This document shows positions 1-64,000 of a stretch of 64,000 nt of DNA, piece after piece. The notes below the pieces were generated by a model, which worked only from the letters and a program-made list of their open reading frames with translations, did no database searches and was not told where the DNA came from. The position numbers and the translations under genes were made by a program. Source of the DNA: an uncultured Acidobacteriota bacterium. GTDB taxonomy: Bacteria > Acidobacteriota > UBA6911 > RPQK01 > JAPXNP01. Numbering within the stretch: the stretch's first letter is position 1; each line of letters opens with the position of its first letter. The stretch covers positions 36,923-100,922 of the forward strand of contig CAVRSV010000016.1 of assembly GCA_963723965.1 (NCBI GenBank), given 5' to 3'.

Positions 1-229
1 GCCGGGGGAGACACCCTGCCGAGTCGATCCCGATACCACGGAGTGCCGGGGCCCGATCCTCCCCGGTTCTTCGGCGAGGCGCGACTCCAATCGGCCTCCG
101 TGTGCGGAGACGCGGGGGCGGTCAGAACGTGAACGAAGTGAGCGTCCCGCCCCGCAACGACACCCGTCTCTCCCCGGGCCACTGCGGCAAGACCGTGGTT
201 GCGCGCCCTCCCGCCGCGTACCTGCCGCT

Positions 230-375
230 CGCGAGCCGTATCATCGATTGCCGCCGTCCCGGCGAGCCGATTCCCACGCCCCGAGGTGAACCGCTTCCAC
301 GCCGCCAAGGTACGCCAAGCCGCCAGTCCCAGAAGGATCTCTTGCGGCTTTGCGTACTTCGCGTCTTTGCGTGAG
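230..375 (+). repeat. Family-B intergenic repeat, copy 1 (core ...tcttgcggctttgcgtacttcgcgtctttgcgtgagac...)
   Basis: Shares a 50-60 nt core (cctttgcggcgttgcgtacttcgcggcttggcgtgagatca) plus upstream cgattcc..gtacgccaagccgcc with copies near 22.3, 27.8, 38.8 and 49.3 kb. Confidence 0.6.
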
Positions 376-497
376 ACCCGGTCCGGCAGGCGTCACGTGG
401 CCGGCCGGGATCCCGCCGCGGTAGACGGGTCGGGGCAGGCTGGACACGCCCGGTGTGACGCTCACTGGCGTTCGCGTTCTGATCGGAACCCGGGACT

Positions 498-2963
498 CTA
501 CTGCGGCGGGGTGCTGGTCAGCTGGAACTGACTTCCGACGTACTCGAGGCGCAGGGCCGTCAGATAGAGCGGCAGATCCGACTGGATGTCGAGGCGGCCG
601 ACGAATCCGTCCGGGATCTGGTCGAAGACCTCGCTGAAGAACTCCGCTTCCTGCCCCGCATAGGAGACCTGTTTGGTCTGAATCAGGCTGCCGTTCCCGT
701 CCCAGAGCCGGAGGACGATGTTGAAGGGCGAGGACTCCGCGTTCCGTGCCCAGGCAAAGCCGGTGTTGACCGAAGGACCATACTCGACGGGGAGCGTGAA
801 GGCCGATCTTTCCGCCAGCGCCGGGACGCCCACCGAATCGGCCAGGCGACCGTTGATCAGGTAGTTGTAGAAGAAAGACACGGCGAGATCGGCCGGGCCG
901 GAATTCCCGTCTCCCGAGAGGGACAGGTAGCCGGCCTCGAGGGGCTGATCGGTGGTCAGCAGGAGCTTGCGCGTCGATGCCGCGGCAAGCTCGAGGGCAA
1001 ACTCCGAATCCTGTTCGGGAGCGGCGTCACCGTCGGTCAGGGTCACCACCCAGGGCGCCTGATTGGACTGAAAGAGACGGATGCGCCCGTTCCAGGACGC
1101 GTCGGTCTTGTTGCTGATCAGCAGGATGCAGCGATAGCCGCCTCCCAGGGCCACCTGGGGGAACACCGCCGGCCGGGCGTCTCCGGACAGGAATCCCGCC
1201 AGGCCATAGACCAGAGCCGCCTGCCAGTTGATGGCGATCTCGTTGGTCTGATAGCTGGCCTCGACATCGTGCCAGTCGAGGGCATTCTGCTGGGCGCCCC
1301 CCACCACGTAGCCCGGCCAGGGATTGGCGATCCCGTCGGCTCCCGAGCGGCGATCGTGCGGATGCAGGGGCGGATCGATTCCCAGTCCGGTCACGAAGGA
1401 TCGGCGATAGACGTTGCGCCCGAACAGGTGCGCGATGGCGTCGAGGGCGGTGGCTTTGTATTCCGGCTTCGGCTCGACCCGATAGGCGCTCTGCAGCAGC
1501 AGCGTCTGCCGGGCCACGCCGCCGTTGCAGCCCCAGTAGTAGGAGCTGCCCAGGGGCCGGGCGTAGGCGTTGGCGGAGGCGGTTCGCACGATGAGATCCG
1601 CCACGCCGGTCAGACTGCCCCGGAGGGCGGCGAGGATCGACGCGTCGCGACCGGAGCGCTGGGACTGGATGTAGGTGAGAAAGCCCAGATTGCGGACGCT
1701 GCCCCAATCGAAATCGACCTGGAAGCGCCGGTCACCCGAAGAAAACGCGTTGTAGCGGCTCTCGAAATCGGCCAGGACGTCGGCGTCACCCGTCGTCTCC
1801 CAGAGTTCGGCCGTCGCCCAGAGACGGTCGTCGGAGTCGTTGGTCTTGTACTCACCCGTGTGGAATTCGGAAAGGTCGGGATCCTTGTTGGCCGGATTGG
1901 CGACGAGGAAATGGTAGCTCGTCCAGGCGGCGCTTAGACACCGATCCGCATAGGCCGCATCGTAGGGCCTGAAGAGACGGGAGGCCGTGGCCATGATGGC
2001 CACGAAGTCGGCCGTCGCCGCCGAGCTCCAGTCGGTGAAGAAGCGGGTCGAGGAGTCGTTCTGGGGCATGATGAAGCCTGAGAATTTTTGCGCGGTCAGC
2101 TTGTGGGAAACCTTGCCGCTGCCGTCCGGGTACTGCATCTTCAGCAGCCAGTCGGTCTCCCACTTGAGCTCCTCGAGAAAGTCCGGGTATCCAGCCGCCG
2201 TGGAGGGAAGATCCAACGAGACGGCCTCGATCCGGCTCTGATAGTGCTCCCAGGCCTTGAAAAGGAGCCCCATCGTCACGCCGGCGTTGACGACGTATTT
2301 GCCGTAGTCTCCGGCATCGTGCCAGCCCTGCTTTCCGTCGCGTACCGCGTCGTCGCCGGTGGTGAACTTCTGGGAGGCGTCGTTGAGGTGGCAGGCCTGG
2401 GTCTGGAAGTGGTCGCTGCCGAACCAGCCGCTGACCGCCGTCCCACAGCGCCACAGGTAGAAGCCCCGCATTACGGTGTAGAAGGCGACGTCGTAGACGT
2501 CCCGGCCGATCCTGAAGGCCGGCGTGCGTCCCACGCCCGGCACCGAAAGATAGTACTCACCCGGCGTCGTGAGCGAGGAGAAGTCCACCGTCCAGATGTC
2601 TTCGTCGGTGTCGTAGCTGTGAGTGGGGCCCGTGGCGGTCCCCTGCGAGACGACGGTGTCGTCCGAAGCCTTGCGGATCTCGAAGGATGAACACTGGGCC
2701 GCAACCGAGGCCCGCTTCGGCATGTCCGGCAGAAAGCCCAGCGAGTTGAAGCGGATATCCTGGTCGGCGGCAACCGCTGCCGAGATCGACCAGAGGCAGA
2801 CCAGGAGCAGAGGTGCCAGGCAGCGGAGACGTCGGAGAACGGCCCCGGGGGCGTCCCAAGGGAGCTTGGCGATTGGCGCCGGAACTGGATCTTCGAACGT
2901 TGCGCGGGCGTCCGGTTGTGAAGTCGGAGGGTTTCCGTCGTGACCGAGAGTGGGATGTTTCAT
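498..2963 (-). CDS. Glycoside hydrolase family 9 endoglucanase with N-terminal Ig-like (CelD_N) domain and a C-terminal extra domain
   Basis: 821-aa ORF. GH9 signature GWHDAGDYGKYVVNAG and the catalytic-region pattern DAGD..Y. RBS AGAGGAGT 5 nt before the ATG. Hydrophobic segment LAPLLLVCLWSISAAVAA after about 45 aa (signal anchor or long n-region). Confidence 0.85.
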   Translation of the reverse strand: MKHPTLGHDGNPPTSQPDARATFEDPVPAPIAKLPWDAPGAVLRRLRCLAPLLLVCLWSISAAVAADQDIRFNSLGFLPDMPKRASVAAQCSSFEIRKASDDTVVSQGTATGPTHSYDTDEDIWTVDFSSLTTPGEYYLSVPGVGRTPAFRIGRDVYDVAFYTVMRGFYLWRCGTAVSGWFGSDHFQTQACHLNDASQKFTTGDDAVRDGKQGWHDAGDYGKYVVNAGVTMGLLFKAWEHYQSRIEAVSLDLPSTAAGYPDFLEELKWETDWLLKMQYPDGSGKVSHKLTAQKFSGFIMPQNDSSTRFFTDWSSAATADFVAIMATASRLFRPYDAAYADRCLSAAWTSYHFLVANPANKDPDLSEFHTGEYKTNDSDDRLWATAELWETTGDADVLADFESRYNAFSSGDRRFQVDFDWGSVRNLGFLTYIQSQRSGRDASILAALRGSLTGVADLIVRTASANAYARPLGSSYYWGCNGGVARQTLLLQSAYRVEPKPEYKATALDAIAHLFGRNVYRRSFVTGLGIDPPLHPHDRRSGADGIANPWPGYVVGGAQQNALDWHDVEASYQTNEIAINWQAALVYGLAGFLSGDARPAVFPQVALGGGYRCILLISNKTDASWNGRIRLFQSNQAPWVVTLTDGDAAPEQDSEFALELAAASTRKLLLTTDQPLEAGYLSLSGDGNSGPADLAVSFFYNYLINGRLADSVGVPALAERSAFTLPVEYGPSVNTGFAWARNAESSPFNIVLRLWDGNGSLIQTKQVSYAGQEAEFFSEVFDQIPDGFVGRLDIQSDLPLYLTALRLEYVGSQFQLTSTPPQ

Positions 2964-3375
2964 CGTGGACTCCTCTGATTGCCGAGCCGATCCATCGCTG
3001 GACCGATCCCGGTAATCCTAACATCGAGACGTCGCAGAGCCAAACAGCTCTCTCGGTGGGCCTTCCCACGCCAGTCTCGGTGGCCGCAGATGTGAGACAA
3101 TGGCCGGGTCGGTTCTCCTGGTTGCGCCCGGTTGCATCCGGAGGGCCCGCCTGTGACAGGCCAGGCTGTTCGGGTCCCTTCCGGGACGCGATTCAAAAGT
3201 CTGAAATCACATCTGAGGTGCTGGGTGGGAGCCCCGGCTGATGGGTCCCGCCGGCTGTCTCGAGACGGCCGCCTCAATTTCGTTCTGGTGCAGGACCAAC
3301 GATCGATGCCTTGGGTTTCGGAGGATTCCTCCGCGCAGTCGCGTGCGTGTCCTTTGCCGGTGAAAAGAATGAACG

Positions 3376-6300
3376 ATGATTCGTGCCATCTTGTTTTGGG
3401 GTCTCATCGCGACATTTGCCGGCCTGCTACCGGTAAGGGCAGGGGAGAAGACCGCTTCGACGGCTGCCGGAGCGGACCCGGAGCCGTTGACCGAGAGCCG
3501 GGCTCTCGAGATCCTCAATGATTCGCCCTGGGCACGCCAGCAGACGGTGACACGGCTCATCGAGGGCGTCGGCAGCGGCGAATATGGGGAAAAGGAGATC
3601 TTCAGCCGCTATTACGTGCGGATCCTCTCCGCGGCCCCGGTCCGTCAGGCCTTCGAGCGAGTCTGGCAACTGGTGCAGGAATCAGTCCCCCCGTCGGGCC
3701 AGGAGGAGGCCGGAACGCCTCAGAAAATCTGGGCCCGGGACGATTCGAATTTCCTCGTTTTCGGCGTCGCCTTTCGCTCCAACGAGCCGGAAACGCAGCG
3801 AAACATCGACCGGACGCTGCGTTCGCAGACGCTCGACACCATCCGCAACCGGGCCTACCTTTCCACCGAGAAGTTCCCCCAGCTGCGTCCGGTGGCGTAC
3901 TACCCGCCCGTCGAGCCGGCGGTGGGGGCGGAGTTCGTGTTCCCCCGCTATGTGGACGGCGTCGACGTCATCGCCCCTTCGGACAGCTCATTCACGCTCG
4001 AATTCAATCTGCCGACCCGAGGCCCGGACCTGCGCGTGACCTTTCCGGTGACACCGGAGCTGTTCGTCCGTCGTCCGGCCGGCGCGGAGTCGGGCGGCAG
4101 TCAGGCTCGTGTCTCGGAGTTTCGGATCGAGAGCGGGACCAGTGGCCGGACGATGAATCTCGACTCCAGCCGGCTTGCGGCGCTGACGAACCAGTTTCCG
4201 CAGCAGACGACCACCCGGGCCTTCCACGGCTCCGTCTACGAGTTTCATCGCAACGACAACTTCGACGCCCGCAACTTCTTCGATCCCGTCGGCAAGCCCC
4301 TTCCGGAATACAAGCGCAACCAGTTCGGCTTCAGCCTGAACGTCAATCTCGGCCCGGCATCCAGCCTGTTCGGATCCTACGACGGCCTGCGCATCAACCA
4401 GGGATCGACTTTGCTGTCCCACGTGCCGAGCACGGCCATGAAGAGGGGGGACTTCGGGGAGTTGCTCGATCTCAAGACGCCCGTGATCATCCGGGATCCC
4501 GATACGGGGATGCCCTTTCCCGGCAACCGGATTCCGGTGGACCGGATCAATCCCGCTGCCGCCCGGCTGCTCGATCTGTTTCCGGATCCGAATCGCACGG
4601 AGGCCGTACGCAATTTCGTCAACGGTCAGCCGGTGCTGGTCGACCGGGATTCCCTCAATCTGCGCGCCGATCTTGCGCCGAGTGACATCAGCCAGATCGC
4701 CATTCAATACACCATGGACCGGGGACAGGAAACGGAAGTCCATGAACTCCCGGCCTTCGGCTCTCGGTCCAAGGAAGACGATTACGAAGTCTCCACCAGC
4801 TACACGCGGGTCTTCAACGAGCGGATGACCGCCAACTGGCGCCTCGAGTATCGCCGCAGTCTGGACGCCGTCGTGCCGCGCCAGAGTCGGTCCGAGGGCC
4901 TGGTCGAGTCACTCGGGATCCAGGGTGTCGCCGTGACCACGCCCGAGGACGAAGGCTATCCCGTGTTCGATGTCGCGGGGTATCCCGAGTTCGGGGATAC
5001 CGACCTGCCCCAGAACGAGGTGCGAAACCGGGCGATCCTCGAGACCGATCTGACGCTCGTCCGCGGGGACCACCTCTTCCGCTTCAACGGTGAAGTGGGA
5101 CTCCGCCAGATCAACGACAGCCGCTCCTCCAGCCTGGAACGGGGGGCCTTCGGCTTCAGCGGGGCCTATTCCGGAGAAGCCTTTGCCGACTTTCTGCTGG
5201 GCCGTGCCGATCGGGCGCTCCGCGCCGTGGGCTCCTCGCGGCAGGATCTCCGGCGCAAGCACTTTCGGGTGGGTGTGGTCGACGAATGGCGCCTCGACCC
5301 GCGCGTGAGTCTCGACCTCGGCGTCGACTATCTCTACTTCGAACCTTATCGCAGCATCCGGAACAACCTGTCCGTGTTTCGTCCTCTCCTCGTGGAAACC
5401 CCTGCCGACGGTGCTTTGATCGACCTGGAAGAGGGTGGTGCGCCGCCCCAGACAGTGGTTCGGCCCGACCGCAATGACTTCTCGCCCCGTGTCGGCCTGG
5501 CCTATCGCCCCTTCGAGAGCGGAAGGATCGTGATCCGCGCCTCCTACCGGCTCCAGTACAACCCCTTCCCCTCTTGGATTTTCGAGGATTTCATGGGGCG
5601 GAACTTTCCCTATTACTTTCAGCAGGAAGCCCAGGCGGCGGTCGACAGCAGCGGCCTGAACCTGTCCTCCCCGTTCAATACGGCGACCGCCACAGAATTG
5701 GCGATCCGGGACATCACGCCCGATCTGCCGACTCCCTACAACCAGAGCTGGCGCCTCGAACTGGAGAACTCGCTCTCGAATGACTGGAGCTACAATATCG
5801 AGTACTTCGGCCGGCGGGGCGTCCACGAACTCCGGATCATTCCGGGCAACGTGCCGCTACCGGGCGCCGGCCCGCTCCAGCCGCGGCGACCGGATCTGGA
5901 CTACGGACAGCTTTCCATCGTTTCCGGGGGCGGCTCGTCGATCCAGCACCGGTTGGGACTCCAGCTGCAACGGCGCTTTGCGCGGGGCTTCTCGCTCCAG
6001 ACGGAGTTCGAGTGGGGCCGCCGCTTCGACGACGAGTTCGAGGGCGATCCGGCGAACCCCAGGGATCTGCGATCCGAATGGGCTCCCACGGCCTGGTACG
6101 AACAGAAGCGATTGAGTGTCAACTTCATCTGGGATCTTCCTTTCGGGTCCGGCCACCGGCTGGGCGGAAACCGGCTCGTGGACACCTTCCTGGGCGACTG
6201 GAGGCTGTCCGGCATCGGTGACATCGAAAGCGGAGATGCCTTCACCGTTGTTCTGCCCGGAGATCCCAACAACGACGGGTTGTTCAATGACCGGCCGGAC

Positions 6301-6633
6301 GCGACGGGTCAGGCTGCGCTGTCGGGTTCGGAGCGAAGCGTGGACCGCTGGTTCGATACGGGTGCATTCGCCGCTCCGGCGCCCTACACGTTCGGGAATC
6401 TCGGCCGGAACACGGTGCTGGGACCGGGGTTCCACAACTGGGATCTCAGCCTGATCAAGGACTTTCGCTTCTCCAACGATCAGCGGATGGAGTTCCGGTT
6501 CGCCTTCTTCAACGCCTTCAATCATTCCAACTTCGAGAACCCCGACGCGACCTTCGGAACGGTCTCCTTCGGTGTCATCTCCGGCGCCCGCCGGGCCCGG
6601 GAGATCGAGATCGCGGTCAAGTACATCTTTTGA
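3376..6633 (+). CDS. TonB-dependent-receptor-like outer-membrane beta-barrel protein (acidobacterial type) with an unassigned ~280-aa N-terminal domain
   Basis: 1085 aa. Signal peptide MIRAILFWGLIATFAGLLPVRAG. Motif GSVYEFHRNDNFDARNFFD, typical of the acidobacterial TBDR/Cna-B-like barrel family. C-terminus ends in aromatic F (KYIF), typical of OMP barrels. Confidence 0.7.
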   Translation: MIRAILFWGLIATFAGLLPVRAGEKTASTAAGADPEPLTESRALEILNDSPWARQQTVTRLIEGVGSGEYGEKEIFSRYYVRILSAAPVRQAFERVWQLVQESVPPSGQEEAGTPQKIWARDDSNFLVFGVAFRSNEPETQRNIDRTLRSQTLDTIRNRAYLSTEKFPQLRPVAYYPPVEPAVGAEFVFPRYVDGVDVIAPSDSSFTLEFNLPTRGPDLRVTFPVTPELFVRRPAGAESGGSQARVSEFRIESGTSGRTMNLDSSRLAALTNQFPQQTTTRAFHGSVYEFHRNDNFDARNFFDPVGKPLPEYKRNQFGFSLNVNLGPASSLFGSYDGLRINQGSTLLSHVPSTAMKRGDFGELLDLKTPVIIRDPDTGMPFPGNRIPVDRINPAAARLLDLFPDPNRTEAVRNFVNGQPVLVDRDSLNLRADLAPSDISQIAIQYTMDRGQETEVHELPAFGSRSKEDDYEVSTSYTRVFNERMTANWRLEYRRSLDAVVPRQSRSEGLVESLGIQGVAVTTPEDEGYPVFDVAGYPEFGDTDLPQNEVRNRAILETDLTLVRGDHLFRFNGEVGLRQINDSRSSSLERGAFGFSGAYSGEAFADFLLGRADRALRAVGSSRQDLRRKHFRVGVVDEWRLDPRVSLDLGVDYLYFEPYRSIRNNLSVFRPLLVETPADGALIDLEEGGAPPQTVVRPDRNDFSPRVGLAYRPFESGRIVIRASYRLQYNPFPSWIFEDFMGRNFPYYFQQEAQAAVDSSGLNLSSPFNTATATELAIRDITPDLPTPYNQSWRLELENSLSNDWSYNIEYFGRRGVHELRIIPGNVPLPGAGPLQPRRPDLDYGQLSIVSGGGSSIQHRLGLQLQRRFARGFSLQTEFEWGRRFDDEFEGDPANPRDLRSEWAPTAWYEQKRLSVNFIWDLPFGSGHRLGGNRLVDTFLGDWRLSGIGDIESGDAFTVVLPGDPNNDGLFNDRPDATGQAALSGSERSVDRWFDTGAFAAPAPYTFGNLGRNTVLGPGFHNWDLSLIKDFRFSNDQRMEFRFAFFNAFNHSNFENPDATFGTVSFGVISGARRAREIEIAVKYIF

Positions 6634-6774
6634 ATTTTCGATTTGCGATTTTCGATTGGCCGCAACGAGCGCACAGATGCGCAGGGAAGGCTTGTGAGAT
6701 GATCCCGGAGGGTCGCACCGAGGCCCTCGAGGGCGGGGTTTCGGGAAGCGGAGCGGCAAGGAGCCCCGGCGAGC

Positions 6775-7542
6775 TCAGCGCTTGGGGTGCCCGAAGCCGG
6801 TCACGACATACGTGCCGCTGCGGGCATCTTCCCGCAGCCCGATCAGCTGGTGTTTTTCGGCGGCCTCGAGCAGCTCCGAAAACGTCCGAAATCCGTAGCG
6901 CGACTCCGTGAACGCGGGGTCCTTCCGCTTCATCGTCTGTTTGACCAGGGAGGAGTGGAGAACGTCGATGTTCTCCCTCATCATGGCGTTGACGGTTTCG
7001 ATCAGGAGCTGGAAGGCGGGTCGGCCTTCTTTGGGGATCTTGGAAGTCAGTTGAGGCGGCTTGCTCACGCCCCCGGACAGGTCATCATAGAAAATGAACT
7101 CGTCGCAGTTTTCGATCAGGAGCGCGGAGGCGGAGTCCTTGGTAGCCAGCCCGATGACGTATTTGCCGTTCTCTTTGAGCTTCGAGACGAGGGGCGAGAA
7201 ATCGCTGTCCCCGGAGAGCAGGGCGAAGATGTTGATATGTGATTTGTTGTAGCACAAATCCATGGCGTCGACGCACATCCGGATATCCGCCGAGTTCTTG
7301 CCCGTCTGAGAGCGCTTCGGGATATCGATGATCTCGAAGGCGGCGTTGTGCAGTTCCTGCTTTTGTTCCGCGAATCGGCTCCAGTCGCAGTAGGCTTTCT
7401 TGACGACGATCTTGCCTTTCTCAACGAGTCGCTCGAGCACCAGTCCGATCTGGAACTTGGTCCGGGAGCGGCTCTTCTCGAAACCGATGGCAAGGTTTTC
7501 GAAATCGAGGAAAACGGCGAGGGTCTGTTCCTGATCGGCCAC
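6775..7542 (-). CDS. NYN (LabA-like PIN nuclease) domain protein with C-terminal OST-HTH/LOTUS RNA-binding domain
   Basis: 255 aa. LAVFLDFENL...KAYCDWSRF...LLSGDSDFSPLV is the NYN signature. C-terminal segment QLLIETVNAMMRENIDVLHSSLVKQTMKRKDPAFTESRYGFRTFSELL resembles OST-HTH. GTG start. Confidence 0.8.
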   Translation of the reverse strand: MADQEQTLAVFLDFENLAIGFEKSRSRTKFQIGLVLERLVEKGKIVVKKAYCDWSRFAEQKQELHNAAFEIIDIPKRSQTGKNSADIRMCVDAMDLCYNKSHINIFALLSGDSDFSPLVSKLKENGKYVIGLATKDSASALLIENCDEFIFYDDLSGGVSKPPQLTSKIPKEGRPAFQLLIETVNAMMRENIDVLHSSLVKQTMKRKDPAFTESRYGFRTFSELLEAAEKHQLIGLREDARSGTYVVTGFGHPKR

Positions 7543-7740
7543 GAAGCCAGCCTAACACACTGCAATCATTAGGGGGAGAGATCTTTCGGCGAGAGTCGTC
7601 CAGGCAATTCGCCGGGAATGTCGGCCAGGCATCCCCGCCGATCGAGTCCGCCGAGGAACCGGCGAACCCGGACGACATTGCTGCGACAGGCGCCGGCCGG
7701 TGTCTCCGGTGGCCCCGAGGGGCCGGCAACAGCGGCACGC

Positions 7741-8478
7741 TCAGTCACCGAACAGGCACGAGTGGATCGGCGAGCCCGGTTCGACCACCTGCAACGCTCT
7801 GCGGAAATAGATCTTGCGGCCCGACTGCCGGTGGAAATCCAGGAGTTGCTGCATGGCATCCGGTGCGAACTGTGATTTGTACTGCGAGATCGCCTCGAGC
7901 GACCGGTTCAGCTCCTCGTCGGTCACCTCGATGACGGTGTTGAGGAAGCGGTCGGCGACCCAGGCGAGCTCGCGTCCCGTGGCCTGGAAGAGCCGACGTG
8001 CCATGGCGGCGGTGAAAACCAGGAAGTAGAGGCGAACGTCGGACCGTTCTTCCTTCTGGAGGAGCTCGGTGACGAGACAGCTGATGCCCCGGTGGTCCGG
8101 GTGTCCGGTGATCCCGTCCGGACCGAAACTCAGCACCACGTCCGGCCGGAGCCTCAGCAGGATCTCCTGGAGCCGATTGCGGAGGTCGCCCTGCTGCGGG
8201 CCCAGCACTTCCTTGTCGACGAAGTCGAGCAGCATCGGGGGCTCGATGCGCAGAATCTCGCAGACCCGCCGCAGTTCCTCCCTGCGGACAGCGGCCAGCT
8301 CGACGGGGTCGGTGATTCCCGTGTGGGTCCGGAATCCTTTCTGCCCGGGTGTGGCGCAGACCAGGTGCACCCGGACCCCGCGTGCGGCGTAATGGGTCAG
8401 GACGGAACCCATCCCCATGTCGTCATCGGGATGGGCCGTGACCGCCAGCAGCTTCTTTCCTTCCAGTGATGTCGCCAG
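7741..8478 (-). CDS. PIG-L/LmbE-family N-acetylglucosaminyl deacetylase (BshB/MshB-like); 5' end uncertain
   Basis: Motif KKLLAVTAHPDDDMGMGSVLTHYAARG...VCATPG is PIG-L. The long N-terminal extension in the ORF track is not protein-like. AAGGAGGT RBS sits 5 nt before an in-frame CTG at 8478, with no ATG or GTG nearby, so a non-canonical start is likely. Confidence 0.65.
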   Translation of the reverse strand: MATSLEGKKLLAVTAHPDDDMGMGSVLTHYAARGVRVHLVCATPGQKGFRTHTGITDPVELAAVRREELRRVCEILRIEPPMLLDFVDKEVLGPQQGDLRNRLQEILLRLRPDVVLSFGPDGITGHPDHRGISCLVTELLQKEERSDVRLYFLVFTAAMARRLFQATGRELAWVADRFLNTVIEVTDEELNRSLEAISQYKSQFAPDAMQQLLDFHRQSGRKIYFRRALQVVEPGSPIHSCLFGD

Positions 8479-8540
8479 TGGATACCTCCTTGACGTCACT
8501 CTACCGCAAAGCGCGAAACGCCGTGACGGAAGCGAACGGG

Positions 8541-10280
8541 CTATCCATCGGGAGCCAGGACGGCCACGGATTCGGCCGGGAGCAGGAGCGCGTCCGGCTC
8601 GGTGCGGACCTCGGGCTGCGAGGCCAGCACAAGGCGCCGGGCCGCTGCTTCGGCGAGGGGAATCCGCTGGGGCACGTCGGCGAGGTTGCAGGCAATGACG
8701 ACTCGACCCCGGGTCACGACGATCCAGCGTGCGGACTCGTCGAGGGCCACCGCAGTTCGGTCCAGGCGGCCACAGGTCAGGTCCGCAATCTGCCTGCGCA
8801 GCCGAATGAGGGATCGGTGCCATTCGAGGATCCGAGTGTGGGGTTGCCGGCCGGTTTCGTCCCAGCGAAGACGCGACCGACGGAAGGTTTCCGGATCCTG
8901 AGGATCGGGGACTCTGTCCGGGTCCCAACCGAAAGCCGCGAACTCCCGCCTCCGGCCCGTCCGCACGGCATCGGCGAGCTCCGGCTCGCGGTGGTCCGTG
9001 AAGTACTGAAAGGGAGAAGAGGCGGCCCATTCTTCACCCTGGAAGAGCATGGGAACGAAGGGCGCCAGGAGAACCAGCGCGGCCCCGATCATGAGGCGTC
9101 CTTCTCCCAGAAGCTGGGAGGTGCGCTGGCCGGTGGCCCGGTTGCCGACCTGGTCGTGGTTCTGGAGACAGCCGACGAAGCGGTGACCGGAAAGTCCGTT
9201 CGCAGGCCTGCCGTGGCGCCGGCGGCGGTAGCTCGAGTAGCAGCCGTCGTAGCGCAGGCCGCGGGTCAGGACGGCAGCGAGGTCGGTGAGCTTACCGAAG
9301 TCCTGGTAGTAACCCTCCCGGTCGCCCGTCAAGACTGCCTGCAGCGAGTGATGAAAATCTTCGTTCCACTGGGCGTCCATCCCGTATCCTCCGGATTCCG
9401 GCGAACGGATGACGCGGGGGTCGTTGAGATCGCTCTCGGCGATCAGCACGAAGCATCGTCCCAGATGGGCGGCCAGCTCCCCGACCTCCCCGGCCAGTTG
9501 TTCCAGGAAGTGCACTGCCGAGAGGTCCATGATGGCGTGCACGGCATCGAGCCGGAGTCCGTCCATGTGATAGTCGCGCAACCACATGCAGGCATTGTCG
9601 ATAAGAAAGCGCCGGACTTCGTCGCTGTCCGGACCGTCCAGGTTGACGGCGTCTCCCCAGGGCGTTGCATAACGATCGGTGAAATAGGAGCCGAATTTGG
9701 CCAGGTAGTTCCCCGAAGGGCCCAGATGGTTGTAGACCACGTCGAGGAGCACCGCCAGGCCGCGCTGGTGACAGGCGTCGACCAGACGCTTGAGTCCCTG
9801 GGGACCTCCGTAGGCATGATGGGGCGCGAACAGGTCCACGCCGTCGTAGCCCCAGCCACGCTCGCCGGAGAATTCCGCCACGGGCATCAGTTCGACATGG
9901 GTGACGCCCAGATCCACCAGGTGGTCGAGGCGGCCGATGACCGCTTCGAAGGTCCCCTCCGGGGTGAATGTCCCGACGTGCAGCTCGTAGACGACGGCCG
10001 ATGACAGGGGAGGAGCCTGCCAGCCCGAGTCGGTCCAGCTGAATCGGGAGTGGTCCAGCCACCGGGACGGTCCGTGCACGCCCGACGGCTGCCAGGGGGA
10101 GCGCGGATCCGGAAAGGGTCCTTCACCGTCGAGGAAAAACGCGTAATCGGTCCCGTGCCGGACCCAGTCCTCGTCGAGGGCGAACCACCCGCCGCCATCG
10201 TCCGTCATCGGGGTGCGCCGGCCGTCGCTCTCGGCCTCCACCAGCCGGGCCCGGGCAGCCCAGACACGCAACTCCGTCAT
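8541..10280 (-). CDS. treZ: Malto-oligosyltrehalose trehalohydrolase (GH13)
   Basis: 579 aa. VYELHVGTFTPEGTF...LGVTHVELMPVAEFSGERGWGYDGV...LLDVVYNHLGP is the TreZ/GH13_10 pattern. ATGA overlap with treY stop. Confidence 0.9.
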   Translation of the reverse strand: MTELRVWAARARLVEAESDGRRTPMTDDGGGWFALDEDWVRHGTDYAFFLDGEGPFPDPRSPWQPSGVHGPSRWLDHSRFSWTDSGWQAPPLSSAVVYELHVGTFTPEGTFEAVIGRLDHLVDLGVTHVELMPVAEFSGERGWGYDGVDLFAPHHAYGGPQGLKRLVDACHQRGLAVLLDVVYNHLGPSGNYLAKFGSYFTDRYATPWGDAVNLDGPDSDEVRRFLIDNACMWLRDYHMDGLRLDAVHAIMDLSAVHFLEQLAGEVGELAAHLGRCFVLIAESDLNDPRVIRSPESGGYGMDAQWNEDFHHSLQAVLTGDREGYYQDFGKLTDLAAVLTRGLRYDGCYSSYRRRRHGRPANGLSGHRFVGCLQNHDQVGNRATGQRTSQLLGEGRLMIGAALVLLAPFVPMLFQGEEWAASSPFQYFTDHREPELADAVRTGRRREFAAFGWDPDRVPDPQDPETFRRSRLRWDETGRQPHTRILEWHRSLIRLRRQIADLTCGRLDRTAVALDESARWIVVTRGRVVIACNLADVPQRIPLAEAAARRLVLASQPEVRTEPDALLLPAESVAVLAPDG

Positions 10281-12937
10281 CGGTAGGCTCCTTCCCGGGC
10301 GAGCAGAGCGACCGGAAATCGCTCGAGGAGCCGGCTCAGCGGGACATCACGGGACGTGAACCGGTCGCCCGTCAGGAGATTGATCCAGGTCCCTCCCGGT
10401 ATGGTCAGAACCGTGTCAGCCCAGTCCCCTCCCAGCCCGAGCACGAGGCGGGGAACCACCGTCACGGCACCGTCCCCCCGCTGAAAGGCCACTGCGTGCT
10501 CCTCTTTGCCGCCGCGGGCTCGAAGCGGTCGATAGCTTCCCTCCGGCCCGAACAGCGCCGGCTGCATCTTCCTGAAATGCAGCGCATGGCGGATGACCCA
10601 CAGCTTGGGCAGTCCCTCGTCGATGCCTGCCATCGCCTCGTCGACCGACATATCGCGGATTCGCCCGAGAAGCCGCCGTCGCAGCCCGAAGTCAACGGGC
10701 CGCCGATTATCCGGGTCGACCAGACTCAGATCCCAGAGCTCGGCGCCCTGGTAGATGTCGGGGACGCCGGGAGCCGTGAGCTTCAGCAGGGTCTGCGCCA
10801 GACTGTTGATCCGGCCGGGTGTCACCAGAGGCGTGACGAATTCCTCCAGCTGGTTGCGGAAGCTCTCATCCTCCATCGTGGCATGAATGAACTCCCTGAG
10901 GCCCGCTTCGAAGTCCTCGTTGTGCTGCGTCCAGGAGGTCCGCAGCTTGGCTTCCCGCACGGCCTTCTCCATGTACGCAGCCATCCGCTCCGGGTCGATC
11001 GGCCAGGCGCCGACCAACGTCTGGTAGAAGAGGTACTCGGAATTGCGGTCGGGGGCATCGCCGCGCCGGTACCGGGCATTGTGCGTCGCCCATTGTCGGA
11101 CCGCCTCGGACCAGCGGGCCGGAATCTCGGACAGCAGCGCCAGCCGGCTGCGGACATCCTCGCTCCGCTTGGTGTCGTGGGTCGAGGAGGCGAGCAGCGA
11201 CCGGGGATGCGTGGCGAGGGCCTCGCTGCAGAAGCGGTGAAACTCGCCGACGGTGATTCCGAAGCGGCCCGGGTCGCCTCCCACTTCGTTGAGGCTGATC
11301 AGCCGGTGAAAGCGATAGAAGGCCGTATCCTCCAGTCCCTTGGCCGTCGCGGCCCCGGTCAATTGCTGGAAGCGCATGGCCAGCTCCCCCTCGAGAGGTC
11401 CGGAGATCCGCAGCAGCAGCAGACTCTCGAGGAATCGGAACAGCTCCGGGTCCAGGTCGGGACGTTCCGCCATGGCATCCTCGATGGATTCGGCGACGTA
11501 GCGCCGGTCGCTTTCGGAGACGGCTCCGGCGGCAGGTCGGACGTAGGTCCGATATACGGGAAAGCAGGCCGCCGTCTGCAACAGGGCCTCGCGGAGCTCG
11601 TATCGTGTGTAGTCCCGGTGGCGCCGGTGCTGCTCGCAGATATCGACGAACAGGGCCGTCAGGCGGTTGAGTTCGCTGCCCAGCAGCTGATCGAGGACCA
11701 GCCGTTTGCAGGCGCGGACGAGCGTGGCGAAGTCCGACGTCTCATCGCTGAACTGCTCGTAGAGACGCGTCAGCAGCCCCTCGCCGTCGGGATCGATGAA
11801 CAGACCGTCGCAGACGTTCAGGAAATCGTATCCCGTTGTTCCGTCCACGGGCCAGTCCGCCGGCAGCCGCTCACCCGGGGAGAGGATCTTCTCGGCAACG
11901 ATCCAGGTATCCGGACATGCTTCGCGCAGGCGCCGGAAGTATTCTGCAGGGTTTCTCAGTCCGTCCGGATGATCGATTCGCAGGCCCTGAACCAGGCGCG
12001 CCCGCACCCATCCGAGGGGCAGCGCGTGGGTCGCCTCGAAGACCTCGGGATCCTCCACCCGCAGTCCCGCCAGATCATTGATGTCGAAGAACCTGCGGTA
12101 TCCGAGGTCCCGTCCTGCGGTCCGCCAGAAGGCGAGCCGGTAGTTTTGCCGGTCGATCAACCGATCCATCGCATCGGGGTCGCCGTTCAGCCCTTCGACC
12201 TCGTCCTCCAGCGCCCGTTCGCTGTTCCGGTCTTCGCGGCAGAGGCGGGCCAGAAGCCTCGCCAGCACCGCCTTGTCGCGGTGGCGCCGTTCGATGGCTT
12301 CACGCGCGGTGACGGTCGGCCGCGGCAGGCGGGCGTAGCTGTCGGCCAGAAAGCCCAGGAGCTCCGACCCGCAGGCCTCCGAGGCGCGGCTGAGGAGTTC
12401 GACGATGCTGGATGGGTCGATGGGAAAGGAATGCTCCTGATAGTGGAGCGTGAGCACCCCCTCGCGGTGGGAGAGCCGCAACTGGCCGTCCTCGAGGATA
12501 CGTCCGTAATGGTCGCCCAGTACCGGCAGGAGCACCTTGTTGGGCCAGCGGTCCTCCGAAGCCTCCCAGTCGACATCGAAGTAGGTCGCGAAACGGCTCG
12601 AAGGGCCGTTCTCGAGGACGTCCCACCACCAGGGGTTCTGCTGCCCGATGATGGCCATGTGGTTGGGGACCATATCGATCATCTGGCCGAGCCGAGCCTC
12701 TTCGAGTGACCGGCAGAGCGCCCCGTGGCCCGACGCGCCCCCGAGTTCCTCGTTGATACGGGTCGGATCGACGACGTCGTAGCCGTGGCTGCTTCCCGCG
12801 GTCGCCTGCAGGTAGGGAGAGGCATAGAAGTGGCTGACGCCGAGATCGGCCAGGTAGGTGGCGAGTTCCGCCGCCTGCTCGAAGCCGAAGCCGGGCTGCA
12901 GCTGAATCCGATAGGTGGCGGCGGGTTCAGGATTCAC
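10277..12937 (-). CDS. treY: Malto-oligosyltrehalose synthase; start probably GTG at 12937 (ORF track start 12991 overlaps glgX by 65 nt)
   Basis: YRIQLQPGFGFEQAAELATYLADLGVSHFYASPYLQATAGSSHGYDVVDP is the TreY N-terminal signature. In-frame GTG 8 nt upstream of the glgX stop. Confidence 0.88.
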   Translation of the reverse strand: MNPEPAATYRIQLQPGFGFEQAAELATYLADLGVSHFYASPYLQATAGSSHGYDVVDPTRINEELGGASGHGALCRSLEEARLGQMIDMVPNHMAIIGQQNPWWWDVLENGPSSRFATYFDVDWEASEDRWPNKVLLPVLGDHYGRILEDGQLRLSHREGVLTLHYQEHSFPIDPSSIVELLSRASEACGSELLGFLADSYARLPRPTVTAREAIERRHRDKAVLARLLARLCREDRNSERALEDEVEGLNGDPDAMDRLIDRQNYRLAFWRTAGRDLGYRRFFDINDLAGLRVEDPEVFEATHALPLGWVRARLVQGLRIDHPDGLRNPAEYFRRLREACPDTWIVAEKILSPGERLPADWPVDGTTGYDFLNVCDGLFIDPDGEGLLTRLYEQFSDETSDFATLVRACKRLVLDQLLGSELNRLTALFVDICEQHRRHRDYTRYELREALLQTAACFPVYRTYVRPAAGAVSESDRRYVAESIEDAMAERPDLDPELFRFLESLLLLRISGPLEGELAMRFQQLTGAATAKGLEDTAFYRFHRLISLNEVGGDPGRFGITVGEFHRFCSEALATHPRSLLASSTHDTKRSEDVRSRLALLSEIPARWSEAVRQWATHNARYRRGDAPDRNSEYLFYQTLVGAWPIDPERMAAYMEKAVREAKLRTSWTQHNEDFEAGLREFIHATMEDESFRNQLEEFVTPLVTPGRINSLAQTLLKLTAPGVPDIYQGAELWDLSLVDPDNRRPVDFGLRRRLLGRIRDMSVDEAMAGIDEGLPKLWVIRHALHFRKMQPALFGPEGSYRPLRARGGKEEHAVAFQRGDGAVTVVPRLVLGLGGDWADTVLTIPGGTWINLLTGDRFTSRDVPLSRLLERFPVALLAREGAYR

Positions 12938-15026
12938 GGCGCAGCACCACCAGCGAGCGGGCCTGGAGCTCGATGGGGCTGCCAGCCGCAAGCGTGTCCG
13001 TATCGGCGAGCCATCCGACCTCTGTGTCCAGTTCCATGGCCCACTGCTTGCCCCACTCCGAGCCGGGGAGGGTGAAGACGAGAGGTTCGTAGTGGGCGTT
13101 GAGGATGACGTAGAAACTGTCGTCGGTCGTGGGCTCTCCTCGGGGATTCGGGTTCGGGATCGTCTCGCCGTTAAGAAAGATGCCGATCGAATTGAACGAC
13201 CCCTGGCCCCAGGTTTCTTCCTCCATCTGCTTGCCGCCCACGGTAAACCAGGCGATGTCCTTGACGTCGCTTCCGTGGATGGGTCGACCCTGGAACCAGC
13301 GCCTGCGTCGAAACACCGGATGGTTCCTGCGGTACTGGATCAGTCCCTGGGTGAACTCGAGGAGCTTCTCGTCGACGTTCTTCCAGTCGTACCAGGAGAT
13401 TTCGTTGTCCTGACAGTAGGCGTTGTTGTTCCCCTGCTGGGTCCGTCCGATCTCATCGCCTCCGAGCAACATGGGGACTCCCTGGGAGAGAAAGAGAGTC
13501 GCCAGAAAGTTCCGCTTCTGCCGCCGGCGCAGTTCGGCGACTCCCGCCAACTCGGTCGGGCCCTCGACTCCGCAGTTCCACGCCCGGTTGTAGCTCTCGC
13601 CGTCCCGATTATCCTCGCCGTTGGCTTCGTTGTGCTTCTCGTTGTAGGAGACCAGATCGGTCAGTGTGAAGCCGTCGTGACAGGTGACGAAATTGATACT
13701 GGCGTAGGGCAGTCGGGAGGTGTCTTCGTATAGATCCGAGCTCCCCGTAAAGCGGGACGCGAACTCCCCCAGCGTCTGACCCTGACCGCGCCAGAAGTCA
13801 CGCACGCAGTCCCGGTACTTGCCGTTCCATTCCGTCCACACCGTCGGGAAGTTGCCGACCTGGTAGCCGCCTTCGCCGACGTCCCAGGGCTCCGCGATCA
13901 GCTTGACCTGGCTGATCACCGGATCCTGCTGGATGATGTCGAAAAAAGCCGACAGTCGATCCACGTCGTGGAGCTCGCGGGCCAGCGTCGCGGCCAGGTC
14001 GAATCGAAATCCGTCCACGTGCATTTCCAGCACCCAGTAGCGAAGCGAGTCCATGATGAGCTGAAGGACGTAGGGATGGCGCATGTTGAGGCTGTTTCCC
14101 GTGCCGGTGTAGTCCGTGTAGTAGCGCGCATCCTCGGCCAGGCGGTAGTAGTAGGCATTGTCGATTCCCCGGAAGCTCAGCATGGGTCCGAGGTGGTTGC
14201 CTTCGGCGGTGTGGTTGTAGACGACGTCCAGGATCACTTCGATGCCCGCCTGATGGAGCGCCCGCACCATCTCTTTGAACTCGGCGATCATGGCCCCCGG
14301 GCGTTTATCGGAAGCGTATTCGTGATGGGGCGCGAAATAGCCGATCGAGTTGTACCCCCAGTAGTTGCGAAGTCCCTGGTCGACGAGATGCTGATCCTGG
14401 ATGAACTGATGAATGGGCATCAGCTCCACCGCGGTAATCCCGAGTTGCTGGAAATAGTCGATGATCACGGGTTCGGCCAGCCCGGCGTAGGTCCCCCGAC
14501 GCTCGGCAGGAACGTCGGGGTGGCGGGCCGTCAGGCCCTTGACGTGGGTCTCGTAGATGATCGTTTCGTGCCAGGGGAGCTGGAGGCGTTGGTCTCCGGC
14601 CCATTCGAAGTGAGGTTGATGGACCACGCTCTTGGGCATGTAGCGGGCATCGTCCTCGACGCTCGCGGTCTCCAGGCCACCGTCGAGGTCGTAGGGGAAC
14701 ACGGCGCGGTTCCACTTCACGTGGCCGTCGATGGCCTTGGAATAGGGATCCAGCAAGAGCTTATGGGCGTTGCAGCGGTGACCGTTGTGCGGGTCCCAGG
14801 GACCGTGGACGCGGTATCCGTAGCGCTGCCCCGGCTCGATCCGGGGCAGGTACCCGTGCCAGCAATATCCGGTCACCTCGGGAAGGTCGACGCGCTTCTC
14901 GGCGCCGCTGTGACTGAACAGGCAGAGTTCGACCCGCTCGGCGATCTCGGAGAAGATGGAGAAATTCGTGCCGGAGCCGTCGTAGTTGGCGCCGAGCGGA
15001 TAGGGGGTGCCGGGCCAGATTCTCAT
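12927..15026 (-). CDS. glgX: Glycogen debranching enzyme (GH13, isoamylase type)
   Basis: 699 aa. MRIWPGTPYPLGANYDGSGTNFSIFS... with GH13 catalytic motifs. Classical treX-treY-treZ order. Confidence 0.9.
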   Translation of the reverse strand: MRIWPGTPYPLGANYDGSGTNFSIFSEIAERVELCLFSHSGAEKRVDLPEVTGYCWHGYLPRIEPGQRYGYRVHGPWDPHNGHRCNAHKLLLDPYSKAIDGHVKWNRAVFPYDLDGGLETASVEDDARYMPKSVVHQPHFEWAGDQRLQLPWHETIIYETHVKGLTARHPDVPAERRGTYAGLAEPVIIDYFQQLGITAVELMPIHQFIQDQHLVDQGLRNYWGYNSIGYFAPHHEYASDKRPGAMIAEFKEMVRALHQAGIEVILDVVYNHTAEGNHLGPMLSFRGIDNAYYYRLAEDARYYTDYTGTGNSLNMRHPYVLQLIMDSLRYWVLEMHVDGFRFDLAATLARELHDVDRLSAFFDIIQQDPVISQVKLIAEPWDVGEGGYQVGNFPTVWTEWNGKYRDCVRDFWRGQGQTLGEFASRFTGSSDLYEDTSRLPYASINFVTCHDGFTLTDLVSYNEKHNEANGEDNRDGESYNRAWNCGVEGPTELAGVAELRRRQKRNFLATLFLSQGVPMLLGGDEIGRTQQGNNNAYCQDNEISWYDWKNVDEKLLEFTQGLIQYRRNHPVFRRRRWFQGRPIHGSDVKDIAWFTVGGKQMEEETWGQGSFNSIGIFLNGETIPNPNPRGEPTTDDSFYVILNAHYEPLVFTLPGSEWGKQWAMELDTEVGWLADTDTLAAGSPIELQARSLVVLRRES

Positions 15027-15304
15027 GGTGTCGTCCTCTGGGCAGGAACTCGGCCTCCGCTACGACGGATCCGTATCGTCGATCGACCGCCGTCGCTGCT
15101 CTTCGTCCCGATGCTCGCTTGCGGGAGGCAGCATCCTGCCGTTCTCCTCCCAGTTTAGCGGATTTGTTTCAGGCGTTTGCACAGAGAGGAGGGATGAATG
15201 GAATCTCAAGTCTCGCCGGCCTCGCCTGGCTTTGCCACGATGACGGCGTACATCGGGTTCAGGAGGCCGCGACCGGCAAGGTAGTCTTCGAGTTGCATGG
15301 CCTC

Positions 15305-15340
15305 GCAAAAAAAAGCGGGCGGCACCGGAGTGCCGCCCGC
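15305..15340 (-). terminator. Rho-independent terminator downstream of the small secreted-protein gene
   Basis: Perfect hairpin GCGGGCGGCAC-cgga-GTGCCGCCCGC (11-bp stem) followed on the minus strand by TTTTTTTT, 30 nt after the stop at 15372. Confidence 0.8.
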
Positions 15341-15371
15341 TTGGAGGTGTCTGCACGGTTTAAGGAAATTC

Positions 15372-15815
15372 TTAGCTGCTTTCTCCACTCTCGAGTGTGG
15401 CCGGAACCTTGACCATGGACGGCTTCACGTTCTTGGCCAACTGCTCACGCTCCAACTTCACAGGAACGTGCCACCCTTCCATGCCCTCCAGGGTCCAGAG
15501 GTCGGAGAGGTAGTAGTGGTCGCCGTACTTCACGAAATCAATCGTGGTGCTCGGCTGAGGAGTCGTGGAATTCTCGTCCTCGGTTACGAACATGGCCTGC
15601 TCCTGGGAACCGTCCTTGGTGGCGCGGATCTGCCAGTCGCTCTCGTTGTTGGCCGACTTCTGCCAGAAGGAATACTGTCCCGCGGGAAGCACTCTTCCCT
15701 CCACGATGAAGGGGAAGGGGACGTTGGCGGTCAGGTGGATACCGTTCTGGGCAAACAGAGGCAAAGAGGCAAAGGCAAAAACAAGAACCAGAATGAGTGA
15801 GCTACGCTTAAGCAT
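15372..15815 (-). CDS. Small secreted hypothetical protein (about 147 aa)
   Basis: Internal ATG with AAGGAG RBS 6 nt upstream. Signal peptide MLKRSSLILVLVFAFASLPLFAQ. The upstream part of the 276-aa ORF lacks coding character and lies in an AT-rich spacer. Confidence 0.6.
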   Translation of the reverse strand: MLKRSSLILVLVFAFASLPLFAQNGIHLTANVPFPFIVEGRVLPAGQYSFWQKSANNESDWQIRATKDGSQEQAMFVTEDENSTTPQPSTTIDFVKYGDHYYLSDLWTLEGMEGWHVPVKLEREQLAKNVKPSMVKVPATLESGESS

Positions 15816-15816
15816 G

Positions 15817-16245
15817 ACTTGCTCCTTTTGTACGCTTTCGATTCGTTCAGGCAAACTGTTCGATCTGTTGGTTTGCCGTATTTGTTTCATCACACTGACT
15901 ACCCAAAGCACGTGATATGCCAATTCGTTAGATTCTGGATAAGTTATTGTAATACCAATACTTATGCTTTCTCCGCGTGGATCGGGTTGCGCCGCGGTCC
16001 GGGGCAATGATGCAGGGGACTGCAAAAATGACACACTCTCCGATGACCGGGACTGCCGGAAGGCCACATCACCGGGATGCCGGGGTTCACTCTCGAATCG
16101 GAGGGTGTGACCATAGCGCCCGTTACGGGCGAAGTTCAGAATGATCCTATCGGACCAAGCTAGTGCGGCGGCCCCGGCCGATTGTAATCTCCGAATCTCC
16201 ATGGTAGGGTGTTTTCACCGGTAGCAAATTCCAGCGGGCTCCGAG
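15817..16245. promoter_or_regulatory. AT-rich (locally low-GC) divergent promoter/regulatory island between the secreted-protein gene and the hydrogenase operon
   Basis: GC content drops sharply here (ttgtttcatcacactgactacccaaagcacgtgatatgccaattcgttagattctggataagttattgtaataccaatacttatgc) in an otherwise about 68% GC window. No ORF with coding character. Confidence 0.35.
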
Positions 16246-16260
16246 TTGGGGGAGGTGTGT

Positions 16261-17421
16261 ATGATTGCTCCTGACTTGAGTCTTGCAGAGACTCTCGAGC
16301 GCCACGACTACACCCGCCGCGATTTTCTGGGTTTCTGCGCCAAGATGGCAGCCGTACTCGGCCTGCCCGCGACAGGCGTCATGGAGATCGCCCGGGCCCT
16401 CGAGGCCACGCGACGCCCCGTTCTCGTCTGGCTCGAATTCCAGGACTGCGCGGGCAATACCGAGTCCATGCTGCGCGCGAGTCATCCGACCATCGCCGAA
16501 CTGGTCCTGAATCGCTTCTCCTGGGAGTACCACGAGACGATCATGGCGGCGGCCGGCAAAGAGGCGGAGCAGGCCCTGCAGAGCGCCGTCCAGCAGAACA
16601 AGGGCGAGTACGTGGCCGTCGTCGAGGGATCCATTCCCCTCGGCAATCCCGGTTACTGCACCATCGGAGGCCGTTCGTCCCTGGACATCGCCCGCGAGGT
16701 CTGCGCGGATGCCGCCGCCGTCATCGCCATCGGAGCCTGTGCCTGGGACGGAGGACTGGTCAGCTGCAGCCCGAATCCCACCGGCGCTGTCGGCCTCGAA
16801 GCGGCCCTGCCCGGCATCGACATCCTGAACCTCGGCGGCTGCCCGCACAATGTCGCTGACACGGCCGCGGTGCTCGTGCACTGGCTGACCTACAAGCGGA
16901 TGCCGGCGGTCGACTCCTATCACCGGCCGCTGTTTGCCTACGGCAGCATCGTTCACGACCAGTGCGAGCGCCGGGCTCACTACGATGCCGGAGAGTTCGT
17001 CGAGCAGTGGGGGGACGAAGGGCACCGGCGAGGCTGGTGTCTCTACAAGATGGGATGCAAGGGGCCCCACGCCACCTACAACTGCCCGACCGTCCGCTGG
17101 AACGACCAGACCAGCTGGCCCGTGAAGGGAGGACAGAACTGTTTTGCCTGTGCATCGCATCGCTTCTGGGATGTGATGTCCCCCTTTTACCGGCGCCTGC
17201 CGGACGTTCCCGGCTTCGGTGCGGACGTTTCGGCCGGGGAAGTCGGGGGCGCCTTCGTCGTTGGAGTGGCCGTTGCCACGGCGGCACACGGGATCGCGGG
17301 TGCCGTGCGAGCCCGGCTCCGGAAGCCCGACTCGAATGAAAGTCCCACCATCACTTCACCGGATCAGATCAAGGAGGCACGCCATGGCACGGATCGTGGT
17401 GGATCCCGTCACGAGGATTGA
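16261..17421 (+). CDS. hyaA: [NiFe]-hydrogenase small subunit, Tat-exported, with C-terminal membrane anchor
   Basis: Twin-arginine motif RRDFLGF, FeS-cluster Cys pattern, C-terminal TM GGAFVVGVAVATAAHGIAGAV. RBS GGGGGAGGTG before ATG 16261. Confidence 0.9.
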   Translation: MIAPDLSLAETLERHDYTRRDFLGFCAKMAAVLGLPATGVMEIARALEATRRPVLVWLEFQDCAGNTESMLRASHPTIAELVLNRFSWEYHETIMAAAGKEAEQALQSAVQQNKGEYVAVVEGSIPLGNPGYCTIGGRSSLDIAREVCADAAAVIAIGACAWDGGLVSCSPNPTGAVGLEAALPGIDILNLGGCPHNVADTAAVLVHWLTYKRMPAVDSYHRPLFAYGSIVHDQCERRAHYDAGEFVEQWGDEGHRRGWCLYKMGCKGPHATYNCPTVRWNDQTSWPVKGGQNCFACASHRFWDVMSPFYRRLPDVPGFGADVSAGEVGGAFVVGVAVATAAHGIAGAVRARLRKPDSNESPTITSPDQIKEARHGTDRGGSRHED

Positions 17422-19096
17422 GGGCCACTTGCGCATCGAGGCGCAGCTCGAAGACGATACCATCGCCAGCGCCTGGAGCGCCGGAACGATGTTTCGAGGC
17501 ATCGAGCTGATCATCCAGGGTCACGACCCTCGAGAGGCCTGGTACTGGATGCAGCGCATCTGTTCGGTCTGCACGACGGTGCACGGACTGGCCTCGGTGC
17601 GGGCGGTCGAGGACGCGCTCCAGATCGAAGTTCCGGAAAATGCGAGGCTCGTGCGCAACCTGATCGCCGGATCGCAGCTGATCCAGGATCATGTCATCCA
17701 CTTCTACCATCTGGGTGCGCTCGACTGGGTGGACGTGACCGGCGTCCTGAAGGCCGATCCTGCTCGGACGGCCCAGCTGGCTGCCTCGATCTCGGAGTGG
17801 GCCAAGGGTGGGACCGGTCACTTTACGGCCGTGCAGGCCCGGGTCAAGGCGCTGGTCGACAGCGGACAGCTCAGCCTGTTCACGAACGGCTTCTGGGGAC
17901 ATCCGGCCTACAAGCTGCCTCCGGAAGCCGACCTGTTGGCCGTCTCCCACTACCTGGACGCGCTCGAGTTCCAGCGCGACTTCATCCGCATGCATGCCGT
18001 ACTCGGCGGCAAGAATCCCCACCCCCAGAGCTACCTGGTAGGCGGAATGTCCACCGCCATGGACCAGAATTCGCCGGAAGCCGTCATCAACCCCGAACGG
18101 ATCGACTTCCTGCGCGAACGGGTCCGGCGGGCGGTGGAGTTCGTCGATCAGGTCTACCTCCCCGACCTTCTGGCGATTGCCCCCTTTTACCCGGAATGGA
18201 CCCAGGTGGGAGAAGGTGTCGGGAACTTCCTGGCTTATGGGGGATACCCGGAGGGGAGCATTCACGATCCCTCCCGGTACTTCATGCCGCGCGGTATCGT
18301 GCTGGGCCGCGACCTCTCCACGGTCCATCCCTTCTCCCCCGACAAGGTCACCGAGTACGTCTCCCGATCCTGGTACAGCTACACCGGAGGCGACGAAAAG
18401 GCTCTCGCTCCGTATGCCGGCGAGACGCGGCCCGACTATACGGGTCCCGAGCCGCCCTATGACTTCCTCAAGGTCGAGGACAAGTACTCCTGGCTCAAGG
18501 CCCCCCGCTACGAGGACAAGGTCATGGAAGTCGGGCCTCTGGCCAGGCTCCTGGTGGCGTATGCTGCCGGCCACCAATCGGCGAAAGCCATTGTCGACGG
18601 CACCCTGGCCACCCTGAAGCTGCCGGCCACGGCCCTGTTCTCGACGCTGGGCCGGATCGCCGCACGAGCCCTGGAGACGAAGCTGTTCGTGGATCAGATG
18701 GGCGTCTGGCTCGAGCGTCTGGCCGACAACCTGTCGGCCGGCAACACGGAAATCCACAATGGTGAAAAGTGGGATCCCTCCACCTGGCCCAAGTCGGCCC
18801 GCGGGTTCGGTCCCCACGAAGCGCCCCGTGGTGCGCTGGGGCACTGGGTCGAGATCGAGGATCGCATGGTCAAGCACTACCAGGTGGTCTCTCCGACCAC
18901 CTGGAACGGCGGACCACGGGATACGGCGGGTCAGCCCGGTCCCTATGAGGCGGCTCTGCCGAAAACGCGTCTGGCCGACCCCAGCCGGCCACTGGAGATT
19001 CTGCGGACGATCCACTCATTCGATCCCTGTCTGGCCTGTGCCGTTCACGTGCTGGACGGACGGGGTCGGCGTTACAAACACCTCGATCCGTTGTAG
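17384..19096 (+). CDS. hyaB: [NiFe]-hydrogenase large subunit
   Basis: N-terminal L1 motif RICSVCTTVH and C-terminal DPCLACAVH Ni-binding motifs. RBS AAGGAGG 6 nt before ATG 17384. Overlaps small-subunit 3' end by 38 nt. Confidence 0.93.
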   Translation: MARIVVDPVTRIEGHLRIEAQLEDDTIASAWSAGTMFRGIELIIQGHDPREAWYWMQRICSVCTTVHGLASVRAVEDALQIEVPENARLVRNLIAGSQLIQDHVIHFYHLGALDWVDVTGVLKADPARTAQLAASISEWAKGGTGHFTAVQARVKALVDSGQLSLFTNGFWGHPAYKLPPEADLLAVSHYLDALEFQRDFIRMHAVLGGKNPHPQSYLVGGMSTAMDQNSPEAVINPERIDFLRERVRRAVEFVDQVYLPDLLAIAPFYPEWTQVGEGVGNFLAYGGYPEGSIHDPSRYFMPRGIVLGRDLSTVHPFSPDKVTEYVSRSWYSYTGGDEKALAPYAGETRPDYTGPEPPYDFLKVEDKYSWLKAPRYEDKVMEVGPLARLLVAYAAGHQSAKAIVDGTLATLKLPATALFSTLGRIAARALETKLFVDQMGVWLERLADNLSAGNTEIHNGEKWDPSTWPKSARGFGPHEAPRGALGHWVEIEDRMVKHYQVVSPTTWNGGPRDTAGQPGPYEAALPKTRLADPSRPLEILRTIHSFDPCLACAVHVLDGRGRRYKHLDPL

Positions 19097-19111
19097 GGAG
19101 AGGAGCTGGAT

Positions 19112-19870
19112 ATGCTGGAACCCGCTGCTGTCAGCGAGGCCCTGCCCGGTGAGCCCGGGTCGGAGCTGATTCGAGCTTACGTCTGGGAACTTCCGGTTCG
19201 CCTCACCCACTGGATCACGGTTCTGTCCGTGGCGGTGCTGGCGTTTACCGGATACTACATCCATAACCCGTTCATCGAAGTCCGGACACCCGAGCCCTAC
19301 ACAATGGCCACCATCCGCTTCATCCATATCCTGGCGGGCTTCGTCTTCGCGGCCTCATTCCTGTATCGGATGTACTGGATGTTCAAGGGAAACCACTGTT
19401 CCCGGTGGCCCGCCTTCATTCCCGTTCGACGCAACCAGTGGCGCGGAATCGGGCAGATGATCCTCTACTACTCCTTCCTGCGCTGGCGCCCGACGTACCG
19501 GATCGGCCACAACTCCCTGGCTGCGGTCGTGTATCTCTTCATGTTCTTTCTGATGCTGGTCCAGATCCTGACCGGTTTCGCCATGTACGGGGAGATCCTC
19601 AATCATTCGATCGTTACTTCGCTCTTCGGCTGGCTGCCTCACCTCATCAACATTCAGTACCTGCGAATGATCCACTATCTGATCATGTTCGGGTTCTTCG
19701 CCTTTACGATTCACCATGTCTATAGCGCCATTCTGGTCTCGGCGGAAGAGAAGAATGCCCTGATCGAGAGCATCTTCACCGGCTACAAGTTCATTCCGGT
19801 AAGGGAGTTGGAGGGCGAGGCGCCCTGCGATGCCGAAACGTCACCGGAGGCGGTGGTCGGGACGCCATGA
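19112..19870 (+). CDS. hyaC: Ni/Fe-hydrogenase b-type cytochrome subunit
   Basis: 252 aa, four predicted TM helices, conserved His. RBS GGAGAGGAG. Follows the large subunit by 15 nt. Confidence 0.8.
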   Translation: MLEPAAVSEALPGEPGSELIRAYVWELPVRLTHWITVLSVAVLAFTGYYIHNPFIEVRTPEPYTMATIRFIHILAGFVFAASFLYRMYWMFKGNHCSRWPAFIPVRRNQWRGIGQMILYYSFLRWRPTYRIGHNSLAAVVYLFMFFLMLVQILTGFAMYGEILNHSIVTSLFGWLPHLINIQYLRMIHYLIMFGFFAFTIHHVYSAILVSAEEKNALIESIFTGYKFIPVRELEGEAPCDAETSPEAVVGTP

Positions 19871-20361
19871 GCGGGGAGCGGCAGTCGTCCAGCCTGGCGG
19901 TCGTCCTGGGAATGGGCAACCTGATCCTGTCCGACGACGGTCTCGGCGTCCAGGCCCTGCACCTGCTCGAACAGGATCCTCGCGTCCCCGCCGGGGCCAG
20001 CCTCGTCGATGCCGGCACCTTCGGGGTGGAACTGCTCGGCTATGTCGCCGGTGCTCGGCGGCTGCTGGTTCTCGACGCGGTCGACGTCGGTGCCGCCCCG
20101 GGGACGCTGATACGTATGGAAGGAGAAGCGCTCTCTCGGTTGCCGGCCGCCGGAAATGCCCACGATGTGAGTCTGGCGGACCTGCTGCTGGCGTTGCGAC
20201 TGATGGGCCAGGAACCCGGGAGTGTCGTCCTGATCGGCATCCAGCCCGCAAGAATCGAGCCGGGCACGGAACTCTCGCAGCCGGTTCGGGCGGCGCTGGC
20301 GAAGCTCGTAGACGCGGCGGTCCGGGAACTGGCCGCCGACGGGGAGTGTCCGGGGCGCTAG
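19867..20361 (+). CDS. hyaD: Hydrogenase maturation endopeptidase (HyaD/HybD family)
   Basis: 164 aa. LAVVLGMGNLILSDDGLGVQA...VDAGTFGVELLGYVAGARRLLVLDAV is the HybD family. ATGA overlap with hyaC. Confidence 0.85.
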   Translation: MSGERQSSSLAVVLGMGNLILSDDGLGVQALHLLEQDPRVPAGASLVDAGTFGVELLGYVAGARRLLVLDAVDVGAAPGTLIRMEGEALSRLPAAGNAHDVSLADLLLALRLMGQEPGSVVLIGIQPARIEPGTELSQPVRAALAKLVDAAVRELAADGECPGR

Positions 20362-20642
20362 TCGTCCGTCGCCGCTTCGTCCTCGGCACGCTCGTCGGGC
20401 GGGATCTCAACCGACTCCTCGAGGTACGCCAGGGCTTCCCGGGCGCGGGCTTCGTCACTCCGGCTCACCCGGATTCCCACCGGCCTGTTGACCGGGAATC
20501 CCGCCGCGTAGAGTCTCTGTCCAGTCGTCACGTACTCGATACCGGCGTCCTGCAGGGCAGTCTCGGCCAGCGACAGCGTCGTGAGATTATCGACCTCGAG
20601 TACCTCAACGAAGTCCACGCCATAGTTCTCTGGATCATTCAC
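20358..20642 (-). CDS. Small acidic protein, DUF2007-like (putative signal-transducing protein)
   Basis: 94 aa, two short alpha/beta repeats, acidic tail. Convergent with hyaD. Weak assignment. Confidence 0.35.
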   Translation of the reverse strand: MNDPENYGVDFVEVLEVDNLTTLSLAETALQDAGIEYVTTGQRLYAAGFPVNRPVGIRVSRSDEARAREALAYLEESVEIPPDERAEDEAATDD

Positions 20643-20757
20643 TGCATTCGACTCCTTGGAGGCCGGACCCTCGATCGAGTGGTCGACGATCCTTTACCAC
20701 GGGAGCGCCGCCCCGTCACCGATCGAACCCAGCCTACACGCCGGCCCATGCCTTTGG

Positions 20758-22143
20758 CTAGTCATCGGGGTCCCCTTCATTGCCAGGTGGAGTTTTCCAG
20801 CGGGCTGGAGGCCGAGAGCCGGGCAGCAGCCGCCTGAGAGCCCTCCGGGTCTGACGGGGGATGAACGCGATGATCACGCCGGTGACGATGGTCGTGATGA
20901 TCCCTCCAATCAGGTAGATGATCGAAGCCGATTCTCCCATCACGGATCGGGCAACCCAGAAGATCAGGGCGGCGATCAGCATGGCCGAAAAGGCCAGGAA
21001 GTTGCTGGCGGCCAGGACACGGCCCCGGATCGATTCCCGGCTGTTGTATTGCAGATAGGACTGAAGTGGCACATCGTAGAGTCCGGAGCCGAAACCCGTC
21101 AGGAAAAGGTAGAACAGCACCTCGTAAAAATGACCTCCGCCCCCGGCCCCGCGCGTCACCACGAAGAGCATGACCGAGCTGAGTGCGATGGCCGCCGCAC
21201 CGACCGGAACGATTCCCGGCTCGATGCTGCCGCCCGACCAGAGTCCCGCCACGATGCTGCCGACGGCCACCCCCAGCGCAAGAATCGCCAGGAGATAGCC
21301 CACCTGCTCCTGGGTGATATCGAGGATCGTTGTTCCAAGCAGATACACGTTGACCTGAGCCAGGGCCGCCAGGAACCAGAAGTAGGCGCTCGTCGACGCC
21401 GCCGCGAGCAATTCACGGTCCGAACGCAGTGCTTGCAGGTCCAGAGCGGTCTCCCTGAAGAGATGCCGGGGAGGCCGTCGTGTGGGGTCGGCGGGCGGGC
21501 GCTTGAGAATCAGCAGGCTCGCCGCCCAGCCGAGCAGGGAGGTCCCGATCAGGATCGAAGCCGGGATCCACCAGCGGGCCCGACCCAGGGGAGCCGTCCA
21601 GATGTAGAGCGTATTCCCGAGCACGCTGCCGACCACGGCCGCCAGGACGGTGGCCATCCCGATAACACCATTGGCGCGCGAGATCCCTTCGGGATGCACC
21701 GTTTCCGGGATCGTGCCGGCCCGGGAGGGGCTGAGCAGGGCCCCCTGGGCACCCATGAGAGCCAGGGTCGAGAAGACGAGGACGATATTCTCGAGGAGGA
21801 TGGCCCCTATGCCCACGACCAGAATGGCTGCCTGCAGCAGCATGCAGCCCGCGATGACCTGCCGTTTACTGAAGCGATCGGCCAGGTAGGCGGCGGGAGC
21901 AACCAGCAGGATATAGGGAACGACGAAACCGGCCAGGCCGAGAGTCAGAATGAAGCCCTTGTGCTCCGGACCGATGATCTGGTACCCGATGGGGACGACG
22001 AACCAGCGATAGCTGTTGTCGTTCAGAACCGCGAGGAACTGCACCGAAGACAACCCGAAGAAGCTCCAGGATCCCAGTCCCTGCTGTGGGCAGAGGGAGG
22101 ATCGTGCCGCCTGTTCTGGTTCCCTCGCCACGTGTTCGTCCAT
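20758..22143 (-). CDS. MFS transporter (LplT/lysophospholipid-transporter-like)
   Basis: 461 aa, 12 TM. N-terminal FLAVLNDNSYRWFVVPIGYQ matches the LplT-type MFS motif. Confidence 0.8.
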   Translation of the reverse strand: MDEHVAREPEQAARSSLCPQQGLGSWSFFGLSSVQFLAVLNDNSYRWFVVPIGYQIIGPEHKGFILTLGLAGFVVPYILLVAPAAYLADRFSKRQVIAGCMLLQAAILVVGIGAILLENIVLVFSTLALMGAQGALLSPSRAGTIPETVHPEGISRANGVIGMATVLAAVVGSVLGNTLYIWTAPLGRARWWIPASILIGTSLLGWAASLLILKRPPADPTRRPPRHLFRETALDLQALRSDRELLAAASTSAYFWFLAALAQVNVYLLGTTILDITQEQVGYLLAILALGVAVGSIVAGLWSGGSIEPGIVPVGAAAIALSSVMLFVVTRGAGGGGHFYEVLFYLFLTGFGSGLYDVPLQSYLQYNSRESIRGRVLAASNFLAFSAMLIAALIFWVARSVMGESASIIYLIGGIITTIVTGVIIAFIPRQTRRALRRLLPGSRPPARWKTPPGNEGDPDD

Positions 22144-22189
22144 CTCGGAGGCCCCGTCCTCTCCGATAGCTTATCCGACTGGCGCGACC

Positions 22190-22640
22190 GAAGGCGGGGC
22201 AACCTCAGGGCGCCTACAGTTTCGAGTTTCGGGTTTCGAGTTTCGAGGGCGTGTTGCCCAAATCCTCCCGAGGTGGTCACAATCGTGCCACCCGGTCGTC
22301 GAGACCTGCCGAACCGATTCCACGCAAAGACGCAGAGTACGCCAAGCCGCCGCCCCCAGAGAATTCCTTTGCGGTGTTGCGTGAGATCAAGCCACCGAAA
22401 CCTCGCTCCGAGGGGGACGTACGCACTGATCCGAGGCAACGGCCATCCGGGCAACACCCCCCGAAACTCGAAACCAGGAACCCGAAACTCGGAACCCGTT
22501 CTCCCGACCTGAAACCCGAAACGCCAAAGGACCAACGCCGAAGGGAAATGTGCGAAGCGCCAGCTCGAAACTCGGAACCGGGAACTCGGAATCAACTGGG
22601 CACTTTCCCGTTTGACATCGCAAACCGATTCCCACATTGT
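22190..22640. repeat. Family-B MITE-like element copy 2 (TIRs 22244-22262 and 22443-22462; core has an internal deletion) flanked by CGAAACT-type 7-mer micro-tandems
   Basis: gggcgtgttgcccaaat ... gagaattcctttgcggtgttgcgtgagatcaagccaccga ... gggcaacacccccc, with gtttcgagtttcgggtttcgag arrays on both sides. Confidence 0.65.
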
Positions 22641-22666
22641 CTTTCCTAATCGACGAGGGGGGAAAC

Positions 22667-24082
22667 ATGCGCATTCGATTCGGACTTTTGGTTCTGCTCT
22701 TGTCCGCCTGGGGGGGATGTCAACAGGCCGTTGTGGAAACCACGGAGTCGCTGCCGAACTTCGTGATCATCTTCGCCGACGATCTGGGCTACGGCGATCT
22801 GGATATCTACGGCCACTCGACGATCCGCACCCCGCGGCTCGACCGAATGGCGGAGGAGGGGCAGAAGTGGACCCAGTTCTATGTGGGCGCTCCTCTGTGT
22901 ACTCCCTCTCGCGCGGCCCTGCTGACGGGAAGACTACCGATTCGAAGCGGCATGTGCTCGGACCAGCGGGGAGTGCTGTTTCCGGATTCGGGCGGCGGGC
23001 TCCCGGCCAACGAAGTGACCCTCGCGGAGGCGCTGAAGTCCAAGGGGTATGCGACGGCCTGTATCGGTAAATGGCACCTGGGACATCTGCCGCAGTTCCT
23101 TCCGACCCACAACGGTTTCGACTACTATTTCGGCATTCCCTACTCGAACGACATGGACCGGACGGCCGACTCTCCCGCCGGCATGGCGGCATTTCTGGAT
23201 CCGAAGGTGGAGTACTGGAACGTGCCCCTGATGCGCAACGAAGAGATCATCGAGCGGCCCGCCGAACAGCACACCATCACGAAGCGCTACACGGAGGAGG
23301 CCTGCAACTTCATCCGCAGCCATGGGGACGGACCCTTCTTCGTCTACCTGGCCCATAACCTGCCGCACGTACCCCTGTTCGCCTCCCAAGATTTCAGCGA
23401 GACGAGCCTGCGCGGTCTCTACGGCGATGTCGTCCAGGAGATCGACTGGAGCGTGGGCCAGGTCCTGGACACGCTGACAGCGGAGCACCTGGAGAGGAAC
23501 ACGGTGGTGCTGTTCACGAGCGACAACGGTCCCTGGTTGACCTATGACGAGCAGGGCGGTTCGGCCGGACTGTTGCGGGGCGGGAAGGGAAGCACTTGGG
23601 AAGGAGGGATGCGCGAACCTACGATCTTCTGGGGGCCCGGACTCGTGAAGCCCGGCGTCGTGATGGGCCTGGGCGCCACCATGGATGTTCTGCCGACCTT
23701 TCTGAACCTGGCGGGAGTCGATCTCCCGGCCGACCGTGTCCTGGACGGCTCCGATCTGTCCCGGACTCTTCGCGAGGGCGCGCCTTCTCCCCGGCGGGTC
23801 GTTTTCTACTATCGGGGAACGGAGATCTGGGCGGCGCGGCAGGGGCCCTTCAAGGCGCATTTCAAGACCCGGTCGGGCTTCGGGACCGATCCGGCCGTGG
23901 TCCACGACCCTCCGCTCCTCTTCCATCTCGAGCACGATCCCTCCGAGAAGTACGATGTCGCCGACCAGTACCCGGAGGTCATCGAGCAGATCAGGCAGGC
24001 GGTTGACGAACAGCGCCGGAGCGTCCAGCCCGTCCCGGATCAACTGGCCATCCCGTTGCCCGCCGCGGCTGAGGGTAGCTGA
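22667..24082 (+). CDS. Arylsulfatase (Cys-type, formylglycine-dependent sulfatase), lipoprotein-type signal peptide
   Basis: Sulfatase signature C-T-P-S-R-AALLTGR and GKWHLG. Signal LLVLLLSAWGGC. RBS GAGGGGGGAAAC before ATG 22667. Confidence 0.9.
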   Translation: MRIRFGLLVLLLSAWGGCQQAVVETTESLPNFVIIFADDLGYGDLDIYGHSTIRTPRLDRMAEEGQKWTQFYVGAPLCTPSRAALLTGRLPIRSGMCSDQRGVLFPDSGGGLPANEVTLAEALKSKGYATACIGKWHLGHLPQFLPTHNGFDYYFGIPYSNDMDRTADSPAGMAAFLDPKVEYWNVPLMRNEEIIERPAEQHTITKRYTEEACNFIRSHGDGPFFVYLAHNLPHVPLFASQDFSETSLRGLYGDVVQEIDWSVGQVLDTLTAEHLERNTVVLFTSDNGPWLTYDEQGGSAGLLRGGKGSTWEGGMREPTIFWGPGLVKPGVVMGLGATMDVLPTFLNLAGVDLPADRVLDGSDLSRTLREGAPSPRRVVFYYRGTEIWAARQGPFKAHFKTRSGFGTDPAVVHDPPLLFHLEHDPSEKYDVADQYPEVIEQIRQAVDEQRRSVQPVPDQLAIPLPAAAEGS

Positions 24083-24086
24083 AGTC

Positions 24087-25404
24087 ATGACCAGGCAACG
24101 ACTCGATTCCGACCCTGCGCTTCCCAGAAAGCCCATCGACCGGTTGCTGCGGCCGCTGGAACGCTTCCTCCATGTGGAAGCCGCCAGTGGAGTGGTGCTG
24201 CTCCTCTGCACCGTTCTCGCTCTGGCCCTGGCCAATTCGCCGCTGGGCGATTCCTATGAAGCGATCTGGCAGACCAAGATCGGCTTTCAGCTGGGTGATT
24301 TCCAGATGGTGCACAAGCTGCGCCACTGGATCAACGACGGCCTGATGGTGATCTTCTTCTTCGTCATCGGCCTCGAGGTCAAACGCGAACTGGTGCAGGG
24401 GGAGCTTCGCGAACTGCGCCGCTCGACGCTGCCCCTATTGGCCGCCCTCGGAGGGATGGTCGTGCCGGCTGCGATCTTTCTCGGGCTGCAGGCCGGGACG
24501 CCCGCAGCGGCGGGGTGGGGCATCCCCATGGCGACCGACATCGCCTTCGTTGTGGGCTGCATGGCTTTGCTGGGTTCCCGGGTTCCACATGGATTGCGGG
24601 TCCTGATTCTCACCCTCGCCATCGCAGACGACATCGGCGCCATTCTCGTCATCGCCGTCGGCTACACCGAGGAGCTGCTGTTCGGAATTTTGATCGTCGG
24701 TCTCCTGCTGACGGCGTGCGTTCTGCTGTTCGAGCGTCTCGGAGTTCGGAGCATGACGGTCTACGCGCTGCTCGGACTCGGGATCTGGTACTGCTTCCAC
24801 GAATCGGGAGTTCACGCCACGATTGCCGGCGTGATCCTGGGACTGCTGACCCCAGCCGAGGCCTATCTGGACACCTCCGTTCTCGGGCAGTTCCTGAAGA
24901 AAGTGGGTGGCAGTTTTTCACGGAGAAGAGGATGCGCCGCTCAACAAAGTGGGACGGGTGAAGGCCGTGCGGCAGTTGAGCCGGGAGGCGGTCTCCCCTC
25001 TGAGCTACCTCGAGGACGCGCTCCATCCCTGGGTCGGCTTCGTGATCATGCCGGTCTTCGCCCTGGCCAACGCCGGCGTCGAATTCAGTGCGGGGGATCT
25101 GGCCAGTCCGGTGGCGCTCGCGGTGGCACTGGGCCTTCTGCTCGGCAAACCGGTCGGCATCGTTCTCTTCAGCTGGGTTGCCGTTCGCGCCGGAATTGCG
25201 GCCCTGCCCTCCGGTGTCAACTGGCGAATCCTGACCGGGGGGGCCTTGTTGGCCGGGATCGGCTTTACCATGGCCCTGTTCATCGCGGGCCTCGCTCTGG
25301 AAGGCGATCTGCTCTCCGCGTCCAAGGTCGGAATCCTGGTTGGCTCGGCCGTCTCCGCCATGGGCGGAATGCTCATCCTGACCCGGAGCCTGAGTGCTCG
25401 CTAG
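24087..25404 (+). pseudogene. nhaA: Na+/H+ antiporter NhaA interrupted by a frameshift near 24896-24925 (T5 run)
   Basis: Frame 0 from ATG 24087 is NhaA-like up to ...GVILGLLTP. The conserved continuation ...SPLSYLEDALHPWVGFVIMPVFALANAGVEF... to the C-terminus is in frame +1 (ORF 24907..25404). The shift lies at cagtttttcac. Confidence 0.7.
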
Positions 25405-27008
25405 AACTTCGCGAAGAAGTCGTTTCCCTTGTCGTCCACCAGGATGAAGGCCGGGAAATCCTCGACTTCGATCTTCCAGATCGCTTCCATCCCCAGCTCC
25501 GGATAGTCGAGGACCTCGACGCTGCGGATCGAATCCCGGGCCAGAATCGCGGCGGGACCTCCGATGCTTCCCAGGTAGAAGCCGCCGTGGCTACGGCAGG
25601 CATCGGTCACCACCTGAGAGCGGTTTCCCTTGGCGATCATGACCATGGAGCCTCCATGGGACTGGAAGAGGTCCACATAGGGATCCATGCGCCCGGCCGT
25701 CGTCGGTCCGAAGGAGCCGGACGGCATTCCCGGCGGGGTCTTGGCCGGGCCGGCGTAATAGACCGGGTGGCGCTTGAAGTAATCGGGCAGATCTTCTCCG
25801 CGGTCCAGACGCTCCTTCAGACGGGCGTGGGCGATATCGCGAGCCACCACCATCGTTCCCTTCAGGGAAAGGCGCGTGGCCACGGGATAACGGGTCAGCT
25901 GCGCCAGAATCTCAGGCATGGGCCGGTTGAGGTCCACGGTCACCGGTTCGCCCGCTTCCTCGGCCGTCGCTTCGAGGAGCCAACGCTCCGGGTTCTCGTC
26001 CAGCTGTTCGATCCAGAGACCCTGCCGGTTGATCTTGGCTTTGACGTTGCGGTCGGCCGAGCAGGAGACGCCCATTCCGACGGGACAGGAGGCACCGTGG
26101 CGGGGAAGGCGGACTACCCGGATGTCGTGGGCGAAGTACCTGCCCCCGAACTGGGCCCCAATGCCGCTCGCTCGCGCCGCCTCCAGCAGACGGGATTCCA
26201 GGTCGTGGTCGCGAAAGGCACGGCCCAGCTCGTTGCCGCTGGCCGGCAGCGCGTCGAGGTAACCGGTGGAGGCCAGTTTGACGGTCTTCAAGCAGGCTTC
26301 GGCGCTGGTCCCTCCGATGACGAAGGCGACATGATAGGGAGGGCAGGCCGCCGTGCCCAGCGTCTTCATCTTCTCCACCAGGAACCGTTCCAGGCTCTCC
26401 GGGTTGAGGAGCGCCTTGGTCTGCTGGAACAGGTAGGTCTTATTGGCGGAACCGCCGCCCTTGGCGATGAACAGGAAATGGTATTCACCTCCGGTCGCGG
26501 CGTAGACATCGATCTGCGCCGGAAGATTGGTGCCCGAGTTCTTTTCCTCGTACAGGCTGAGGGGGACGGTCTGGGAATAACGCAGGTTTTCACCCGTGTA
26601 GGCCTCGAACACGCCGCGGCTGAGGGCTTCCCGATCGTCGCCTCCGGTCAGGACGTACTGCCCCTTCTTGGCGGAGATCGTGGCCGTTCCCGTGTCCTGG
26701 CAGAAGGGAAGCTGCCGCCCCGCGGACACGACGGCGTTCTTCAGCAGAGTCCGCGCCACGAAACGGTCGTTGTCGGATGCCTCCGGGTCCGAGAGGATCG
26801 CCGCCACCTTGGCGTTGTGGCTGGGGCGAAGGAAAAACGACACGTAGCGAAAGGCCTCGCGGGCCAGAAACGTGAGCCCCTCCGGCTCGACCTGCAGGAA
26901 TTCGGCGCCGGCGCCGCTGACGGTGCTGACGAACCGGTCGGTCAGGAATTTGTACTGAGTCTCGTCGCTTTCGAGGGGGAAGGGATCCTGATACTGGAAC
27001 GTGGCCAT
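25401..27008 (-). CDS. fumA: Class I fumarate hydratase (single-chain Fe-S hydro-lyase, FumA/FumB type)
   Basis: About 535 aa. [24 protein letters not shown]...[10 protein letters not shown]...[25 protein letters not shown] before ATG 27008 (ORF track start uses TTG). Confidence 0.9.
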
Positions 27009-27099
27009 TTCGTATCCTCTCAATCTGCAGGTTCAAGTCCAGATCCAATCTTCGACCCGACAGCCCACGGATGCAAGTCCGCAACGGTGTTCCGGACTT

Positions 27100-27620
27100 C
27101 CGAGGCTCCGCCCCCCGCTTCACCCTTTGAGCGGCTGTCTCCACCGACGCCGCAGGCGTCCCTGGAGTGCGGAAGCTCGCTTCCGCTTTCGATTCGCCCG
27201 GCGCAGCGCATACCGGCTCGCACAGCCGGGCCGCCGAGCCATCCCCGCCGAAACCCGGGGAGCACCCGCAAGCCGAGGCCTCTCCGAAGAAAGCGGCAGC
27301 AAGCTGCCGCAGTCCAAGGCGGCTTCGCCGCGGTGCCGGAGCAGCTCAGTCCGAAGCGGCTCGGCCGCACTCTTCCTCCTCCGACGCCGCAGGCGTCCTT
27401 GGAGCGCGGAAGCTTGCTTCCGCTTTCGATTCGCCCGGCGCACGCATACCGGCTCGCACAGCCGAGCCGCCGAGCCATCCCCGCCGAAGCCCGGGGAGCA
27501 CCCGCAAACCGAGGCCTCTCCGGAGAAAGCGGTAGCAAGCTACCGCAGTCCAAAGCGGCTGCGCCGCGGTGGCGGAGCAGCTCCATCCAGACCGGCCGCG
27601 CTGCAACCGGAAATGTCGGG
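27100..27620. repeat. Family-C multi-hairpin repeat, two tandem about 230-bp units
   Basis: Units 27120-27350 and 27350-27600 are about 90% identical. Each carries hairpins GCGGAAGC-tc-GCTTCCGC and GCGGCAGC-aa-GCTGCCGC. Also present at 36.7-36.96 kb and 48.65-49.0 kb. Confidence 0.8.
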
Positions 27621-27639
27621 CACGGGGCATTCGATACCG

Positions 27640-27955
27640 GCTGAATTCCGCTCTCCCCGGAACCTCGGAACCCGGAACCTCGGAACCCGGGGGCGTGTTG
27701 CCCAAATGGCTGCGGCCTCCGATCGGCGTGCCCCCACTGGAGTGAGGTCTCGGCAGCCTGATCTCACGCGAAGCCGCGAAGTACGCCACGCCGCAAGGAG
27801 ATTCTTTGTGGGTGGCGGCTTGGCGTCCTTCTTTGCGCCGTTGCGTGGAACCAACCCGCCGTGCATTCGCCTGCCTGGCAGCGTCCGATCCAGCGAAACC
27901 CTTCCTTTTTGGGCAACACGCCCCCGGAACGCGGAACCCGAAACCGCGGGCGCCC
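27640..27955 (-). repeat. Family-B MITE-like element copy 3 (inverted orientation; TIRs 27690-27710 / 27903-27922) with GGAACC(T/C)CG micro-tandems
   Basis: gggggcgtgttgcccaaatgg ... reverse complement of the core ... tttgggcaacacgcccccgg. ggaacctcggaacccggaacctcggaaccc on the left flank. Confidence 0.7.
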
Positions 27956-28494
27956 TACTTGCGCTCGTCGTCCAACTTGCGCAGCTGGCGCAGGATCGAC
28001 AGCAGCGTCGGCTTTTCCTTCATCTGCTCCCGCAACCGCCCCATGACGGCTTCGGGGCTCCACTGATCGGCGGCCTCCTCGATCAGCTGCATGCGCCGCT
28101 GGTCGGTGCTGAATTTCTTGCGCAGGCGGACTGCATAGGCGTCCATGAGCACCTCGAGCAGCTTGTCCATCTCGCAGGGCTTGGACAGATATCCGTAGGC
28201 GCCGAGTTTGGTGCACTCCACCGCCGAGTCGATCGAGCCGTGGCCCGTCAGGATGATGACTTCCAGAAAATCGTGCTCCTGTTTGAGGATCCGCAGCACT
28301 TCCCGGCCGTCCATTCCAGGCATCTTGAGATCCAGGAGTGCCAGATCGAATTTTCCGGTACGGGCGGCCTCGATGGCGGCGGCGCCGCTGGAAGCCTTCG
28401 TCACAGCGAAATCCCTCAATTCCAGGCGTTTGCTGATGGAATCGAGGAACTTCAGTTCGTCGTCGACGATCAGCAGCTTGATTCTTTCCGTCAT
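27955..28494 (-). CDS. Response regulator, receiver domain plus short C-terminal helical tail (no DNA-binding domain)
   Basis: MTERIKLLIVDDE...DLALLDLKMPGMDG...IILTGHGS. Start placed at the internal ATG 28494. Confidence 0.8.
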   Translation of the reverse strand: MTERIKLLIVDDELKFLDSISKRLELRDFAVTKASSGAAAIEAARTGKFDLALLDLKMPGMDGREVLRILKQEHDFLEVIILTGHGSIDSAVECTKLGAYGYLSKPCEMDKLLEVLMDAYAVRLRKKFSTDQRRMQLIEEAADQWSPEAVMGRLREQMKEKPTLLSILRQLRKLDDERK

Positions 28495-28513
28495 TTCCAG
28501 GGTCTCCCGAAGG

Positions 28514-30544
28514 TTAGAAACCGATCCATTGCCAGTAGCCGTAGAACACCCAGATCCAGAGGACGAGGAACGAGAGGACCAGCATGGCCGCTCCGTGTTT
28601 GAGAAAGTCCCCCAGTGTGACCAGTTGCTCGCCCGTGACGGGATCCTTGCAGAGAGCGTAGGCGATCGCGTTGTTCGGAGTCCCGATGACCAACATGTGG
28701 GCAAAGGACGAGGCGAAGGCCGTGGCCAGACCGACCATCCAGGGATGGGTCTGGGTAATGGTCGCCATGGGGATCGTGATCGGTCCGATCGCCGAGACCG
28801 TGGCCCCGTCGCTCATGAAGTTGGTCGTCAGACCGGTGAACAGGCTGGTGGCCATGGCCAAACCCGTGCCGCTCTGCATGAAGGCCGGCAGAATTCCTAC
28901 GAACCAGTCGGCCAGGTAGAGGGCGGCTCCGGTCACGGCAAGACCCTTGCCCAGGGCGGCGGCACTGGCGTAGAGAAAGACGACGTCCCAGGGAATGGCG
29001 ACGATGTCCCTCCACCTCAACACTCGCAGTATGTTGAGCATCACGATGCAGAGAATCGCCGGTCCACCCATGCCGTACCGGTCGCTGACCGTGACCCACA
29101 GAACCACCAGCAGGATGAGGACGGGGGTGGCCCGGATCTCCAGACTGTTCATCGGGCCGATGCGCTCGGCCGCCTCGCGCACGATGGCCGACACGTTCAG
29201 GTTGCGCACGCGCAGCTTCCGTCGGAAGGCCAGGTAGAAGTATCCCCCCGCCACCAGCGCCATGACCGGAACGAATGGCAGTCCGTAGGCTACCCACTGC
29301 CCGAACGTGGGAGCCATGCCGTAGTCGCTCAGAATGGCCAGCATGACCGCGTTCCGACCGCCTGCAGCGGGCGAGCCGGGACCGCCCGAATTGCCGACGA
29401 AGCAGAGCATGAGGGCGAACAGCACCGCGAGGTGTCGGTCCTCGGAGACCCTCGAATGCCGGAGCGACGAGGCGTAGACCATCATGAACAGCGGCATCAT
29501 GAAGGCGACCAGGGCATGCTCGGAAATGAACGAGCAGGCCACGGCAAACATGGGCAGGAACAGGAAGAGCACCATGTTGAGCGACTTCACGGGCCCCAGC
29601 AGCAGAACCCCGATCCGGCGGTCGAGTCCCGTCTTGGTCATGGCCCGTGCAATCGCCAGCACGCCGAAGATGAAGATCACGGCATCTTTGGCGTAGGCGG
29701 CCGCTACCTCGTCCGGCTGCAACACGCCGAGGAAATACATCGAGACTCCGACCAGCAGGGCCGTAATGCCGATCGGGATGGCTCCCGTCGCCCAGAACAG
29801 GGCGGCTACGAGCAGGGTGGCCAGCATGACCTGGGCCCGATAGGCCGACTGGTGGGGCGTCATGGAGTACCGCGCCCTTTGCCCCTCGCTGGCCGGCGTG
29901 AGGGTTCCCACCTTGTACTTCTGGCTGTAGAAATCGGCAATGTTCTGCCCCGGAGCCATGCTCCGGTAATCGGCGTAGCCGTGGCTGAGGTCGGTGACGT
30001 TGCCTGTCTTGGGGGTCCCGACCAGCTGGAGGAGCCGCGCCGGTGCGGGCACCAACACGACGACGAGAAACAGGAGCAAACCGAGGATGATCACGCCGGG
30101 CCGGCTGTTGTGGGAGCCGACCAGCCAGGTCCGCAGCGACCGGGCCAGGTGGGGAATCTCATGCCGGGCCATGGCATGGAGCTTGGCTTCCCGGGCCGCG
30201 TCGATGGTCTGCACCAGCGTCCCGATATCGCAGGGCTTTTCCAGATAGGCGAAGGCGTCGTGCCGGCCCGTTTCCATGGCCGACTCGAGGCTGCCGTGGC
30301 CGGTCAGCATGATGACCTGGACGGCGGGCCGATAGTTCTTGAGTTCCTTGAGGACCTCGTCTCCGGTCATCCCCGGCATCTTGAGATCGAGCACGACCAC
30401 CTCGATCTCGGGATCGTTGCGGGCGATTCGGATCGCCTCTTCGCCGCTGTCCACGTCGAGGGTGTCATAGTTCCTGAGTCTGAGCCGCTTTGCCAGAGAC
30501 TGGCGGAAACCCGTCTCATCGTCGACCAAGAGTACTTTCCCCAT
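28514..30544 (-). CDS. Receiver (REC) domain fused to an ArsB/NhaD-superfamily (SLC13/DASS-like) anion permease
   Basis: N-terminus MGKVLLVDDETGF...VVLDLKMPGMTGDE...IMLTGHGS is a REC domain with the phospho-acceptor Asp context. It is followed by about 500 aa with more than 10 TM helices and glycine-rich hairpin loops (GNSGGPGSPAAGGRNA). Confidence 0.75.
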   Translation of the reverse strand: MGKVLLVDDETGFRQSLAKRLRLRNYDTLDVDSGEEAIRIARNDPEIEVVVLDLKMPGMTGDEVLKELKNYRPAVQVIMLTGHGSLESAMETGRHDAFAYLEKPCDIGTLVQTIDAAREAKLHAMARHEIPHLARSLRTWLVGSHNSRPGVIILGLLLFLVVVLVPAPARLLQLVGTPKTGNVTDLSHGYADYRSMAPGQNIADFYSQKYKVGTLTPASEGQRARYSMTPHQSAYRAQVMLATLLVAALFWATGAIPIGITALLVGVSMYFLGVLQPDEVAAAYAKDAVIFIFGVLAIARAMTKTGLDRRIGVLLLGPVKSLNMVLFLFLPMFAVACSFISEHALVAFMMPLFMMVYASSLRHSRVSEDRHLAVLFALMLCFVGNSGGPGSPAAGGRNAVMLAILSDYGMAPTFGQWVAYGLPFVPVMALVAGGYFYLAFRRKLRVRNLNVSAIVREAAERIGPMNSLEIRATPVLILLVVLWVTVSDRYGMGGPAILCIVMLNILRVLRWRDIVAIPWDVVFLYASAAALGKGLAVTGAALYLADWFVGILPAFMQSGTGLAMATSLFTGLTTNFMSDGATVSAIGPITIPMATITQTHPWMVGLATAFASSFAHMLVIGTPNNAIAYALCKDPVTGEQLVTLGDFLKHGAAMLVLSFLVLWIWVFYGYWQWIGF

Positions 30545-30619
30545 AGCCTCGCTACCCGATCCGCAGGGGCCGCCGGCTCGACCGGCCGCCGCCGTGTCCA
30601 TTTCCGATGTGAAGGAACT

Positions 30620-32320
30620 CTACGTACTCCGCCCGATGGGAAGAGTGATCGTAAACGTGCTGCCTTCGCCGAGATTGCTTTCTACGTCGATCGATCCGCC
30701 CAGGTCCTTGATGATCCCGTAACTGACCGATAGTCCCAGTCCGGTTCCTTTTCCCACCTCCTTGGTCGTATAGAAGGGTACGAAGATCTTGCCCAGCTGC
30801 TCCTGGCTCATGCCCCGGCCGGTGTCGGCCACCGAGATCTCAACCTTCGCTCCGGCCCTGCGTACCCCGACCGTGATCGTGCCCGCCCGGCCCCCGAGTG
30901 CATCCACGGCATTGTTGAGGAGGTTCAGGAGAACCTGCTGCAGCTGATTCGTGTCGGTCAAGACCGGGGGCACGTCGGCCGCGAAGTCGCGGACGATTTC
31001 GATGTTCGAGACGGCCAGTTCGGGACCGAGCAATCCGTCGAGGACCTCGTCGATGACCGTCGCCAGATCCTGGGCGCGAAGTTCCACGCTGGTCTTGCGT
31101 ACGAAGCCCAGCAGCTTGTGGGTGATATTGCGACAGCGCAGGACCGATTCCTCGATGTTGTCCAGATGGGGACGCAGCTCCTGAGCGGGAGTCGGTTCCC
31201 CGAAGGCCGGGTCCATCAGATCCTTGATCAATCCGGCTTCCTCGTTGATGACTGCCAGCGGATTGTTGATTTCATGCGCGATGCCGGCGGCCAGTTCGCC
31301 GACCGAGGCCAGCTTTGAGGCATGGGCCAGCTGGGCCTGGGCCCGATCGCTGGACTTCTGGAGCTCGACCAGCTTGTCGGCGCGACTGAAGATCATGACT
31401 GTGATCAGGCCGATGAGGACCGCCGAGAAGAGCAGCAGCGTGCGCAGCGGCCGGGCCAGGAATCCGGCCGTCGCGGAATTCTGCGGCTGGACGATCAGTG
31501 CCCAGTCGGCCTGTCTGAGCCAGGAATAGGCATAGAAGACCGAAGCGCTTCCGATTCTCACCCACTCCGCGCCGAGCCGGGGTTCGGTCGGAGGCACGAT
31601 CGCCGAGGTCTCCAGGAGCGTGCCCATGTGGGGGGTGACCAGCTGGTAATAACCCTCCTTGTTCACGATGGACAGCAGGAGCTCGTTGTCCCCCTGAAGC
31701 GATCGGATGTAGTCGTAGATTCGTTCCGGGTCGAGCGTGGCTCGCAGGATCGGCCGATCGTGCCCGGACTGACCCTTGACGGCAATCGTGAAGTGCGGTC
31801 GCTGCCGGAATCCCAGGTAGATGTCGGTGATGACGAAATCCTGGTCCGGCCGGCTGAGGGTCTGAAACCAGGATTCGGAGCTGTAGTTGCGGTTCTCGAG
31901 GGACTGGTGGGGGCCGGCGTAGGAGGCCTGGATCCCGCGGGGATCGAAGTATCCGACGTCGACGAAGGTTTCGCTGCTCTTGACCAGTTCCTGGAGGAAG
32001 CCCTGCATCGCCGTCGACGAATGGTCTTCCAGAAAGCGCGGATCGTTGACCAGGTTCCTCAGATTGACGACCCGTTCGGTCAGGAACAGGTTGAGGGTGT
32101 TCGCCTGGTTTTCCGCGATGGCCGTCAGGTGCAGACGGCGGCTTTCTGAAATCAGGCTCTGATATTCGACGGTGAAGTAGAAGACCAGAATGACGAGGGG
32201 CGCGACGTACGTGAAGAGAAGACGCAGGATCTGGCGACGCCGGAACTCCCGGTAATGCTCATCCCCGAAGGGAAGGAAGTCCGCAAGCGAGGGCCATTTG
32301 GCAGCTGACACCTTGCCCAT
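30620..32320 (-). CDS. Sensor histidine kinase with periplasmic double-Cache-like domain, HisKA and HATPase_c
   Basis: TM, about 280-aa extracytoplasmic domain, TM. H-box AHEINNPLAVI. N/G boxes LLNNAVDA...DTGRGM...GTGLGLSVS. RBS GGAAGGGG before ATG 32320. Confidence 0.85.
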   Translation of the reverse strand: MGKVSAAKWPSLADFLPFGDEHYREFRRRQILRLLFTYVAPLVILVFYFTVEYQSLISESRRLHLTAIAENQANTLNLFLTERVVNLRNLVNDPRFLEDHSSTAMQGFLQELVKSSETFVDVGYFDPRGIQASYAGPHQSLENRNYSSESWFQTLSRPDQDFVITDIYLGFRQRPHFTIAVKGQSGHDRPILRATLDPERIYDYIRSLQGDNELLLSIVNKEGYYQLVTPHMGTLLETSAIVPPTEPRLGAEWVRIGSASVFYAYSWLRQADWALIVQPQNSATAGFLARPLRTLLLFSAVLIGLITVMIFSRADKLVELQKSSDRAQAQLAHASKLASVGELAAGIAHEINNPLAVINEEAGLIKDLMDPAFGEPTPAQELRPHLDNIEESVLRCRNITHKLLGFVRKTSVELRAQDLATVIDEVLDGLLGPELAVSNIEIVRDFAADVPPVLTDTNQLQQVLLNLLNNAVDALGGRAGTITVGVRRAGAKVEISVADTGRGMSQEQLGKIFVPFYTTKEVGKGTGLGLSVSYGIIKDLGGSIDVESNLGEGSTFTITLPIGRST

Positions 32321-32439
32321 TTCGTAGCCCCTTCCACTATCGAAAAAGGCGGCAGCGCCCACCGCCCCCCATCGTGTAACATCGAACGCTCTGGAAAGTC
32401 AACGGGTTCCGGAGCCCGGCCAGACGGTTTTCCAGGAGT

Positions 32440-32590
32440 GCCGGGGCTCCCTGGTTCCCGAGGAGTCTGAGAGCAAGATCCACCCCCAACTCCCCTCCCC
32501 CGGTCCTCCCGGTCCTCCGGCCCTCCCGTCCTCCGCGCTCCCTCCCGTCCTCCGGTCCTCCGGTCCTCCCGTCCTCCTCCTCCCTCTCAG
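32440..32590. repeat. Pyrimidine-rich simple repeat (CCGGTCCTC)n on plus, i.e. (GAGGACCGG)n in the 5' region of the minus-strand kinase operon
   Basis: ccggtcctcccggtcctccggccctcccgtcctccgcgctccctcccgtcctccggtcctccggtcctcccgtcctcc, about 12 degenerate units. Confidence 0.85.
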
Positions 32591-33039
32591 CTCCCGATGA
32601 GCTCCCGCACCTCCGCCACCAGCTTCTCCGGATCGATCGGTTTGTCGATGAACTTTTCGGGCTTGACCAGGCCCTCCTCACGCATCTGCCGGATCGTCTT
32701 CTTGAGGCTCTCCCGGAGGCTGTCGTAGGGGCGCTCGAGAGTGTCGGCGTCGGCGCGGTTTTCGTCCTCCTCCAAAACGTCGGCGACCGCGGTCAGCATG
32801 ATCACGGGAATGTGGCGATATCGCTCGTCCTTGCGCAACTGCTTGAACAGTAGAAACCCGCTGCGCTTCGGCATCATCACATCGAGCAGGATCAGATCGG
32901 GCTGGGTCTCCTCGACTTTCTGGAATCCCTCCTCGCCGTCGCCGGCCGCGGTCGGTTCGTAGCCCCCCTCGCGCAGGGCAACCGACAGGAATTTAACGGT
33001 GTTCTCATCGTCGTCGACGACCAACACTTTCTTCGACAT
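32587..33039 (-). CDS. Single-domain response regulator (CheY-like)
   Basis: MSKKVLVVDDDENTVKF...LILLDVMMPKRSGF...IMLTAV. RBS GAGGAGGAG 4 nt before the ATG. Overlaps the upstream kinase by 32 nt. Confidence 0.8.
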   Translation of the reverse strand: MSKKVLVVDDDENTVKFLSVALREGGYEPTAAGDGEEGFQKVEETQPDLILLDVMMPKRSGFLLFKQLRKDERYRHIPVIMLTAVADVLEEDENRADADTLERPYDSLRESLKKTIRQMREEGLVKPEKFIDKPIDPEKLVAEVRELIGS

Positions 33040-34945
33040 CGATCTCCTCCTCTCTGGCCCAGGGACCTTCGATCGGCAACAGCACCCGGAAGCTGGCTCC
33101 CTGACCCGGCTTCGAGCCGACCTCGATCTTGCCGCCGTGGGCGCTGACAGCGCGAGACGCAACCGCGAGCCCCATCCCCGTGCCTTTTTCCTTCTTGGTA
33201 CTGAAGAACGGCGTGAACAGCTTGGCTCGAACCTCCTCCGTCATCCCCTCCCCGTTGTCGGTGACCATGATGCAAACGAACCGCTCGCCGCAGCGTCGGA
33301 CAGCAAGCTCCACCCGAGCTCTCTGGCCCGGGTCGTACTCCTGCCACCCGCACGCATCCAGGGAATTCGACAGGAGGTCCATCACGACGGCATGGATCAG
33401 TTCGCGGTCGCAGAGCACTTCGGGCAGCGGTTCCGCAATCTCGAGCGCCAGTTCGACGTCGTTCTCCCGGAACCTCGGTCCGCTCAGCGTATGAATCCCG
33501 CGGACGAGCTCTCCCAGGTCAGTCGGCATCAGGTCGAGCTTCCGCTCCCTGGCGAACTCCAGCATGCTGCTGGAGAGTCGAGTCATGTGGTCGATCCCCT
33601 CCTGGACCATCTCCCACCCCTCACTCAAAAGCTGCCGATCGTCCTTCGCCAGCCCCGTCTTGACCATGTAGGAACCGCCCTTCAGGACGTTCAGCAGGTT
33701 TTTGACGGAGTGCTGAATGCCGATGAGCGCCTGGCCGAGGGCCGCCATCTTCTCCGACTGCAGGAGCTGGCGTTGCAGGCGCTTCTCCCGGGTGACATCC
33801 TTGCTGATCCCGTAGGTGCCGATGGCCGTCCCGTCCGCCCGGCGCAGGCGGGACAGGGTCAGGATCACGTCCCGGATCCTCCCGTCGATCGTGCGGAAGT
33901 GGGTCTCGTAGTTCACTACGTGATCCGTGTATTCGAGCTGAGCGATGGCGACATCCCGTTCGGCGGGATCGGCAAAGAGCATCTCGATGCGCTCTCCGAT
34001 CACCTCGTCGCGCCGATAGCCGAGCGTGCGCTCGGCGCCTGCATTGAAGGTCTGGATCAGCCCCTGGGGATCGACGGTGATGATGATGTCGGCCGAATTC
34101 TCCACGATGCCTTCCAGATACTCTCGCGTGCGCTTGAGCTTTCGGAGCGTCCCCGAGAGCTGCTCCGTCATTTCGTTGAAGGCGGAGGCCAGCGATGCGA
34201 ACTCATCCGAGCCGTCGTCGTTGAAGCGGAAGTCGAAGTCGGCATTCGTCACTCGGCGGATTCCCTCGGTGAGGGTCTGGATGCGCCTGCCCACGAGGCG
34301 TTGAACCGCCCACCAGGCTGCCAGCGTGCAGAGGAGAATGGCGACGATGACGCCGATGCCCGTCTTCATCCGGTGCTGGGCCACCAGCGAGTCGACGCGC
34401 TGCAGCGAATAGTCGACCCTCAGGTAGCCGAGCGGTCGCTCGACGCCCTCGTGCGTGTGGCAGGAGGCGTTGGCGCAGCCCGCCTCGTTGTAGATGGGGG
34501 TGACGACGGCGAGTATGTTCCTCCCGTCGCCCGCCCTCCAGATGCGGTCGAGCGATCTGATGTCGGTCCGTCCCCGGTCGGCGCCGTCCGTGTGGCATCC
34601 GACACAGGGCCATGTATCCCGCGGCAGCGTGCGGGCGTCCGGTCCGTGGAAGGAGACGACGGTCTGTCCCTCATGCGCGGCCAACTGGATGTTTTCGTAG
34701 ACGGGGTTGTCCTGCGCGAGTCCGCTGACCAACTCCCGGATGCCCTCCAGATCGCGCGTTGCCATGAAGCGATGGAGACCGAGAATGAGGGTTCGCGAGT
34801 CCATTCGGGACACGTCCCGGGCAGAGGCCAGTGCTTCCCGGCGGTCGTCCAGGCTGTTGACGTAGGCGGTGACGGCCCAGACCAGCACGATCAGCGCCGA
34901 GAACAGTCCACTCAGCTTCCAGGCGACCCGGTTGCGTCCGAGCAT
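33005..34945 (-). CDS. Sensor histidine kinase with periplasmic c-type-heme-binding domain (CXXCH), HAMP, PAS, HisKA and HATPase_c
   Basis: Periplasmic segment contains CVGCH (CXXCH) and a second CANASCH (CX4CH-like). Then TM, HAMP, PAS (IITVDPQGLIQTFNAGAERTLGY), H-box, and ATP-binding DNGEGM...GTGMGLAV. Confidence 0.82.
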   Translation of the reverse strand: MLGRNRVAWKLSGLFSALIVLVWAVTAYVNSLDDRREALASARDVSRMDSRTLILGLHRFMATRDLEGIRELVSGLAQDNPVYENIQLAAHEGQTVVSFHGPDARTLPRDTWPCVGCHTDGADRGRTDIRSLDRIWRAGDGRNILAVVTPIYNEAGCANASCHTHEGVERPLGYLRVDYSLQRVDSLVAQHRMKTGIGVIVAILLCTLAAWWAVQRLVGRRIQTLTEGIRRVTNADFDFRFNDDGSDEFASLASAFNEMTEQLSGTLRKLKRTREYLEGIVENSADIIITVDPQGLIQTFNAGAERTLGYRRDEVIGERIEMLFADPAERDVAIAQLEYTDHVVNYETHFRTIDGRIRDVILTLSRLRRADGTAIGTYGISKDVTREKRLQRQLLQSEKMAALGQALIGIQHSVKNLLNVLKGGSYMVKTGLAKDDRQLLSEGWEMVQEGIDHMTRLSSSMLEFARERKLDLMPTDLGELVRGIHTLSGPRFRENDVELALEIAEPLPEVLCDRELIHAVVMDLLSNSLDACGWQEYDPGQRARVELAVRRCGERFVCIMVTDNGEGMTEEVRAKLFTPFFSTKKEKGTGMGLAVASRAVSAHGGKIEVGSKPGQGASFRVLLPIEGPWAREEEIDVEESVGRRRR

Positions 34946-35332
34946 GGTTTCCCAGGGCTTTGAACGGCTTACCTCGCCGGAGTTCGGCCCGCCTCCGGAC
35001 GAGGAGAGACACCTAGATGATACAGATCAGGACCGGTCCTGAATACAGGGAAGGATCGATCGGGACGCAGTTGAGAAAGGCGGCGGGGGGCATCCGGGCG
35101 CACCGGGAATCGGCAGGAGAACCTGCGCTGACCGATTCACGAAAAGCAGAATGTCCCCTTCACTCGACTCCCGAAACTCGAAACTCGAAACCCTGCCGGG
35201 GCCCGACAGTGTTCGATTCGCGACAGGGGTTCGGGGGACGGGGCCTGATAGAATGATCCTCAACACGAGTCGGGAGGGCCGCAGCGCTCTCCTTCCTTTT
35301 TGATCAATCGCAGATTCGCTGGAGGTTCTCCT

Positions 35333-36370
35333 TTGAGAGTTAGATCCATCCGATTCGTCTTTGTGTTTGCCGCAGGGCTCCTGATGAATTCGACAGTGTG
35401 GGGCGGCGGCAACTGTTCGGGCACCAGCACCGGCCTGATTCCGATTACGGAACTGCGGGGCAACTACCAGGGAAGCGCGGGTCTTCTCTATGACGGTTCG
35501 AACCAGCGGCCGGCGGCCCTGACCGCGGCCGCACCGCCCGTCGAGCCGATCGATGGCCGCATTGTCGTCGCCGGGATGGGAATGAGCAACACGTACCAGG
35601 ATTTTTCGGTCTTCCAGGAACTGGCTGCGCAGGACGACTCCATCAATCCGGAGGTGCAGTTCGTCAACCTGTCGGCGGGCGGCTGCGTGGCTCGGGAAAC
35701 CGCCGACCCGTCGAACCGCTGTTGGAGCATCTTTCGGAATCAGCTGGCCGGGGCCGGTCTGTCTTTTGACGATGTCCAGGTCCTCTGGCTGAAGACCACC
35801 AGCACGACGCGGGGCACCGTCTTTCCGGAGAGTGCGCAATACCTGCTCCACGACCTGCAGGACACGCTCAGCGTGGTCCGGCAGCGCATGCCCAACGTCA
35901 AGCAGGTCTACGTGTCGAGCCGGGTGTATGCCGGCTACGCGAGCGTTCCCCTCAATCCCGAACCCTATTCGTACGAAACGGGCTTTGCCTTCAAGGAACT
36001 GGTCCACGACCAGTTCCCCGGGCTCTGGATTTCCTGGGGGCCCTATTTGTGGGCGGACGGGACGAACGTCCGGTCGGATGGCCTGTTCTGGGTTTGCGAC
36101 GACTTTCAGAACGACGGCACTCATCCGTCCCGGTTCGGCAGTCTCAAGGTCGCCCACGCTCTGCTCGACTTCTTCAGGGACGACGCGGTTGCCCGTCGCT
36201 GGTTCCTGGCCGGCGGCAACCCCGGACCCGGTCCCGCACCCGGCCCCGAGGCGATCTCCAGCCTGGTTCAGAGCCTCATCGACGATATCAACAGCCAAAA
36301 CACGACGATCCCCGACATCCTCTCGAGGCTCGAGGACATCCGCGACCGGCTCCTGGCCGAGGGAAACTAG
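35333..36370 (+). CDS. Secreted SGNH/GDSL-like hydrolase-fold protein (putative esterase/acylhydrolase)
   Basis: TTG start with GGAGG RBS 7 nt upstream. Signal MRVRSIRFVFVFAAGLLMNS. C-terminal block DGTHPS matches SGNH block V (DxxHP). Polyproline-glycine linker GNPGPGPAPGP. Confidence 0.5.
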   Translation: MRVRSIRFVFVFAAGLLMNSTVWGGGNCSGTSTGLIPITELRGNYQGSAGLLYDGSNQRPAALTAAAPPVEPIDGRIVVAGMGMSNTYQDFSVFQELAAQDDSINPEVQFVNLSAGGCVARETADPSNRCWSIFRNQLAGAGLSFDDVQVLWLKTTSTTRGTVFPESAQYLLHDLQDTLSVVRQRMPNVKQVYVSSRVYAGYASVPLNPEPYSYETGFAFKELVHDQFPGLWISWGPYLWADGTNVRSDGLFWVCDDFQNDGTHPSRFGSLKVAHALLDFFRDDAVARRWFLAGGNPGPGPAPGPEAISSLVQSLIDDINSQNTTIPDILSRLEDIRDRLLAEGN

Positions 36371-36960
36371 CGGGATTTTCGATTTTCGATGGCCGAATTT
36401 CGATGGCCGATTTTCGATTCGAGCCGTGGCCGGCGAGGGTAATCCAGGCTTCCAGCCTGGCATGTCCAGCGGGCTTCCAGCCCGCCCGGTGCCCTTCCGG
36501 CCCGTCGGGCCAGACTCCATCGGAGGGGGATCTTCCAGAGAGAAGATCACCGCTTTCCTGAGGTTCGTCCTCAGTGGCGAATGGCCGCAACGAAGGGCCG
36601 GGTCGACCGGGAAGAGCCGGGACTCACCTGCCTGTCGGGAGGTTCGGTGGATCGGATCGCCGGACGGATCGCGAACCACGTTGTCGGAATCACTGTCGAC
36701 CACGAGGGTCCCGTGCGCTCCGTTCATGACCGCCGACTTGCGGGGCAGGCTGGAAGTGCGGGAGCTCGCTCCCGCCATCGATCCACCCCGGACGCCCATG
36801 CCGACTCGCACCGCCGGCCGGCGACCAGCCCCCGCCGAAGCCCGGGAGACCCCCCGACCGAGGCCCCTCCTCGGAAAGCGGCAGCAAGCTGCCGCCGTCG
36901 CGCGCCCACGAGCGCCGCGGCAGCGTGGCAGCTCAATCCAAAGCGGCTGCGGCACCGAAT
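36365..36960. repeat. 7-mer micro-tandem (GATTTTC/GATGGCC) followed by Family-C multi-hairpin repeat copy
   Basis: gattttcgattttcgatggccgaatttcgatggccgattttcgattcgag. Then a C-type unit with gaaagcggcagcaagctgccgcc. Confidence 0.7.
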
Positions 36961-37376
36961 TGAATCTCTCGAGCCTCGGATGCCGCCCTGCGGATCTCCC
37001 GGACGACGATCGCCAGACCGTTCCGGCGGGTCGGAGAGAGCTGTGCGCTCAGCCCGATCTCGCGGAGGAAGTAGAGATGGGCTTCGGCGATCTCCCCCGG
37101 CGGCCGGTCATTGAAGACCCGCAGCAGCAGGGAGAGGATGCCCCGGGTGATCAGGGAATCGCTGTCGGCCGAGAAGTGGAGCGTGCCGTCGCGTCGCTCG
37201 CTTCGAAGCCAGACCGTGGACTGGCATCCGGGCACGGCGTGATCGTCGGTCTTCCAGCGATCGTCCAGGCCGGCATGGTCCCTTCCGAGTTCCACCAGAT
37301 GGCCGTACTTTTCCAGGCCGTCCTCGAAGCGGCGGAACTCTTCGACGATCGAGTCCTGGACGTCGTTCAAGGTCAT
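36933..37376 (-). CDS. sufE: SufE-like sulfur acceptor protein
   Basis: 147 aa. Conserved PGCQSTVWL active-site Cys loop. RBS GAAGGACGG before the ATG. Confidence 0.7.
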   Translation of the reverse strand: MTLNDVQDSIVEEFRRFEDGLEKYGHLVELGRDHAGLDDRWKTDDHAVPGCQSTVWLRSERRDGTLHFSADSDSLITRGILSLLLRVFNDRPPGEIAEAHLYFLREIGLSAQLSPTRRNGLAIVVREIRRAASEAREIQFGAAAALD

Positions 37377-37388
37377 CCCTGCCGTCCT

Positions 37389-38678
37389 TCAGTCCGGGAT
37401 CCCCGTCGCGATGGGGTTGGTCTCGTCATTGCTCCACTCGAACCAGCCGCCGTCATAGACGGCCGCCCGCGGCCAACCCATGAGCCAGGCGTTGAAGAAG
37501 GCTTCGCTGGCGCGCCAGCCCGTGCCGCAATAGAAAGCGTTGAACTTGTCCGGCGTGACCCCGGCCTCTTTCCAGAGGGCGGCGATCTCCCCGTATTCGC
37601 GGCAGGTATGGTCCGGATTGCGGTAGTTCTCCATGTGATAGGCGTCGCTGCCGCAGTTTCCGAAGACGGCGCCCGGGATGCGCCCCTTCTTCTCGATGTA
37701 GTTGTAACCGCTGACCTCGCCGATGAACTCGCGCCAGCTGCGGACGCTGACGAGGTTCCTGTCCGGGGCTTTGAGGATTTCGCGGGCCTCCGGAAGGTCC
37801 ACGACGAGCTGCGGACGTCCCGGGATCGGTGCCCCGAACTCCTCGACCGGGTGCCGGGGCGTGTCTTCCGTCGAGACGGAGTGGCCGTCGTCGAGCCAGG
37901 ACTGCAGGCCGCCGTTCAGCACCCGAACATCCCGGACTCCGGCGTACAGCAGGATGAGGGCGCAGCGCATGGCCGCCAGCTGTCCCGCGCTGCTGCCCGG
38001 AAAGGGGTCGGCATTGTCGGGAAAGGAGAATCGCCCGTAGAGAATGACGGTGGTATTGGAGGCGATTCCCAGGTCCTTCAGGGTTCGCTCGAGCTCGGCC
38101 GGCGAACGGCGATTCCACGTCTCGGTGGACTCGAGCGTGTTCGTGTCGACGTCGATCGCGCCCGGGATGTGGCCCTCCTCGTAGGCGCTCCGGTTCTGGT
38201 AATGGGCGTGACAGATCACATAGCTCGAACCCCCGTATTCGGGGGCTGTACCCGACGTGATCAGAGTGTGCAGCCACCAGGCCGGCACCAGCTGGCGGTA
38301 GCGCTCGAGACCCTCCAGCGGAAGGGCCGGATCGGCGCACCACTCGTCGACGAAAGGGAGGTAGATCCGGACATCCGCCCAGCCGGCCCGGCGGAAGAGA
38401 CCGGCGACGCCCTCGACCTGCTGCGCGTCGTCGCCGTACACCACCAGACGCTCCCGGGGCTGGATGCCCTTGGCCCGGACGATTTCCGGCCAGTCCAGGT
38501 AGGAGCTCCATTTAAAGGGCAGATTGCGGGCGCCGGGAAGATGTCCTCCCCGGGGCTCGTCCCGCCTGCGCCATCCGTTATAGGCGTCCGGAGATCGCAC
38601 ATCGATGAGCGTCGAGTCATCGCTCTCCAGACGGGATCGCAGCTGGGCGGTCGTCAATTCCGGCAGATCGTGGGCCAT
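37389..38678 (-). CDS. Triple-rhodanese-domain sulfurtransferase (YnjE-like thiosulfate/persulfide sulfurtransferase)
   Basis: 429 aa, three rhodanese repeats. Catalytic loop FYCGTGWRAS in the last one. RBS AAAGGAGAG. Confidence 0.8.
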   Translation of the reverse strand: MAHDLPELTTAQLRSRLESDDSTLIDVRSPDAYNGWRRRDEPRGGHLPGARNLPFKWSSYLDWPEIVRAKGIQPRERLVVYGDDAQQVEGVAGLFRRAGWADVRIYLPFVDEWCADPALPLEGLERYRQLVPAWWLHTLITSGTAPEYGGSSYVICHAHYQNRSAYEEGHIPGAIDVDTNTLESTETWNRRSPAELERTLKDLGIASNTTVILYGRFSFPDNADPFPGSSAGQLAAMRCALILLYAGVRDVRVLNGGLQSWLDDGHSVSTEDTPRHPVEEFGAPIPGRPQLVVDLPEAREILKAPDRNLVSVRSWREFIGEVSGYNYIEKKGRIPGAVFGNCGSDAYHMENYRNPDHTCREYGEIAALWKEAGVTPDKFNAFYCGTGWRASEAFFNAWLMGWPRAAVYDGGWFEWSNDETNPIATGIPD

Positions 38679-38699
38679 CGCGTCGCTCTCCTTTCATTT

Positions 38700-38930
38700 G
38701 AAGGGTACCATCGGCGGATTTGAGATTTGAGATTTGAGATTTACGATTTGGAGGCGCAAAGGGTAAGGGTTGTGTTGGATCGGGCAGTGGCAGGCAGGCA
38801 AATGCACGGCGGGCCGCCACCAACAAAGAATCCCTTTGCGGCGTTGCGTACTTCGCGGCTTGGCGTGAGATCAGGCTGCCGAGCCCTCACTCCAGTGGCG
38901 GCACACCGATCGGAGGCCGCCGCGGCTGTG
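38700..38930 (+). repeat. GATTTGA 7-mer micro-tandem plus Family-B repeat copy 4
   Basis: ggatttgagatttgagatttgagatttacgatttgg. Then ...caaagaatccctttgcggcgttgcgtacttcgcggcttggcgtgagatcaggctgccgagccctcactccagtggcggcac. Confidence 0.7.
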
Positions 38931-38931
38931 C

Positions 38932-40410
38932 TCAGCGACGTCGGAGCAGGGAGCTGCCGAGGAGGCTCTTCAGGAAGAAGAGCACTTCCGTGCGCGATTT
39001 GCGGTTTCCCTCCAGGCGGAATCGCATGGTGAAGCCGACCCAGGCGGCGTAGAGGAAGGCGTAGAACCGGTCCAGGGGAAGCCGCGTCAGGACCGGTTCC
39101 AGCGGTCTCAGAAAGGGGAAGGCGACGATCAGACCGAACAGTTTCTGCAGGCGCTCGTCGCGGCGCTTTTCCGCCGGATCGTCAAAGGCCAGGGCCGAGA
39201 AACTGTTGGTCCGGTCCGGCACAGGTCCGCCGGGCGCCAGATGGCCGCTCTGTTCCGAGTAGGCCGTCAGGTCCGTGCCCGGCAAGGGAAAGAAGAGCTG
39301 ACTCAGGGCCAGATCGGGCCGACAGCGCAGGTTCAGATCGAGGGTCCGACGGTCGATCTCGAGGGGGTGTTCGACGGGCAGGGCCAGCATGTTCTGCGTG
39401 ATGAAGCGGATTCCGTACCGGTGCAGCAGGCCGCTGACCCGGAGGAATTCCCGGTTGGAGATGTCCCGTCTCAGCAGATCGCGGGAGACCGTTTCGTCGC
39501 CCGTTTCGATTCCGAAGCAGACGACCCGGCAGCCCGCCTTCTGGAGGAGCCGGATCTTCTCCTCCGTCACCGTCTTGACGTGCACGTTGCAGTAGAAGGG
39601 AATGCCCACCTCGCGGGGAAAGCGCTCGGCGAAATCCTCCAGCCACGCCGTGTCGCACAGGGTGAAGATGTCGTCGTCGATGTAGGCGAACGAAGTCCCG
39701 TAGCGGGATTTCGTGAGGCGGACCTCCTCCATGAAATTGTCCACACTCCGGCGGCGGAGGATGCGCCCGTGATTGCAGAACAGGGCGTTGTACTTGTGGT
39801 TGAAGCAGTAGCTGCACCGATAGGGGCAGCCTCGCGAGGCGAAGAAGATGTGGCTGCGGTATTCCCGATGTAGCCGGGTACCCCGCGACATGAGCTCGCG
39901 GTCGGGGAAGGGGATCCGGTCCAGGTCCTCGACCAGCGGTGCGGGCGGGTTCCGGATCACCGCCCCGTCGACGTGAAAGTGCATTCCCTCGACCTGCGTG
40001 TAATCGCCGCCCTCGGCGAAGCGCTCCAGAAAGGCCGGGAAGCTGATGTCCCCCTCTCCGATGAGGATGGCATCCACGAAGGGCTGCGACGCCATCTCCG
40101 GCGAGAAGGTGGGATGGGGGCCCCCGAAGAGCAGAAAACACCCGGTGTCGCGGCGAAGCCGGCGAGCCAGATCCTGCAGGGCCGGATACTCGGGGGACAT
40201 GACACTGAAGCCCAGGATGTCCGGCCGGCTCCGGCGGATGCGCTCCAGCAGATCCCCGTACGAAGAATCGTCGCTGATCGCGAGATCCGTTTCCCAGCCC
40301 TGTGACCGGGCGAGGGACGAGAGATACATGACTCCCAGCCGTTCCATCGTGTAGAGATTCTTCACCACGAAGAGAAGGCGGCGTCCGACGGACGTGCGTT
40401 TCGCCTCCAT
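38932..40410 (-). CDS. B12-binding domain radical SAM protein (class B radical SAM, likely C-methyltransferase-type)
   Basis: N-terminal cobalamin-binding Rossmann-like region (DILGFSVMSPEY...LLFGGPHPT). Radical SAM CPYRCSYC. RBS GGAGG before ATG 40410. Confidence 0.85.
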   Translation of the reverse strand: MEAKRTSVGRRLLFVVKNLYTMERLGVMYLSSLARSQGWETDLAISDDSSYGDLLERIRRSRPDILGFSVMSPEYPALQDLARRLRRDTGCFLLFGGPHPTFSPEMASQPFVDAILIGEGDISFPAFLERFAEGGDYTQVEGMHFHVDGAVIRNPPAPLVEDLDRIPFPDRELMSRGTRLHREYRSHIFFASRGCPYRCSYCFNHKYNALFCNHGRILRRRSVDNFMEEVRLTKSRYGTSFAYIDDDIFTLCDTAWLEDFAERFPREVGIPFYCNVHVKTVTEEKIRLLQKAGCRVVCFGIETGDETVSRDLLRRDISNREFLRVSGLLHRYGIRFITQNMLALPVEHPLEIDRRTLDLNLRCRPDLALSQLFFPLPGTDLTAYSEQSGHLAPGGPVPDRTNSFSALAFDDPAEKRRDERLQKLFGLIVAFPFLRPLEPVLTRLPLDRFYAFLYAAWVGFTMRFRLEGNRKSRTEVLFFLKSLLGSSLLRRR

Positions 40411-41690
40411 CAAGGCCTCCCCTGCAGTGCGGCCCGGCCGGAAGGCCGGCAGAAGGCCCGGATCGCATCGATGTTCCGCTCGATTTCGGCGACGGGATAT
40501 CGCGGGTAGGTCGGAAGGAGGACGAGCGACTCGGAGGCCCGCCGGGCATTCGGGCAATCCCGTCGGAAGTCCCGGAACAGAGCGAGATCGGCGCAGTTCT
40601 TCAGGCGATGCGTCGCGATGTCACGGCCCTGGCGAAATGCCCAGTGCAGAAGCCCCCGACTCTCCCGGCACAGAATCGGGAAGTAGGGGAACACGGGGAG
40701 GGCATCGGGCTCCGGGGCGGGCAGCGTCAGACCTTCGAGGCCCGCGAGCCCGGCTCGATAGAGCTCGGCGTGGGATCGCCGGATTTCATTCTCTCTTTCC
40801 AGGCGTTCCAGGCCGCGCATCACCAGCCGCGTCTGGACACCGGTCATTCGACCCCCGTGCGAGGGAGGGACGGCTGTGAGACGGCGGACCGCGGATTCGG
40901 GATCGACGAGCCGGTTCAGGGTCCTGACTTGCCGCAAATGACCCCAGCGAAAGATGGGATAGGTCAGTCGGGTGAAGAGTGCCGGCCAGGTCGCGACGTC
41001 CGTCGCCAGCCCGAGACCGGTCAGTCCCAGGAGTCGCCAGAGGGGAAGAGGCGGCATCTGTTCGACTTCGCTTCGGATCCTTGCGGTCAGGTCCTGGGAC
41101 GGCGAGGCGAGGAGGCCCCCCCGCCAGCCGGTCAGATGTTTGTACATCCCGAAGCTGAAGACGCCCACCTCTCCCCAGGTGCCCAGGGATCGACCCCGTT
41201 CGGAGGCCCCGAAAGCCTGGGCCGCATCCTCGATCAGAGGCAGCCCGTGCTTCCGGCAAATCTCCCGGAAGCGCGCGGCCCCCGCCGTCTGGCCGAAGAG
41301 ATGCGTGATCAGAACGGCACCGGTCCGGGGGCCGAGGAGTCGCTCCACTTCGACGGGATCGATGTGGCAGCCCCCTGACACCACATCGGCGAAGACCGGA
41401 ACGGCGCCGGCGGCGATCACCAGACTCACGACGTCGGCGATGGTCAGAGGGGACAGGATGACCTCGCTCCCGGGGGGAACGAGCGCCCGCACCGCCAGGA
41501 AGATCCCCGTGCGTGCGGCCGGAACGCACAGGGCGTGCGGGGCTGGAAGGCGGTCTTCGAGGATCCCTTCGAGATGCGCCGCTTCGCGCGCCGGGTCCGG
41601 GCGCCGAAGCACGGCTGCCACGGGCAACCCGTAGTGGGAGCGGGAGGTATAGAGCCGGAAACGCGGGTGTGGGGTGGCCTGGCCGCTCAT
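40410..41690 (-). CDS. DegT/DnrJ/EryC1/StrS-family PLP-dependent sugar aminotransferase
   Basis: 426 aa. ...VILSPLTIADVVSLVIAAGAVPVFADV..., FSFGMYKHLT (PLP-Lys region). Overlaps flanking genes. Confidence 0.85.
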   Translation of the reverse strand: MSGQATPHPRFRLYTSRSHYGLPVAAVLRRPDPAREAAHLEGILEDRLPAPHALCVPAARTGIFLAVRALVPPGSEVILSPLTIADVVSLVIAAGAVPVFADVVSGGCHIDPVEVERLLGPRTGAVLITHLFGQTAGAARFREICRKHGLPLIEDAAQAFGASERGRSLGTWGEVGVFSFGMYKHLTGWRGGLLASPSQDLTARIRSEVEQMPPLPLWRLLGLTGLGLATDVATWPALFTRLTYPIFRWGHLRQVRTLNRLVDPESAVRRLTAVPPSHGGRMTGVQTRLVMRGLERLERENEIRRSHAELYRAGLAGLEGLTLPAPEPDALPVFPYFPILCRESRGLLHWAFRQGRDIATHRLKNCADLALFRDFRRDCPNARRASESLVLLPTYPRYPVAEIERNIDAIRAFCRPSGRAALQGRP

Positions 41691-43267
41691 CGGGGAACCG
41701 GGCAGAGCGAGGCGATGCGGTGGGCGTTCGCCATGACGGTCACCGCCGTGGGGATCGCCGGGATCGTCGGGAGAACGCTCGCATCGATCAAGTGGACGTG
41801 TTCGAACTCGGGCAGCCGCCCCAGGAGGTCGGTACGGGGAAAGGCCGGTTCTTCGCTCATGGGGAAGATGCCGCCGCTGTGATAGCCGCCGCCCGGGAGG
41901 TCGACGGTCGTGCGGGAAACCAGGGGCAGACCTCCGAGCTGGCGCCAGTGGCGGCGGAGCTTTCGCGCCACGCGGCGGGCGATCTCGTCGGACCGCGGAT
42001 GAGGCCTTCCCCGCAGGAGGATTCTGCGGGCGCCTCCCGATTCGAGAACCAGCTCGATCGACGATGAGACCTGGGAGGGCAGATAGCCGAAGATCGCCAG
42101 CAGACGCGCGACGGCCTTCCGAACGGCGAAGCCGGAGAAGGGCGCGAAGGGCCCCAGTTGCTGTCGGATCAGGTCCCGATAGAGTTCGTTGAAGGTGTAG
42201 ATCTGCAGGTGGAGGCGGCGGGGTTCGATCGACCGATCTTCGATTTCGACGAAGAGCTGGGCCAGGGTGTGCAGTTCCTCTTCGAAGACGCTCTCGGACC
42301 CGCGGAAGCGAAGGAAGGGAAGGGTGAAGTGATCGCTATGGAGGATGGTCAGCGGCCGATCGAAATGCTCCAGTGACTCGAGGACGATCCTGGCCGTCGA
42401 GAGCACGCCGGCCCCGACCAGGATCAGCGAGGCTTCGAATTGCTCGCGCCGGGCCTGCTCGAGGTTCCAGACCTGGACCTGCAGTCTGGCTCCCCGACCC
42501 TGGATCCGCTCGACGAGAAACCCGGGCCGGTAGTCGATCCGATCCGACTGCCTCAGGTCCTCGAGCGTTTTCGCCGCGCTGTAGACGCAGTCGTAGGGAC
42601 AGCCGAACAGGCACAGTCCGCAGTAGTGGCAACCGGTGTTGCCGGGGGAATGACCGTTGCGGACGGCCAGTTGCGATGGAGCGACGCGGATCCCGGCGCG
42701 TTTCAGGCGCTCGCCGTGGCGGCGCGCGTCGGCCAGCAGATCCCGGGCCTGGCGGCTCAATCGCAGTGAATCCGCGTTTCCCCCGTCTTCGCAGGGAGAC
42801 ACCGGAGAGGGATCGTCGAGCCCCATCAGGGTTCGGACCGCCGCGAAGTGGGGCCCGAGACCTTCCAGGTCCATGGGCCAGTCCATCAAATCGACAGGAT
42901 CGGGAGTCTTGAAGGAGGCGCCCCAGACGTTGCTGAATCCCCCGCGGGCGTAGGAGCGGGACATGGAAACACCGGTGCCCTCGAGCTCCCGATCGTCGGA
43001 CAGGGCGCGGAAGGGAAAATCGGAGCCGAACCAGCGTTTTCGCGGAATGCCGCAAATCGAGGGCGCATCCACCGTCTTGAGCCGGTGCAGAGCCTGCGGC
43101 TGCCAGTGATCGGCGGGCGTCTCCCCGAGCTCCCGCTTGAGTTCGACCGCTGCCGCGTCCGGACCGAGTCCCACATCCAGAAGCACCGGCCTGAAGCCCC
43201 GTCCGACCAGTGCGCTGGCCGCCGCTACGGAGCTCATTCCCGACCCGATGATGAAGATCCTACTCAC
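41687..43267 (-). CDS. FAD-dependent oxidoreductase (GMC-like) with Cys-rich CHYCGLCLFGCPYDC insert
   Basis: N-terminal dinucleotide-binding IIGSGMSSVAAASAL. Cys cluster CxxCGxCxxGCPxxC. Confidence 0.5.
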   Translation of the reverse strand: MSRIFIIGSGMSSVAAASALVGRGFRPVLLDVGLGPDAAAVELKRELGETPADHWQPQALHRLKTVDAPSICGIPRKRWFGSDFPFRALSDDRELEGTGVSMSRSYARGGFSNVWGASFKTPDPVDLMDWPMDLEGLGPHFAAVRTLMGLDDPSPVSPCEDGGNADSLRLSRQARDLLADARRHGERLKRAGIRVAPSQLAVRNGHSPGNTGCHYCGLCLFGCPYDCVYSAAKTLEDLRQSDRIDYRPGFLVERIQGRGARLQVQVWNLEQARREQFEASLILVGAGVLSTARIVLESLEHFDRPLTILHSDHFTLPFLRFRGSESVFEEELHTLAQLFVEIEDRSIEPRRLHLQIYTFNELYRDLIRQQLGPFAPFSGFAVRKAVARLLAIFGYLPSQVSSSIELVLESGGARRILLRGRPHPRSDEIARRVARKLRRHWRQLGGLPLVSRTTVDLPGGGYHSGGIFPMSEEPAFPRTDLLGRLPEFEHVHLIDASVLPTIPAIPTAVTVMANAHRIASLCPVPR

Positions 43268-43279
43268 AGCAACAACCGA

Positions 43280-44326
43280 TTAGTCTCGCAGCGCGAGCTC
43301 CCGGACATCGATTTCGAAACGTTTCAGCAATTCCGCCACCTCCCGCGTCGTTAGCCGCCGGCTGTTCTGGATCGCTCGCCGGCTTCGGAGCGTCGGTCGC
43401 AGCAGACGGGCGGCGCTCGCGTAGGACCATGCCAGGTTCACCAGTAACCGCAGACCGCCGTGCTCTCCGGCAAAGCGCCCCGCCGAGCCCGTTCGTTTCA
43501 AGGCGGCGTACGTGTGCCAGCCGTAGCGCCGAATCGTCCAGTAGGGATTCTGCAGCAGGATCGAGAGAGGAAAATTCTTCAACGCCAGCAGGATGCGATT
43601 GCGCTCCACGAGCATGACCTTGAGCGGGGAGTAGGCTCCCGCCGTCGCCGAGTGGCGGTGATATACGAGGGCAGCGGGGACAAACCAGGCCCGCCAACCC
43701 AGCAGCCGGGCCCGCATGCCGAGATCGGCATCGTCGCCATAGGCGAAAAAGGTCTCATCGAAGCCGCCCGTCTCCTCGATCAGGTCGCGATGATAGAGAG
43801 CGGCGCAGGCGTCGGGCCACAGGATCTCGCCCTCCTGGTCGTACTGGCCCCGGTCGATCTCCATGGTTCCGCGGCCGCGGTTCTGCCCGTCGCGGTAGAT
43901 GAGATGCCCGACCTTGTCGATCACGCCTGGAGGGTCGGTCAGCAGAATCTTGCTGCCGACCATACCGATCCGCTGCCGGCGGTCTCCCCGCCGGATCAAC
44001 TGCTCGAGCCAGTCGGGAGCCGCCACGGCGTCGTTGTTCAGCAGGGCGAACCACTGGCCTTCGGCCTGGCGAAAGGCCAGATTGTTGGCTTGGGTGAAGC
44101 CGGTATTGCGGTCGAGCCAGAGGACGCGGGCGTCGGATCGGCCCTCGACCCATCGGCGGAGGACGCCCACGGATCCGTCCGTGGACCCGTTGTCGACGAT
44201 GATGAACTCTCGGTGGGGCCAGGTCTGGCGATCGAGCGACGCCAGGCAGTCGGTGAGGAACTCCTCTCCGTTCCAGTTCACCACTACGACGCTGATCAGG
44301 TTCTGGGGTTCACCGCTGCTGGACAT
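43280..44326 (-). CDS. Family 2 glycosyltransferase
   Basis: ISVVVVNWNGEEFLTDCLASL...IVDNGSTDGS...DDADLGMRA (DxD and ED motifs). Start at the internal ATG. Confidence 0.85.
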   Translation of the reverse strand: MSSSGEPQNLISVVVVNWNGEEFLTDCLASLDRQTWPHREFIIVDNGSTDGSVGVLRRWVEGRSDARVLWLDRNTGFTQANNLAFRQAEGQWFALLNNDAVAAPDWLEQLIRRGDRRQRIGMVGSKILLTDPPGVIDKVGHLIYRDGQNRGRGTMEIDRGQYDQEGEILWPDACAALYHRDLIEETGGFDETFFAYGDDADLGMRARLLGWRAWFVPAALVYHRHSATAGAYSPLKVMLVERNRILLALKNFPLSILLQNPYWTIRRYGWHTYAALKRTGSAGRFAGEHGGLRLLVNLAWSYASAARLLRPTLRSRRAIQNSRRLTTREVAELLKRFEIDVRELALRD

Positions 44327-44453
44327 GAAGCTGACAGTTGTCTGTTGTGTCGCCGTTCCCGCTGTAAGTATACTGACTCTTACCGCGCACAGGTAGCCAT
44401 ATTTCGCCGCTTCGAGGTGGGGCTGCACAGGGGGCGAAGGTTCGGCGGAGACG

Positions 44454-45485
44454 ATGGGACGAGTCAGGGCAGGCGAACGCTTTCACAGGCTGCGGCTTCT
44501 GCGCAGCTACCTCCGCGGCGACCTCGAAGCCCCCGAACTTCCGGCGACTGCCGTTCTGGGCGTCAGCAATCGCTGCAACCTCAATTGTCCGATGTGCCTG
44601 CGTTCCGTCCGCCGTTTTCCCGGTCGCCCCACGGATTTCGAGGCCTTTCGGAGTGTCCTCGACCAGGGGGCTCGGAGCTTCCGCTATGTGAGCCTCGACG
44701 GGCCCGGGGAACCTCTTCTGAATCCCGATTTGCACAGGATGGTGGCGTATTGCCGCTCGCTTGGGATCCGCGTCGTCTATTCGACCAACGCCACGCTGCT
44801 CGACGAGGTGGGCATCGATGCCGTCCTGGATTCGGGACTCGACCACATCATCTTCTCGGTCAACGGCGTGACGCCGGAGGTGTTCGAGAAGTACAACCGC
44901 GGTGCCGACTACGGGGAAGTGGTCCGCAGGATCCGCCGTTTCCTGAACCGAAAGCTCGAACGGCGTTCGCCGATCCTGGTCACCGTCCAGATGGTGCGCC
45001 TGCCCGATACGATTCCGCAGGCACGGCGCTTTCGTGAAGTGTGGCGGGTTCCGGGCGTGGATTCCATCCGCATCAAAGCCGATGTGGTGCGTCTCGACGG
45101 AGTCGCCGCCGACGAGCGAAAGGAGCCCGAGGAACCGGGGAATCGCTGTCCCCGACTGTGGGGCGGACCCCTTTACGTCAACTATGATGGCGACGTGTAC
45201 GGGTGTCCGGGAGTGCTGTTTCGCACGGAGGCCCTCGGGAACACGAACGAGCGTGCTCTGATGGAACTGTGGAATGGGGATCGGATGCGGGAGATGCGGC
45301 GGGCCCACGTGGAGGGTGACTTCTCGGCGGTGCCCGAGTGTGCCACCTGTCAATATCCACGTCCCCGAATTCCCCTGATTCTGGGGAGCTTCCTGTTCGA
45401 TCCTTTTCTGGTGGGTCGCGTGATCCCGTTTTTCGAAAAGCTGGCTTTTTTCCGAAGGCTGCCCTTGTATGAACGTTTCGACTGA
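44454..45485 (+). CDS. Radical SAM protein with C-terminal SPASM/twitch domain
   Basis: CNLNCPMC (CxxxCxxC). C-terminal Cys array CPRLWGGP...CPGV...CATCQY. Confidence 0.8.
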   Translation: MGRVRAGERFHRLRLLRSYLRGDLEAPELPATAVLGVSNRCNLNCPMCLRSVRRFPGRPTDFEAFRSVLDQGARSFRYVSLDGPGEPLLNPDLHRMVAYCRSLGIRVVYSTNATLLDEVGIDAVLDSGLDHIIFSVNGVTPEVFEKYNRGADYGEVVRRIRRFLNRKLERRSPILVTVQMVRLPDTIPQARRFREVWRVPGVDSIRIKADVVRLDGVAADERKEPEEPGNRCPRLWGGPLYVNYDGDVYGCPGVLFRTEALGNTNERALMELWNGDRMREMRRAHVEGDFSAVPECATCQYPRPRIPLILGSFLFDPFLVGRVIPFFEKLAFFRRLPLYERFD

Positions 45486-48400
45486 GCGGGCTTCCGGCAG
45501 ATCGCCGGCGATCCTGCTGGAGGGCCAGAAACGGAGACAGATCGAGTACCACGAGCGGGCGCACTATGACGCCCGCCGCCCCCGGATGGTCGACAACCGG
45601 CATCCCCTCGTGGCGTGGTTGAACTGGTATCGACTCCGGACGGCCCTCGCTTTGATCGGCGAGCCCCTCGAGGGACGATCCGTCCTCTCCGTATGCGGCG
45701 GAGACGGTGAGGAGGCGGATTTCCTCGAGAGGCAGGGGGCAAAGACGACGATGATCGATCTCTCCGAAGCCGGGGTTCGGGCTGCTGGCCTCCGCAACCC
45801 CGCGGTGCGGAGCCTACGTATGGATGGCGAGGCATTGTCCTTTCCGGATCGATCGTTTGACTGGGTTCTGGTCCGAGATGGACTGCATCACCTGGCCCGG
45901 CCTCTGAAGGGGCTCTACGAGATGGAGCGGGTGGCGCGGCGGGGTTTCGTTCTCCTGGAGGGGCAGGACTCAGGGCTCGTCCGCCTGCTTGTGCGGCTCG
46001 GCCTCGGTGAGGACTGGGACCCGGCCGGCGGTTACGTGTATCGTTTCTCGAGGCGGGAGCTCCTCAAGGTTCTCCGTGCCGTCCAGACGATCGAGAGGTG
46101 GCGGATCTCCACCGCCTGGCTCCCGCCGGGAAGTGATCTGCTGGCATATTTTCCGGTGGTGCGACGCCTCATCTACCCCGCTATTGACAACCGGATCGCC
46201 CGGCCTCTGCTGACGTCTCCGTCGGGACGCCGGTACCTGGGGATGCTCTTTCGTTTCGTGCAGGCCGTGGTCGGGCGCTGGGGGAACAGCCTGATCGTCG
46301 TCGCCTGGAAGAAGCCGGCGGCCGAAACCCCGGCAACGAGCGGGGAGCGGCGACTTCCAGCGGCCGGGACGCGGACCCGAAAGGCCGGGCACGTCGTGAA
46401 AGCCCGGACGTCGGCAGAAACCGGGCCGCTCGGGCAGAGGTCCGGGAATCTGCCAGTGACTTGGATCGTTCTTGGGCTCCTCGCGATCGCGATCAACATG
46501 CCTTTTCTGGGGCAGGCCTTCCACATCGACGACTCGGTCTTCCTCAAGGTCGCCGAAAACACCTCCCGCGACCCCCTTTTCGCCCAGGATCTGCCGATCC
46601 TGTTCGAGGGCGTCTCGGTCCCGGATCTGGCATCGGCCGAGCATCCGCCGTTGATAGCCTGGTACATGGCTCTTGCCGCGAGGTTGGGCGGAGGCTTCTC
46701 GGAGGTGGTCCTGCACACCGCTTTCCTGCTGTTTCCCGCCATCCTGGCCGTGGCCACATACTCGCTGGCTCGGCGATTCACGAGCAGCCCGGCGATTGCC
46801 ACGGTGGCGCTCCTCGTGTCGCCGGTAGTCTTCGTGATGTCTCATACCCTGATGACCGACCTGCCCCTGATGGCTCTGTGGACGGCCTCGGTGGCCCTGT
46901 TCGTCCATGGCCTCGACTCGGGGCGGATGCGCTGGGCCTGGATCGGCGGGATTACAGCGGCGCTGGCCACTTTTGCGTCCTACGCCGGACTCTGTTTGGT
47001 ACCGCTCCTGGCGGCTTATTCCGTGTTGAAGAAGCGGCCGGCTGGTTTGCTGCCGTCGATGCTGCCCGTACCGGCATTCGGCGCGTGGCTGGCCCTGAAC
47101 GCCGTGCACTACGGGCGCTTTACTCCAGGTCCTCTGCTGAATCACTACCTCTTCGTGGAGAAGGTGCTGGCACCCGGCCTGATCGGAGACAAGCTGATCT
47201 ATGCGGTGGTCGTTCTGGGCGGGGCGACGCTCTTCCCGCTGGCGCTCGTGGCGCTGGGAACGGTGCGGAGGATCGTCGCGGGCTTTCTGCTCGCCGTTGC
47301 CCTGGTCTTCATCACCGAGGTCCGCGCCTACGATCTTCCGGCGGCGGCCTGCTTCGTGGGGCTGTTCAGCGCGGGGTTCGTGGCGCTGTGGGAGATCTTC
47401 CGGAGTTTCGGGCGCTCTCTGCGCTCGCTGCGGAGCCTGCCGAGCGAGGCTGCCGACGACCTGTTCCTCGGCCTCTGGTTTACGGGAGCGCTGGCTTTTT
47501 GTGTCCTCGTCTATCTGACTGGGGCCGCTCGATATCTACTGCCGGCAGTGCCGCCATTCATTCTGATGGTGGTTCGCCGGGCCGAGCTGCGGACGGGAGG
47601 CCGCTTGCTCCACCTTGCGGTCCCGGCGTTGTTCGCCACCGCAATCATGGCCCTGGCTGCGGCCACGGCGGATTTCCAGTTCGCACGGATCTACCAGGAG
47701 TTTGCGGGATCGCTTGCAGCCTCTGCAGCCTCCCGGGAGCCGGGACGTCGAGTCTGGTTCACCGGTGAATGGGGCTTCCGCGCGTACCTGGAACGATTGG
47801 GCGGGCGGGAACTGGGACGGCGGGATCCCCGTCCCCGACCCGGTGATCGCCTGATCGTTCCCACGCTGGCGACGCCTTATCCCACGTTGTTCAGCGATCG
47901 CCTGGGACTCGACTGCATCGTGCTGGTCGCTCCGAGCCGGGTGTCCTTCGAGCTGCCGGCGGTGCAGGCCGGGGATGTTCTGTCCTTCACAGTGGGGATG
48001 CCCCTTCACGATGTGAGCGACGGGCTGGATCTGGGCGTTCTCTTCGTTTCGGGGAAGGATCGGGAGTGGATCCGGCGGGAGCGCCTCGAGCCACAGTCAG
48101 GTCGACGCTGGACCGAGTGGAACCTGCCACTGGATCCTTGGAAGGGACGGAAGGGAACGATCGTCTTCTCGGCCCGCGTGGGATCGTCCGGCAGGGCCGA
48201 CGGCGACTGGGTGGCCCTGGCCCGGGCCCGGATCGAGGGCGCCCCGACGGCAGGCGGCCCGGCGCGCTTCGATTTCCTGCAACATTTCGAGCGGGCGTCC
48301 ATCGACCCTGAGCCCGGGACGGATTACCACACTCCCGGCAATGTCCCGGTCTTCCCCTACCGGGCCTGGCTGGAGCAGGAGCCGGCCAAGGTCTTACTGG

Positions 48401-48597
48401 ATCGACGGGACTTCAGTCCGTCCCTGGGTATCCGGTTGCTGGACGCCGGGTCGCACGCCGGGTTCTGGGGGATGCACTGGGGCATGCTTCCCTTTGCGTT
48501 CGCCGACGATTGGACTGCTTTGGAGTCCATTTCGATCTACCGCATCACCCGGCAGGTGGATGGGTACGGGGAGACGAACCCGGCTTGGGGACAGTGA
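45469..48597 (+). CDS. Fusion protein: class I SAM-dependent methyltransferase domain + GT-C family (PMT_2/ArnT-like, GT39/GT83-type) membrane glycosyltransferase + about 340-aa C-terminal soluble domain
   Basis: Residues about 60-200 carry the MT fold (VLSVCGGDGEEADFL...DWVLVRDGLHHL). Residues about 330-700 have more than 10 TM helices and begin with the GT-C-type motif PFLGQAFHIDDSVFLKVAE. 1042 aa, continuous ORF. Confidence 0.72.
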   Translation: MNVSTERASGRSPAILLEGQKRRQIEYHERAHYDARRPRMVDNRHPLVAWLNWYRLRTALALIGEPLEGRSVLSVCGGDGEEADFLERQGAKTTMIDLSEAGVRAAGLRNPAVRSLRMDGEALSFPDRSFDWVLVRDGLHHLARPLKGLYEMERVARRGFVLLEGQDSGLVRLLVRLGLGEDWDPAGGYVYRFSRRELLKVLRAVQTIERWRISTAWLPPGSDLLAYFPVVRRLIYPAIDNRIARPLLTSPSGRRYLGMLFRFVQAVVGRWGNSLIVVAWKKPAAETPATSGERRLPAAGTRTRKAGHVVKARTSAETGPLGQRSGNLPVTWIVLGLLAIAINMPFLGQAFHIDDSVFLKVAENTSRDPLFAQDLPILFEGVSVPDLASAEHPPLIAWYMALAARLGGGFSEVVLHTAFLLFPAILAVATYSLARRFTSSPAIATVALLVSPVVFVMSHTLMTDLPLMALWTASVALFVHGLDSGRMRWAWIGGITAALATFASYAGLCLVPLLAAYSVLKKRPAGLLPSMLPVPAFGAWLALNAVHYGRFTPGPLLNHYLFVEKVLAPGLIGDKLIYAVVVLGGATLFPLALVALGTVRRIVAGFLLAVALVFITEVRAYDLPAAACFVGLFSAGFVALWEIFRSFGRSLRSLRSLPSEAADDLFLGLWFTGALAFCVLVYLTGAARYLLPAVPPFILMVVRRAELRTGGRLLHLAVPALFATAIMALAAATADFQFARIYQEFAGSLAASAASREPGRRVWFTGEWGFRAYLERLGGRELGRRDPRPRPGDRLIVPTLATPYPTLFSDRLGLDCIVLVAPSRVSFELPAVQAGDVLSFTVGMPLHDVSDGLDLGVLFVSGKDREWIRRERLEPQSGRRWTEWNLPLDPWKGRKGTIVFSARVGSSGRADGDWVALARARIEGAPTAGGPARFDFLQHFERASIDPEPGTDYHTPGNVPVFPYRAWLEQEPAKVLLDRRDFSPSLGIRLLDAGSHAGFWGMHWGMLPFAFADDWTALESISIYRITRQVDGYGETNPAWGQ

Positions 48598-49000
48598 AGA
48601 TGATCTGAGATTTACGATTTACGATTTACGATTTGGGGGCGGACCGGGAGCTGGAAGGCGTGTCTTCCCAATTCACCGGGGCCCTGGAATTCGCCTCCGA
48701 CGCCGCAGGCGCCCTTGGGGCGCGGGAGCTTGCTCCCGCTGTCGAGCCGCCCGGGACGCCCATCCCGACACGCATCGCCGGCTCGCCGACCGACTCCCGC
48801 CGAAGCCCGGGAGTACCCACGACCGAGGCCCCTCCACCGAAAGCGGCAGCAAGCTACCGCAGTCCAAGGCGGCTTCGCCGCGGTGGCGGAGCAGGTCAAT
48901 CCCAAAGCGGCTTCGCCGCGGTGGCGGAGCAGGTTAATTCCAAGGCGGCTTGGCCGCGCTGCCACAACAGTTCAATTCAAACCGTCTGCGCCGCGCGCTT
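48598..49000. repeat. GATTTAC 7-mer micro-tandem plus Family-C multi-hairpin repeat with an internal 40-bp duplication
   Basis: gatctgagatttacgatttacgatttacgatttgg. The C-unit ends with aggcggcttcgccgcggtggcggagcaggt repeated twice. Confidence 0.75.
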
Positions 49001-49071
49001 CCTTCCCGACGGCGCTTGGCGATGTGTCTTCTTGCATATGTCCTGCATCCGTCGGACAATCTTCGTCGGCG

Positions 49072-49260
49072 ATGGCAAAGTTCCGTCGAGTCGCGGGCAC
49101 CTGTCCTCACTGCCGGCAGAAAACCCTCCGTCTCCAGTCCAGAGACGGGTGGGATTTCGAGTATACCGTTGTCTCCTCCGTCACCTTGTTCCTGCTCTAT
49201 CTGGTTAATTGGTTTCCGCCGATTGGCTGGGCTCCCTTGTACCGGAAGGAGTTCCGGTAG
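49072..49260 (+). CDS. Hypothetical small protein with N-terminal CxxC...CxxC-like zinc ribbon and one TM helix
   Basis: 62 aa, MAKFRRVAGTCPHCRQKTLRLQSRDGWDFEYTVVSSVTLFLLYLVNWFPPIGWAPLYRKEFR. GC3-biased codons. No clear RBS. Lies between repeat copies. Confidence 0.3.
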   Translation: MAKFRRVAGTCPHCRQKTLRLQSRDGWDFEYTVVSSVTLFLLYLVNWFPPIGWAPLYRKEFR

Positions 49261-49289
49261 CTCTGTGGCAACTGCGGGCGCGTTTATCC

Positions 49290-49450
49290 CTGCGACGGGA
49301 CCCCTGGAAGGAATGCAAAGCCGCCGCCCACATAGAATCCCTTTGCGGCGTTGCGTACTTTGCGACTTGGCGTGAGATCAAGCTACCGAAACCACTCTCC
49401 AGTGGGAGCGGACGCACCAGACCAACGCCACGGCCATTTGGGCAACACGC
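49290..49450 (+). repeat. Family-B repeat copy 5 (right TIR catttgggcaacacgcccccg present)
   Basis: ...catagaatccctttgcggcgttgcgtactttgcgacttggcgtgagatcaagctaccgaaaccactctccagtgggagcggacgcacc...atttgggcaacacgccccc. Confidence 0.7.
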
Positions 49451-49590
49451 CCCCGCATTTCGAGTTCCCGAGAACCGTCACGCGCGAATCGTTATAATTC
49501 CGTGCAGAGCGCCCACGCAGGGCAAAATCGTCAATCTCAAAAGGCAAGTCTCAAATCCTGTACCGTCTTGCGCCGGATGGAGGAGGCCAG

Positions 49591-50394
49591 ATGACCACCC
49601 CGGTTCTTCGGGAGCAGATCGCTGCCGCAGAGGCCTACGAGGCGTTGCACGTTCCGAGCCTCTTCCGGCAATGGCCTCCTCGGGTCCTCGCCGCCGTCAC
49701 CGTCGGACCGGGAGATCGGGTGCTCGATGTGGCCTGTGGCACGGGCGTCCTGGCGCGTGAAGCGCGCCGACGGCTGGGCCCGTCGGGCCTTGTTGCGGCG
49801 ATCGATCCGGACCCGGGTATGCTGACGGTGGCGCGCCGGCTAGATCCTTCGGTCGCGTGGCGGCAGGGGAAGGCCGAGTCGTTGCCCTTTCGGGACCAGG
49901 AGTTCCATGCGGTGGTCAGCCAGTTCGGCCTGATGTACTTCTCCGACGGGCGCCGTTCCCTTCGAGAAATGCTCCGGGTGTTGGCTCCCGGAGGTCGCCT
50001 CGCCGTGGCGGTCTGGGACAGTCTCGAGAATTCCGGCGCCTATCCGATCGAGGTCGATCTGCTCGATCGCCTCGCCGGCTCGCAAGCAGCCGACGCTCTG
50101 CGCGCCCCGTTCGTGCTGGGGGTGCGGGAGGAACTGGCCGATCTGTTCGAAGGTGCGGGTGTGGGGCAGGTGAACATCGAGACCCACCCGGGCCTGGCGC
50201 GATTCCCGAGCATCCGGTCCCTGGTGGAGGCCGATCTCCGCGGTTGGCTCCCGGTCATGGGGGTAGCGCTGGAAGAATCTCAAATCCGCCGGATCCTGGC
50301 CGAGGCCGAGAGCGCACTGGAACAATACGTGACCAGCGAGGGAGAAGTTGTCTTCGATGCCCCCGCCCACATCGTCACGGGCCGCCGACTTTGA
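49591..50394 (+). CDS. Class I SAM-dependent methyltransferase (UbiE/COQ5-like)
   Basis: VLDVACGTGVLA (motif I), ...FHAVVSQFGLMYF, LAPGGRLAV. Confidence 0.8.
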   Translation: MTTPVLREQIAAAEAYEALHVPSLFRQWPPRVLAAVTVGPGDRVLDVACGTGVLAREARRRLGPSGLVAAIDPDPGMLTVARRLDPSVAWRQGKAESLPFRDQEFHAVVSQFGLMYFSDGRRSLREMLRVLAPGGRLAVAVWDSLENSGAYPIEVDLLDRLAGSQAADALRAPFVLGVREELADLFEGAGVGQVNIETHPGLARFPSIRSLVEADLRGWLPVMGVALEESQIRRILAEAESALEQYVTSEGEVVFDAPAHIVTGRRL

Positions 50395-50581
50395 GGCCGC
50401 GTACCGCAGCCAGGAGAGCCTCCCCCGACGTTCCATTCTTGCGGAGTGGCGAGACCGACTGAGCGTGGTGCCGCTTCACCTCCTCGCTGAGTTGAATGAG
50501 CACGTCGGTGACGACGGAGATGGAATAGGGGGCGTTGAGGTCCGAAACCTCCACGTGCGAGATCACCGATCGACGTTTCAT
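50375..50581 (-). CDS. Hypothetical small protein (68 aa)
   Basis: ORF with ATG at 50581, downstream of the minus-strand methyltransferase. No recognisable domain. Confidence 0.2.
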   Translation of the reverse strand: MKRRSVISHVEVSDLNAPYSISVVTDVLIQLSEEVKRHHAQSVSPLRKNGTSGEALLAAVRGLKVGGP

Positions 50582-50715
50582 GGCGGGACGCCTCCTAGTA
50601 CGCACGAGCACCCAGGGGTGGATGCTTCGATGTTTTCGCGTTGCCGCGATTGGATTGTCCCGACTCTATCTGGGGCGGCAATTGAAGAGAACCGGCAGGA
50701 TGCTGAGCAATGCCA

Positions 50716-50750
50716 AGGGGAATCCCTGAGTTTCGAAAAGGGGATTCCCG
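50716..50750 (-). terminator. Stem-loop immediately after the methyltransferase stop (possible terminator or attenuator)
   Basis: GGGAATCCC-tgagtttcgaaaag-GGGATTCCC inverted repeat starting 2 nt after the stop. No T-run, so intrinsic termination is uncertain. Confidence 0.35.
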
Positions 50751-50751
50751 C

Positions 50752-51633
50752 TCAGGCGGACGGAGAACTGCCGAGCTCCGCCTGCTTCCTGGCCACGACT
50801 GCGAATTCGCCCGATCCCGGGCCGTACGGGGCTCCCGCGACGTCCAGGTAGAGCTCCTCCACCGGCAGACCGGCCTCCAGGAGCTCCCGCTTCAGCTCTT
50901 CGGGCGTAAAGTACTGGAACCAGTTGTAGACGGTTCGGATGCGGTCCGCTTCCACGATGGTGTACTTCTCCAGCACGACCCTGTCCGCGGGGTACTTGAA
51001 GGTGTTCTGGAAGCAGAAGTAGGGGCGTGGCGACCAGAACCCTTCGAAGGTGTTGACGCCGTATTTTCGGGTCTCAAGAACCCGGTCGAATTCCTCCATC
51101 GAGTAGACATCGAGCAGGACCGATCCGCCCGGCCTCAGAATCGTGTGAAACGTGGTCAGGAGCCGGCTTCGCTGGTCCGGGCTCAGGGCGCAGAAGTCGC
51201 ACATGATCATCAGGACGAGATCGAAGCGTGTCTCCGTGACGAAGTCGAGGTAGTTCTGCTGGACGTACTGGATCTCCAGTTTCTCCCGGCCCGCGGCCTG
51301 TCGCGCAAAATCGATCGATCGGGCCGAGAAATCGATGCCCGTAACCTCGGCGCCGCGCCGCGCCAGGCGGGTGGTGTAGAGGCCGGGACCGCAGCCGAAA
51401 TCAGCGACCTTCGTCCCCTTGGCGATGTCGAACCGGGACACGATCCAGTCGACGGAGCGATCGATGAATCGGGCATTCCGCGAAGAGACATCGCCCGTCT
51501 GGTCGAGGTGAAACTCCAGCATGCGGGCGGAAGTATGCTCATCCGTCCACAGGTCGTCGGCAGTGTAGAGCTCGAACGGCCGGGGCTGCTCGTTGATCTT
51601 CTGCAGATCCTGAAACAATCGGTTGTTTTTCAT
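50752..51633 (-). CDS. Class I SAM-dependent methyltransferase
   Basis: VADFGCGPGLYTTRLARRGAEVTGIDFS (motif I), LRPGGSVLLD. Confidence 0.8.
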   Translation of the reverse strand: MKNNRLFQDLQKINEQPRPFELYTADDLWTDEHTSARMLEFHLDQTGDVSSRNARFIDRSVDWIVSRFDIAKGTKVADFGCGPGLYTTRLARRGAEVTGIDFSARSIDFARQAAGREKLEIQYVQQNYLDFVTETRFDLVLMIMCDFCALSPDQRSRLLTTFHTILRPGGSVLLDVYSMEEFDRVLETRKYGVNTFEGFWSPRPYFCFQNTFKYPADRVVLEKYTIVEADRIRTVYNWFQYFTPEELKRELLEAGLPVEELYLDVAGAPYGPGSGEFAVVARKQAELGSSPSA

Positions 51634-51711
51634 CCTGAAGGGGCACGGGCACGGGCACGGGAAGCGGCAGGCTTGTCCCCGGGGGGAGGGAGAACCCGAA
51701 CGGGTTCCGGC

Positions 51712-51993
51712 TCAGACCCGGGAGCCCGTCTCGCGCCCCGCGGCCGCGAACACATTGTAGAGCCAGGCGAAGACCAGTCCGCCGATGGTTGCGTCGACGA
51801 ACGCATACATCGTGCCGACGATGACCTGCCCGAATGACGCAGTCCCATGATAGCCGGGGTAAATCGAGGCGACCACCGCCAGGAAGGCCCCGCCATACGA
51901 GGGCCAGAGGAGATTCCCGATCCCGACCAAGAAAACCGCGCAACACCAGATAATCCCCATCGAAAATGCCAACGCCCACACGTTGAGTTTCAT
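51712..51993 (-). CDS. Small integral membrane protein (about 93 aa, 3 TM), unknown function
   Basis: Internal ATG with AAAGGGGAG RBS. MKLNVWALAFSMGIIWCCAVFLVGIGNLLW... Confidence 0.4.
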   Translation of the reverse strand: MKLNVWALAFSMGIIWCCAVFLVGIGNLLWPSYGGAFLAVVASIYPGYHGTASFGQVIVGTMYAFVDATIGGLVFAWLYNVFAAAGRETGSRV

Positions 51994-52141
51994 GACTCCC
52001 CTTTCGAATGTAATCGGTGCCTCCATTAGACCCCAAAATAGGTGACACGCACGCATTAGCTCCGTAAGTGCCTATGAATAAAGACTTCCATCCCAGGCCT
52101 GGTACCTATTTCCGTGGGGCCAACCTGTCCTCCCATCCCAC

Positions 52142-52591
52142 CTACCTTTCGAGGAGGGCCTGAACGGTTCGGTCGATACGCCGCCGCCGCGTCTCCTCGC
52201 GCCTGGCTTCGGTGATCCACCGGACGTACTCCCTTTGGTGGGTGTAAGAGAGGGCCTGGAAGGCGGACGCAGCTTTCGGATTCTGCTCGAGCGTCCTGGC
52301 AAGGTCGAAGGGAACCTCCACGACCCGGGGCTCCTTGTCTTCCGCGAGCGTCACCTTGACGGTATCGCCGGGCCCCTTGCCGATGCACTTGCGGATCTCC
52401 CTGAGCACCAACAGCATGTGGTACGGTGAGCCCATCCGCACCAGGGTCCCCCGATACGGCTCTCCGTCGATGGTCGCCCGAATCGGGACACGCTTCTTGC
52501 CGAACGCCTCCTCGACATCGAAGGGGACGATGACGTAGGCGCCGCCACCACCAGCCGACTGGATGACGGCCTCGAATTCATGCATTGGCAT
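52142..52591 (-). CDS. DUF1905 plus YdeI/OmpD-associated-family protein
   Basis: 149 aa. N-terminal FEAVIQSAGGGGAYVIVPFDVEEAFGKKRVPIRATIDGEPYRG (DUF1905-like). C-terminal FQALSYTHQREYVRWITEA (YdeI-like). Confidence 0.5.
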   Translation of the reverse strand: MPMHEFEAVIQSAGGGGAYVIVPFDVEEAFGKKRVPIRATIDGEPYRGTLVRMGSPYHMLLVLREIRKCIGKGPGDTVKVTLAEDKEPRVVEVPFDLARTLEQNPKAASAFQALSYTHQREYVRWITEARREETRRRRIDRTVQALLER

Positions 52592-52763
52592 TGCCTTCCC
52601 TCGTGGTGAGAGTTTCCGCGGCTCTGGGAGGGAGTCTATGCCCGAAAGGGGGCCGGTGCAAGGCCAGTAAATGTCTTCAAACTACCCAACAGTTTTGCAG
52701 TTCGTCGGGTCCTGCTACGATGGCGGCATTCGCCGGATCGGTGTACGGAGAGGAGGAAGGGAG

Positions 52764-53633
52764 ATGAAATGTCGTGTTTTGCTGACTTCAGTCGGTGTCT
52801 CCTTGTTGCTCGCCCTTGTCGCCTGCAGCTCCCCCCAAAGGCGTTTTTCAGAGACGCGGGAGACAGCTCCAGGTGTATCGCAGACCGCGTCGGTGACTCC
52901 GCCCAGCCCCGCCCTCCCGGTTCGGCAGCTGAGCAAGTTGGTCAGTCTCGATCTGGCGGTGGCCGACACGCAGGCGTCGGCGGCCAGGATTGAGTCGGAA
53001 GCCCGGACCCTCGGTGGCTATGTCTCCTCTTCGAACGAAATGCGCGTCGGCGGACAGGTGCTCTACCAATTGACGATCCGGGTGCCGAGCGAACGCCTGA
53101 CGGAGGCCGTCAAGACGATTCGGGACCTGGCCGTCGAGGTCTTTCACGAGAGTCAGCAAACCCAGGATGTTACGGATCAGCTCGTCGATCTGGATGCGCG
53201 CTTGAAGACCCTGCGGGCAACGGAAACCGAGCTGCAGGCACTCCTGTCGGAGTCGCGCTCCCGGAATCAGGACGTCGAGGGGATCATGGCCATCTATCGG
53301 GAGCTGACTCAGATTCGCACCGAGATCGAGCGACTGGAGGCTCAACGCCAGAGCCTCTCCAATCGTGTCGAATTTTCAGAAATCAGCGTCAGCCTCAGGC
53401 CCTCCGCGGCGACGCGGTCCCTGGCGGTGGAGGGCTGGAATCCCCTGCAGACGCTGAGGAACAGCATCCGCGCGCTACTGGGTGCTCTCCGGTTCTTCGG
53501 CGATGCCGTCATCGTCGTCATCGTCGTCATCCTGCCGATCGGGGCGATGCTGGTTCTGCCGATCGTATGGCTGAGAAGAGTGCTGAGGGGCAGCCGTCTC
53601 AGACGAGGCGGGACCAATCCACCACGTCCGTGA
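52764..53633 (+). CDS. DUF4349-like lipoprotein with coiled-coil region and C-terminal TM anchor
   Basis: RBS GGAGAGGAGGAAGGGAG. Lipobox LLLALVACSS. C-terminal hydrophobic VIVVIVVILPIGAMLVLPIVWL. Confidence 0.55.
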   Translation: MKCRVLLTSVGVSLLLALVACSSPQRRFSETRETAPGVSQTASVTPPSPALPVRQLSKLVSLDLAVADTQASAARIESEARTLGGYVSSSNEMRVGGQVLYQLTIRVPSERLTEAVKTIRDLAVEVFHESQQTQDVTDQLVDLDARLKTLRATETELQALLSESRSRNQDVEGIMAIYRELTQIRTEIERLEAQRQSLSNRVEFSEISVSLRPSAATRSLAVEGWNPLQTLRNSIRALLGALRFFGDAVIVVIVVILPIGAMLVLPIVWLRRVLRGSRLRRGGTNPPRP

Positions 53634-53737
53634 ATGCGGATCGAACGGTGGCCATGTGGTATGAGCGACAATTGGCAAAGGCCAAGCCCAGTCGCGAGGG
53701 ATTCGGACTCGATCGCGTGCCAAGGCGGATCGGCGCC

Positions 53738-55102
53738 TCACTGCGCCCTTTTCGCCACCGGGAGCGCCGTCACCGGGAGACTCGCGAGGGGGAGGCCCTC
53801 TTGAGTCTCCAGGAGCGTCACGGCAAGGGGAGCGTCACCTGAGACGCTGAACCGGCCTTCGAATCCCTCCGGGTGGAACCCTGGGAAGAGTTCGGTGATG
53901 AACCTGGAGACCCGACCCCGCGCAGGTATCGTTTCTTCGCCGTATGTCGCCCATCCGGCGAAGATGCTGAGGGAGAATCGGACGTCGGCCTCGCTGTCGC
54001 CCGTATTGACAATGGAAATGGCCGTGTTGATCTCAGGCTCATAGACAGCGGGTTGGGTGGTCGAGTCAGTTGTGGCCGGCCGGTAGCGGACGAAGCCGGA
54101 AGATCGCCACGCCGCCGGGACGGCCGCGAGTCCCAGCTGCGAAACTGTCTGACCCTGATCGACCAAGCTGACCATGGCCGAGGCCGAGACGGGCCCGCCT
54201 CGGCTCCTGATCCGGACCGATCCCATGATCAGTTCATTCGCCGGCGGTCGGAGCACCAGCCGAAGTGGGCGTTCCGCGTCGAAGGGAAGGACGGACCACC
54301 GTCCCATTGCAGGAACCTCGAACTGGACGGGCAGGGGCACGCCGTCGGGGTCGAAGAACGCCATCGATCCCGTCGCGGTCCCGCCCGCCCTGACGATCGT
54401 CAGCGCCGTCGAAAACGCTTTCCCGATTCCAAGTTGTCCGGCGGCAATCACAGGGAGGTACGTCTCGAAGACCGGGGCTTCCAGAAAGGCCACGCGCAGT
54501 CTCCCCAGCTGCTCGGCGAGGTCGGAGTCCCCATAGTCGACGACCAGAGTCGAGATTCCGTCGGGCGAAGAGGTGCCCATCAGGAGCGGGCTCGTGAACC
54601 CGGAGTCCCACGCGTTCGAGTAGGAATAGTCGAGCTCGCCGAGTTCCCGCCCCGTCAGATCATAGGCTCGAAAGACGACAGGGAGACCCTCGGAGCCGTT
54701 GGCCAGGACAAACTGGATCCGGACAGCCGGATTGCCGAAGTGGAGCACGAGAGGCCGATTCCGGTGGGCCGGATCGTCAGGTTTTCCAACATCGTTGGAA
54801 AAGACTTCCTGAACCGCCACGAAGGCCCCGAGGGCGGGATAGTCCGGCGGCCTCACCTGTGCGTAAACAACGTAATAGGCTGATCGATGGACCACGGACG
54901 TCCCCGGGGAACGAACCGTTATTCCCCACCTCTCATAGATATCCCCGACAAGGCCTCCATCCGGGATCGAGCTCATCGAAACGAAGTCACTCGTCTCAAG
55001 GCCGTCGGTGCTATTCGTGAACTCCAGTTGGGCCAGAAGGTAGGGACCGGCTGCAAAGGTCAGGAGCGGAAAGAGCAGCAGATAGACTCGCGACGTACGC
55101 AT
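53738..55102 (-). CDS. Secreted hypothetical protein, paralog family member A (tandem C-terminal beta-sandwich-like domains)
   Basis: Signal MRTSRVYLLLFPLLTFAAGPYLLAQ. Shares WGITV, PVFETYLPVIAAGQLGIG, IVNTGDSEADVRFSL, RFITELFPG and LAVTLLETQEG blocks with the genes at 56460, 59530 and 60866. Confidence 0.6.
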   Translation of the reverse strand: MRTSRVYLLLFPLLTFAAGPYLLAQLEFTNSTDGLETSDFVSMSSIPDGGLVGDIYERWGITVRSPGTSVVHRSAYYVVYAQVRPPDYPALGAFVAVQEVFSNDVGKPDDPAHRNRPLVLHFGNPAVRIQFVLANGSEGLPVVFRAYDLTGRELGELDYSYSNAWDSGFTSPLLMGTSSPDGISTLVVDYGDSDLAEQLGRLRVAFLEAPVFETYLPVIAAGQLGIGKAFSTALTIVRAGGTATGSMAFFDPDGVPLPVQFEVPAMGRWSVLPFDAERPLRLVLRPPANELIMGSVRIRSRGGPVSASAMVSLVDQGQTVSQLGLAAVPAAWRSSGFVRYRPATTDSTTQPAVYEPEINTAISIVNTGDSEADVRFSLSIFAGWATYGEETIPARGRVSRFITELFPGFHPEGFEGRFSVSGDAPLAVTLLETQEGLPLASLPVTALPVAKRAQ

Positions 55103-55298
55103 GGCAGAAGACCTCCTCCCGAGACGGTCTCCCCCGTTCCGTCACCGAAGGCAACTATACCAACCCATCTCCCAAGGGTCCAGACAGAAATCAGTCCTCA
55201 GCCTATCGGCTGTCGATTTTCACTGAAAGCCAGCCTATCGAAGTGAGGACGACGTCCCGAATAGCGGTGAGTATAGGAGCCGGAAGTCTACTTCTTCA

Positions 55299-56171
55299 TC
55301 ATGGGAGGCCGATGAGCTTCCTCACCATCTCCAGCGGGCTCTGCGGATTCTCCATCCGGAGCAGTGGGTCCGTTCGAAGTTGCACGACCTCCGTCCATTC
55401 CGGGTGCGAGAGGATATAGAACTGCTCCTTCTGAATGGCCTCGAAAACCGCCTCCGCGACCTGGCGAGGAGACATGCTCATCTCGATAGCGGCCTTGAAG
55501 GCGGCCAGTCCGGCCTGCATTTCCGGAGTCAACCGGATCGGCTCGTCGTTCTGCAGCTCCGCGGGCCGGTGACGTTCGGCGTTGGCGATATCGGTCCGCA
55601 CGAGTCCGGGGCAGAGCACCGATACCTTGACGAGCGACTTTCGCTGCTGCAGCGTGAGGTAGAGGTTTTCGGAGAGAGCGACCACGGCGTGCTTCGTCGT
55701 TGCATACGGTGCGGAGCCGGTTCCGACCATGAGTCCGGCGGTCGAGGAGGTATTGACGATGTGGCACTCAGTGTTCTGGGCCTGCATGATCGGCGTGAAC
55801 ACCTTGACTCCGTGGATGACGCCCCAGAGGTTGACGCCGATGACCCACTCCCAGTCGTTCCAGGTCGCCTCCCAGGGTGCGCCGCCGGCGGCGACACCGG
55901 CATTGTTGAACAGCAGGTGCACCTGTCCAAACGCATCGAGCGCCCGGCGAGCCAGCCCTTCGACCTCGCTTCGCTTCGAGACATCGGTCCTCACCGAAAG
56001 CACCGTTCCGCCCGCGGTCTTCAGCGCGGTTTCCGTCTGGGCGAGATTCGCTTCGTCGACGTCGGCGAGGACGACTTTCATGCCCTCGCTGACACATCGT
56101 TCGGCGATCCCTCGTCCGATGCCGCTGGCCGCGCCGGTAATGACTGCCACTTTGTCTTTGAACTCTTTCAC
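55299..56171 (-). CDS. SDR-family oxidoreductase (short-chain dehydrogenase)
   Basis: GTG start with AAAGGAGGG RBS. TGAASGIGRG (cofactor motif), NNAG, catalytic S...YxxxK (YATTKHAV). Confidence 0.85.
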   Translation of the reverse strand: MKEFKDKVAVITGAASGIGRGIAERCVSEGMKVVLADVDEANLAQTETALKTAGGTVLSVRTDVSKRSEVEGLARRALDAFGQVHLLFNNAGVAAGGAPWEATWNDWEWVIGVNLWGVIHGVKVFTPIMQAQNTECHIVNTSSTAGLMVGTGSAPYATTKHAVVALSENLYLTLQQRKSLVKVSVLCPGLVRTDIANAERHRPAELQNDEPIRLTPEMQAGLAAFKAAIEMSMSPRQVAEAVFEAIQKEQFYILSHPEWTEVVQLRTDPLLRMENPQSPLEMVRKLIGLP

Positions 56172-56459
56172 GGCTGCCCTCCTTTCGAAGTTGCAGTCTA
56201 CTCCAGTTCCGGCTCTTCCTTGCTTGCTGTTTCGCACCTCGGACCTTGCCCTCCGGACCCCGCCCTTCTCATTCCCGCCTCCTCTCGAGCCCGACAGGTC
56301 TTGTCTCCGTCCGAAAGACCGAACCGGCCTCCAACGAAACATCCTGCGTGCGTCTATGAAATGCCTCGTCCGTGCAGATGAAGTAGGCCTAGAGTCTGAG
56401 GCTGGATCAGGGTATGATCCTGTGATGTAGGAGCTAGTCGACACAGGGAGGTCAAAGGC

Positions 56460-57788
56460 ATGTCACGAATCGCCGAGCGGACGCGGACTCTTATGCTTGG
56501 GATTCTCCTCCTTGGGTTGTCTGCATTCCCCGTGGTCGCCCAATCGGTCCCCTGGGACGGCTTCGACTTCAGCCCGAACTGGGTCGCTCTCATCCCGCCC
56601 AAGCTGCCGCCAGGTACCCACGCCGCTCACGTTTTTGCCGCCTGGGGTGTCACGTTCTCGAGTGGTTCGGAACCGGGGCCCGTTGGCGGGATCGTCCCCG
56701 TCTATTTCTTTCCTGCCGATCCCATAATCTTCCTAGACGTCCCCGTTGTCCGAAATGAAGGCATGGAATCCGAGAACTCAAAGGGGCTGATTATCTCCTT
56801 CGACAGGCCTCTGACTCGAGTCTCCCTCGCAATGGTCGCTGAGACCGACGCCACTGCCGTTGCCGGATTCTTCGATGCGGGCGACAACATTCTCGGGGAG
56901 GTTGTCGAAGAGTTGTGGTACGGGAGAGCGGAACTCGCCTTCGAGGCGGCGGAAGGCTCCGGGATCGTTCGAGCGGAAGTGAAGTATCTCGACCCGACCG
57001 TCCCGGAAGCACTTGCCCGGATCGTGGCTGATTTCAGCGAGCCACCCACCTTTCAGAGGTGTATTCCGCAAGTGGCGCATGGCGCCGTTCCCGGCGGTGA
57101 CCGGACTCTCCAGACGATGCTGACGCTGACCCGGACGACGCCGGACACCTATGTCCGACTTCCCGACATGCAGGGGCCGACCATCTCGCTCGAGTTCCGC
57201 GACACCGATGGGGCGCCACTGACGGTCAACCTCGACGGGGAGGTCAATCACGAATTCGAATATGGTCTCGGAGCCCATTTCGACGGCTTCCTGGCAACAC
57301 GAGTTCTGCGGACTTCCCGCTCCTTCTCGGAACTGGACCAGGGCTATGCCTGCGCCTCGTCCCGGTACCCCTTCCAATTGGCGGCGGTCTACCGGATCGT
57401 CGACCCAGTTGGAGAGCCCCTCGCGGAAGCCGGCATCGACTCCTCCGTGCCCGGTCGCCTGTTCGTCGGCGTCTTCGAAAAGGAGCCCGCCGAAGCGACC
57501 GATACCGCTTTGGCCCTGGCGAATGTCTCGGAGCATGAGGCGACGGCAACCATCACCTTCTTTATGTCGCCTCAAACGACGCTGGAGAAGGAGGTGATGC
57601 TGGCCCCGGGTGAACAAGGCGCCTGGTTTGTCGACGAGCTATCGGAAGAGCTGGTCGGCCGCGCGGCCGAAGGCACCATTGAAATCACCAGTGACGAATC
57701 GGTGGTCGCGACGATCCTGAGAACCATCCGGGGAGTGGTCTCGGCCAGCCTCCCGTTGCGACGACAGCCGGAAGGCCCGCCGGAATGA
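56460..57788 (+). CDS. Secreted hypothetical protein, paralog family member B
   Basis: Signal MLGILLLGLSAFPVVAQS. WGVTF, PTFQRCIPQVAHGAVPGG, LANVSEHEATATITFF, WFVDELSEE and VVATILRTIRG blocks match members A, C and D. Confidence 0.6.
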   Translation: MSRIAERTRTLMLGILLLGLSAFPVVAQSVPWDGFDFSPNWVALIPPKLPPGTHAAHVFAAWGVTFSSGSEPGPVGGIVPVYFFPADPIIFLDVPVVRNEGMESENSKGLIISFDRPLTRVSLAMVAETDATAVAGFFDAGDNILGEVVEELWYGRAELAFEAAEGSGIVRAEVKYLDPTVPEALARIVADFSEPPTFQRCIPQVAHGAVPGGDRTLQTMLTLTRTTPDTYVRLPDMQGPTISLEFRDTDGAPLTVNLDGEVNHEFEYGLGAHFDGFLATRVLRTSRSFSELDQGYACASSRYPFQLAAVYRIVDPVGEPLAEAGIDSSVPGRLFVGVFEKEPAEATDTALALANVSEHEATATITFFMSPQTTLEKEVMLAPGEQGAWFVDELSEELVGRAAEGTIEITSDESVVATILRTIRGVVSASLPLRRQPEGPPE

Positions 57789-57976
57789 TTCGGCGGAGGC
57801 GTTCGTCAGGCAAGTCAGGCCCCGGGACCTGCGAAGGGTCCTTTAGAGATCGCCCCTTCCGGTTCCCATTTCGGACTTCGGACCTCGGACTTAGAACCGG
57901 AGACGGCGGCTGATGCTCGGAGCGGGAGCGGTTGCCGCGGTGAACCTCCTCCTGATGATGATCACCTCCTTTTGAA

Positions 57977-58972
57977 ATGAGCGGATTCACCTGGACTAGC
58001 ATCGTGGCGGCGCGTCTGTTTTGGCGGGTACCTTTTGGCTTCCTCCTTGTCGCGGCGACCTTCGGTGGCGGGGCCTTGGCGGGTTCTTCCGACTCCTTCG
58101 CATTGACTGTCAGCATCTCCGGCAGCGATTCCTCCCGACCGGTGGGAGACGTGTCAGTCGATGGCCTCCGCGTTTCGCTTTCCGGCAAAGACTGTCCCGT
58201 GGAGGCGGTTCGCCGGCTCGGACCGCCCCGGCTGATCGGGCTCGTGGCGGACCTGAGTCTGGCCTCCCGACTGGGCTGGTCCCGGTTCTCCGACGACGGG
58301 CTGAGGGGAGCGGTCGAACAGCTCCTCGAGCCCTTCGCCGACGAGGTCAGGTACCGGACCGTTCTGCTTCGTGATGGACGGGTCCTGTCTCTCGATCACG
58401 CTCTCTCTCGAACGGAAGTCGTCGGTTTCCTGGCCGTGGAGCCCTCGGGTGGCACAGCCTTGGCCGACGGTTTGTGGGAGATCCTGAAGCACGCCGGCTC
58501 CTCGACGGAAACCAGTTTCATCCTCCTGTTGCCAAACGGCATGAACACGATCAGCTATGTCCCTGAGAAGGTGATGCTTCGACTGGCCAGTCAGGCTGGA
58601 GTGCCGGTCTTCATCGTGAATCCTCCCCTCTCCCTTCAGTCCGGCTGGACGGAAGTCTGGAACGGCCCCATCCGCGCATCGGCTTCCATGGCGATGGCCG
58701 AGCGCGCTCTCCTCCGAGAAAGGACCCGCTTCTGCAGCGATCTTTCGCGGGCAACCTTGAGCATCAGCAAAGAGGTCAGAACCAAAGGCAATCTCGAGAA
58801 GGTCGCCGAAGAGATCCGCCACTTTGCCGACCACCTCTACCGGGTTCAGTGTCGCTATCCGCCTGACGTTCGGAGCAACGAGTGGCACAGGCTCAAGGTC
58901 AGGGTCGAGGCGAAGGGGTGCAAAGTCAACGCGCCCTCGCGCCATTTCGTTCCGTCTCTTTCTGCGGACTGA
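57977..58972 (+). CDS. Hypothetical protein with VWA-like (MIDAS-type) region
   Basis: 331 aa, GC3-rich plus-strand ORF (the antisense ORF 58154..59053 is not protein-like). ...GFLAVEPSGGTALADGLWE resembles the vWA metal-site motif. Weak. Confidence 0.4.
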   Translation: MSGFTWTSIVAARLFWRVPFGFLLVAATFGGGALAGSSDSFALTVSISGSDSSRPVGDVSVDGLRVSLSGKDCPVEAVRRLGPPRLIGLVADLSLASRLGWSRFSDDGLRGAVEQLLEPFADEVRYRTVLLRDGRVLSLDHALSRTEVVGFLAVEPSGGTALADGLWEILKHAGSSTETSFILLLPNGMNTISYVPEKVMLRLASQAGVPVFIVNPPLSLQSGWTEVWNGPIRASASMAMAERALLRERTRFCSDLSRATLSISKEVRTKGNLEKVAEEIRHFADHLYRVQCRYPPDVRSNEWHRLKVRVEAKGCKVNAPSRHFVPSLSAD

Positions 58973-59014
58973 CGATCCCCCACGGGCAGACCATGATTCC
59001 GCCAGCCGCAGCGT

Positions 59015-59187
59015 CAGAGCCCGAACGAAGTGAGGGTCGCGCAAAAGCCCCATCGCCGAGGCCCGACCGTTTTCGGGAAAGCCGGTTGCCCGTCGCCCCG
59101 GAAGGTTGCGGCCGGGAAAAAGGGGGTGGGAAAGCCGGGGTGTCGGCGACCGCTAAGGGGTTCCCTCACTGCGTTCGGGCTCTGATG
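59015..59187. repeat. Palindromic-end element (about 173 bp) with 22-bp terminal inverted repeats CAGAGCCCGAACGAAGTGAGGG / CCCTCACTGCGTTCGGGCTCTG
   Basis: A second copy at 63612-63770 has near-identical termini (cagaacccgaacgaagtgaggg / ccctcacttcgttcgggttctg). Confidence 0.8.
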
Positions 59188-59529
59188 TCCCTGTTTCGAA
59201 TCCCAGGCGGAGGTGATTCAGTTCGCACTCGCACCTCGTCCTTCGCACTTGGATTTGGCTCCTCAGGTTGAACGTATTTCGAATTCTCTCGATGCTACTG
59301 GTGAGGAGTTGAAGGGTCCGCCAACAGACCATCGAGGGGACCTCACCCCAGGATGCGTCTTCAGGCCACCCAGGCTTAGGGGATGCCGACGGGGTAACTG
59401 GACATGGGCTAGCCGTTTTTCGTCCGCAGCGAGATGATGACGATGGGCACGTCCGACTCGATCATCAGCGTGAGAAACGCCGCAGACAGTGGCCTCTTTA
59501 TAACAGTCTCCTTCAGATTGCGTGTGCCT

Positions 59530-60866
59530 CAGTGACCGGTACCGGCCGCCGGGAGGCTGGCGTGTGCCCGGCCTTCTCTCGTGTGGAGCACCGTCACCGC
59601 AACGGGACTGCCGGCCCGAATCTCAAGCACCTCCCTCGAAATAGGGTCGGAAAGGTCGGGGACGAATTCCTCGATGAATTCCGCCCGATGCCCGCGCGGG
59701 GGAAGCTCCCAGTCGACATAGAGACCTCCAAACCAGAACCTGACCCGAACCGGTCGTCCGAGGGATTCACAATGGCCACGGCCGACGAGTACGAATCGTC
59801 CATGAACGATCCACCTCCGCCCACACCGGAGGCGGCCTCTCTGTACAGAGGCGCGATCTGGTATCCCTCCGGCCGGGAGGATGCGATCCCGGCTTCGGCG
59901 AGGACCCGCCCCGCGCCGTCGCGATCCGTATACCGAACAGAGCCCGCCACGGGCACGTTCGTCGTGATGCGGGCCGAACCCGAGCGTGCAGGGGAGGACG
60001 TGCCGGTGCTCGTCCAGCGCCTGACGTTCCAGGGGGAAATCGCCAGATCGATCCGGTCCGCCGAGAACCCTTCCTCGAACTCAAGGGACAGCGGGTTCGC
60101 CCAGGTCGTCGAAGAACTCGATCGATCCTTCGGCCGTCGAGCTGCTGAGATTGGTCACAACGATGGAGCTCGTCAGGGATTCTCCATCCGGCAGCCGGCC
60201 GTCGCCGATTTGGGCAAAGTAGGTCTTGAAGACCGGACGCTCGGCAAACTCGGCGATGACGGCCAGGAGGGTTTCGGGACTCCCCTCTCCGTAGCTGAAG
60301 ACGACTCTCGAGATCGGACGCTCGTCCGAGTCCTCGAGTCCGATGGTGAACCTCTCGTCGGACATGATCGTCTCGTACGTGCCCAGCACATTCCCCACGG
60401 CATCCTGCGCCGTGATGGTCAGGCTCACCGGCTGATCCCACGGCGTGTGGACCAGTTCCAGTCCGACGCGCTGTAGAGGATGCCGAGAATTGAGGATCAG
60501 AGGATGGGGTCCGTTCGATTCGTCGGCATCCATCTCCACGACGGGATAGATGTACGGGAGGACGCAGATGACACAGTACTCGGACCAACCTTCGTGGGTG
60601 GGAACCGTGCCGGCGACGCCCGCCATTTGGATGCCCCAGTCGGCCAGGGCTTCACTGGCATCGTCGTGTGCGCTCCCGCGATGACGAAAATCCAGCCGAA
60701 CGGAATCCTCCGAGAAGCTTCCCAAATCGACGGTTCGAAGTTCGGCCTGCAGAGGGACCGTCGAAATCGATCCGAGCAAAAGAAAAGAGAAAGTCAGCGT
60801 GCGGAGCCTTGTCAGGGCTGTCGAGGATCTCATCGTCCACTCCCTGATCCACTTTCGCTTTCGCAT
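59530..60866 (-). pseudogene. Paralog family member C, disrupted by two frameshifts (near 60085 and near 59715, the latter at a G/C homopolymer)
   Basis: Frame 1 ends ...SIEFFDDLGEP at 60081. The homologous continuation EFEEGFSADRIDLAISPW...VAIVNPSDDRFG is in frame 2. The tail PRGHRAEFIEEFVPDLSDPISREVLEIRAGSPVAVTVLHTREG is in a third frame. All three segments align colinearly with the intact paralog at 60866..62734. Confidence 0.6.
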
Positions 60867-62734
60867 CAGTACCCCGTCGGTGCGACCGGGTAGCTGGAGA
60901 GCTGGATGCCGTTCTTCGTCCGCAGGGCCGTGACGACAACCGGGACCACGGAATAGAGAGCCAGCGTTCCCTGGAATCGGTCCCCAACTTCGTCGGGGAA
61001 GAGTTCGTCGATGAACTGGGCTGTGTGCCCTCCACCTGGAATCGTAACTTCATTCGACGCCAGTTCAAGTCCGTCTTCATCCAGGAGCCGCAGCATGACG
61101 GCAGCATCTGCATCCACCGGGACCGCGATGGCGACGGCCGTGCTCACGCCGTCGTCGTGTTCCACGAAAAGACTCGCCTCGCCGACTGCCGAAGCATCGG
61201 CCACGCCCGCCTCCGAGTCGAGACCGTTGCCCGAGTACTGAAAGATGGAGCTCCCCTTGATGGTCCGATCTGACTCCACCCGAGCCCATCCCGACTGCAG
61301 TTCGGATCCGCCTGCCGTACGAATGGCGACGGAGGACCGGCCGGGGATCGTGAACGGGATCGTGGAGCTGAGGCCTTCCCGTCCCTCGACGGCGAGCGAC
61401 AGGGGTTCACCGTCGTCGTCGAGGAAATGAACGTTGACCGTCGCCGGACTGAAAGTCGCGTTGGTCAACGTCAGGAGCGTCGTCTGTCCGCCGCCGTTGG
61501 CGAGGTGGGCAAAGAAGATCTCATGGGAGGGCTCATAGATGTCGATGCGATCATCCAAGAGCGCCAGGAGCCGACCATCCGCCAGGCAAAGGTCCCAGAC
61601 CCACCAATACCTGGTTGCGACATTCCACAGGACCGCCCCGGTCAAGGCATCGCGCGCCACAGTATCTTGATCATGCCCGAGGTAATAGGCGACCCCGTTG
61701 GCGATCTGCCCCATGGGCATCCAAGAATTGGGTGGACCCCCGTTGCCCGGTTCCTCCACCTGCCACAACAGTTCTCCGGAGTCGGGATCGTAGGTGTATA
61801 TCTGTTGCTGGCGGAAGTCCCCTCCGAACTCGTAGAGGCGGTCCCCCGTCACCAGAAGCCCCCCGGGGGTGGACACCCGGCCCGAACGGCTCCAGACGAC
61901 ATCACCGCTGGCCGCATCGAACGCTCGCACGAAACTGGGTAGGCCCCCTTCGAGACCGTCACGCATCACGCTGACGAAAAGACGCCTCTCCACGGCCACG
62001 AGATCGCTGAATCGCGGGACCCCGGGAGGCGTCCCGGGTGGCAGTTCGCTGTGCCATTCTTCCTCGCCGGTACGGAGCCGGACGGCGTGCACGGCATACT
62101 CGGAGTCCAGCCAAAACACCAGATCTCCACTCGAGCAGAGCGGAGCCATGGCCGTCGGTGTATCAATCTGCCACAGCACTTCACCGGTCTCGATCCGCGC
62201 CGCCACGACGCGATCCGCGCTGCTGTAGACCACCACATCTCCTGAGATCAGCGGGTGTCGTCCCTGCGTGTTCCCAATCGCCTCATCGCTCCACAGCATT
62301 TCCCCCGTGGACACCCGAACCGCCTTGGCTCCTGTCGACGTGGACCCCCCGAGAAAGACGATGTCGTGGGCATAGGCGGGCACATAGAAGAGGGAGGCCG
62401 GACCGCCTGGGAGCGTCTGCTCCCACCGCTGTTCCCCAGTCTGGCCGTCCAGAAGGTGGTAGCTTACGGAACCGCCCGATCGGCCGACCAGCAGGGAGTC
62501 CTCGAAGGCCATCAACAAAGTGGGGTGGTCGATTCCGCTGAGCGGAATCGACCGGACGAGCTTCAGCGGAGGCCGGAAGTCGCCCATCTGGGCATTCGCA
62601 CCCGTCCGGGCATTCGAGTAACCGGCGGTGTAGTAGTCTCCAAGGTTCTGAGCCAGAAGCGATGGAGGAATAATGAAAGCAGTGAGAAAAAAGGAAAGAG
62701 AGACCCCAACGAGAAACCGAATCGACTTCCGCAT
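60866..62734 (-). CDS. Secreted PQQ-like beta-propeller (BamB-like repeat) protein fused to the paralog-family tandem C-terminal domains (member D)
   Basis: Signal MRKSIRFLVGVSLSFFLTAFIIPPSLLAQ. Repeated ...G(E/D)xLW(Q/S/N) blades. C-terminal VNVHFLDDDGEPLS...AQFIDELFPD...VVVTALRTKNG. Confidence 0.7.
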   Translation of the reverse strand: MRKSIRFLVGVSLSFFLTAFIIPPSLLAQNLGDYYTAGYSNARTGANAQMGDFRPPLKLVRSIPLSGIDHPTLLMAFEDSLLVGRSGGSVSYHLLDGQTGEQRWEQTLPGGPASLFYVPAYAHDIVFLGGSTSTGAKAVRVSTGEMLWSDEAIGNTQGRHPLISGDVVVYSSADRVVAARIETGEVLWQIDTPTAMAPLCSSGDLVFWLDSEYAVHAVRLRTGEEEWHSELPPGTPPGVPRFSDLVAVERRLFVSVMRDGLEGGLPSFVRAFDAASGDVVWSRSGRVSTPGGLLVTGDRLYEFGGDFRQQQIYTYDPDSGELLWQVEEPGNGGPPNSWMPMGQIANGVAYYLGHDQDTVARDALTGAVLWNVATRYWWVWDLCLADGRLLALLDDRIDIYEPSHEIFFAHLANGGGQTTLLTLTNATFSPATVNVHFLDDDGEPLSLAVEGREGLSSTIPFTIPGRSSVAIRTAGGSELQSGWARVESDRTIKGSSIFQYSGNGLDSEAGVADASAVGEASLFVEHDDGVSTAVAIAVPVDADAAVMLRLLDEDGLELASNEVTIPGGGHTAQFIDELFPDEVGDRFQGTLALYSVVPVVVTALRTKNGIQLSSYPVAPTGY

Positions 62735-63310
62735 GCACCCTCCTCTCGCCCGGTCCGTTCTCGTTCGGAACCGGACGTCCGTCTCCCCCTGAGATTGTCA
62801 ACTACGAATCGTGGTAGAAGTTACCTCTCAAGTCAATGATTATTTGGGAATTGCACGAAAACCTCTACAGCGCCGTTCGCCGGGGGGAGCCCGTCGACAC
62901 TTCCGGCTCCACGAGTCCGGATCCAGGTTGTCACGAGTGCCGGTCTCCTATCAGAGTGAGGACAAGAAGGGATGGCAGGTCGTCCGATGAAGGTGCACAT
63001 GGTGGCAATTCTGGCGGCGCCGTCGGGGCGATGCTCACGTCGAGATGCTGGAGAAGGTGGAGAATCCTGAGCTTCGCGCCCTCATCGAGAGCATGACTCG
63101 AGCGGGAGGGAAACGCGGCAGACAATAGGGGACACTCCGGTCGACGCTATTGTCGAGGGAGCTCTTTGTGGCCCTCAGGCGTTCAAGGCCCAGGCCTGCA
63201 GCCTGCCACCTGCCTTTCAGTTCGTACTTCGGACCTCGCCCTTTCTCCTTCTCAGTTCGCCCGTCGCCCTTCGTCCTTCGGACTTCTCTCCTTCGCCATC
63301 TCCTGCTACG

Positions 63311-63612
63311 TCACGATGATCGCCAGCAACTCGCCGGCTTCCCGGCGGAGCGGGGCGATTTCTCGCCGCGGCCTGCGGTCTCGGTGAGGAGATCCAGCCA
63401 GAAGGCGCATTCGTCGGCTTCTTCTTCGACCGTGCCGAGTTTGTGTATGAAGTCTCGTCGGGATTTCGCTCGCTGCGCGGCTCGGTAGTTGGAGCCGACG
63501 GAGGTTCCGGCTCGGAGGAGCTGGCGTTTGATGGTTCCGATTTCGGCGCCGGGTGGGAGGGAGCGGCAGAGGCGGAGGATGGCGGCGGAATATCAGAACC
63601 CGAACGAAGTGA
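63311..63612 (-). pseudogene. 5'-truncated four-helix-bundle protein gene (23S rRNA-IVS-protein / Avd-like family) remnant
   Basis: Translates to ...AEIGTIKRQLLRAGTSVGSNYRAAQRAKSRRDFIHKLGTVEEEADECAFWLDLLTETAG, matching the conserved C-terminal two helices. No start codon. The reading frame is cut by an in-frame stop lying in the left terminus of the 63612-63770 palindromic-end element. Confidence 0.5.
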
Positions 63613-63770
63613 GGGACCCCCTGCCCGGTCGCCGACTCCTCGGCTTTCCACCGTGGACCAACAGCAGCCGCAGCCAGGCGGGGAACGGCGGAGGACCCGC
63701 TTGCATATCACCCGTCGGGCTTCGGCAGAGGTGCTTTTGCGCGACCCTCACTTCGTTCGGGTTCTGATGC
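63612..63770. repeat. Palindromic-end element copy 2 (about 159 bp), apparently inserted into the four-helix-bundle gene
   Basis: Termini atCAGAACCCGAACGAAGTGAGGGa / CCCTCACTTCGTTCGGGTTCTGatg. The left terminus abuts the truncation point of the gene remnant. Confidence 0.75.
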
Positions 63771-63955
63771 TGCGGCTGTCGGGAAGCTGCAGGTTCCGCG
63801 TTGGGCGCTCGGCGTTGGGGAAGGGGGAACCGGGGAAGGGCTAAGGGCAAACCGGGAAAGTTCGAAGGTCAAACTTCGAAGTGCGAACGTCTGAGGAGCC
63901 AAATCAAAGTGCGTGTTCTTTCCTTCGCACTTTGCACTTCGGAGATGGCACTTTG

Positions 63956-64000
<45 letters not shown>

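Follow-up and report, generated by a model that had tools for sequence, protein, structure and literature searches.

We describe a six-gene acidobacterial cluster, so far undescribed, that appears to oxidise, aminate and tailor a sugar and to attach it to an extracytoplasmic glycan. The conserved unit spans positions 38932-48597 of the window, by which we mean the whole 64,000-nt stretch of DNA analysed here, and it recurs in about ten other Acidobacteriota genomes with its genes in identical or rearranged order. A literature search found no published description of the pathway, in line with the initial annotation, which had not recognised this gene combination.

Locus organisation and conservation

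All eight genes and domains named in the initial annotation were recovered in Pfam searches of each protein (Table 1), although the matches of the flavoprotein to glucose-methanol-choline (GMC) oxidoreductases lie below the gathering scores (22.3 against 24.6, and 16.7 against 23). The eight gene frames carry a coding signal, with GC3 values of 0.73-0.84. The longest reading frame of the B12-domain radical SAM gene reaches 40557, and alignment with a 74%-identical orthologue in locus L001 places the start at the ATG at 40410; the longest GT2 frame likewise reaches 44428, beyond the gene as called.

Table 1. Features of the cluster and its downstream flank, in window positions.
Feature	Position	Strand	Basis
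B12-binding + Radical_SAM gene, 492 aa	38932-40410	-	Pfam
DegT gene	40410-41690	-	Pfam
FAD oxidoreductase gene	41687-43267	-	Sub-threshold Pfam GMC; fold match
GT2 gene, 348 aa	43280-44326	-	Pfam
Divergent intergenic region between two operons, 127 bp	44327-44453	.	Gene coordinates
Radical_SAM + SPASM gene	44454-45485	+	Pfam
Methyltransferase + PMT_2 fusion ORF, 1042 aa	45469-48597	+	Continuous ORF; Pfam
Fusion methyltransferase domain, residues 17-286	45517-46326	+	BLASTP against stand-alone orthologues
Fusion GT-C membrane domain, residues ~330-759	46456-47745	+	
Fusion C-terminal periplasmic beta-sandwich domain, CBM-like	47746-48597	+	
Downstream methyltransferase	49591-50394	+	
Downstream methyltransferase	50752-51633	-	

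The four minus-strand genes are as tightly packed as had been described, but they overlap at only two of three junctions (by 1 and 4 nt), the third being a 12-nt gap; on the plus strand, the SPASM and fusion genes overlap by 17 nt. The divergent intergenic region has a 131-bp counterpart in L001, and a scan for the sigma-70 consensus found no site within it and counts not above chance over 38500-49700. The two further methyltransferase genes said to follow the fusion do exist, but they are not members of the cluster: they lie on opposite strands beyond about 1 kb of repeat-rich non-coding DNA, and they are not co-conserved with it in related loci.

The six genes themselves are co-conserved in Acidobacteriota relatives, all of them metagenome-assembled genomes. 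L001 holds all six in identical order, L002 holds all six rearranged, and L007-L014 hold subsets; this co-conservation accords with the earlier suggestion of a cluster for sugar tailoring and transfer. The SPASM enzyme is the signature member of the acidobacterial cluster. The B12-domain radical SAM protein, judged by its distribution, is an accessory one: orthologues occur in L001, L008 and L011, L002 has only a distant homologue, and the gene is absent from L007, L009, L010, L013 and L014.

A family of Fe-S flavoproteins and its partners

An AlphaFold model of the flavoprotein (pLDDT 85.7) confirmed a predicted GMC fold. Its best Foldseek matches were the FAD subunits of membrane-bound fructose dehydrogenase (the large subunit of the Gluconobacter enzyme) and of Burkholderia cepacia FAD-glucose dehydrogenase (alpha subunit), with TM ~0.7 and identity of only 14-15%, followed by pyranose 2-oxidases and then by C-glycoside oxidoreductase. 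A ferredoxin-type motif, CxxCxxCxxxCP (C213, C216, C219 and C223), and the N-terminal GxGxxG are kept without change in all 44 homologues. In FAD subunits of the glucose and fructose dehydrogenase type, which share the GMC fold, a Cys-rich segment binds an Fe-S cluster that takes electrons from FAD (PMC9727119). Those enzymes, however, work in the periplasm as heterotrimers that include a Tat 'hitch-hiker' subunit and a tri-haem cytochrome c, neither of which the cluster encodes, and they hold a 3Fe-4S cluster where the protein studied here has the four-Cys motif; the latter also lacks a signal peptide. We propose that it is a GMC-fold FAD dehydrogenase that would turn a sugar hydroxyl into a ketone, and the earlier idea that it stands in ArnA's place is plausible in that it could take over ArnA's oxidative role and supply a keto sugar to the DegT enzyme.

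The flavoprotein family is found in at least 445 species. In 58 of 80 sampled species loci the gene immediately following that of the flavoprotein encodes an SDR reductase, a particular DegT subfamily takes its place in 13 of the 80, as it does in the window, and in a single case (L080) flavoprotein and SDR are fused. Because the two partners alternate, and because of this fusion, the ketone is probably either reduced or transaminated. Within 5 kb, a GT2 gene accompanies 33 of the 58 SDR loci and three non-acidobacterial DegT loci; the GT2s scanned from these loci resemble AglJ, dolichyl-phosphate hexose transferase and PpgS and have 2-5 predicted C-terminal transmembrane segments. Among multi-pass membrane neighbours PMT_2 is the commonest Pfam family (13/77), and L005 encodes GT2, flavoprotein, SDR and GT-C consecutively within an O-antigen-type locus. 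These neighbours suggest a tie between the flavoprotein family and lipid-linked glycosylation.

By analogy, this points to an 'oxidise, then reduce or transaminate' chemistry upstream of GT-C transfer that resembles DprE1/DprE2, which epimerise decaprenyl-phosphoryl-ribose in mycobacteria. There, too, a flavoprotein forms a ketone from a sugar hydroxyl and leaves the second half of the reaction to a separate reductase, an architecture matched by the flavoprotein-SDR pair; the lipid-linked sugar (a linkage that we infer here) is then handed to GT-C enzymes with CBM-like periplasmic domains, the Emb/Aft arabinosyltransferases. The FAD fold of DprE1 is of the vanillyl-alcohol-oxidase type and has no Fe-S cluster, and DprE2 belongs to the classical SDRs, whereas the present oxidase has a GMC fold with the four-Cys motif and its partner reductase is an extended SDR, replaced in the window by an aminotransferase.

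Transfer, amination and radical SAM enzymes

The DegT protein (PF01041, 167 bits) retains the PLP lysine (YKH). Its orthologues in flavoprotein-linked loci of six phyla reach 300-600 bits, whereas generic DegT proteins of the same loci stay at 49-91 bits, and the subfamily is invariably accompanied by the Fe-S flavoprotein; it also differs from generic DegT enzymes in having a hydrophobic insertion some 55 residues long.

The GT2 (PF00535, 94 bits; PF13641, 72 bits) has orthologues of 495-640 bits adjoining the flavoprotein gene in L001, L002 and L009-L014 except L012. It had been taken as the counterpart of ArnC, an assignment we reject: no transmembrane helix is predicted, its best NCBIfam matches are MftF (92 bits) and EpsD with ArnC reaching only E = 4.5e-4, and an hhalign comparison with polyprenyl-phosphate (DPMS-like) GT2s aligned the first 102 columns only, leaving the acceptor half unaligned. 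Going by its sequence, it is a soluble family-2 glycosyltransferase, not one of the polyprenyl-phosphate (ArnC/GtrB/DPMS) type.

The 1042-aa fusion is genuine and in frame, and its two parts are separate cluster genes elsewhere. Residues 17-286 align end-to-end, at 59-61% identity, with stand-alone methyltransferases of the related clusters in L002, L007, L010 and L013, and residues 330-1040 are 46-62% identical to stand-alone GT-C proteins; in L013 the methyltransferase gene immediately precedes that of the GT-C, and the BLASTP junction map shows a linker of about 45 residues in place of stop codon and spacer. With Methyltransf_11/23/25 matches at residues 56-204 and PMT_2 at 392-532, the predicted product is a cytoplasmic SAM methyltransferase joined by the linker to a GT-C with a periplasmic beta-sandwich domain. 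An HIDD motif sits right behind the first transmembrane helix of the GT-C domain, which is closest to enzymes using polyprenyl-monophosphate sugar donors and carries the CBM-like domain.

The SPASM enzyme (PF04055, 68 bits; PF13186, 44 bits) belongs to a family of 154 clusters at E <= 1e-30. Nine orthologues share CxxxCxxC and just three more conserved cysteines (C232, C296 and C299), a reduced C-terminal domain of SPASM/twitch type and a conserved hydrophobic tail (PRLPLI..F..DPF..G..P..E..LP.YER). Its best solved relatives are PqqE (36.8 bits), DesII (35.5 bits) and BlsE, and natural fusions join it to a methyltransferase (P0211) or to a B12-domain radical SAM protein (P0231). The window's own B12-domain protein (PF02310, 65 bits; PF04055, 59 bits), which also has a conserved hydrophobic tail, shows a CPYRCSYC motif in its translation. 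The best of its solved relatives is no methylase but the diol dehydratase AprD4 (54 bits), with TokK and CysS behind; HpnJ (90 bits), HpnR (63 bits), ApyD and RiPP C-methylases are among its NCBIfam matches, and it reaches no NCBIfam cut-off. Its role would be a sugar modification of either dehydratase or C-methylase type. For both radical SAM proteins the best solved relatives include enzymes that modify sugars (DesII, BlsE and AprD4), at a weak similarity of 35-54 bits. The 'up to four methylation activities' suggested earlier are therefore an overcount, since the only conserved methyltransferase is that of the fusion, the two downstream are bystanders and the B12-domain enzyme is AprD4-like and patchy.

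Proposed pathway and alternative explanations

The explanation that we favour, with roughly even credence, is that the six genes form a self-contained pathway in which a tailored amino sugar is made through a keto intermediate and attached to a glycan at the outer face of the cytoplasmic membrane. The soluble GT2 would attach a hexose to an acceptor anchored in the membrane, most probably an intermediate linked to polyprenyl-(pyro)phosphate; the flavoprotein would oxidise one ring hydroxyl to a ketone, its Fe-S cluster relaying the electrons to an acceptor in the membrane, and the dedicated DegT aminotransferase would convert the ketone to an amine. The SPASM enzyme and, where present, the B12-domain radical SAM enzyme may then edit the sugar by deamination or deoxygenation, epimerisation or C-methylation, and the methyltransferase, tethered to the GT-C in the window genome, may N- or O-methylate it. 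After flipping across the membrane, the finished sugar would be moved by the GT-C to an extracytoplasmic glycan recognised by its CBM-like domain. The gene content, its co-conservation, the folds of the proteins, their catalytic motifs, the alternation of partners and the natural fusions are observed here, whereas we infer what the carrier is, which carbon is oxidised, in what order tailoring proceeds, and what the acceptor and product are. That the substrate sugar is probably already membrane-anchored is hinted at by the fusion of the methyltransferase to the GT-C, by the conserved hydrophobic tails of both radical SAM enzymes and by the hydrophobic insertion of the DegT subfamily. Several observations count against this proposal: the GT2 of the window is not recognisably of the polyprenyl-phosphate type, the cluster encodes no flippase, and the co-occurrence of lipid-carrier GT2s and GT-C enzymes is also expected if a nucleotide sugar is tailored before transfer, as in Arn. 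To our knowledge, moreover, every DegT, DesII-like or AprD4-like enzyme characterised so far uses a nucleotide sugar or a soluble pseudo-oligosaccharide as substrate, and the resemblance of the two radical SAM proteins to solved enzymes is weak, as given above.

One may postulate an alternative scenario, that of the initial annotation, in which all tailoring, by flavoprotein, DegT, radical SAM enzymes and methyltransferase, takes place on a soluble nucleotide sugar; the GT2 would then load the finished sugar onto undecaprenyl phosphate, from which the GT-C would pass it to lipid A, LPS or a protein. We regard this Arn-like order as a serious but rather unlikely alternative. Characterised DegT enzymes (ArnB, DesI/DesV, perosamine synthase), DesII and DesVI-type methyltransferases use nucleotide sugars and are also the closest solved relatives; a GT2 and a GT-C are both encoded, and the co-occurrence of the flavoprotein with lipid-carrier GT2s is equally compatible. 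The GT2, however, has neither the transmembrane helices nor the acceptor half seen in ArnC/GtrB/DPMS-type enzymes, we know of no GMC-fold enzyme that uses a nucleotide sugar, and the fusion and the hydrophobic tails and insertion favour a membrane-bound substrate. The oxidation or epimerisation of a nucleotide sugar normally takes one NAD-dependent enzyme, not an FAD/Fe-S oxidase working with a separate reductase, and the pairing of the flavoprotein with an SDR is unlike this. The claim that DegT, GT2 and GT-C mirror ArnB, ArnC and ArnT holds only loosely and fails for the GT2, and no NCBIfam Arn equivalog cut-off is reached (for the DegT protein, 97 bits against the ArnB cut-off of 631). Compared with Arn (PmrHFIJKLM), which adds 4-amino-4-deoxy-L-arabinose to lipid A, the cluster lacks ArnA (the SDR decarboxylase/formyltransferase), ArnD, ArnE and ArnF; its oxidant is an FAD/Fe-S GMC-fold protein, the kinship of its soluble GT2 with ArnC is limited to the nucleotide-binding half, it has two radical SAM enzymes and a methyltransferase in addition, and its GT-C bears a large CBM-like domain that ArnT does not have. 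The DprE1/DprE2 pattern of an oxidase followed by a reductase or aminotransferase fits the comparative data better than the Arn order.

Two further groups of systems share parts of this logic. Three-component periplasmic glycosylation systems (GtrA/GtrB/Gtr*, CsbB/GtcA/YfhO and Citrobacter youngae ORF12-15; PMC11127046) likewise combine a cytoplasmic GT-A with a GT-C, and in them the lipid-linked sugar may be tailored ahead of its export. In C. youngae serotype O2 an SDR epimerase decides between Ribf and Xylf side chains, and Kelly et al. 2024 propose that it converts Und-P-Ribf to Und-P-Xylf, knowing of no other epimerases in such systems besides DprE1/E2 (PMC11127046). The window, in contrast, lacks a GtrB-type GT2 and a GtrA, SMR or MATE flippase, and nothing in the three-component systems described there corresponds to its set of tailoring enzymes, which comprises the flavoprotein, DegT, two radical SAM proteins and a methyltransferase. 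The desosamine (DesI/DesII/DesV/DesVI) and aminoglycoside (AprD4, GenK) pathways also direct DegT, radical SAM and SAM methyltransferase enzymes at one sugar, DesII and AprD4 being among the weakly similar relatives named above, but they belong to antibiotic biosynthesis, their substrates are dTDP-sugars or soluble pseudo-oligosaccharides, their entry enzyme is an NDP-sugar 4,6-dehydratase in place of a flavoprotein, and they lack a GT-C step.

It is improbable, in our view, that the cluster tailors membrane-lipid head groups without a polyprenyl carrier, with the GT2 glycosylating a resident lipid, for instance a hopanoid polyol, diacylglycerol or ether lipid, and the other enzymes remodelling the head group in the manner of HpnI, HpnJ, HpnK and HpnO. 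The B12-domain enzyme has HpnJ and HpnR among its better NCBIfam matches, the SDR partner of the flavoprotein matches the hopanoid-associated HpnA best, if weakly, the hydrophobic features of several enzymes suit a lipid substrate, and some Acidobacteriota make hopanoids and unusual membrane lipids; every Hpn score, however, is far under its cut-off, squalene-hopene cyclase and other hpn genes are absent from the window and related loci, no role is left for the conserved GT-C with its CBM-like periplasmic domain, and other phyla place the flavoprotein family in O-antigen-type loci with polyprenyl-phosphate-type GT2s. We give very little weight to a RiPP-like or mycofactocin-like scheme in which the SPASM enzyme modifies a small peptide that is then glycosylated, oxidised, aminated and methylated, for although MftF (GT2), MftG (flavoprotein, weakly) and MftC (among the SPASM hits) are best or near-best NCBIfam matches, ApyD and RiPP C-methylases match the B12-domain enzyme and L001 has a 40-aa ORF downstream of that gene, every score is far under the family cut-off, the ORF has no counterpart in the window, the cluster encodes no RRE/PqqD domain, peptidase, MftA/B/D/E homologue or exporter, the structural neighbours of the flavoprotein are sugar oxidoreductases, and the conserved partners are DegT and GT-C. 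The cluster flavoprotein is a member of a large uncharacterised family that extends to more than 400 species.

Gene layout, surroundings and conservation

All eight reading frames that the initial annotation had placed in an Arn-like glycoconjugate cluster have the G+C bias by codon position expected of genuine genes (the window has a G+C content of about 64%) and carry the Pfam domains stated for them. None of the eight proteins, comprising six cluster proteins and two downstream methyltransferases, reached an NCBIfam equivalog cut-off. On the minus strand, four genes are closely packed: two of the junctions overlap, by 1 nt and by 4 nt, and the third has a gap of 12 nt; a 127-bp spacer separates them from a divergent operon on the plus strand, in which the SPASM gene and the gene for the methyltransferase::GT-C fusion overlap by 17 nt. 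Between the cluster and the two extra methyltransferase genes lies a stretch of about 1 kb that is non-coding and rich in repeats. The two extra genes had been counted as members and are best left out, as they are not co-conserved with the cluster: one has an orthologue in L001 (L-numbers denote homologous loci from other genomes) that lies 6 kb off, behind unrelated genes.

Features of the window, with start codons of the cluster genes corrected by comparison with orthologues
Feature	Position	Strand	Remark
B12-binding-domain radical SAM enzyme	38932-40410	-	start corrected against orthologues
DegT aminotransferase	40410-41690	-	
GMC-like flavoprotein	41687-43267	-	
GT2	43280-44326	-	
Radical SAM/SPASM enzyme	44454-45485	+	
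Methyltransferase::PMT_2 GT-C protein	45469-48597	+	1042 aa
Extra methyltransferase	49591-50394	+	
Extra methyltransferase	50752-51633	-	
Repeat-family copies	36758-36951, 38717-38898, 48602-49405		
Further repeat-family copies	333-376, 22341-22471, 27138-27914		
Tandem 38-nt unit	48864-48977		three copies, 79-92% identity
NiFe hydrogenase operon	16246-19870	+	small subunit, large subunit, cytochrome b
NhaA-like reading frame	24907-25404	+	165 aa
Receiver-symporter fusion	28514-30601	-	695 aa

The flanking genes are unrelated to the cluster (rhodanese and SufE, two-component systems, DUF1905 and DUF4349 proteins), as is the remainder of the window, which encodes a GH9 cellulase, glycogen enzymes, a NiFe hydrogenase, a sulfatase and a fumarase. 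Within the window, no genes for LPS, hopanoids or polysaccharide export lie near the cluster and no tRNA genes were found. An Rfam scan of the whole window returned no family at its gathering score, and hence no cobalamin or SAM riboswitch, and consensus scans for promoters and terminators gave site counts no higher than in shuffled sequence. Copies of a dispersed intergenic repeat family, built of 47-, 81- and 86-nt segments at 80-92% identity, directly flank the six-gene cluster on either side and also lie upstream of the SufE gene. We considered these as direct repeats marking the ends of a mobile island and rejected this, given that the further copies in the table identify a dispersed family. 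The SufE-rhodanese pair has the cluster on its other side in L001 compared with the window, and recombination between dispersed repeats may have moved the cluster relative to this pair.

Several other features of the window were recorded. The tandem 38-nt unit lies in the spacer downstream of the GT-C gene and has no Rfam match. Elsewhere, a response-regulator receiver domain is fused to a Na+/sulfate (CitMHS-type) symporter and adjoined by histidine kinases, and a short reading frame that matches the NhaA Na+/H+ antiporter profile over its C-terminal third only (235-374) may represent a gene that has been truncated or has suffered a frameshift. The hydrogenase operon is ordinary and unrelated to the cluster.

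Conservation of the six genes was assessed in acidobacterial loci. All six are present in L001, in the same order as in the window, and in L002, in rearranged order; in L003 only the B12-domain radical SAM gene is kept beside the GT-C gene. A phmmer census added eight loci (L007-L014), in which flavoprotein, DegT and SPASM enzyme form a constant trio; as a rule the soluble GT2, methyltransferase and GT-C accompany them, whereas the B12-domain radical SAM enzyme does so only in some cases. The recurring methyltransferase is orthologous to the fusion's N-terminal domain and is encoded directly upstream of the GT-C gene in L013; the GT-C part has homologues in Acidobacteriota MAGs that stand alone and are about 720 aa long. 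By BLASTP, the stand-alone methyltransferase is matched over its full length by residues 17-286 of the window protein, and the GT-C protein by residues 330-1040; the 1042-aa protein is therefore a true gene fusion. Some acidobacterial clusters also contain another radical SAM/SPASM gene, divergent from the first (23-32 bits between the two; L007 14678-16796, L011 254-1321, L013 17991-19112), which sometimes replaces the B12-domain radical SAM enzyme.

The flavoprotein and its alternating partners

The hub of the system is the flavoprotein. Over 400 homologues share 36-65% identity with it, and a scan in which each species was represented by a single genome found at least 445 carrier species, including Acidobacteriota, Verrucomicrobiota, Planctomycetota, Dormibacterota, Melainabacteria, Cyanobacteria, Actinomycetota, Myxococcota and one Methanosarcinales archaeon. 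Among 44 aligned homologues, the cysteines of a CxxCxxCxxxCP segment (C213, C216, C219, C223) are invariant, and this Cys-rich segment is predicted to bind an Fe-S cluster. In the N-terminal GxGxxG FAD-binding motif, G8 and G10 are nearly invariant. Candidates for a C-terminal catalytic histidine with a His/Asn partner in the aligned homologues are H492 and N514, which are invariant, and H463, which is nearly so.

The family assignment of this protein required structural comparison. It falls below the Pfam gathering scores for GMC_oxred_N and GMC_oxred_C (16.7 vs 23 and 22.3 vs 24.6 bits), and a phmmer search of PDB sequences retrieved no GMC protein and only chance Sec7 matches, so that a fold search was needed. 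The AlphaFold model (pLDDT 85.7) is predicted to adopt the two-domain GMC fold, with a Foldseek probability of 1.0 and a TM score of about 0.7 to its nearest folds, the FAD subunits of Burkholderia FAD-glucose dehydrogenase and of membrane-bound fructose dehydrogenase; pyranose 2-oxidases (TM 0.6) and a C-glycoside oxidoreductase follow. Oxidation of a sugar hydroxyl is common to all of these structural neighbours. The Cys-rich, putative Fe-S segment is shared with membrane-bound FAD sugar dehydrogenase complexes, whereas their hitch-hiker and cytochrome subunits are not: the flavoprotein has no signal peptide, and genes for a Tat hitch-hiker small subunit or a multi-haem cytochrome c are absent from the window cluster, L001, L002, L005 and L007.

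Across the 80 best species loci, out of at least 445 flavoprotein carriers, an extended-SDR reductase gene lies directly downstream of the flavoprotein gene in 58, a specific DegT subfamily takes the place of the SDR in 13, and neither partner is present in nine. A MAG of Pedosphaera (Verrucomicrobiota) encodes flavoprotein and SDR as a single 833-aa reading frame (L080 9992-12490; flavoprotein residues 4-524, SDR residues 545-827). From the alternation of SDR and DegT we therefore infer that the flavoprotein makes a ketone that is later either reduced, for a net epimerisation, or transaminated. The DegT-linked flavoproteins do not form one clade; in a neighbour-joining tree, which is crude, only the acidobacterial ones group and the rest scatter among SDR-linked proteins, a pattern that suggests repeated partner switching.

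Glycosyltransferases recur beside these genes. Of the 58 SDR loci, 33 have a GT2 within 5 kb of the flavoprotein, as do three non-acidobacterial DegT loci; the six of these GT2s that were scanned have AglJ, dolichyl-phosphate hexose transferase and PpgS as best NCBIfam matches and two to five predicted C-terminal transmembrane segments. Among multi-pass membrane neighbours, PMT_2 is the commonest Pfam family (13/77), and L005 has GT2, flavoprotein, SDR and GT-C in a row within an O-antigen-type locus with Wzm/Wzt. A compact module of DPMS/AglJ-like GT2, flavoprotein and SDR, joined in some cases by a PMT_2 GT-C, occurs at L005 9018-13919 and at about 10000-13700 in L047, L030, L027 and L045. 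Its carriers belong to many phyla, the cultured Catelliglobosispora koreensis DSM 44566 (L047) among them, and the module appears to be uncharacterised. A cultured carrier of the flavoprotein-DegT pair is Hydrococcus rivularis NIES-593 (L020). The wider flavoprotein-SDR/DegT module is a more general and more testable discovery than the acidobacterial cluster.

Tailoring and transfer enzymes compared with known systems

The DegT protein scores 167 bits against PF01041 (gathering score 19.8), and the PLP-binding lysine, in its FGMYKH motif, aligns with the positionally equivalent lysine of TlmJ and is kept in all 12 members of the flavoprotein-linked subfamily. What sets this subfamily apart from generic DegT enzymes encoded in the same loci is a hydrophobic insertion of about 55 residues. 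Both radical SAM enzymes retain their cluster-binding motifs: CPYRCSYC in the B12-domain protein and, in the SPASM enzyme, a CxxxCxxC whose cysteines (C41, C45, C48) are kept in 9/9 orthologues. The SPASM enzyme scores 44 bits against the Pfam SPASM model (21.5); the full seven-cysteine motif for two auxiliary clusters was not found in it, with only C232, C296 and C299 conserved beyond CxxxCxxC, and it more likely binds a single auxiliary cluster in a twitch-like arrangement. It has a conserved hydrophobic tail, PqqE, DesII and BlsE as best solved relatives (25-37 bits), and a family of modest size (154 clusters at E <= 1e-30). The B12-domain radical SAM enzyme matches PF02310 with 65 bits and falls far under the cut-off of every methylase model. 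The initial annotation considered it a likely C-methylase; this role is not established, since among solved structures its best relative is AprD4, which is a dehydratase and is not known to use cobalamin.

Natural fusions join several of these activities in proteins related to those of the cluster: methyltransferase and SPASM radical SAM (P0211, 662 aa), B12-domain and SPASM radical SAM (P0231, 828 aa), and methyltransferase and GT2 (P0010, 600 aa). They suggest that the fused activities share one substrate. The GT-C enzyme is modelled with high confidence (pLDDT 94) as a multi-pass GT-C fold about as close to ALG12 as to ArnT and the PMTs. The first extracytoplasmic loop has predicted catalytic residues of acidic type, and a HIDD motif follows the first transmembrane helix. 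Its C-terminal beta-sandwich resembles CBM51 and other carbohydrate-binding modules.

The likeness to the Arn pathway holds in outline, and the tests for counterparts of ArnA, ArnB, ArnC, ArnD and ArnE/F all failed. The DegT protein scores 97 bits against the ArnB equivalog NF008658 (cut-off 631), with DesI, LegC, PseC and other models scoring similarly. The GT2 had been taken as the counterpart of ArnC; it has no predicted transmembrane segment, reaches only E = 4.5e-4 against the ArnC model NF007986 over residues 45-150, and has MftF and EpsD as its best NCBIfam matches. In hhalign comparisons with DPMS/AglJ-like GT2s, 102 N-terminal columns align, corresponding to the nucleotide-binding half only. 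Judged by these sequence comparisons, it is not of the lipid-carrier type. Domains of ArnA (dehydrogenase/decarboxylase and formyltransferase), the ArnD deformylase and the ArnE/F flippase were not found in the six cluster proteins or flanking genes.

Other systems overlap with the cluster in part. Mycofactocin cut-offs are not reached (MftF 92 vs 280, MftC 55 vs 265, MftG 25 vs 400 bits), and no MftA, MftB, MftD or MftE gene is present in the cluster or its flanks. Of the three components of periplasmic glycosylation systems (GtrB-type GT2, small flippase, GT-C), the cluster has the GT-C only: no flippase candidate lies among the six genes, and GtrB/DPMS-type GT2s are found in non-acidobacterial flavoprotein loci but not here. 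With DprE1/DprE2 the cluster shares redox logic and no more, as DprE1 has a VAO/PCMH fold and the flavoprotein a GMC fold; the feeding of Emb/Aft GT-C enzymes by DprE1/DprE2 is paralleled in the architecture of the flavoprotein-SDR-GT-C loci. Kelly et al. state that, apart from DprE1/E2 and their own SDR ORF13, no epimerases in side-chain systems of this kind are known to them (PMC11127046). In the literature searched we found no description of such a cluster, in agreement with the initial annotation.

Proposed pathway and its implications

In the best-supported reading, a keto sugar would be made first and then turned into an amino sugar, the radical SAM enzymes and methyltransferase would edit the amino sugar further, and the GT-C enzyme would then move the edited sugar onto an extracytoplasmic glycan. 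The methyltransferase::GT-C fusion, hydrophobic tails, DegT insertion and Fe-S flavoprotein suggest that tailoring occurs on a membrane-anchored sugar, as does the two-enzyme oxidase/reductase design, where one NAD-dependent epimerase would suffice for a nucleotide sugar. Judged by context, namely the DPMS-like GT2 and GT-C neighbours and the hydrophobic features, the substrate may be a polyprenyl-phosphate-linked sugar. This reading leaves the soluble GT2 and the missing flippase of the cluster unexplained.

A bolder and tentative proposal is one we consider possible but somewhat less likely than not: the Fe-S GMC-fold flavoprotein would found a large, uncharacterised family, spanning at least 445 species, more than 10 phyla and at least one archaeon, that oxidises polyprenyl-phosphate-linked hexoses at the cytoplasmic membrane face, epimerising them with an SDR and aminating them with a dedicated DegT, and would thereby be the equivalent, for hexoses, of DprE1/DprE2. 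In that case the acidobacterial cluster would provide the first example of a lipid-linked donor sugar that undergoes radical SAM chemistry ahead of its transfer by a GT-C enzyme. An Arn-like order of steps fits the co-occurrence with carrier GT2s and GT-C enzymes equally well. A pathway to a membrane-lipid head group is less likely. So is a RiPP-like pathway; its candidate precursor, a 40-aa reading frame after the B12-domain radical SAM gene of L001, was rejected, having no counterpart in the 253-bp spacer of the window.

To our knowledge, extracytoplasmic envelope sugars are thought to be diversified almost entirely as nucleotide sugars, and few edits are known to take place once the sugar is on its lipid carrier, namely those by DprE1/E2, by one SDR epimerase and by deformylases or deacetylases. 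The cluster would fit a known frame, that of periplasmic glycosylation fed by a tailored donor. Were the Arn-like order correct, the cluster would still represent a new amino-sugar pathway, with an unprecedented FAD/Fe-S oxidation step. If tailoring of a membrane-anchored sugar is borne out, the flavoprotein and its partner, acting at or near the membrane, would constitute a new general route to rare or amino sugars for GT-C transfer, widened further by two radical SAM enzymes and a methyltransferase. Such a route would help to annotate hundreds of "choline dehydrogenase-like" genes, could be of use in glyco-engineering, and would shed light on the cell surface, so far little understood, of soil Acidobacteriota, Verrucomicrobiota and Planctomycetota.

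Follow-up and report, generated by a model that had tools for sequence, protein, structure and literature searches.

The 1042-codon open reading frame at positions 45469..48597 (forward strand) of a 64,000-nucleotide stretch of uncultured Acidobacteriota DNA, here called the window, can be read with reasonable confidence as two normally separate, coupled genes joined by one inserted C, the pair belonging to a putative donor-tailoring glycosylation cluster. The first-pass annotation had taken the frame, in which a SAM-dependent methyltransferase (MT) runs into a GT-C membrane glycosyltransferase, as a fusion that physically couples methylation with glycosyl transfer. The functional link between the two enzymes stands, with gene order conserved in 13 distinct loci, but the evolved fusion of their reactions does not. 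Judged by comparison with its relatives, the fusion is private to this assembly, whether as an artefact or as a strain variant, and a conserved bifunctional MT-GT-C enzyme is not what the frame represents.

The frame itself is in the sequence as claimed, open from its ATG across 1042 amino acids with zero internal stops, and comprises the MT, a linker, the GT-C domain and a C-terminal domain. An identical protein, P0278, is encoded on a 296-kb contig in a public collection. Residues 1-283 (45469..46317, forward strand) form a complete class I MT, as evidenced by Pfam, ortholog alignment, an AF2 model and Foldseek. Matches to Methyltransf_11, 23 and 25 cover residues 56-204 (E 1e-12 to 3e-10) at 48.6, 42.9 and 41.3 bits, above the respective gathering cut-offs of 21.2, 27 and 27. 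The motifs quoted in the first-pass annotation, VLSVCGGDGEE (residues 72-82), DLSEAG (97-102) and DWVLVRDGLHHL (131-142), coincide with columns that are invariant among 37 family sequences: G78, D79, G80, E82, D97, R136 and G138-L142. Both hallmarks of the class are thereby present, a Gly-rich motif I (CGGDGEE) and an acidic residue, D97, at the end of β2. The AF2 model (pLDDT 87) has a Rossmann-like α/β fold with more than 1000 methyltransferase matches in the PDB at E below 1e-3 (Foldseek). Identity to 36 stand-alone orthologs is 55-69%, and the conserved body, which closes with a family-specific extension of ~120 aa (residues 165-283) ending ...GRWGNSLIVVAWKKP, stops at residue 283, before the insertion.

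The second half was also correctly assigned as a GT-C/PMT_2-type enzyme, an assignment that Pfam and the AF2 models uphold. Hydropathy and the AF2 model place ~11 transmembrane helices between residues 330 and 731 (46456..47661, forward strand), in agreement with the 10 or more first proposed and within the 7-13 helices expected of a GT-C enzyme. A PMT_2 match (PF13231; GT39/GT83-like) at residues 392-532 scores 50 bits against a gathering cut-off of 26.1, and the 36 best PDB matches of the model (pLDDT 94.2) are all solved GT-C enzymes, with a Foldseek probability of 1.00. The first extracytoplasmic loop after TM1 is acidic and contains a candidate catalytic Asp pair, D354-D355 (46528..46533, forward strand). 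Both residues are invariant in 9 orthologs; in a 51-sequence alignment D42 (equivalent to D354) shows no variation and D43 almost none. The soluble C-terminal domain is likewise present, at ~310 aa (residues 732-1042; 47662..48594, forward strand), slightly under the 340 aa first given. This domain is β-rich by AF2 secondary structure, predicted to be periplasmic, and found by neither Pfam nor NCBIfam; its β-sandwich displays weak CBM51-like similarity (Foldseek 2vmg, E 0.017, TMt 0.58, rmsd 2.4 over 111 columns). ArnT was considered as an identity for the fused protein and rejected, as no NCBIfam ArnT model matches at E up to 0.01 and only methyltransferase models do.

Comparison with relatives traces the continuity of the frame to a sole base, the C at 46341 (46341..46341, forward strand), in codon 291 of the non-conserved MT tail. 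Two independent conspecific assemblies, L003 and L032 (98.8% and 96.6% nucleotide identity to the window), carry separate MT and GT-C genes in which a TGA stop overlaps a GTG start as GTGA. The window reads GAG-C-GGGGAG where relatives read GAGGGGGAG; the C is the only indel relative to L003 in 3.5 kb and is absent from L032 too. Within the frame, 20 of the 33 substitutions relative to L003 fall at third codon positions. The inserted base sits eight codons beyond the conserved MT body and brings the MT into the GT-C frame, which is open. The ancestral GTGA junction is still visible at 46396..46399 (forward strand): GTG at 46396-46398, the native GT-C start, is now codon 310 of the fusion, and TGA at 46397-46399, the MT stop of the split allele, lies out of frame. 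A Shine-Dalgarno-like GAAAGG motif is found 11-16 nt upstream of this junction. The linker of the fused product (residues 284-329; 46318..46455, forward strand) has low pLDDT and is basic (8 K+R vs 3 D+E); from codon 291 on, it corresponds to upstream sequence in the GT-C frame that normally goes untranslated.

A wider search points the same way. The first-pass annotation had named in advance the observation that would speak against an evolved architecture, orthologs split by a stop at the junction, and this is the arrangement that relatives display. All 120 of the MT homologs listed are stand-alone proteins of about 260-320 aa with no fusion to a GT-C, and 64 GT-C relatives are all 800 aa or shorter, none with an MT domain. 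Among the top 150 hits from a scan of 1.84 billion representatives, none spans both halves, and no full-length fusion was found outside this assembly. Instead, 13 distinct tandem loci, all lacking the full-length fusion, have a separate MT gene followed on the same strand by the GT-C gene. The spacing is -4 in five of these, -28 in three, and a gap of 9-37 nt or an intervening gene in the others. The five 4-nt stop-start overlaps are ATGA or GTGA; with the TGA of the MT overlapping the start codon of the GT-C in this way, the two genes are translationally coupled in relatives. On the evidence of gene order, the MT-GT-C partnership is conserved. It is not obligatory: L001, the nearest ortholog cluster from outside the species, has no MT at all, so the MT is dispensable for GT-C function. 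In two related loci, L054 and L056, a deletion has left an MT/GT-C chimera that resembles decay, and frameshifts abound in long-read contigs of related organisms, L004 among them.

The surrounding genes give the pair a context. A radical SAM/SPASM gene with a hydrophobic C-terminal tail (44454..45485, forward strand) overlaps the MT start by 17 nt, as first noted and as also seen in L003 and L004. On the reverse strand lie genes for a GT2 glycosyltransferase with no TM segment (43280..44326, 348 aa from the likely start, the ORF being open to 44428), a GMC-like FAD oxidoreductase (41687..43267, with an N-terminal GxGxxG and a weak GMC_oxred_C match), a DegT/DnrJ/EryC1-family sugar aminotransferase (40410..41690) and a B12-binding radical SAM enzyme (38932..40557 as the longest ORF, the true start probably lying slightly downstream). 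The set of GT2, FAD oxidoreductase, DegT aminotransferase, radical SAM/SPASM and GT-C, with or without the B12 radical SAM enzyme, is conserved in Acidobacteriota and widespread in those of soil, sediment and groundwater. The partner enzymes are probably cytoplasmic, since they have neither signal peptides nor clear membrane-spanning segments. The DegT protein has ArnB among its best NCBIfam matches (97 bits), the GT2 scores 19.6 bits against the ArnC model (cut-off 529), and the PDB hits of the GT2 are generic GT-A enzymes, GtrB and DPMS not among them. The flanks contain no recognisable GtrA, SMR or MATE-like flippase ORF, nor do the gene lists of L001, L002 and L005 include one. A mycofactocin system was rejected because the radical SAM, GT2 and GMC-like proteins miss its equivalog cut-offs (MftF 89.5 vs 280, MftC 55 vs 265 and MftG 24.8 vs 400 bits).

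The likely function, inferred from this context, is cytoplasmic tailoring of a lipid-linked amino sugar, methylation included, followed by GT-C transfer to a periplasmic glycan. The cluster resembles extracytoplasmic glycosylation systems of the Arn or Gtr type, but with an expanded set of donor-tailoring steps. On the cytoplasmic side of the membrane, its enzymes would oxidise and transaminate a sugar, probably while it is bound to a polyprenyl-phosphate carrier, alter it by radical-SAM chemistry and, through the MT, methylate it. Once flipped, the sugar would be passed by the GT-C to an envelope glycan that the C-terminal domain holds in place. To our knowledge, radical-SAM chemistry on polyprenyl-linked sugar donors has not been described.

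In this genome the inserted C at 46341 carries the MT frame into a GT-C frame that happens to be open 5' of its own start. The product would run from MT through a basic linker of ~46 residues to GT-C with both domains intact, an arrangement that is topologically tolerable, the N-terminus of the GT-C being on the cytoplasmic side. A genuine recent strain variant is the likeliest account of the allele; failing that, it is a consensus error. An error in assembly or consensus, under which the true sequence would be GAGGGGGAG, the genes two ordinary overlapping ones and the fused ORF absent from nature, is a possibility to be taken seriously, if not the expected one. Both conspecific assemblies carry the split allele, the site adjoins a G-run, the 296-kb contig may indicate a long-read assembly, and related long-read contigs such as L004 show what frameshifts can accumulate. 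However, the difference is a C inserted inside the G-run, with the run length unaltered, and the genes of the window cluster are all full length relative to L001, so there is no other frameshift in ~10 kb. A random indel is calculated to hit the roughly 80-nt zone that permits a clean fusion ~2.6% of the time in the 3.1-kb gene pair. Moreover, of five indels relative to a sister MAG over ~11.5 kb, the four besides the C at 46341 are all non-coding. Since none of the five breaks a gene, the inserted C is probably a genuine variant rather than an assembly error; non-disruptive indels of this kind argue for real mutations filtered by selection.

A more ambitious account, rather doubtful as a whole, joins several propositions: the additional C is genuine and the fused protein active, split and fused alleles coexist in the population, and the cluster is an uncharacterised Acidobacteriota pathway in which MT, flavoprotein, PLP and radical-SAM (SPASM and B12) enzymes tailor a lipid-linked sugar that a CBM-bearing GT-C installs on an envelope glycan.

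The target might alternatively be a protein or peptide, matured by the radical SAM/SPASM enzyme, O-glycosylated in the periplasm by the PMT_2-type GT-C, and modified by the MT on either the peptide or its sugar. Many SPASM enzymes are peptide maturases, PqqE is the best PDB match of this one, the PMT_2 family includes protein O-mannosyltransferases, and the GT-C clade retains radical SAM/SPASM partners even where the sugar-amination genes are missing. Yet the sugar-acting DesII and BlsE match about as well as PqqE, the DegT, FAD oxidoreductase and GT2 genes suggest sugar chemistry, the C-terminal domain resembles a carbohydrate-binding module, and neither a precursor peptide nor a RiPP recognition protein was identified; a peptide target is accordingly unlikely.

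A genuine but harmful insertion, marking an early stage of decay, is improbable; in that case the fusion would misfold or lose MT activity, and GT-C would be made only from internal GTG starts. The dispensability of the MT in L001, the decay-like chimeras of L054 and L056, and the retention of internal GTG starts with a Shine-Dalgarno-like motif would fit such a course. However, every invariant residue is kept in both domains, the sole change lies in a non-conserved tail, further lesions are not visible, and the substitutions relative to L003 are mostly third-position. Least tenable, and contradicted by the data, is an evolved, conserved bifunctional enzyme channelling methylated substrate straight into the GT-C: the intact domains, the compatible topology with a basic cytoplasmic linker before TM1 and the conserved neighbourhood of the two genes would suit it, but the full-length fusion is found nowhere else, strains at 96.6-98.8% identity are split, and the linker is no more than the 5' leader of the GT-C gene, out of frame.

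With the frame read as two coupled genes joined by one base that is absent from every relative, the fusion ought not to be recorded as a new bifunctional architecture. It does illustrate how gene fusions can originate: given an overlapping stop and start (GTGA) and a downstream frame open 5' of its start, one +1 insertion in a non-conserved tail converts translational coupling into a covalent link with neither domain damaged. The conserved MT→GT-C pairing and its cluster appear to mark an unstudied envelope-glycan modification system that may merit biochemical work.

Several known systems resemble parts of this one. A covalent link between an MT of the same family and a glycosyltransferase does occur in P0010, a GT2-methyltransferase fusion within a Wzy-type polysaccharide cluster (L060), whose MT domain is 38% identical over 243 aa and shares the GRWGNSL..VAWK signature. 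Its partner, however, is a cytoplasmic GT-A (GT2) placed N-terminally, where the window has a C-terminal GT-C, and the two fusions sit in different genomic surroundings. RebM and AtmM, class I sugar O-methyltransferases that act on a sugar already attached to its aglycone, provide the best sequence and structural matches of the MT domain (AtmM and RebM by Foldseek, E 3e-12, 23% identity; 6uv6 by sequence, E 2e-5). Identity is low, the 165-283 extension and the N-terminal helix are not shared, and other small-molecule and headgroup N-methyltransferases score nearly as high.

The ArnB/ArnC/ArnT pathway, which adds Ara4N to lipid A, shares a DegT-family aminotransferase, a GT2 and a PMT_2-type GT-C, and the ArnT structure 5ezm ranks among the top structural matches of the GT-C. 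On the other hand, no window protein reaches any Arn equivalog cut-off, ArnA, ArnD, ArnE and ArnF are absent, oxidation in the window cluster would fall to a GMC-like flavoprotein in place of an SDR, and ArnT is without the ~310-aa C-terminal domain.

The three-component extracytoplasmic glycosylation systems include GtrA/GtrB/Gtr*, ORF15/ORF14/ORF12 of Citrobacter youngae (the GT136 founder) and the mycobacterial DPA pathway (DprE1/E2 with Emb/Aft), and have been reviewed as a framework of lipid-linked donor, auxiliary tailoring enzymes and CBM-bearing GT-C (PMC11127046). The window cluster differs in having no nearby flippase gene, a GT2 with neither TM helices nor specific similarity to GtrB, ArnC or DPMS, and a much larger tailoring set (PLP aminotransferase, one or two radical-SAM enzymes and MT). 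It shares with these systems (PMC11127046) a GT2 gene, cytoplasmic auxiliary enzymes that could tailor the donor (here the FAD oxidoreductase), and a GT-C of ~11 TM helices whose first periplasmic loop carries an Asp and which has an additional β-sandwich or CBM-like domain in the periplasm.

The ORF at 45469..48597 on the plus strand is a single uninterrupted frame in the window and encodes 1042 aa, as the first-pass annotation had stated. Both of its domain calls are right: in Pfam, residues 56-204 match models for class I SAM methyltransferases (MT) and residues 392-532 match PMT_2, for the membrane glycosyltransferase (GT-C) part, with every match above the gathering score. The MT motifs quoted in that annotation are present and match invariant columns of the MT family. 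Hydropathy gives about 11 transmembrane segments between residues 330 and 731, in agreement with the topology proposed earlier, and the soluble C-terminal domain that follows is about 310 aa long, not about 340 aa. The described 17-nt overlap between the MT start and the upstream rSAM/SPASM ORF (44454..45485) is also real, being called again in L003, a near-identical conspecific assembly, and in L004. What fails is the fusion as an enzyme architecture: no full-length fusion was found among the relatives searched, and the window frame rests on one base. The frame joins two genes that are normally separate and translationally coupled, and is either an allele private to this assembly, created by a single nucleotide, or an assembly slip.

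The closest whole-protein homologs (44-62% identity) are about 720 aa long, and their alignments begin near residue 320. P0001, which is 99% identical, belongs to a different MAG (GCA_049282195.1), whose contig L003 encodes the MT as a gene of its own (309 aa) ahead of the GT-C gene. Compared base by base over 3.5 kb, the window and L003 share 98.8% identity, with 41 substitutions and exactly one indel. This indel is at 46341, where the window reads GAG-C-GGGGAG (GAGCGGGGAG) and L003 reads GAGGGGGAG, as does L032, a third assembly, which comes from another sample and is 96.6% identical. The split MT in both L003 and L032 ends ...PERPGTS-TGA, and this stop codon overlaps the GTG at which the GT-C gene starts (GTGA). 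The native GTG lies at 46396-46398 in the window, where it is codon 310 of the fused frame, with GAAAGG upstream. Since no stop interrupts the GT-C frame over the roughly 200 nt 5' of its own start (L003 1382 onward), any +1 insertion in that stretch gives a fusion. The insertion in the window falls at codon 291, past the end of the conserved MT body at residue 283 (...GRWGNSLIVVAWKKP), and thus replaces the variable tail alone.

Several observations suggest that the extra C is probably a genuine variant. All cluster genes in the window are full length against L001, the closest non-conspecific cluster; L004, an error-prone long-read contig, is shattered by frameshifts. Over a further 8 kb, the window differs from L059, a sister-MAG stretch, by only four indels, all non-coding: three fall in the gene-free 48.6-49.0 kb interval, and the fourth lies shortly before the DUF4349 start. 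Together with the insertion at 46341, five of five indels break no gene, a pattern of selection-filtered mutations that favors a genuine variant. An assembly error, the other source from which the base could have come, is less likely given this gene-sparing pattern and the intact cluster genes. Moreover, the change is a C inserted within a G-run whose own length is not altered, and the calculated chance of a random indel falling in the clean-fusion zone of about 80 nt is about 2.6%.

Searches for other fusions returned separate genes. Among the matches listed, 120 MT homologs (55-69% identity) are all stand-alone proteins of about 260-320 aa, and the 64 relatives retrieved with a GT-C profile all lack an MT domain and do not exceed 800 aa. 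When 1.84 billion representatives were scanned exhaustively with HMMER, 4917 matched; among the best 150 of these 4917, no hit spans both halves. The GT-C hits among the best 150 begin to match the query at about residue 313-345, or later for a few fragments, and in all but three of them the match starts no more than about 40 residues from the hit's own N-terminus; in the three exceptions it starts by residue 100. A junction DNA pattern accepting both alleles had zero matches in JGI metagenomes, and the literature searched describes neither the present cluster nor an MT fused to a GT-C.

Among 59 fetched loci, 13 distinct ones have the MT upstream of the GT-C gene in the same orientation, and in each the two are separate ORFs. 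Merged ORFs occur in this set only in L054 (492-1820, plus strand) and L056 (1-1293, plus strand), in which MT residues 17-95 (64-65% identity) run straight into the GT-C's C-terminal half (GT-C-part residues 369-730, 51% identity). Both seem to have lost about 1.9 kb internally and are probably deletion remnants, a decayed form of the gene pair. Tandem loci overlap by 4 nt (ATGA/GTGA) in five cases and by 28 nt in three, and the remainder have gaps of 9-37 nt; in L008 a second rSAM/SPASM gene (L008:10810-11880) sits between MT and GT-C. The tight junctions have the classical layout for translational coupling, which their geometry suggests. The first-pass annotation had linked methylation physically to glycosyl transfer; a functional partnership of the two enzymes is supported, because synteny is conserved rather than because of the fusion.

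The MT and GT-C parts were modelled separately. AF2 with a 51-sequence alignment gave the GT-C part a pLDDT of 94.2 and a pTM of 0.91, and every one of its top 36 PDB matches is a GT-C enzyme (EmbA/B/C, ArnT, AglB, PglB, STT3, ALG9/12, AftD, Pmt). The acidic loop that follows TM1 contains D354 and D355, both of them invariant or almost so. The catalytic Asp of solved GT-C enzymes occupies the same position (PMC11127046), making D354–D355 a candidate catalytic motif. The C-terminal domain is β-rich with a weak CBM51-like match, and in this the protein is reminiscent of EmbC, AftD and GT136, CBM-bearing GT-Cs that bind acceptor glycans (PMC11127046). The linker of the fused product is basic and poorly ordered, in keeping with a cytoplasmic N-terminus, which would place a fused MT on the cytoplasmic side.

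The MT model (pLDDT 87) has a canonical class I fold. Among solved structures it matches the sugar O-methyltransferases AtmM and RebM best, and N-methyltransferases of headgroups and small molecules score nearly as well. The same MT family occurs in P0010 (38% identity), a natural GT2–methyltransferase fusion of 600 aa that retains GRWGNSL..VAWK. Around this gene (L060:8001-9803) is a Wzy-type polysaccharide cluster that includes several GT4 genes and an epimerase, which ties the MT family to the building of glycans on lipid carriers.

The cluster is divergent. The minus strand carries GT2, a GMC-like FAD oxidoreductase, a DegT aminotransferase and B12-rSAM (38932..40557, an ORF used as conservation query), and the plus strand carries rSAM/SPASM, MT and GT-C. 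The core of GT2, oxidoreductase, DegT, rSAM/SPASM and GT-C is kept across Acidobacteriota MAGs. The MT is in most of these and is missing from the otherwise syntenic L001 (L001:3245-12178; 62-80% identical at the amino-acid level and flanked by the same histidine kinase), where the GT-C gene directly follows rSAM/SPASM; the MT was therefore lost or gained within that clade. Additional genes also occur, as in L005 (7396-12295), with a second rSAM/SPASM gene and a second, divergent PMT_2 GT-C of 491 aa adjoining the MT gene. Distant GT-Cs of the same clade neighbor two rSAM/SPASM, two B12-rSAM, a second GT-C and GT2. One dense operon (L011:4101-14204), preceded by an SAH hydrolase, reads rhomboid protease, rSAM/SPASM, B12-rSAM, rSAM/SPASM, B12-rSAM, GT-C, GT-C (PMT_2), GT2, and similar rSAM partners occur in L010-L022.

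About 1 kb after the GT-C gene (48600-49590) has no recognisable gene and no Pfam or Rfam match. It contains three of the four indels seen in the 8-kb comparison with L059, one of them a 38-nt insertion in the window (about 48869-48906) with the direct repeat GCGGCTTC on both flanks. Just past the cluster are two more class I SAM methyltransferase genes, 49591-50394 (plus strand) and 50752-51633 (minus strand), both conserved in L059. Rfam has no match in the window, and a promoter/terminator scan gave a site count no higher than chance.

The most economical model, drawn by analogy with the Arn, Gtr and DPA pathways (PMC11127046), places most chemistry on the cytoplasmic face. GT2 would attach an activated sugar, probably to a polyprenyl-phosphate carrier, after which the flavoprotein would oxidise it, DegT transaminate it, the radical-SAM enzymes modify it and the MT methylate it. 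The donor would then be flipped across the membrane, and GT-C would move the sugar onto a periplasmic glycan. Counting against this model, GT2 is not recognisable as a polyprenyl-phosphate sugar synthase and no flippase lies near the cluster; a peptide- or protein-directed system is a possible alternative. The tailoring enzymes are probably cytoplasmic, since they show neither a signal peptide nor a convincing membrane-spanning segment. The rSAM/SPASM C-terminal tail (window 45370-45485, residues about 300-343) is hydrophobic and amphipathic (RIPLILGSFLFDPFLVGRVIPFFEKLAFFRRLP), and could act as a membrane anchor, fitting a lipid-linked substrate.

Comparison with named systems excluded two candidates. 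A mycofactocin-like system was ruled out, as MftF, MftG and MftC are the best NCBIfam names with all scores far below cut-offs, and B12-rSAM as a hopanoid side-chain enzyme (HpnJ, HpnR) likewise scored far below cut-offs. For the GMC-like protein, sequence search detects no solved relative. The fusion itself offers little that is new; the underlying cluster would be an uncharacterised variant of GT-C-based envelope glycosylation.
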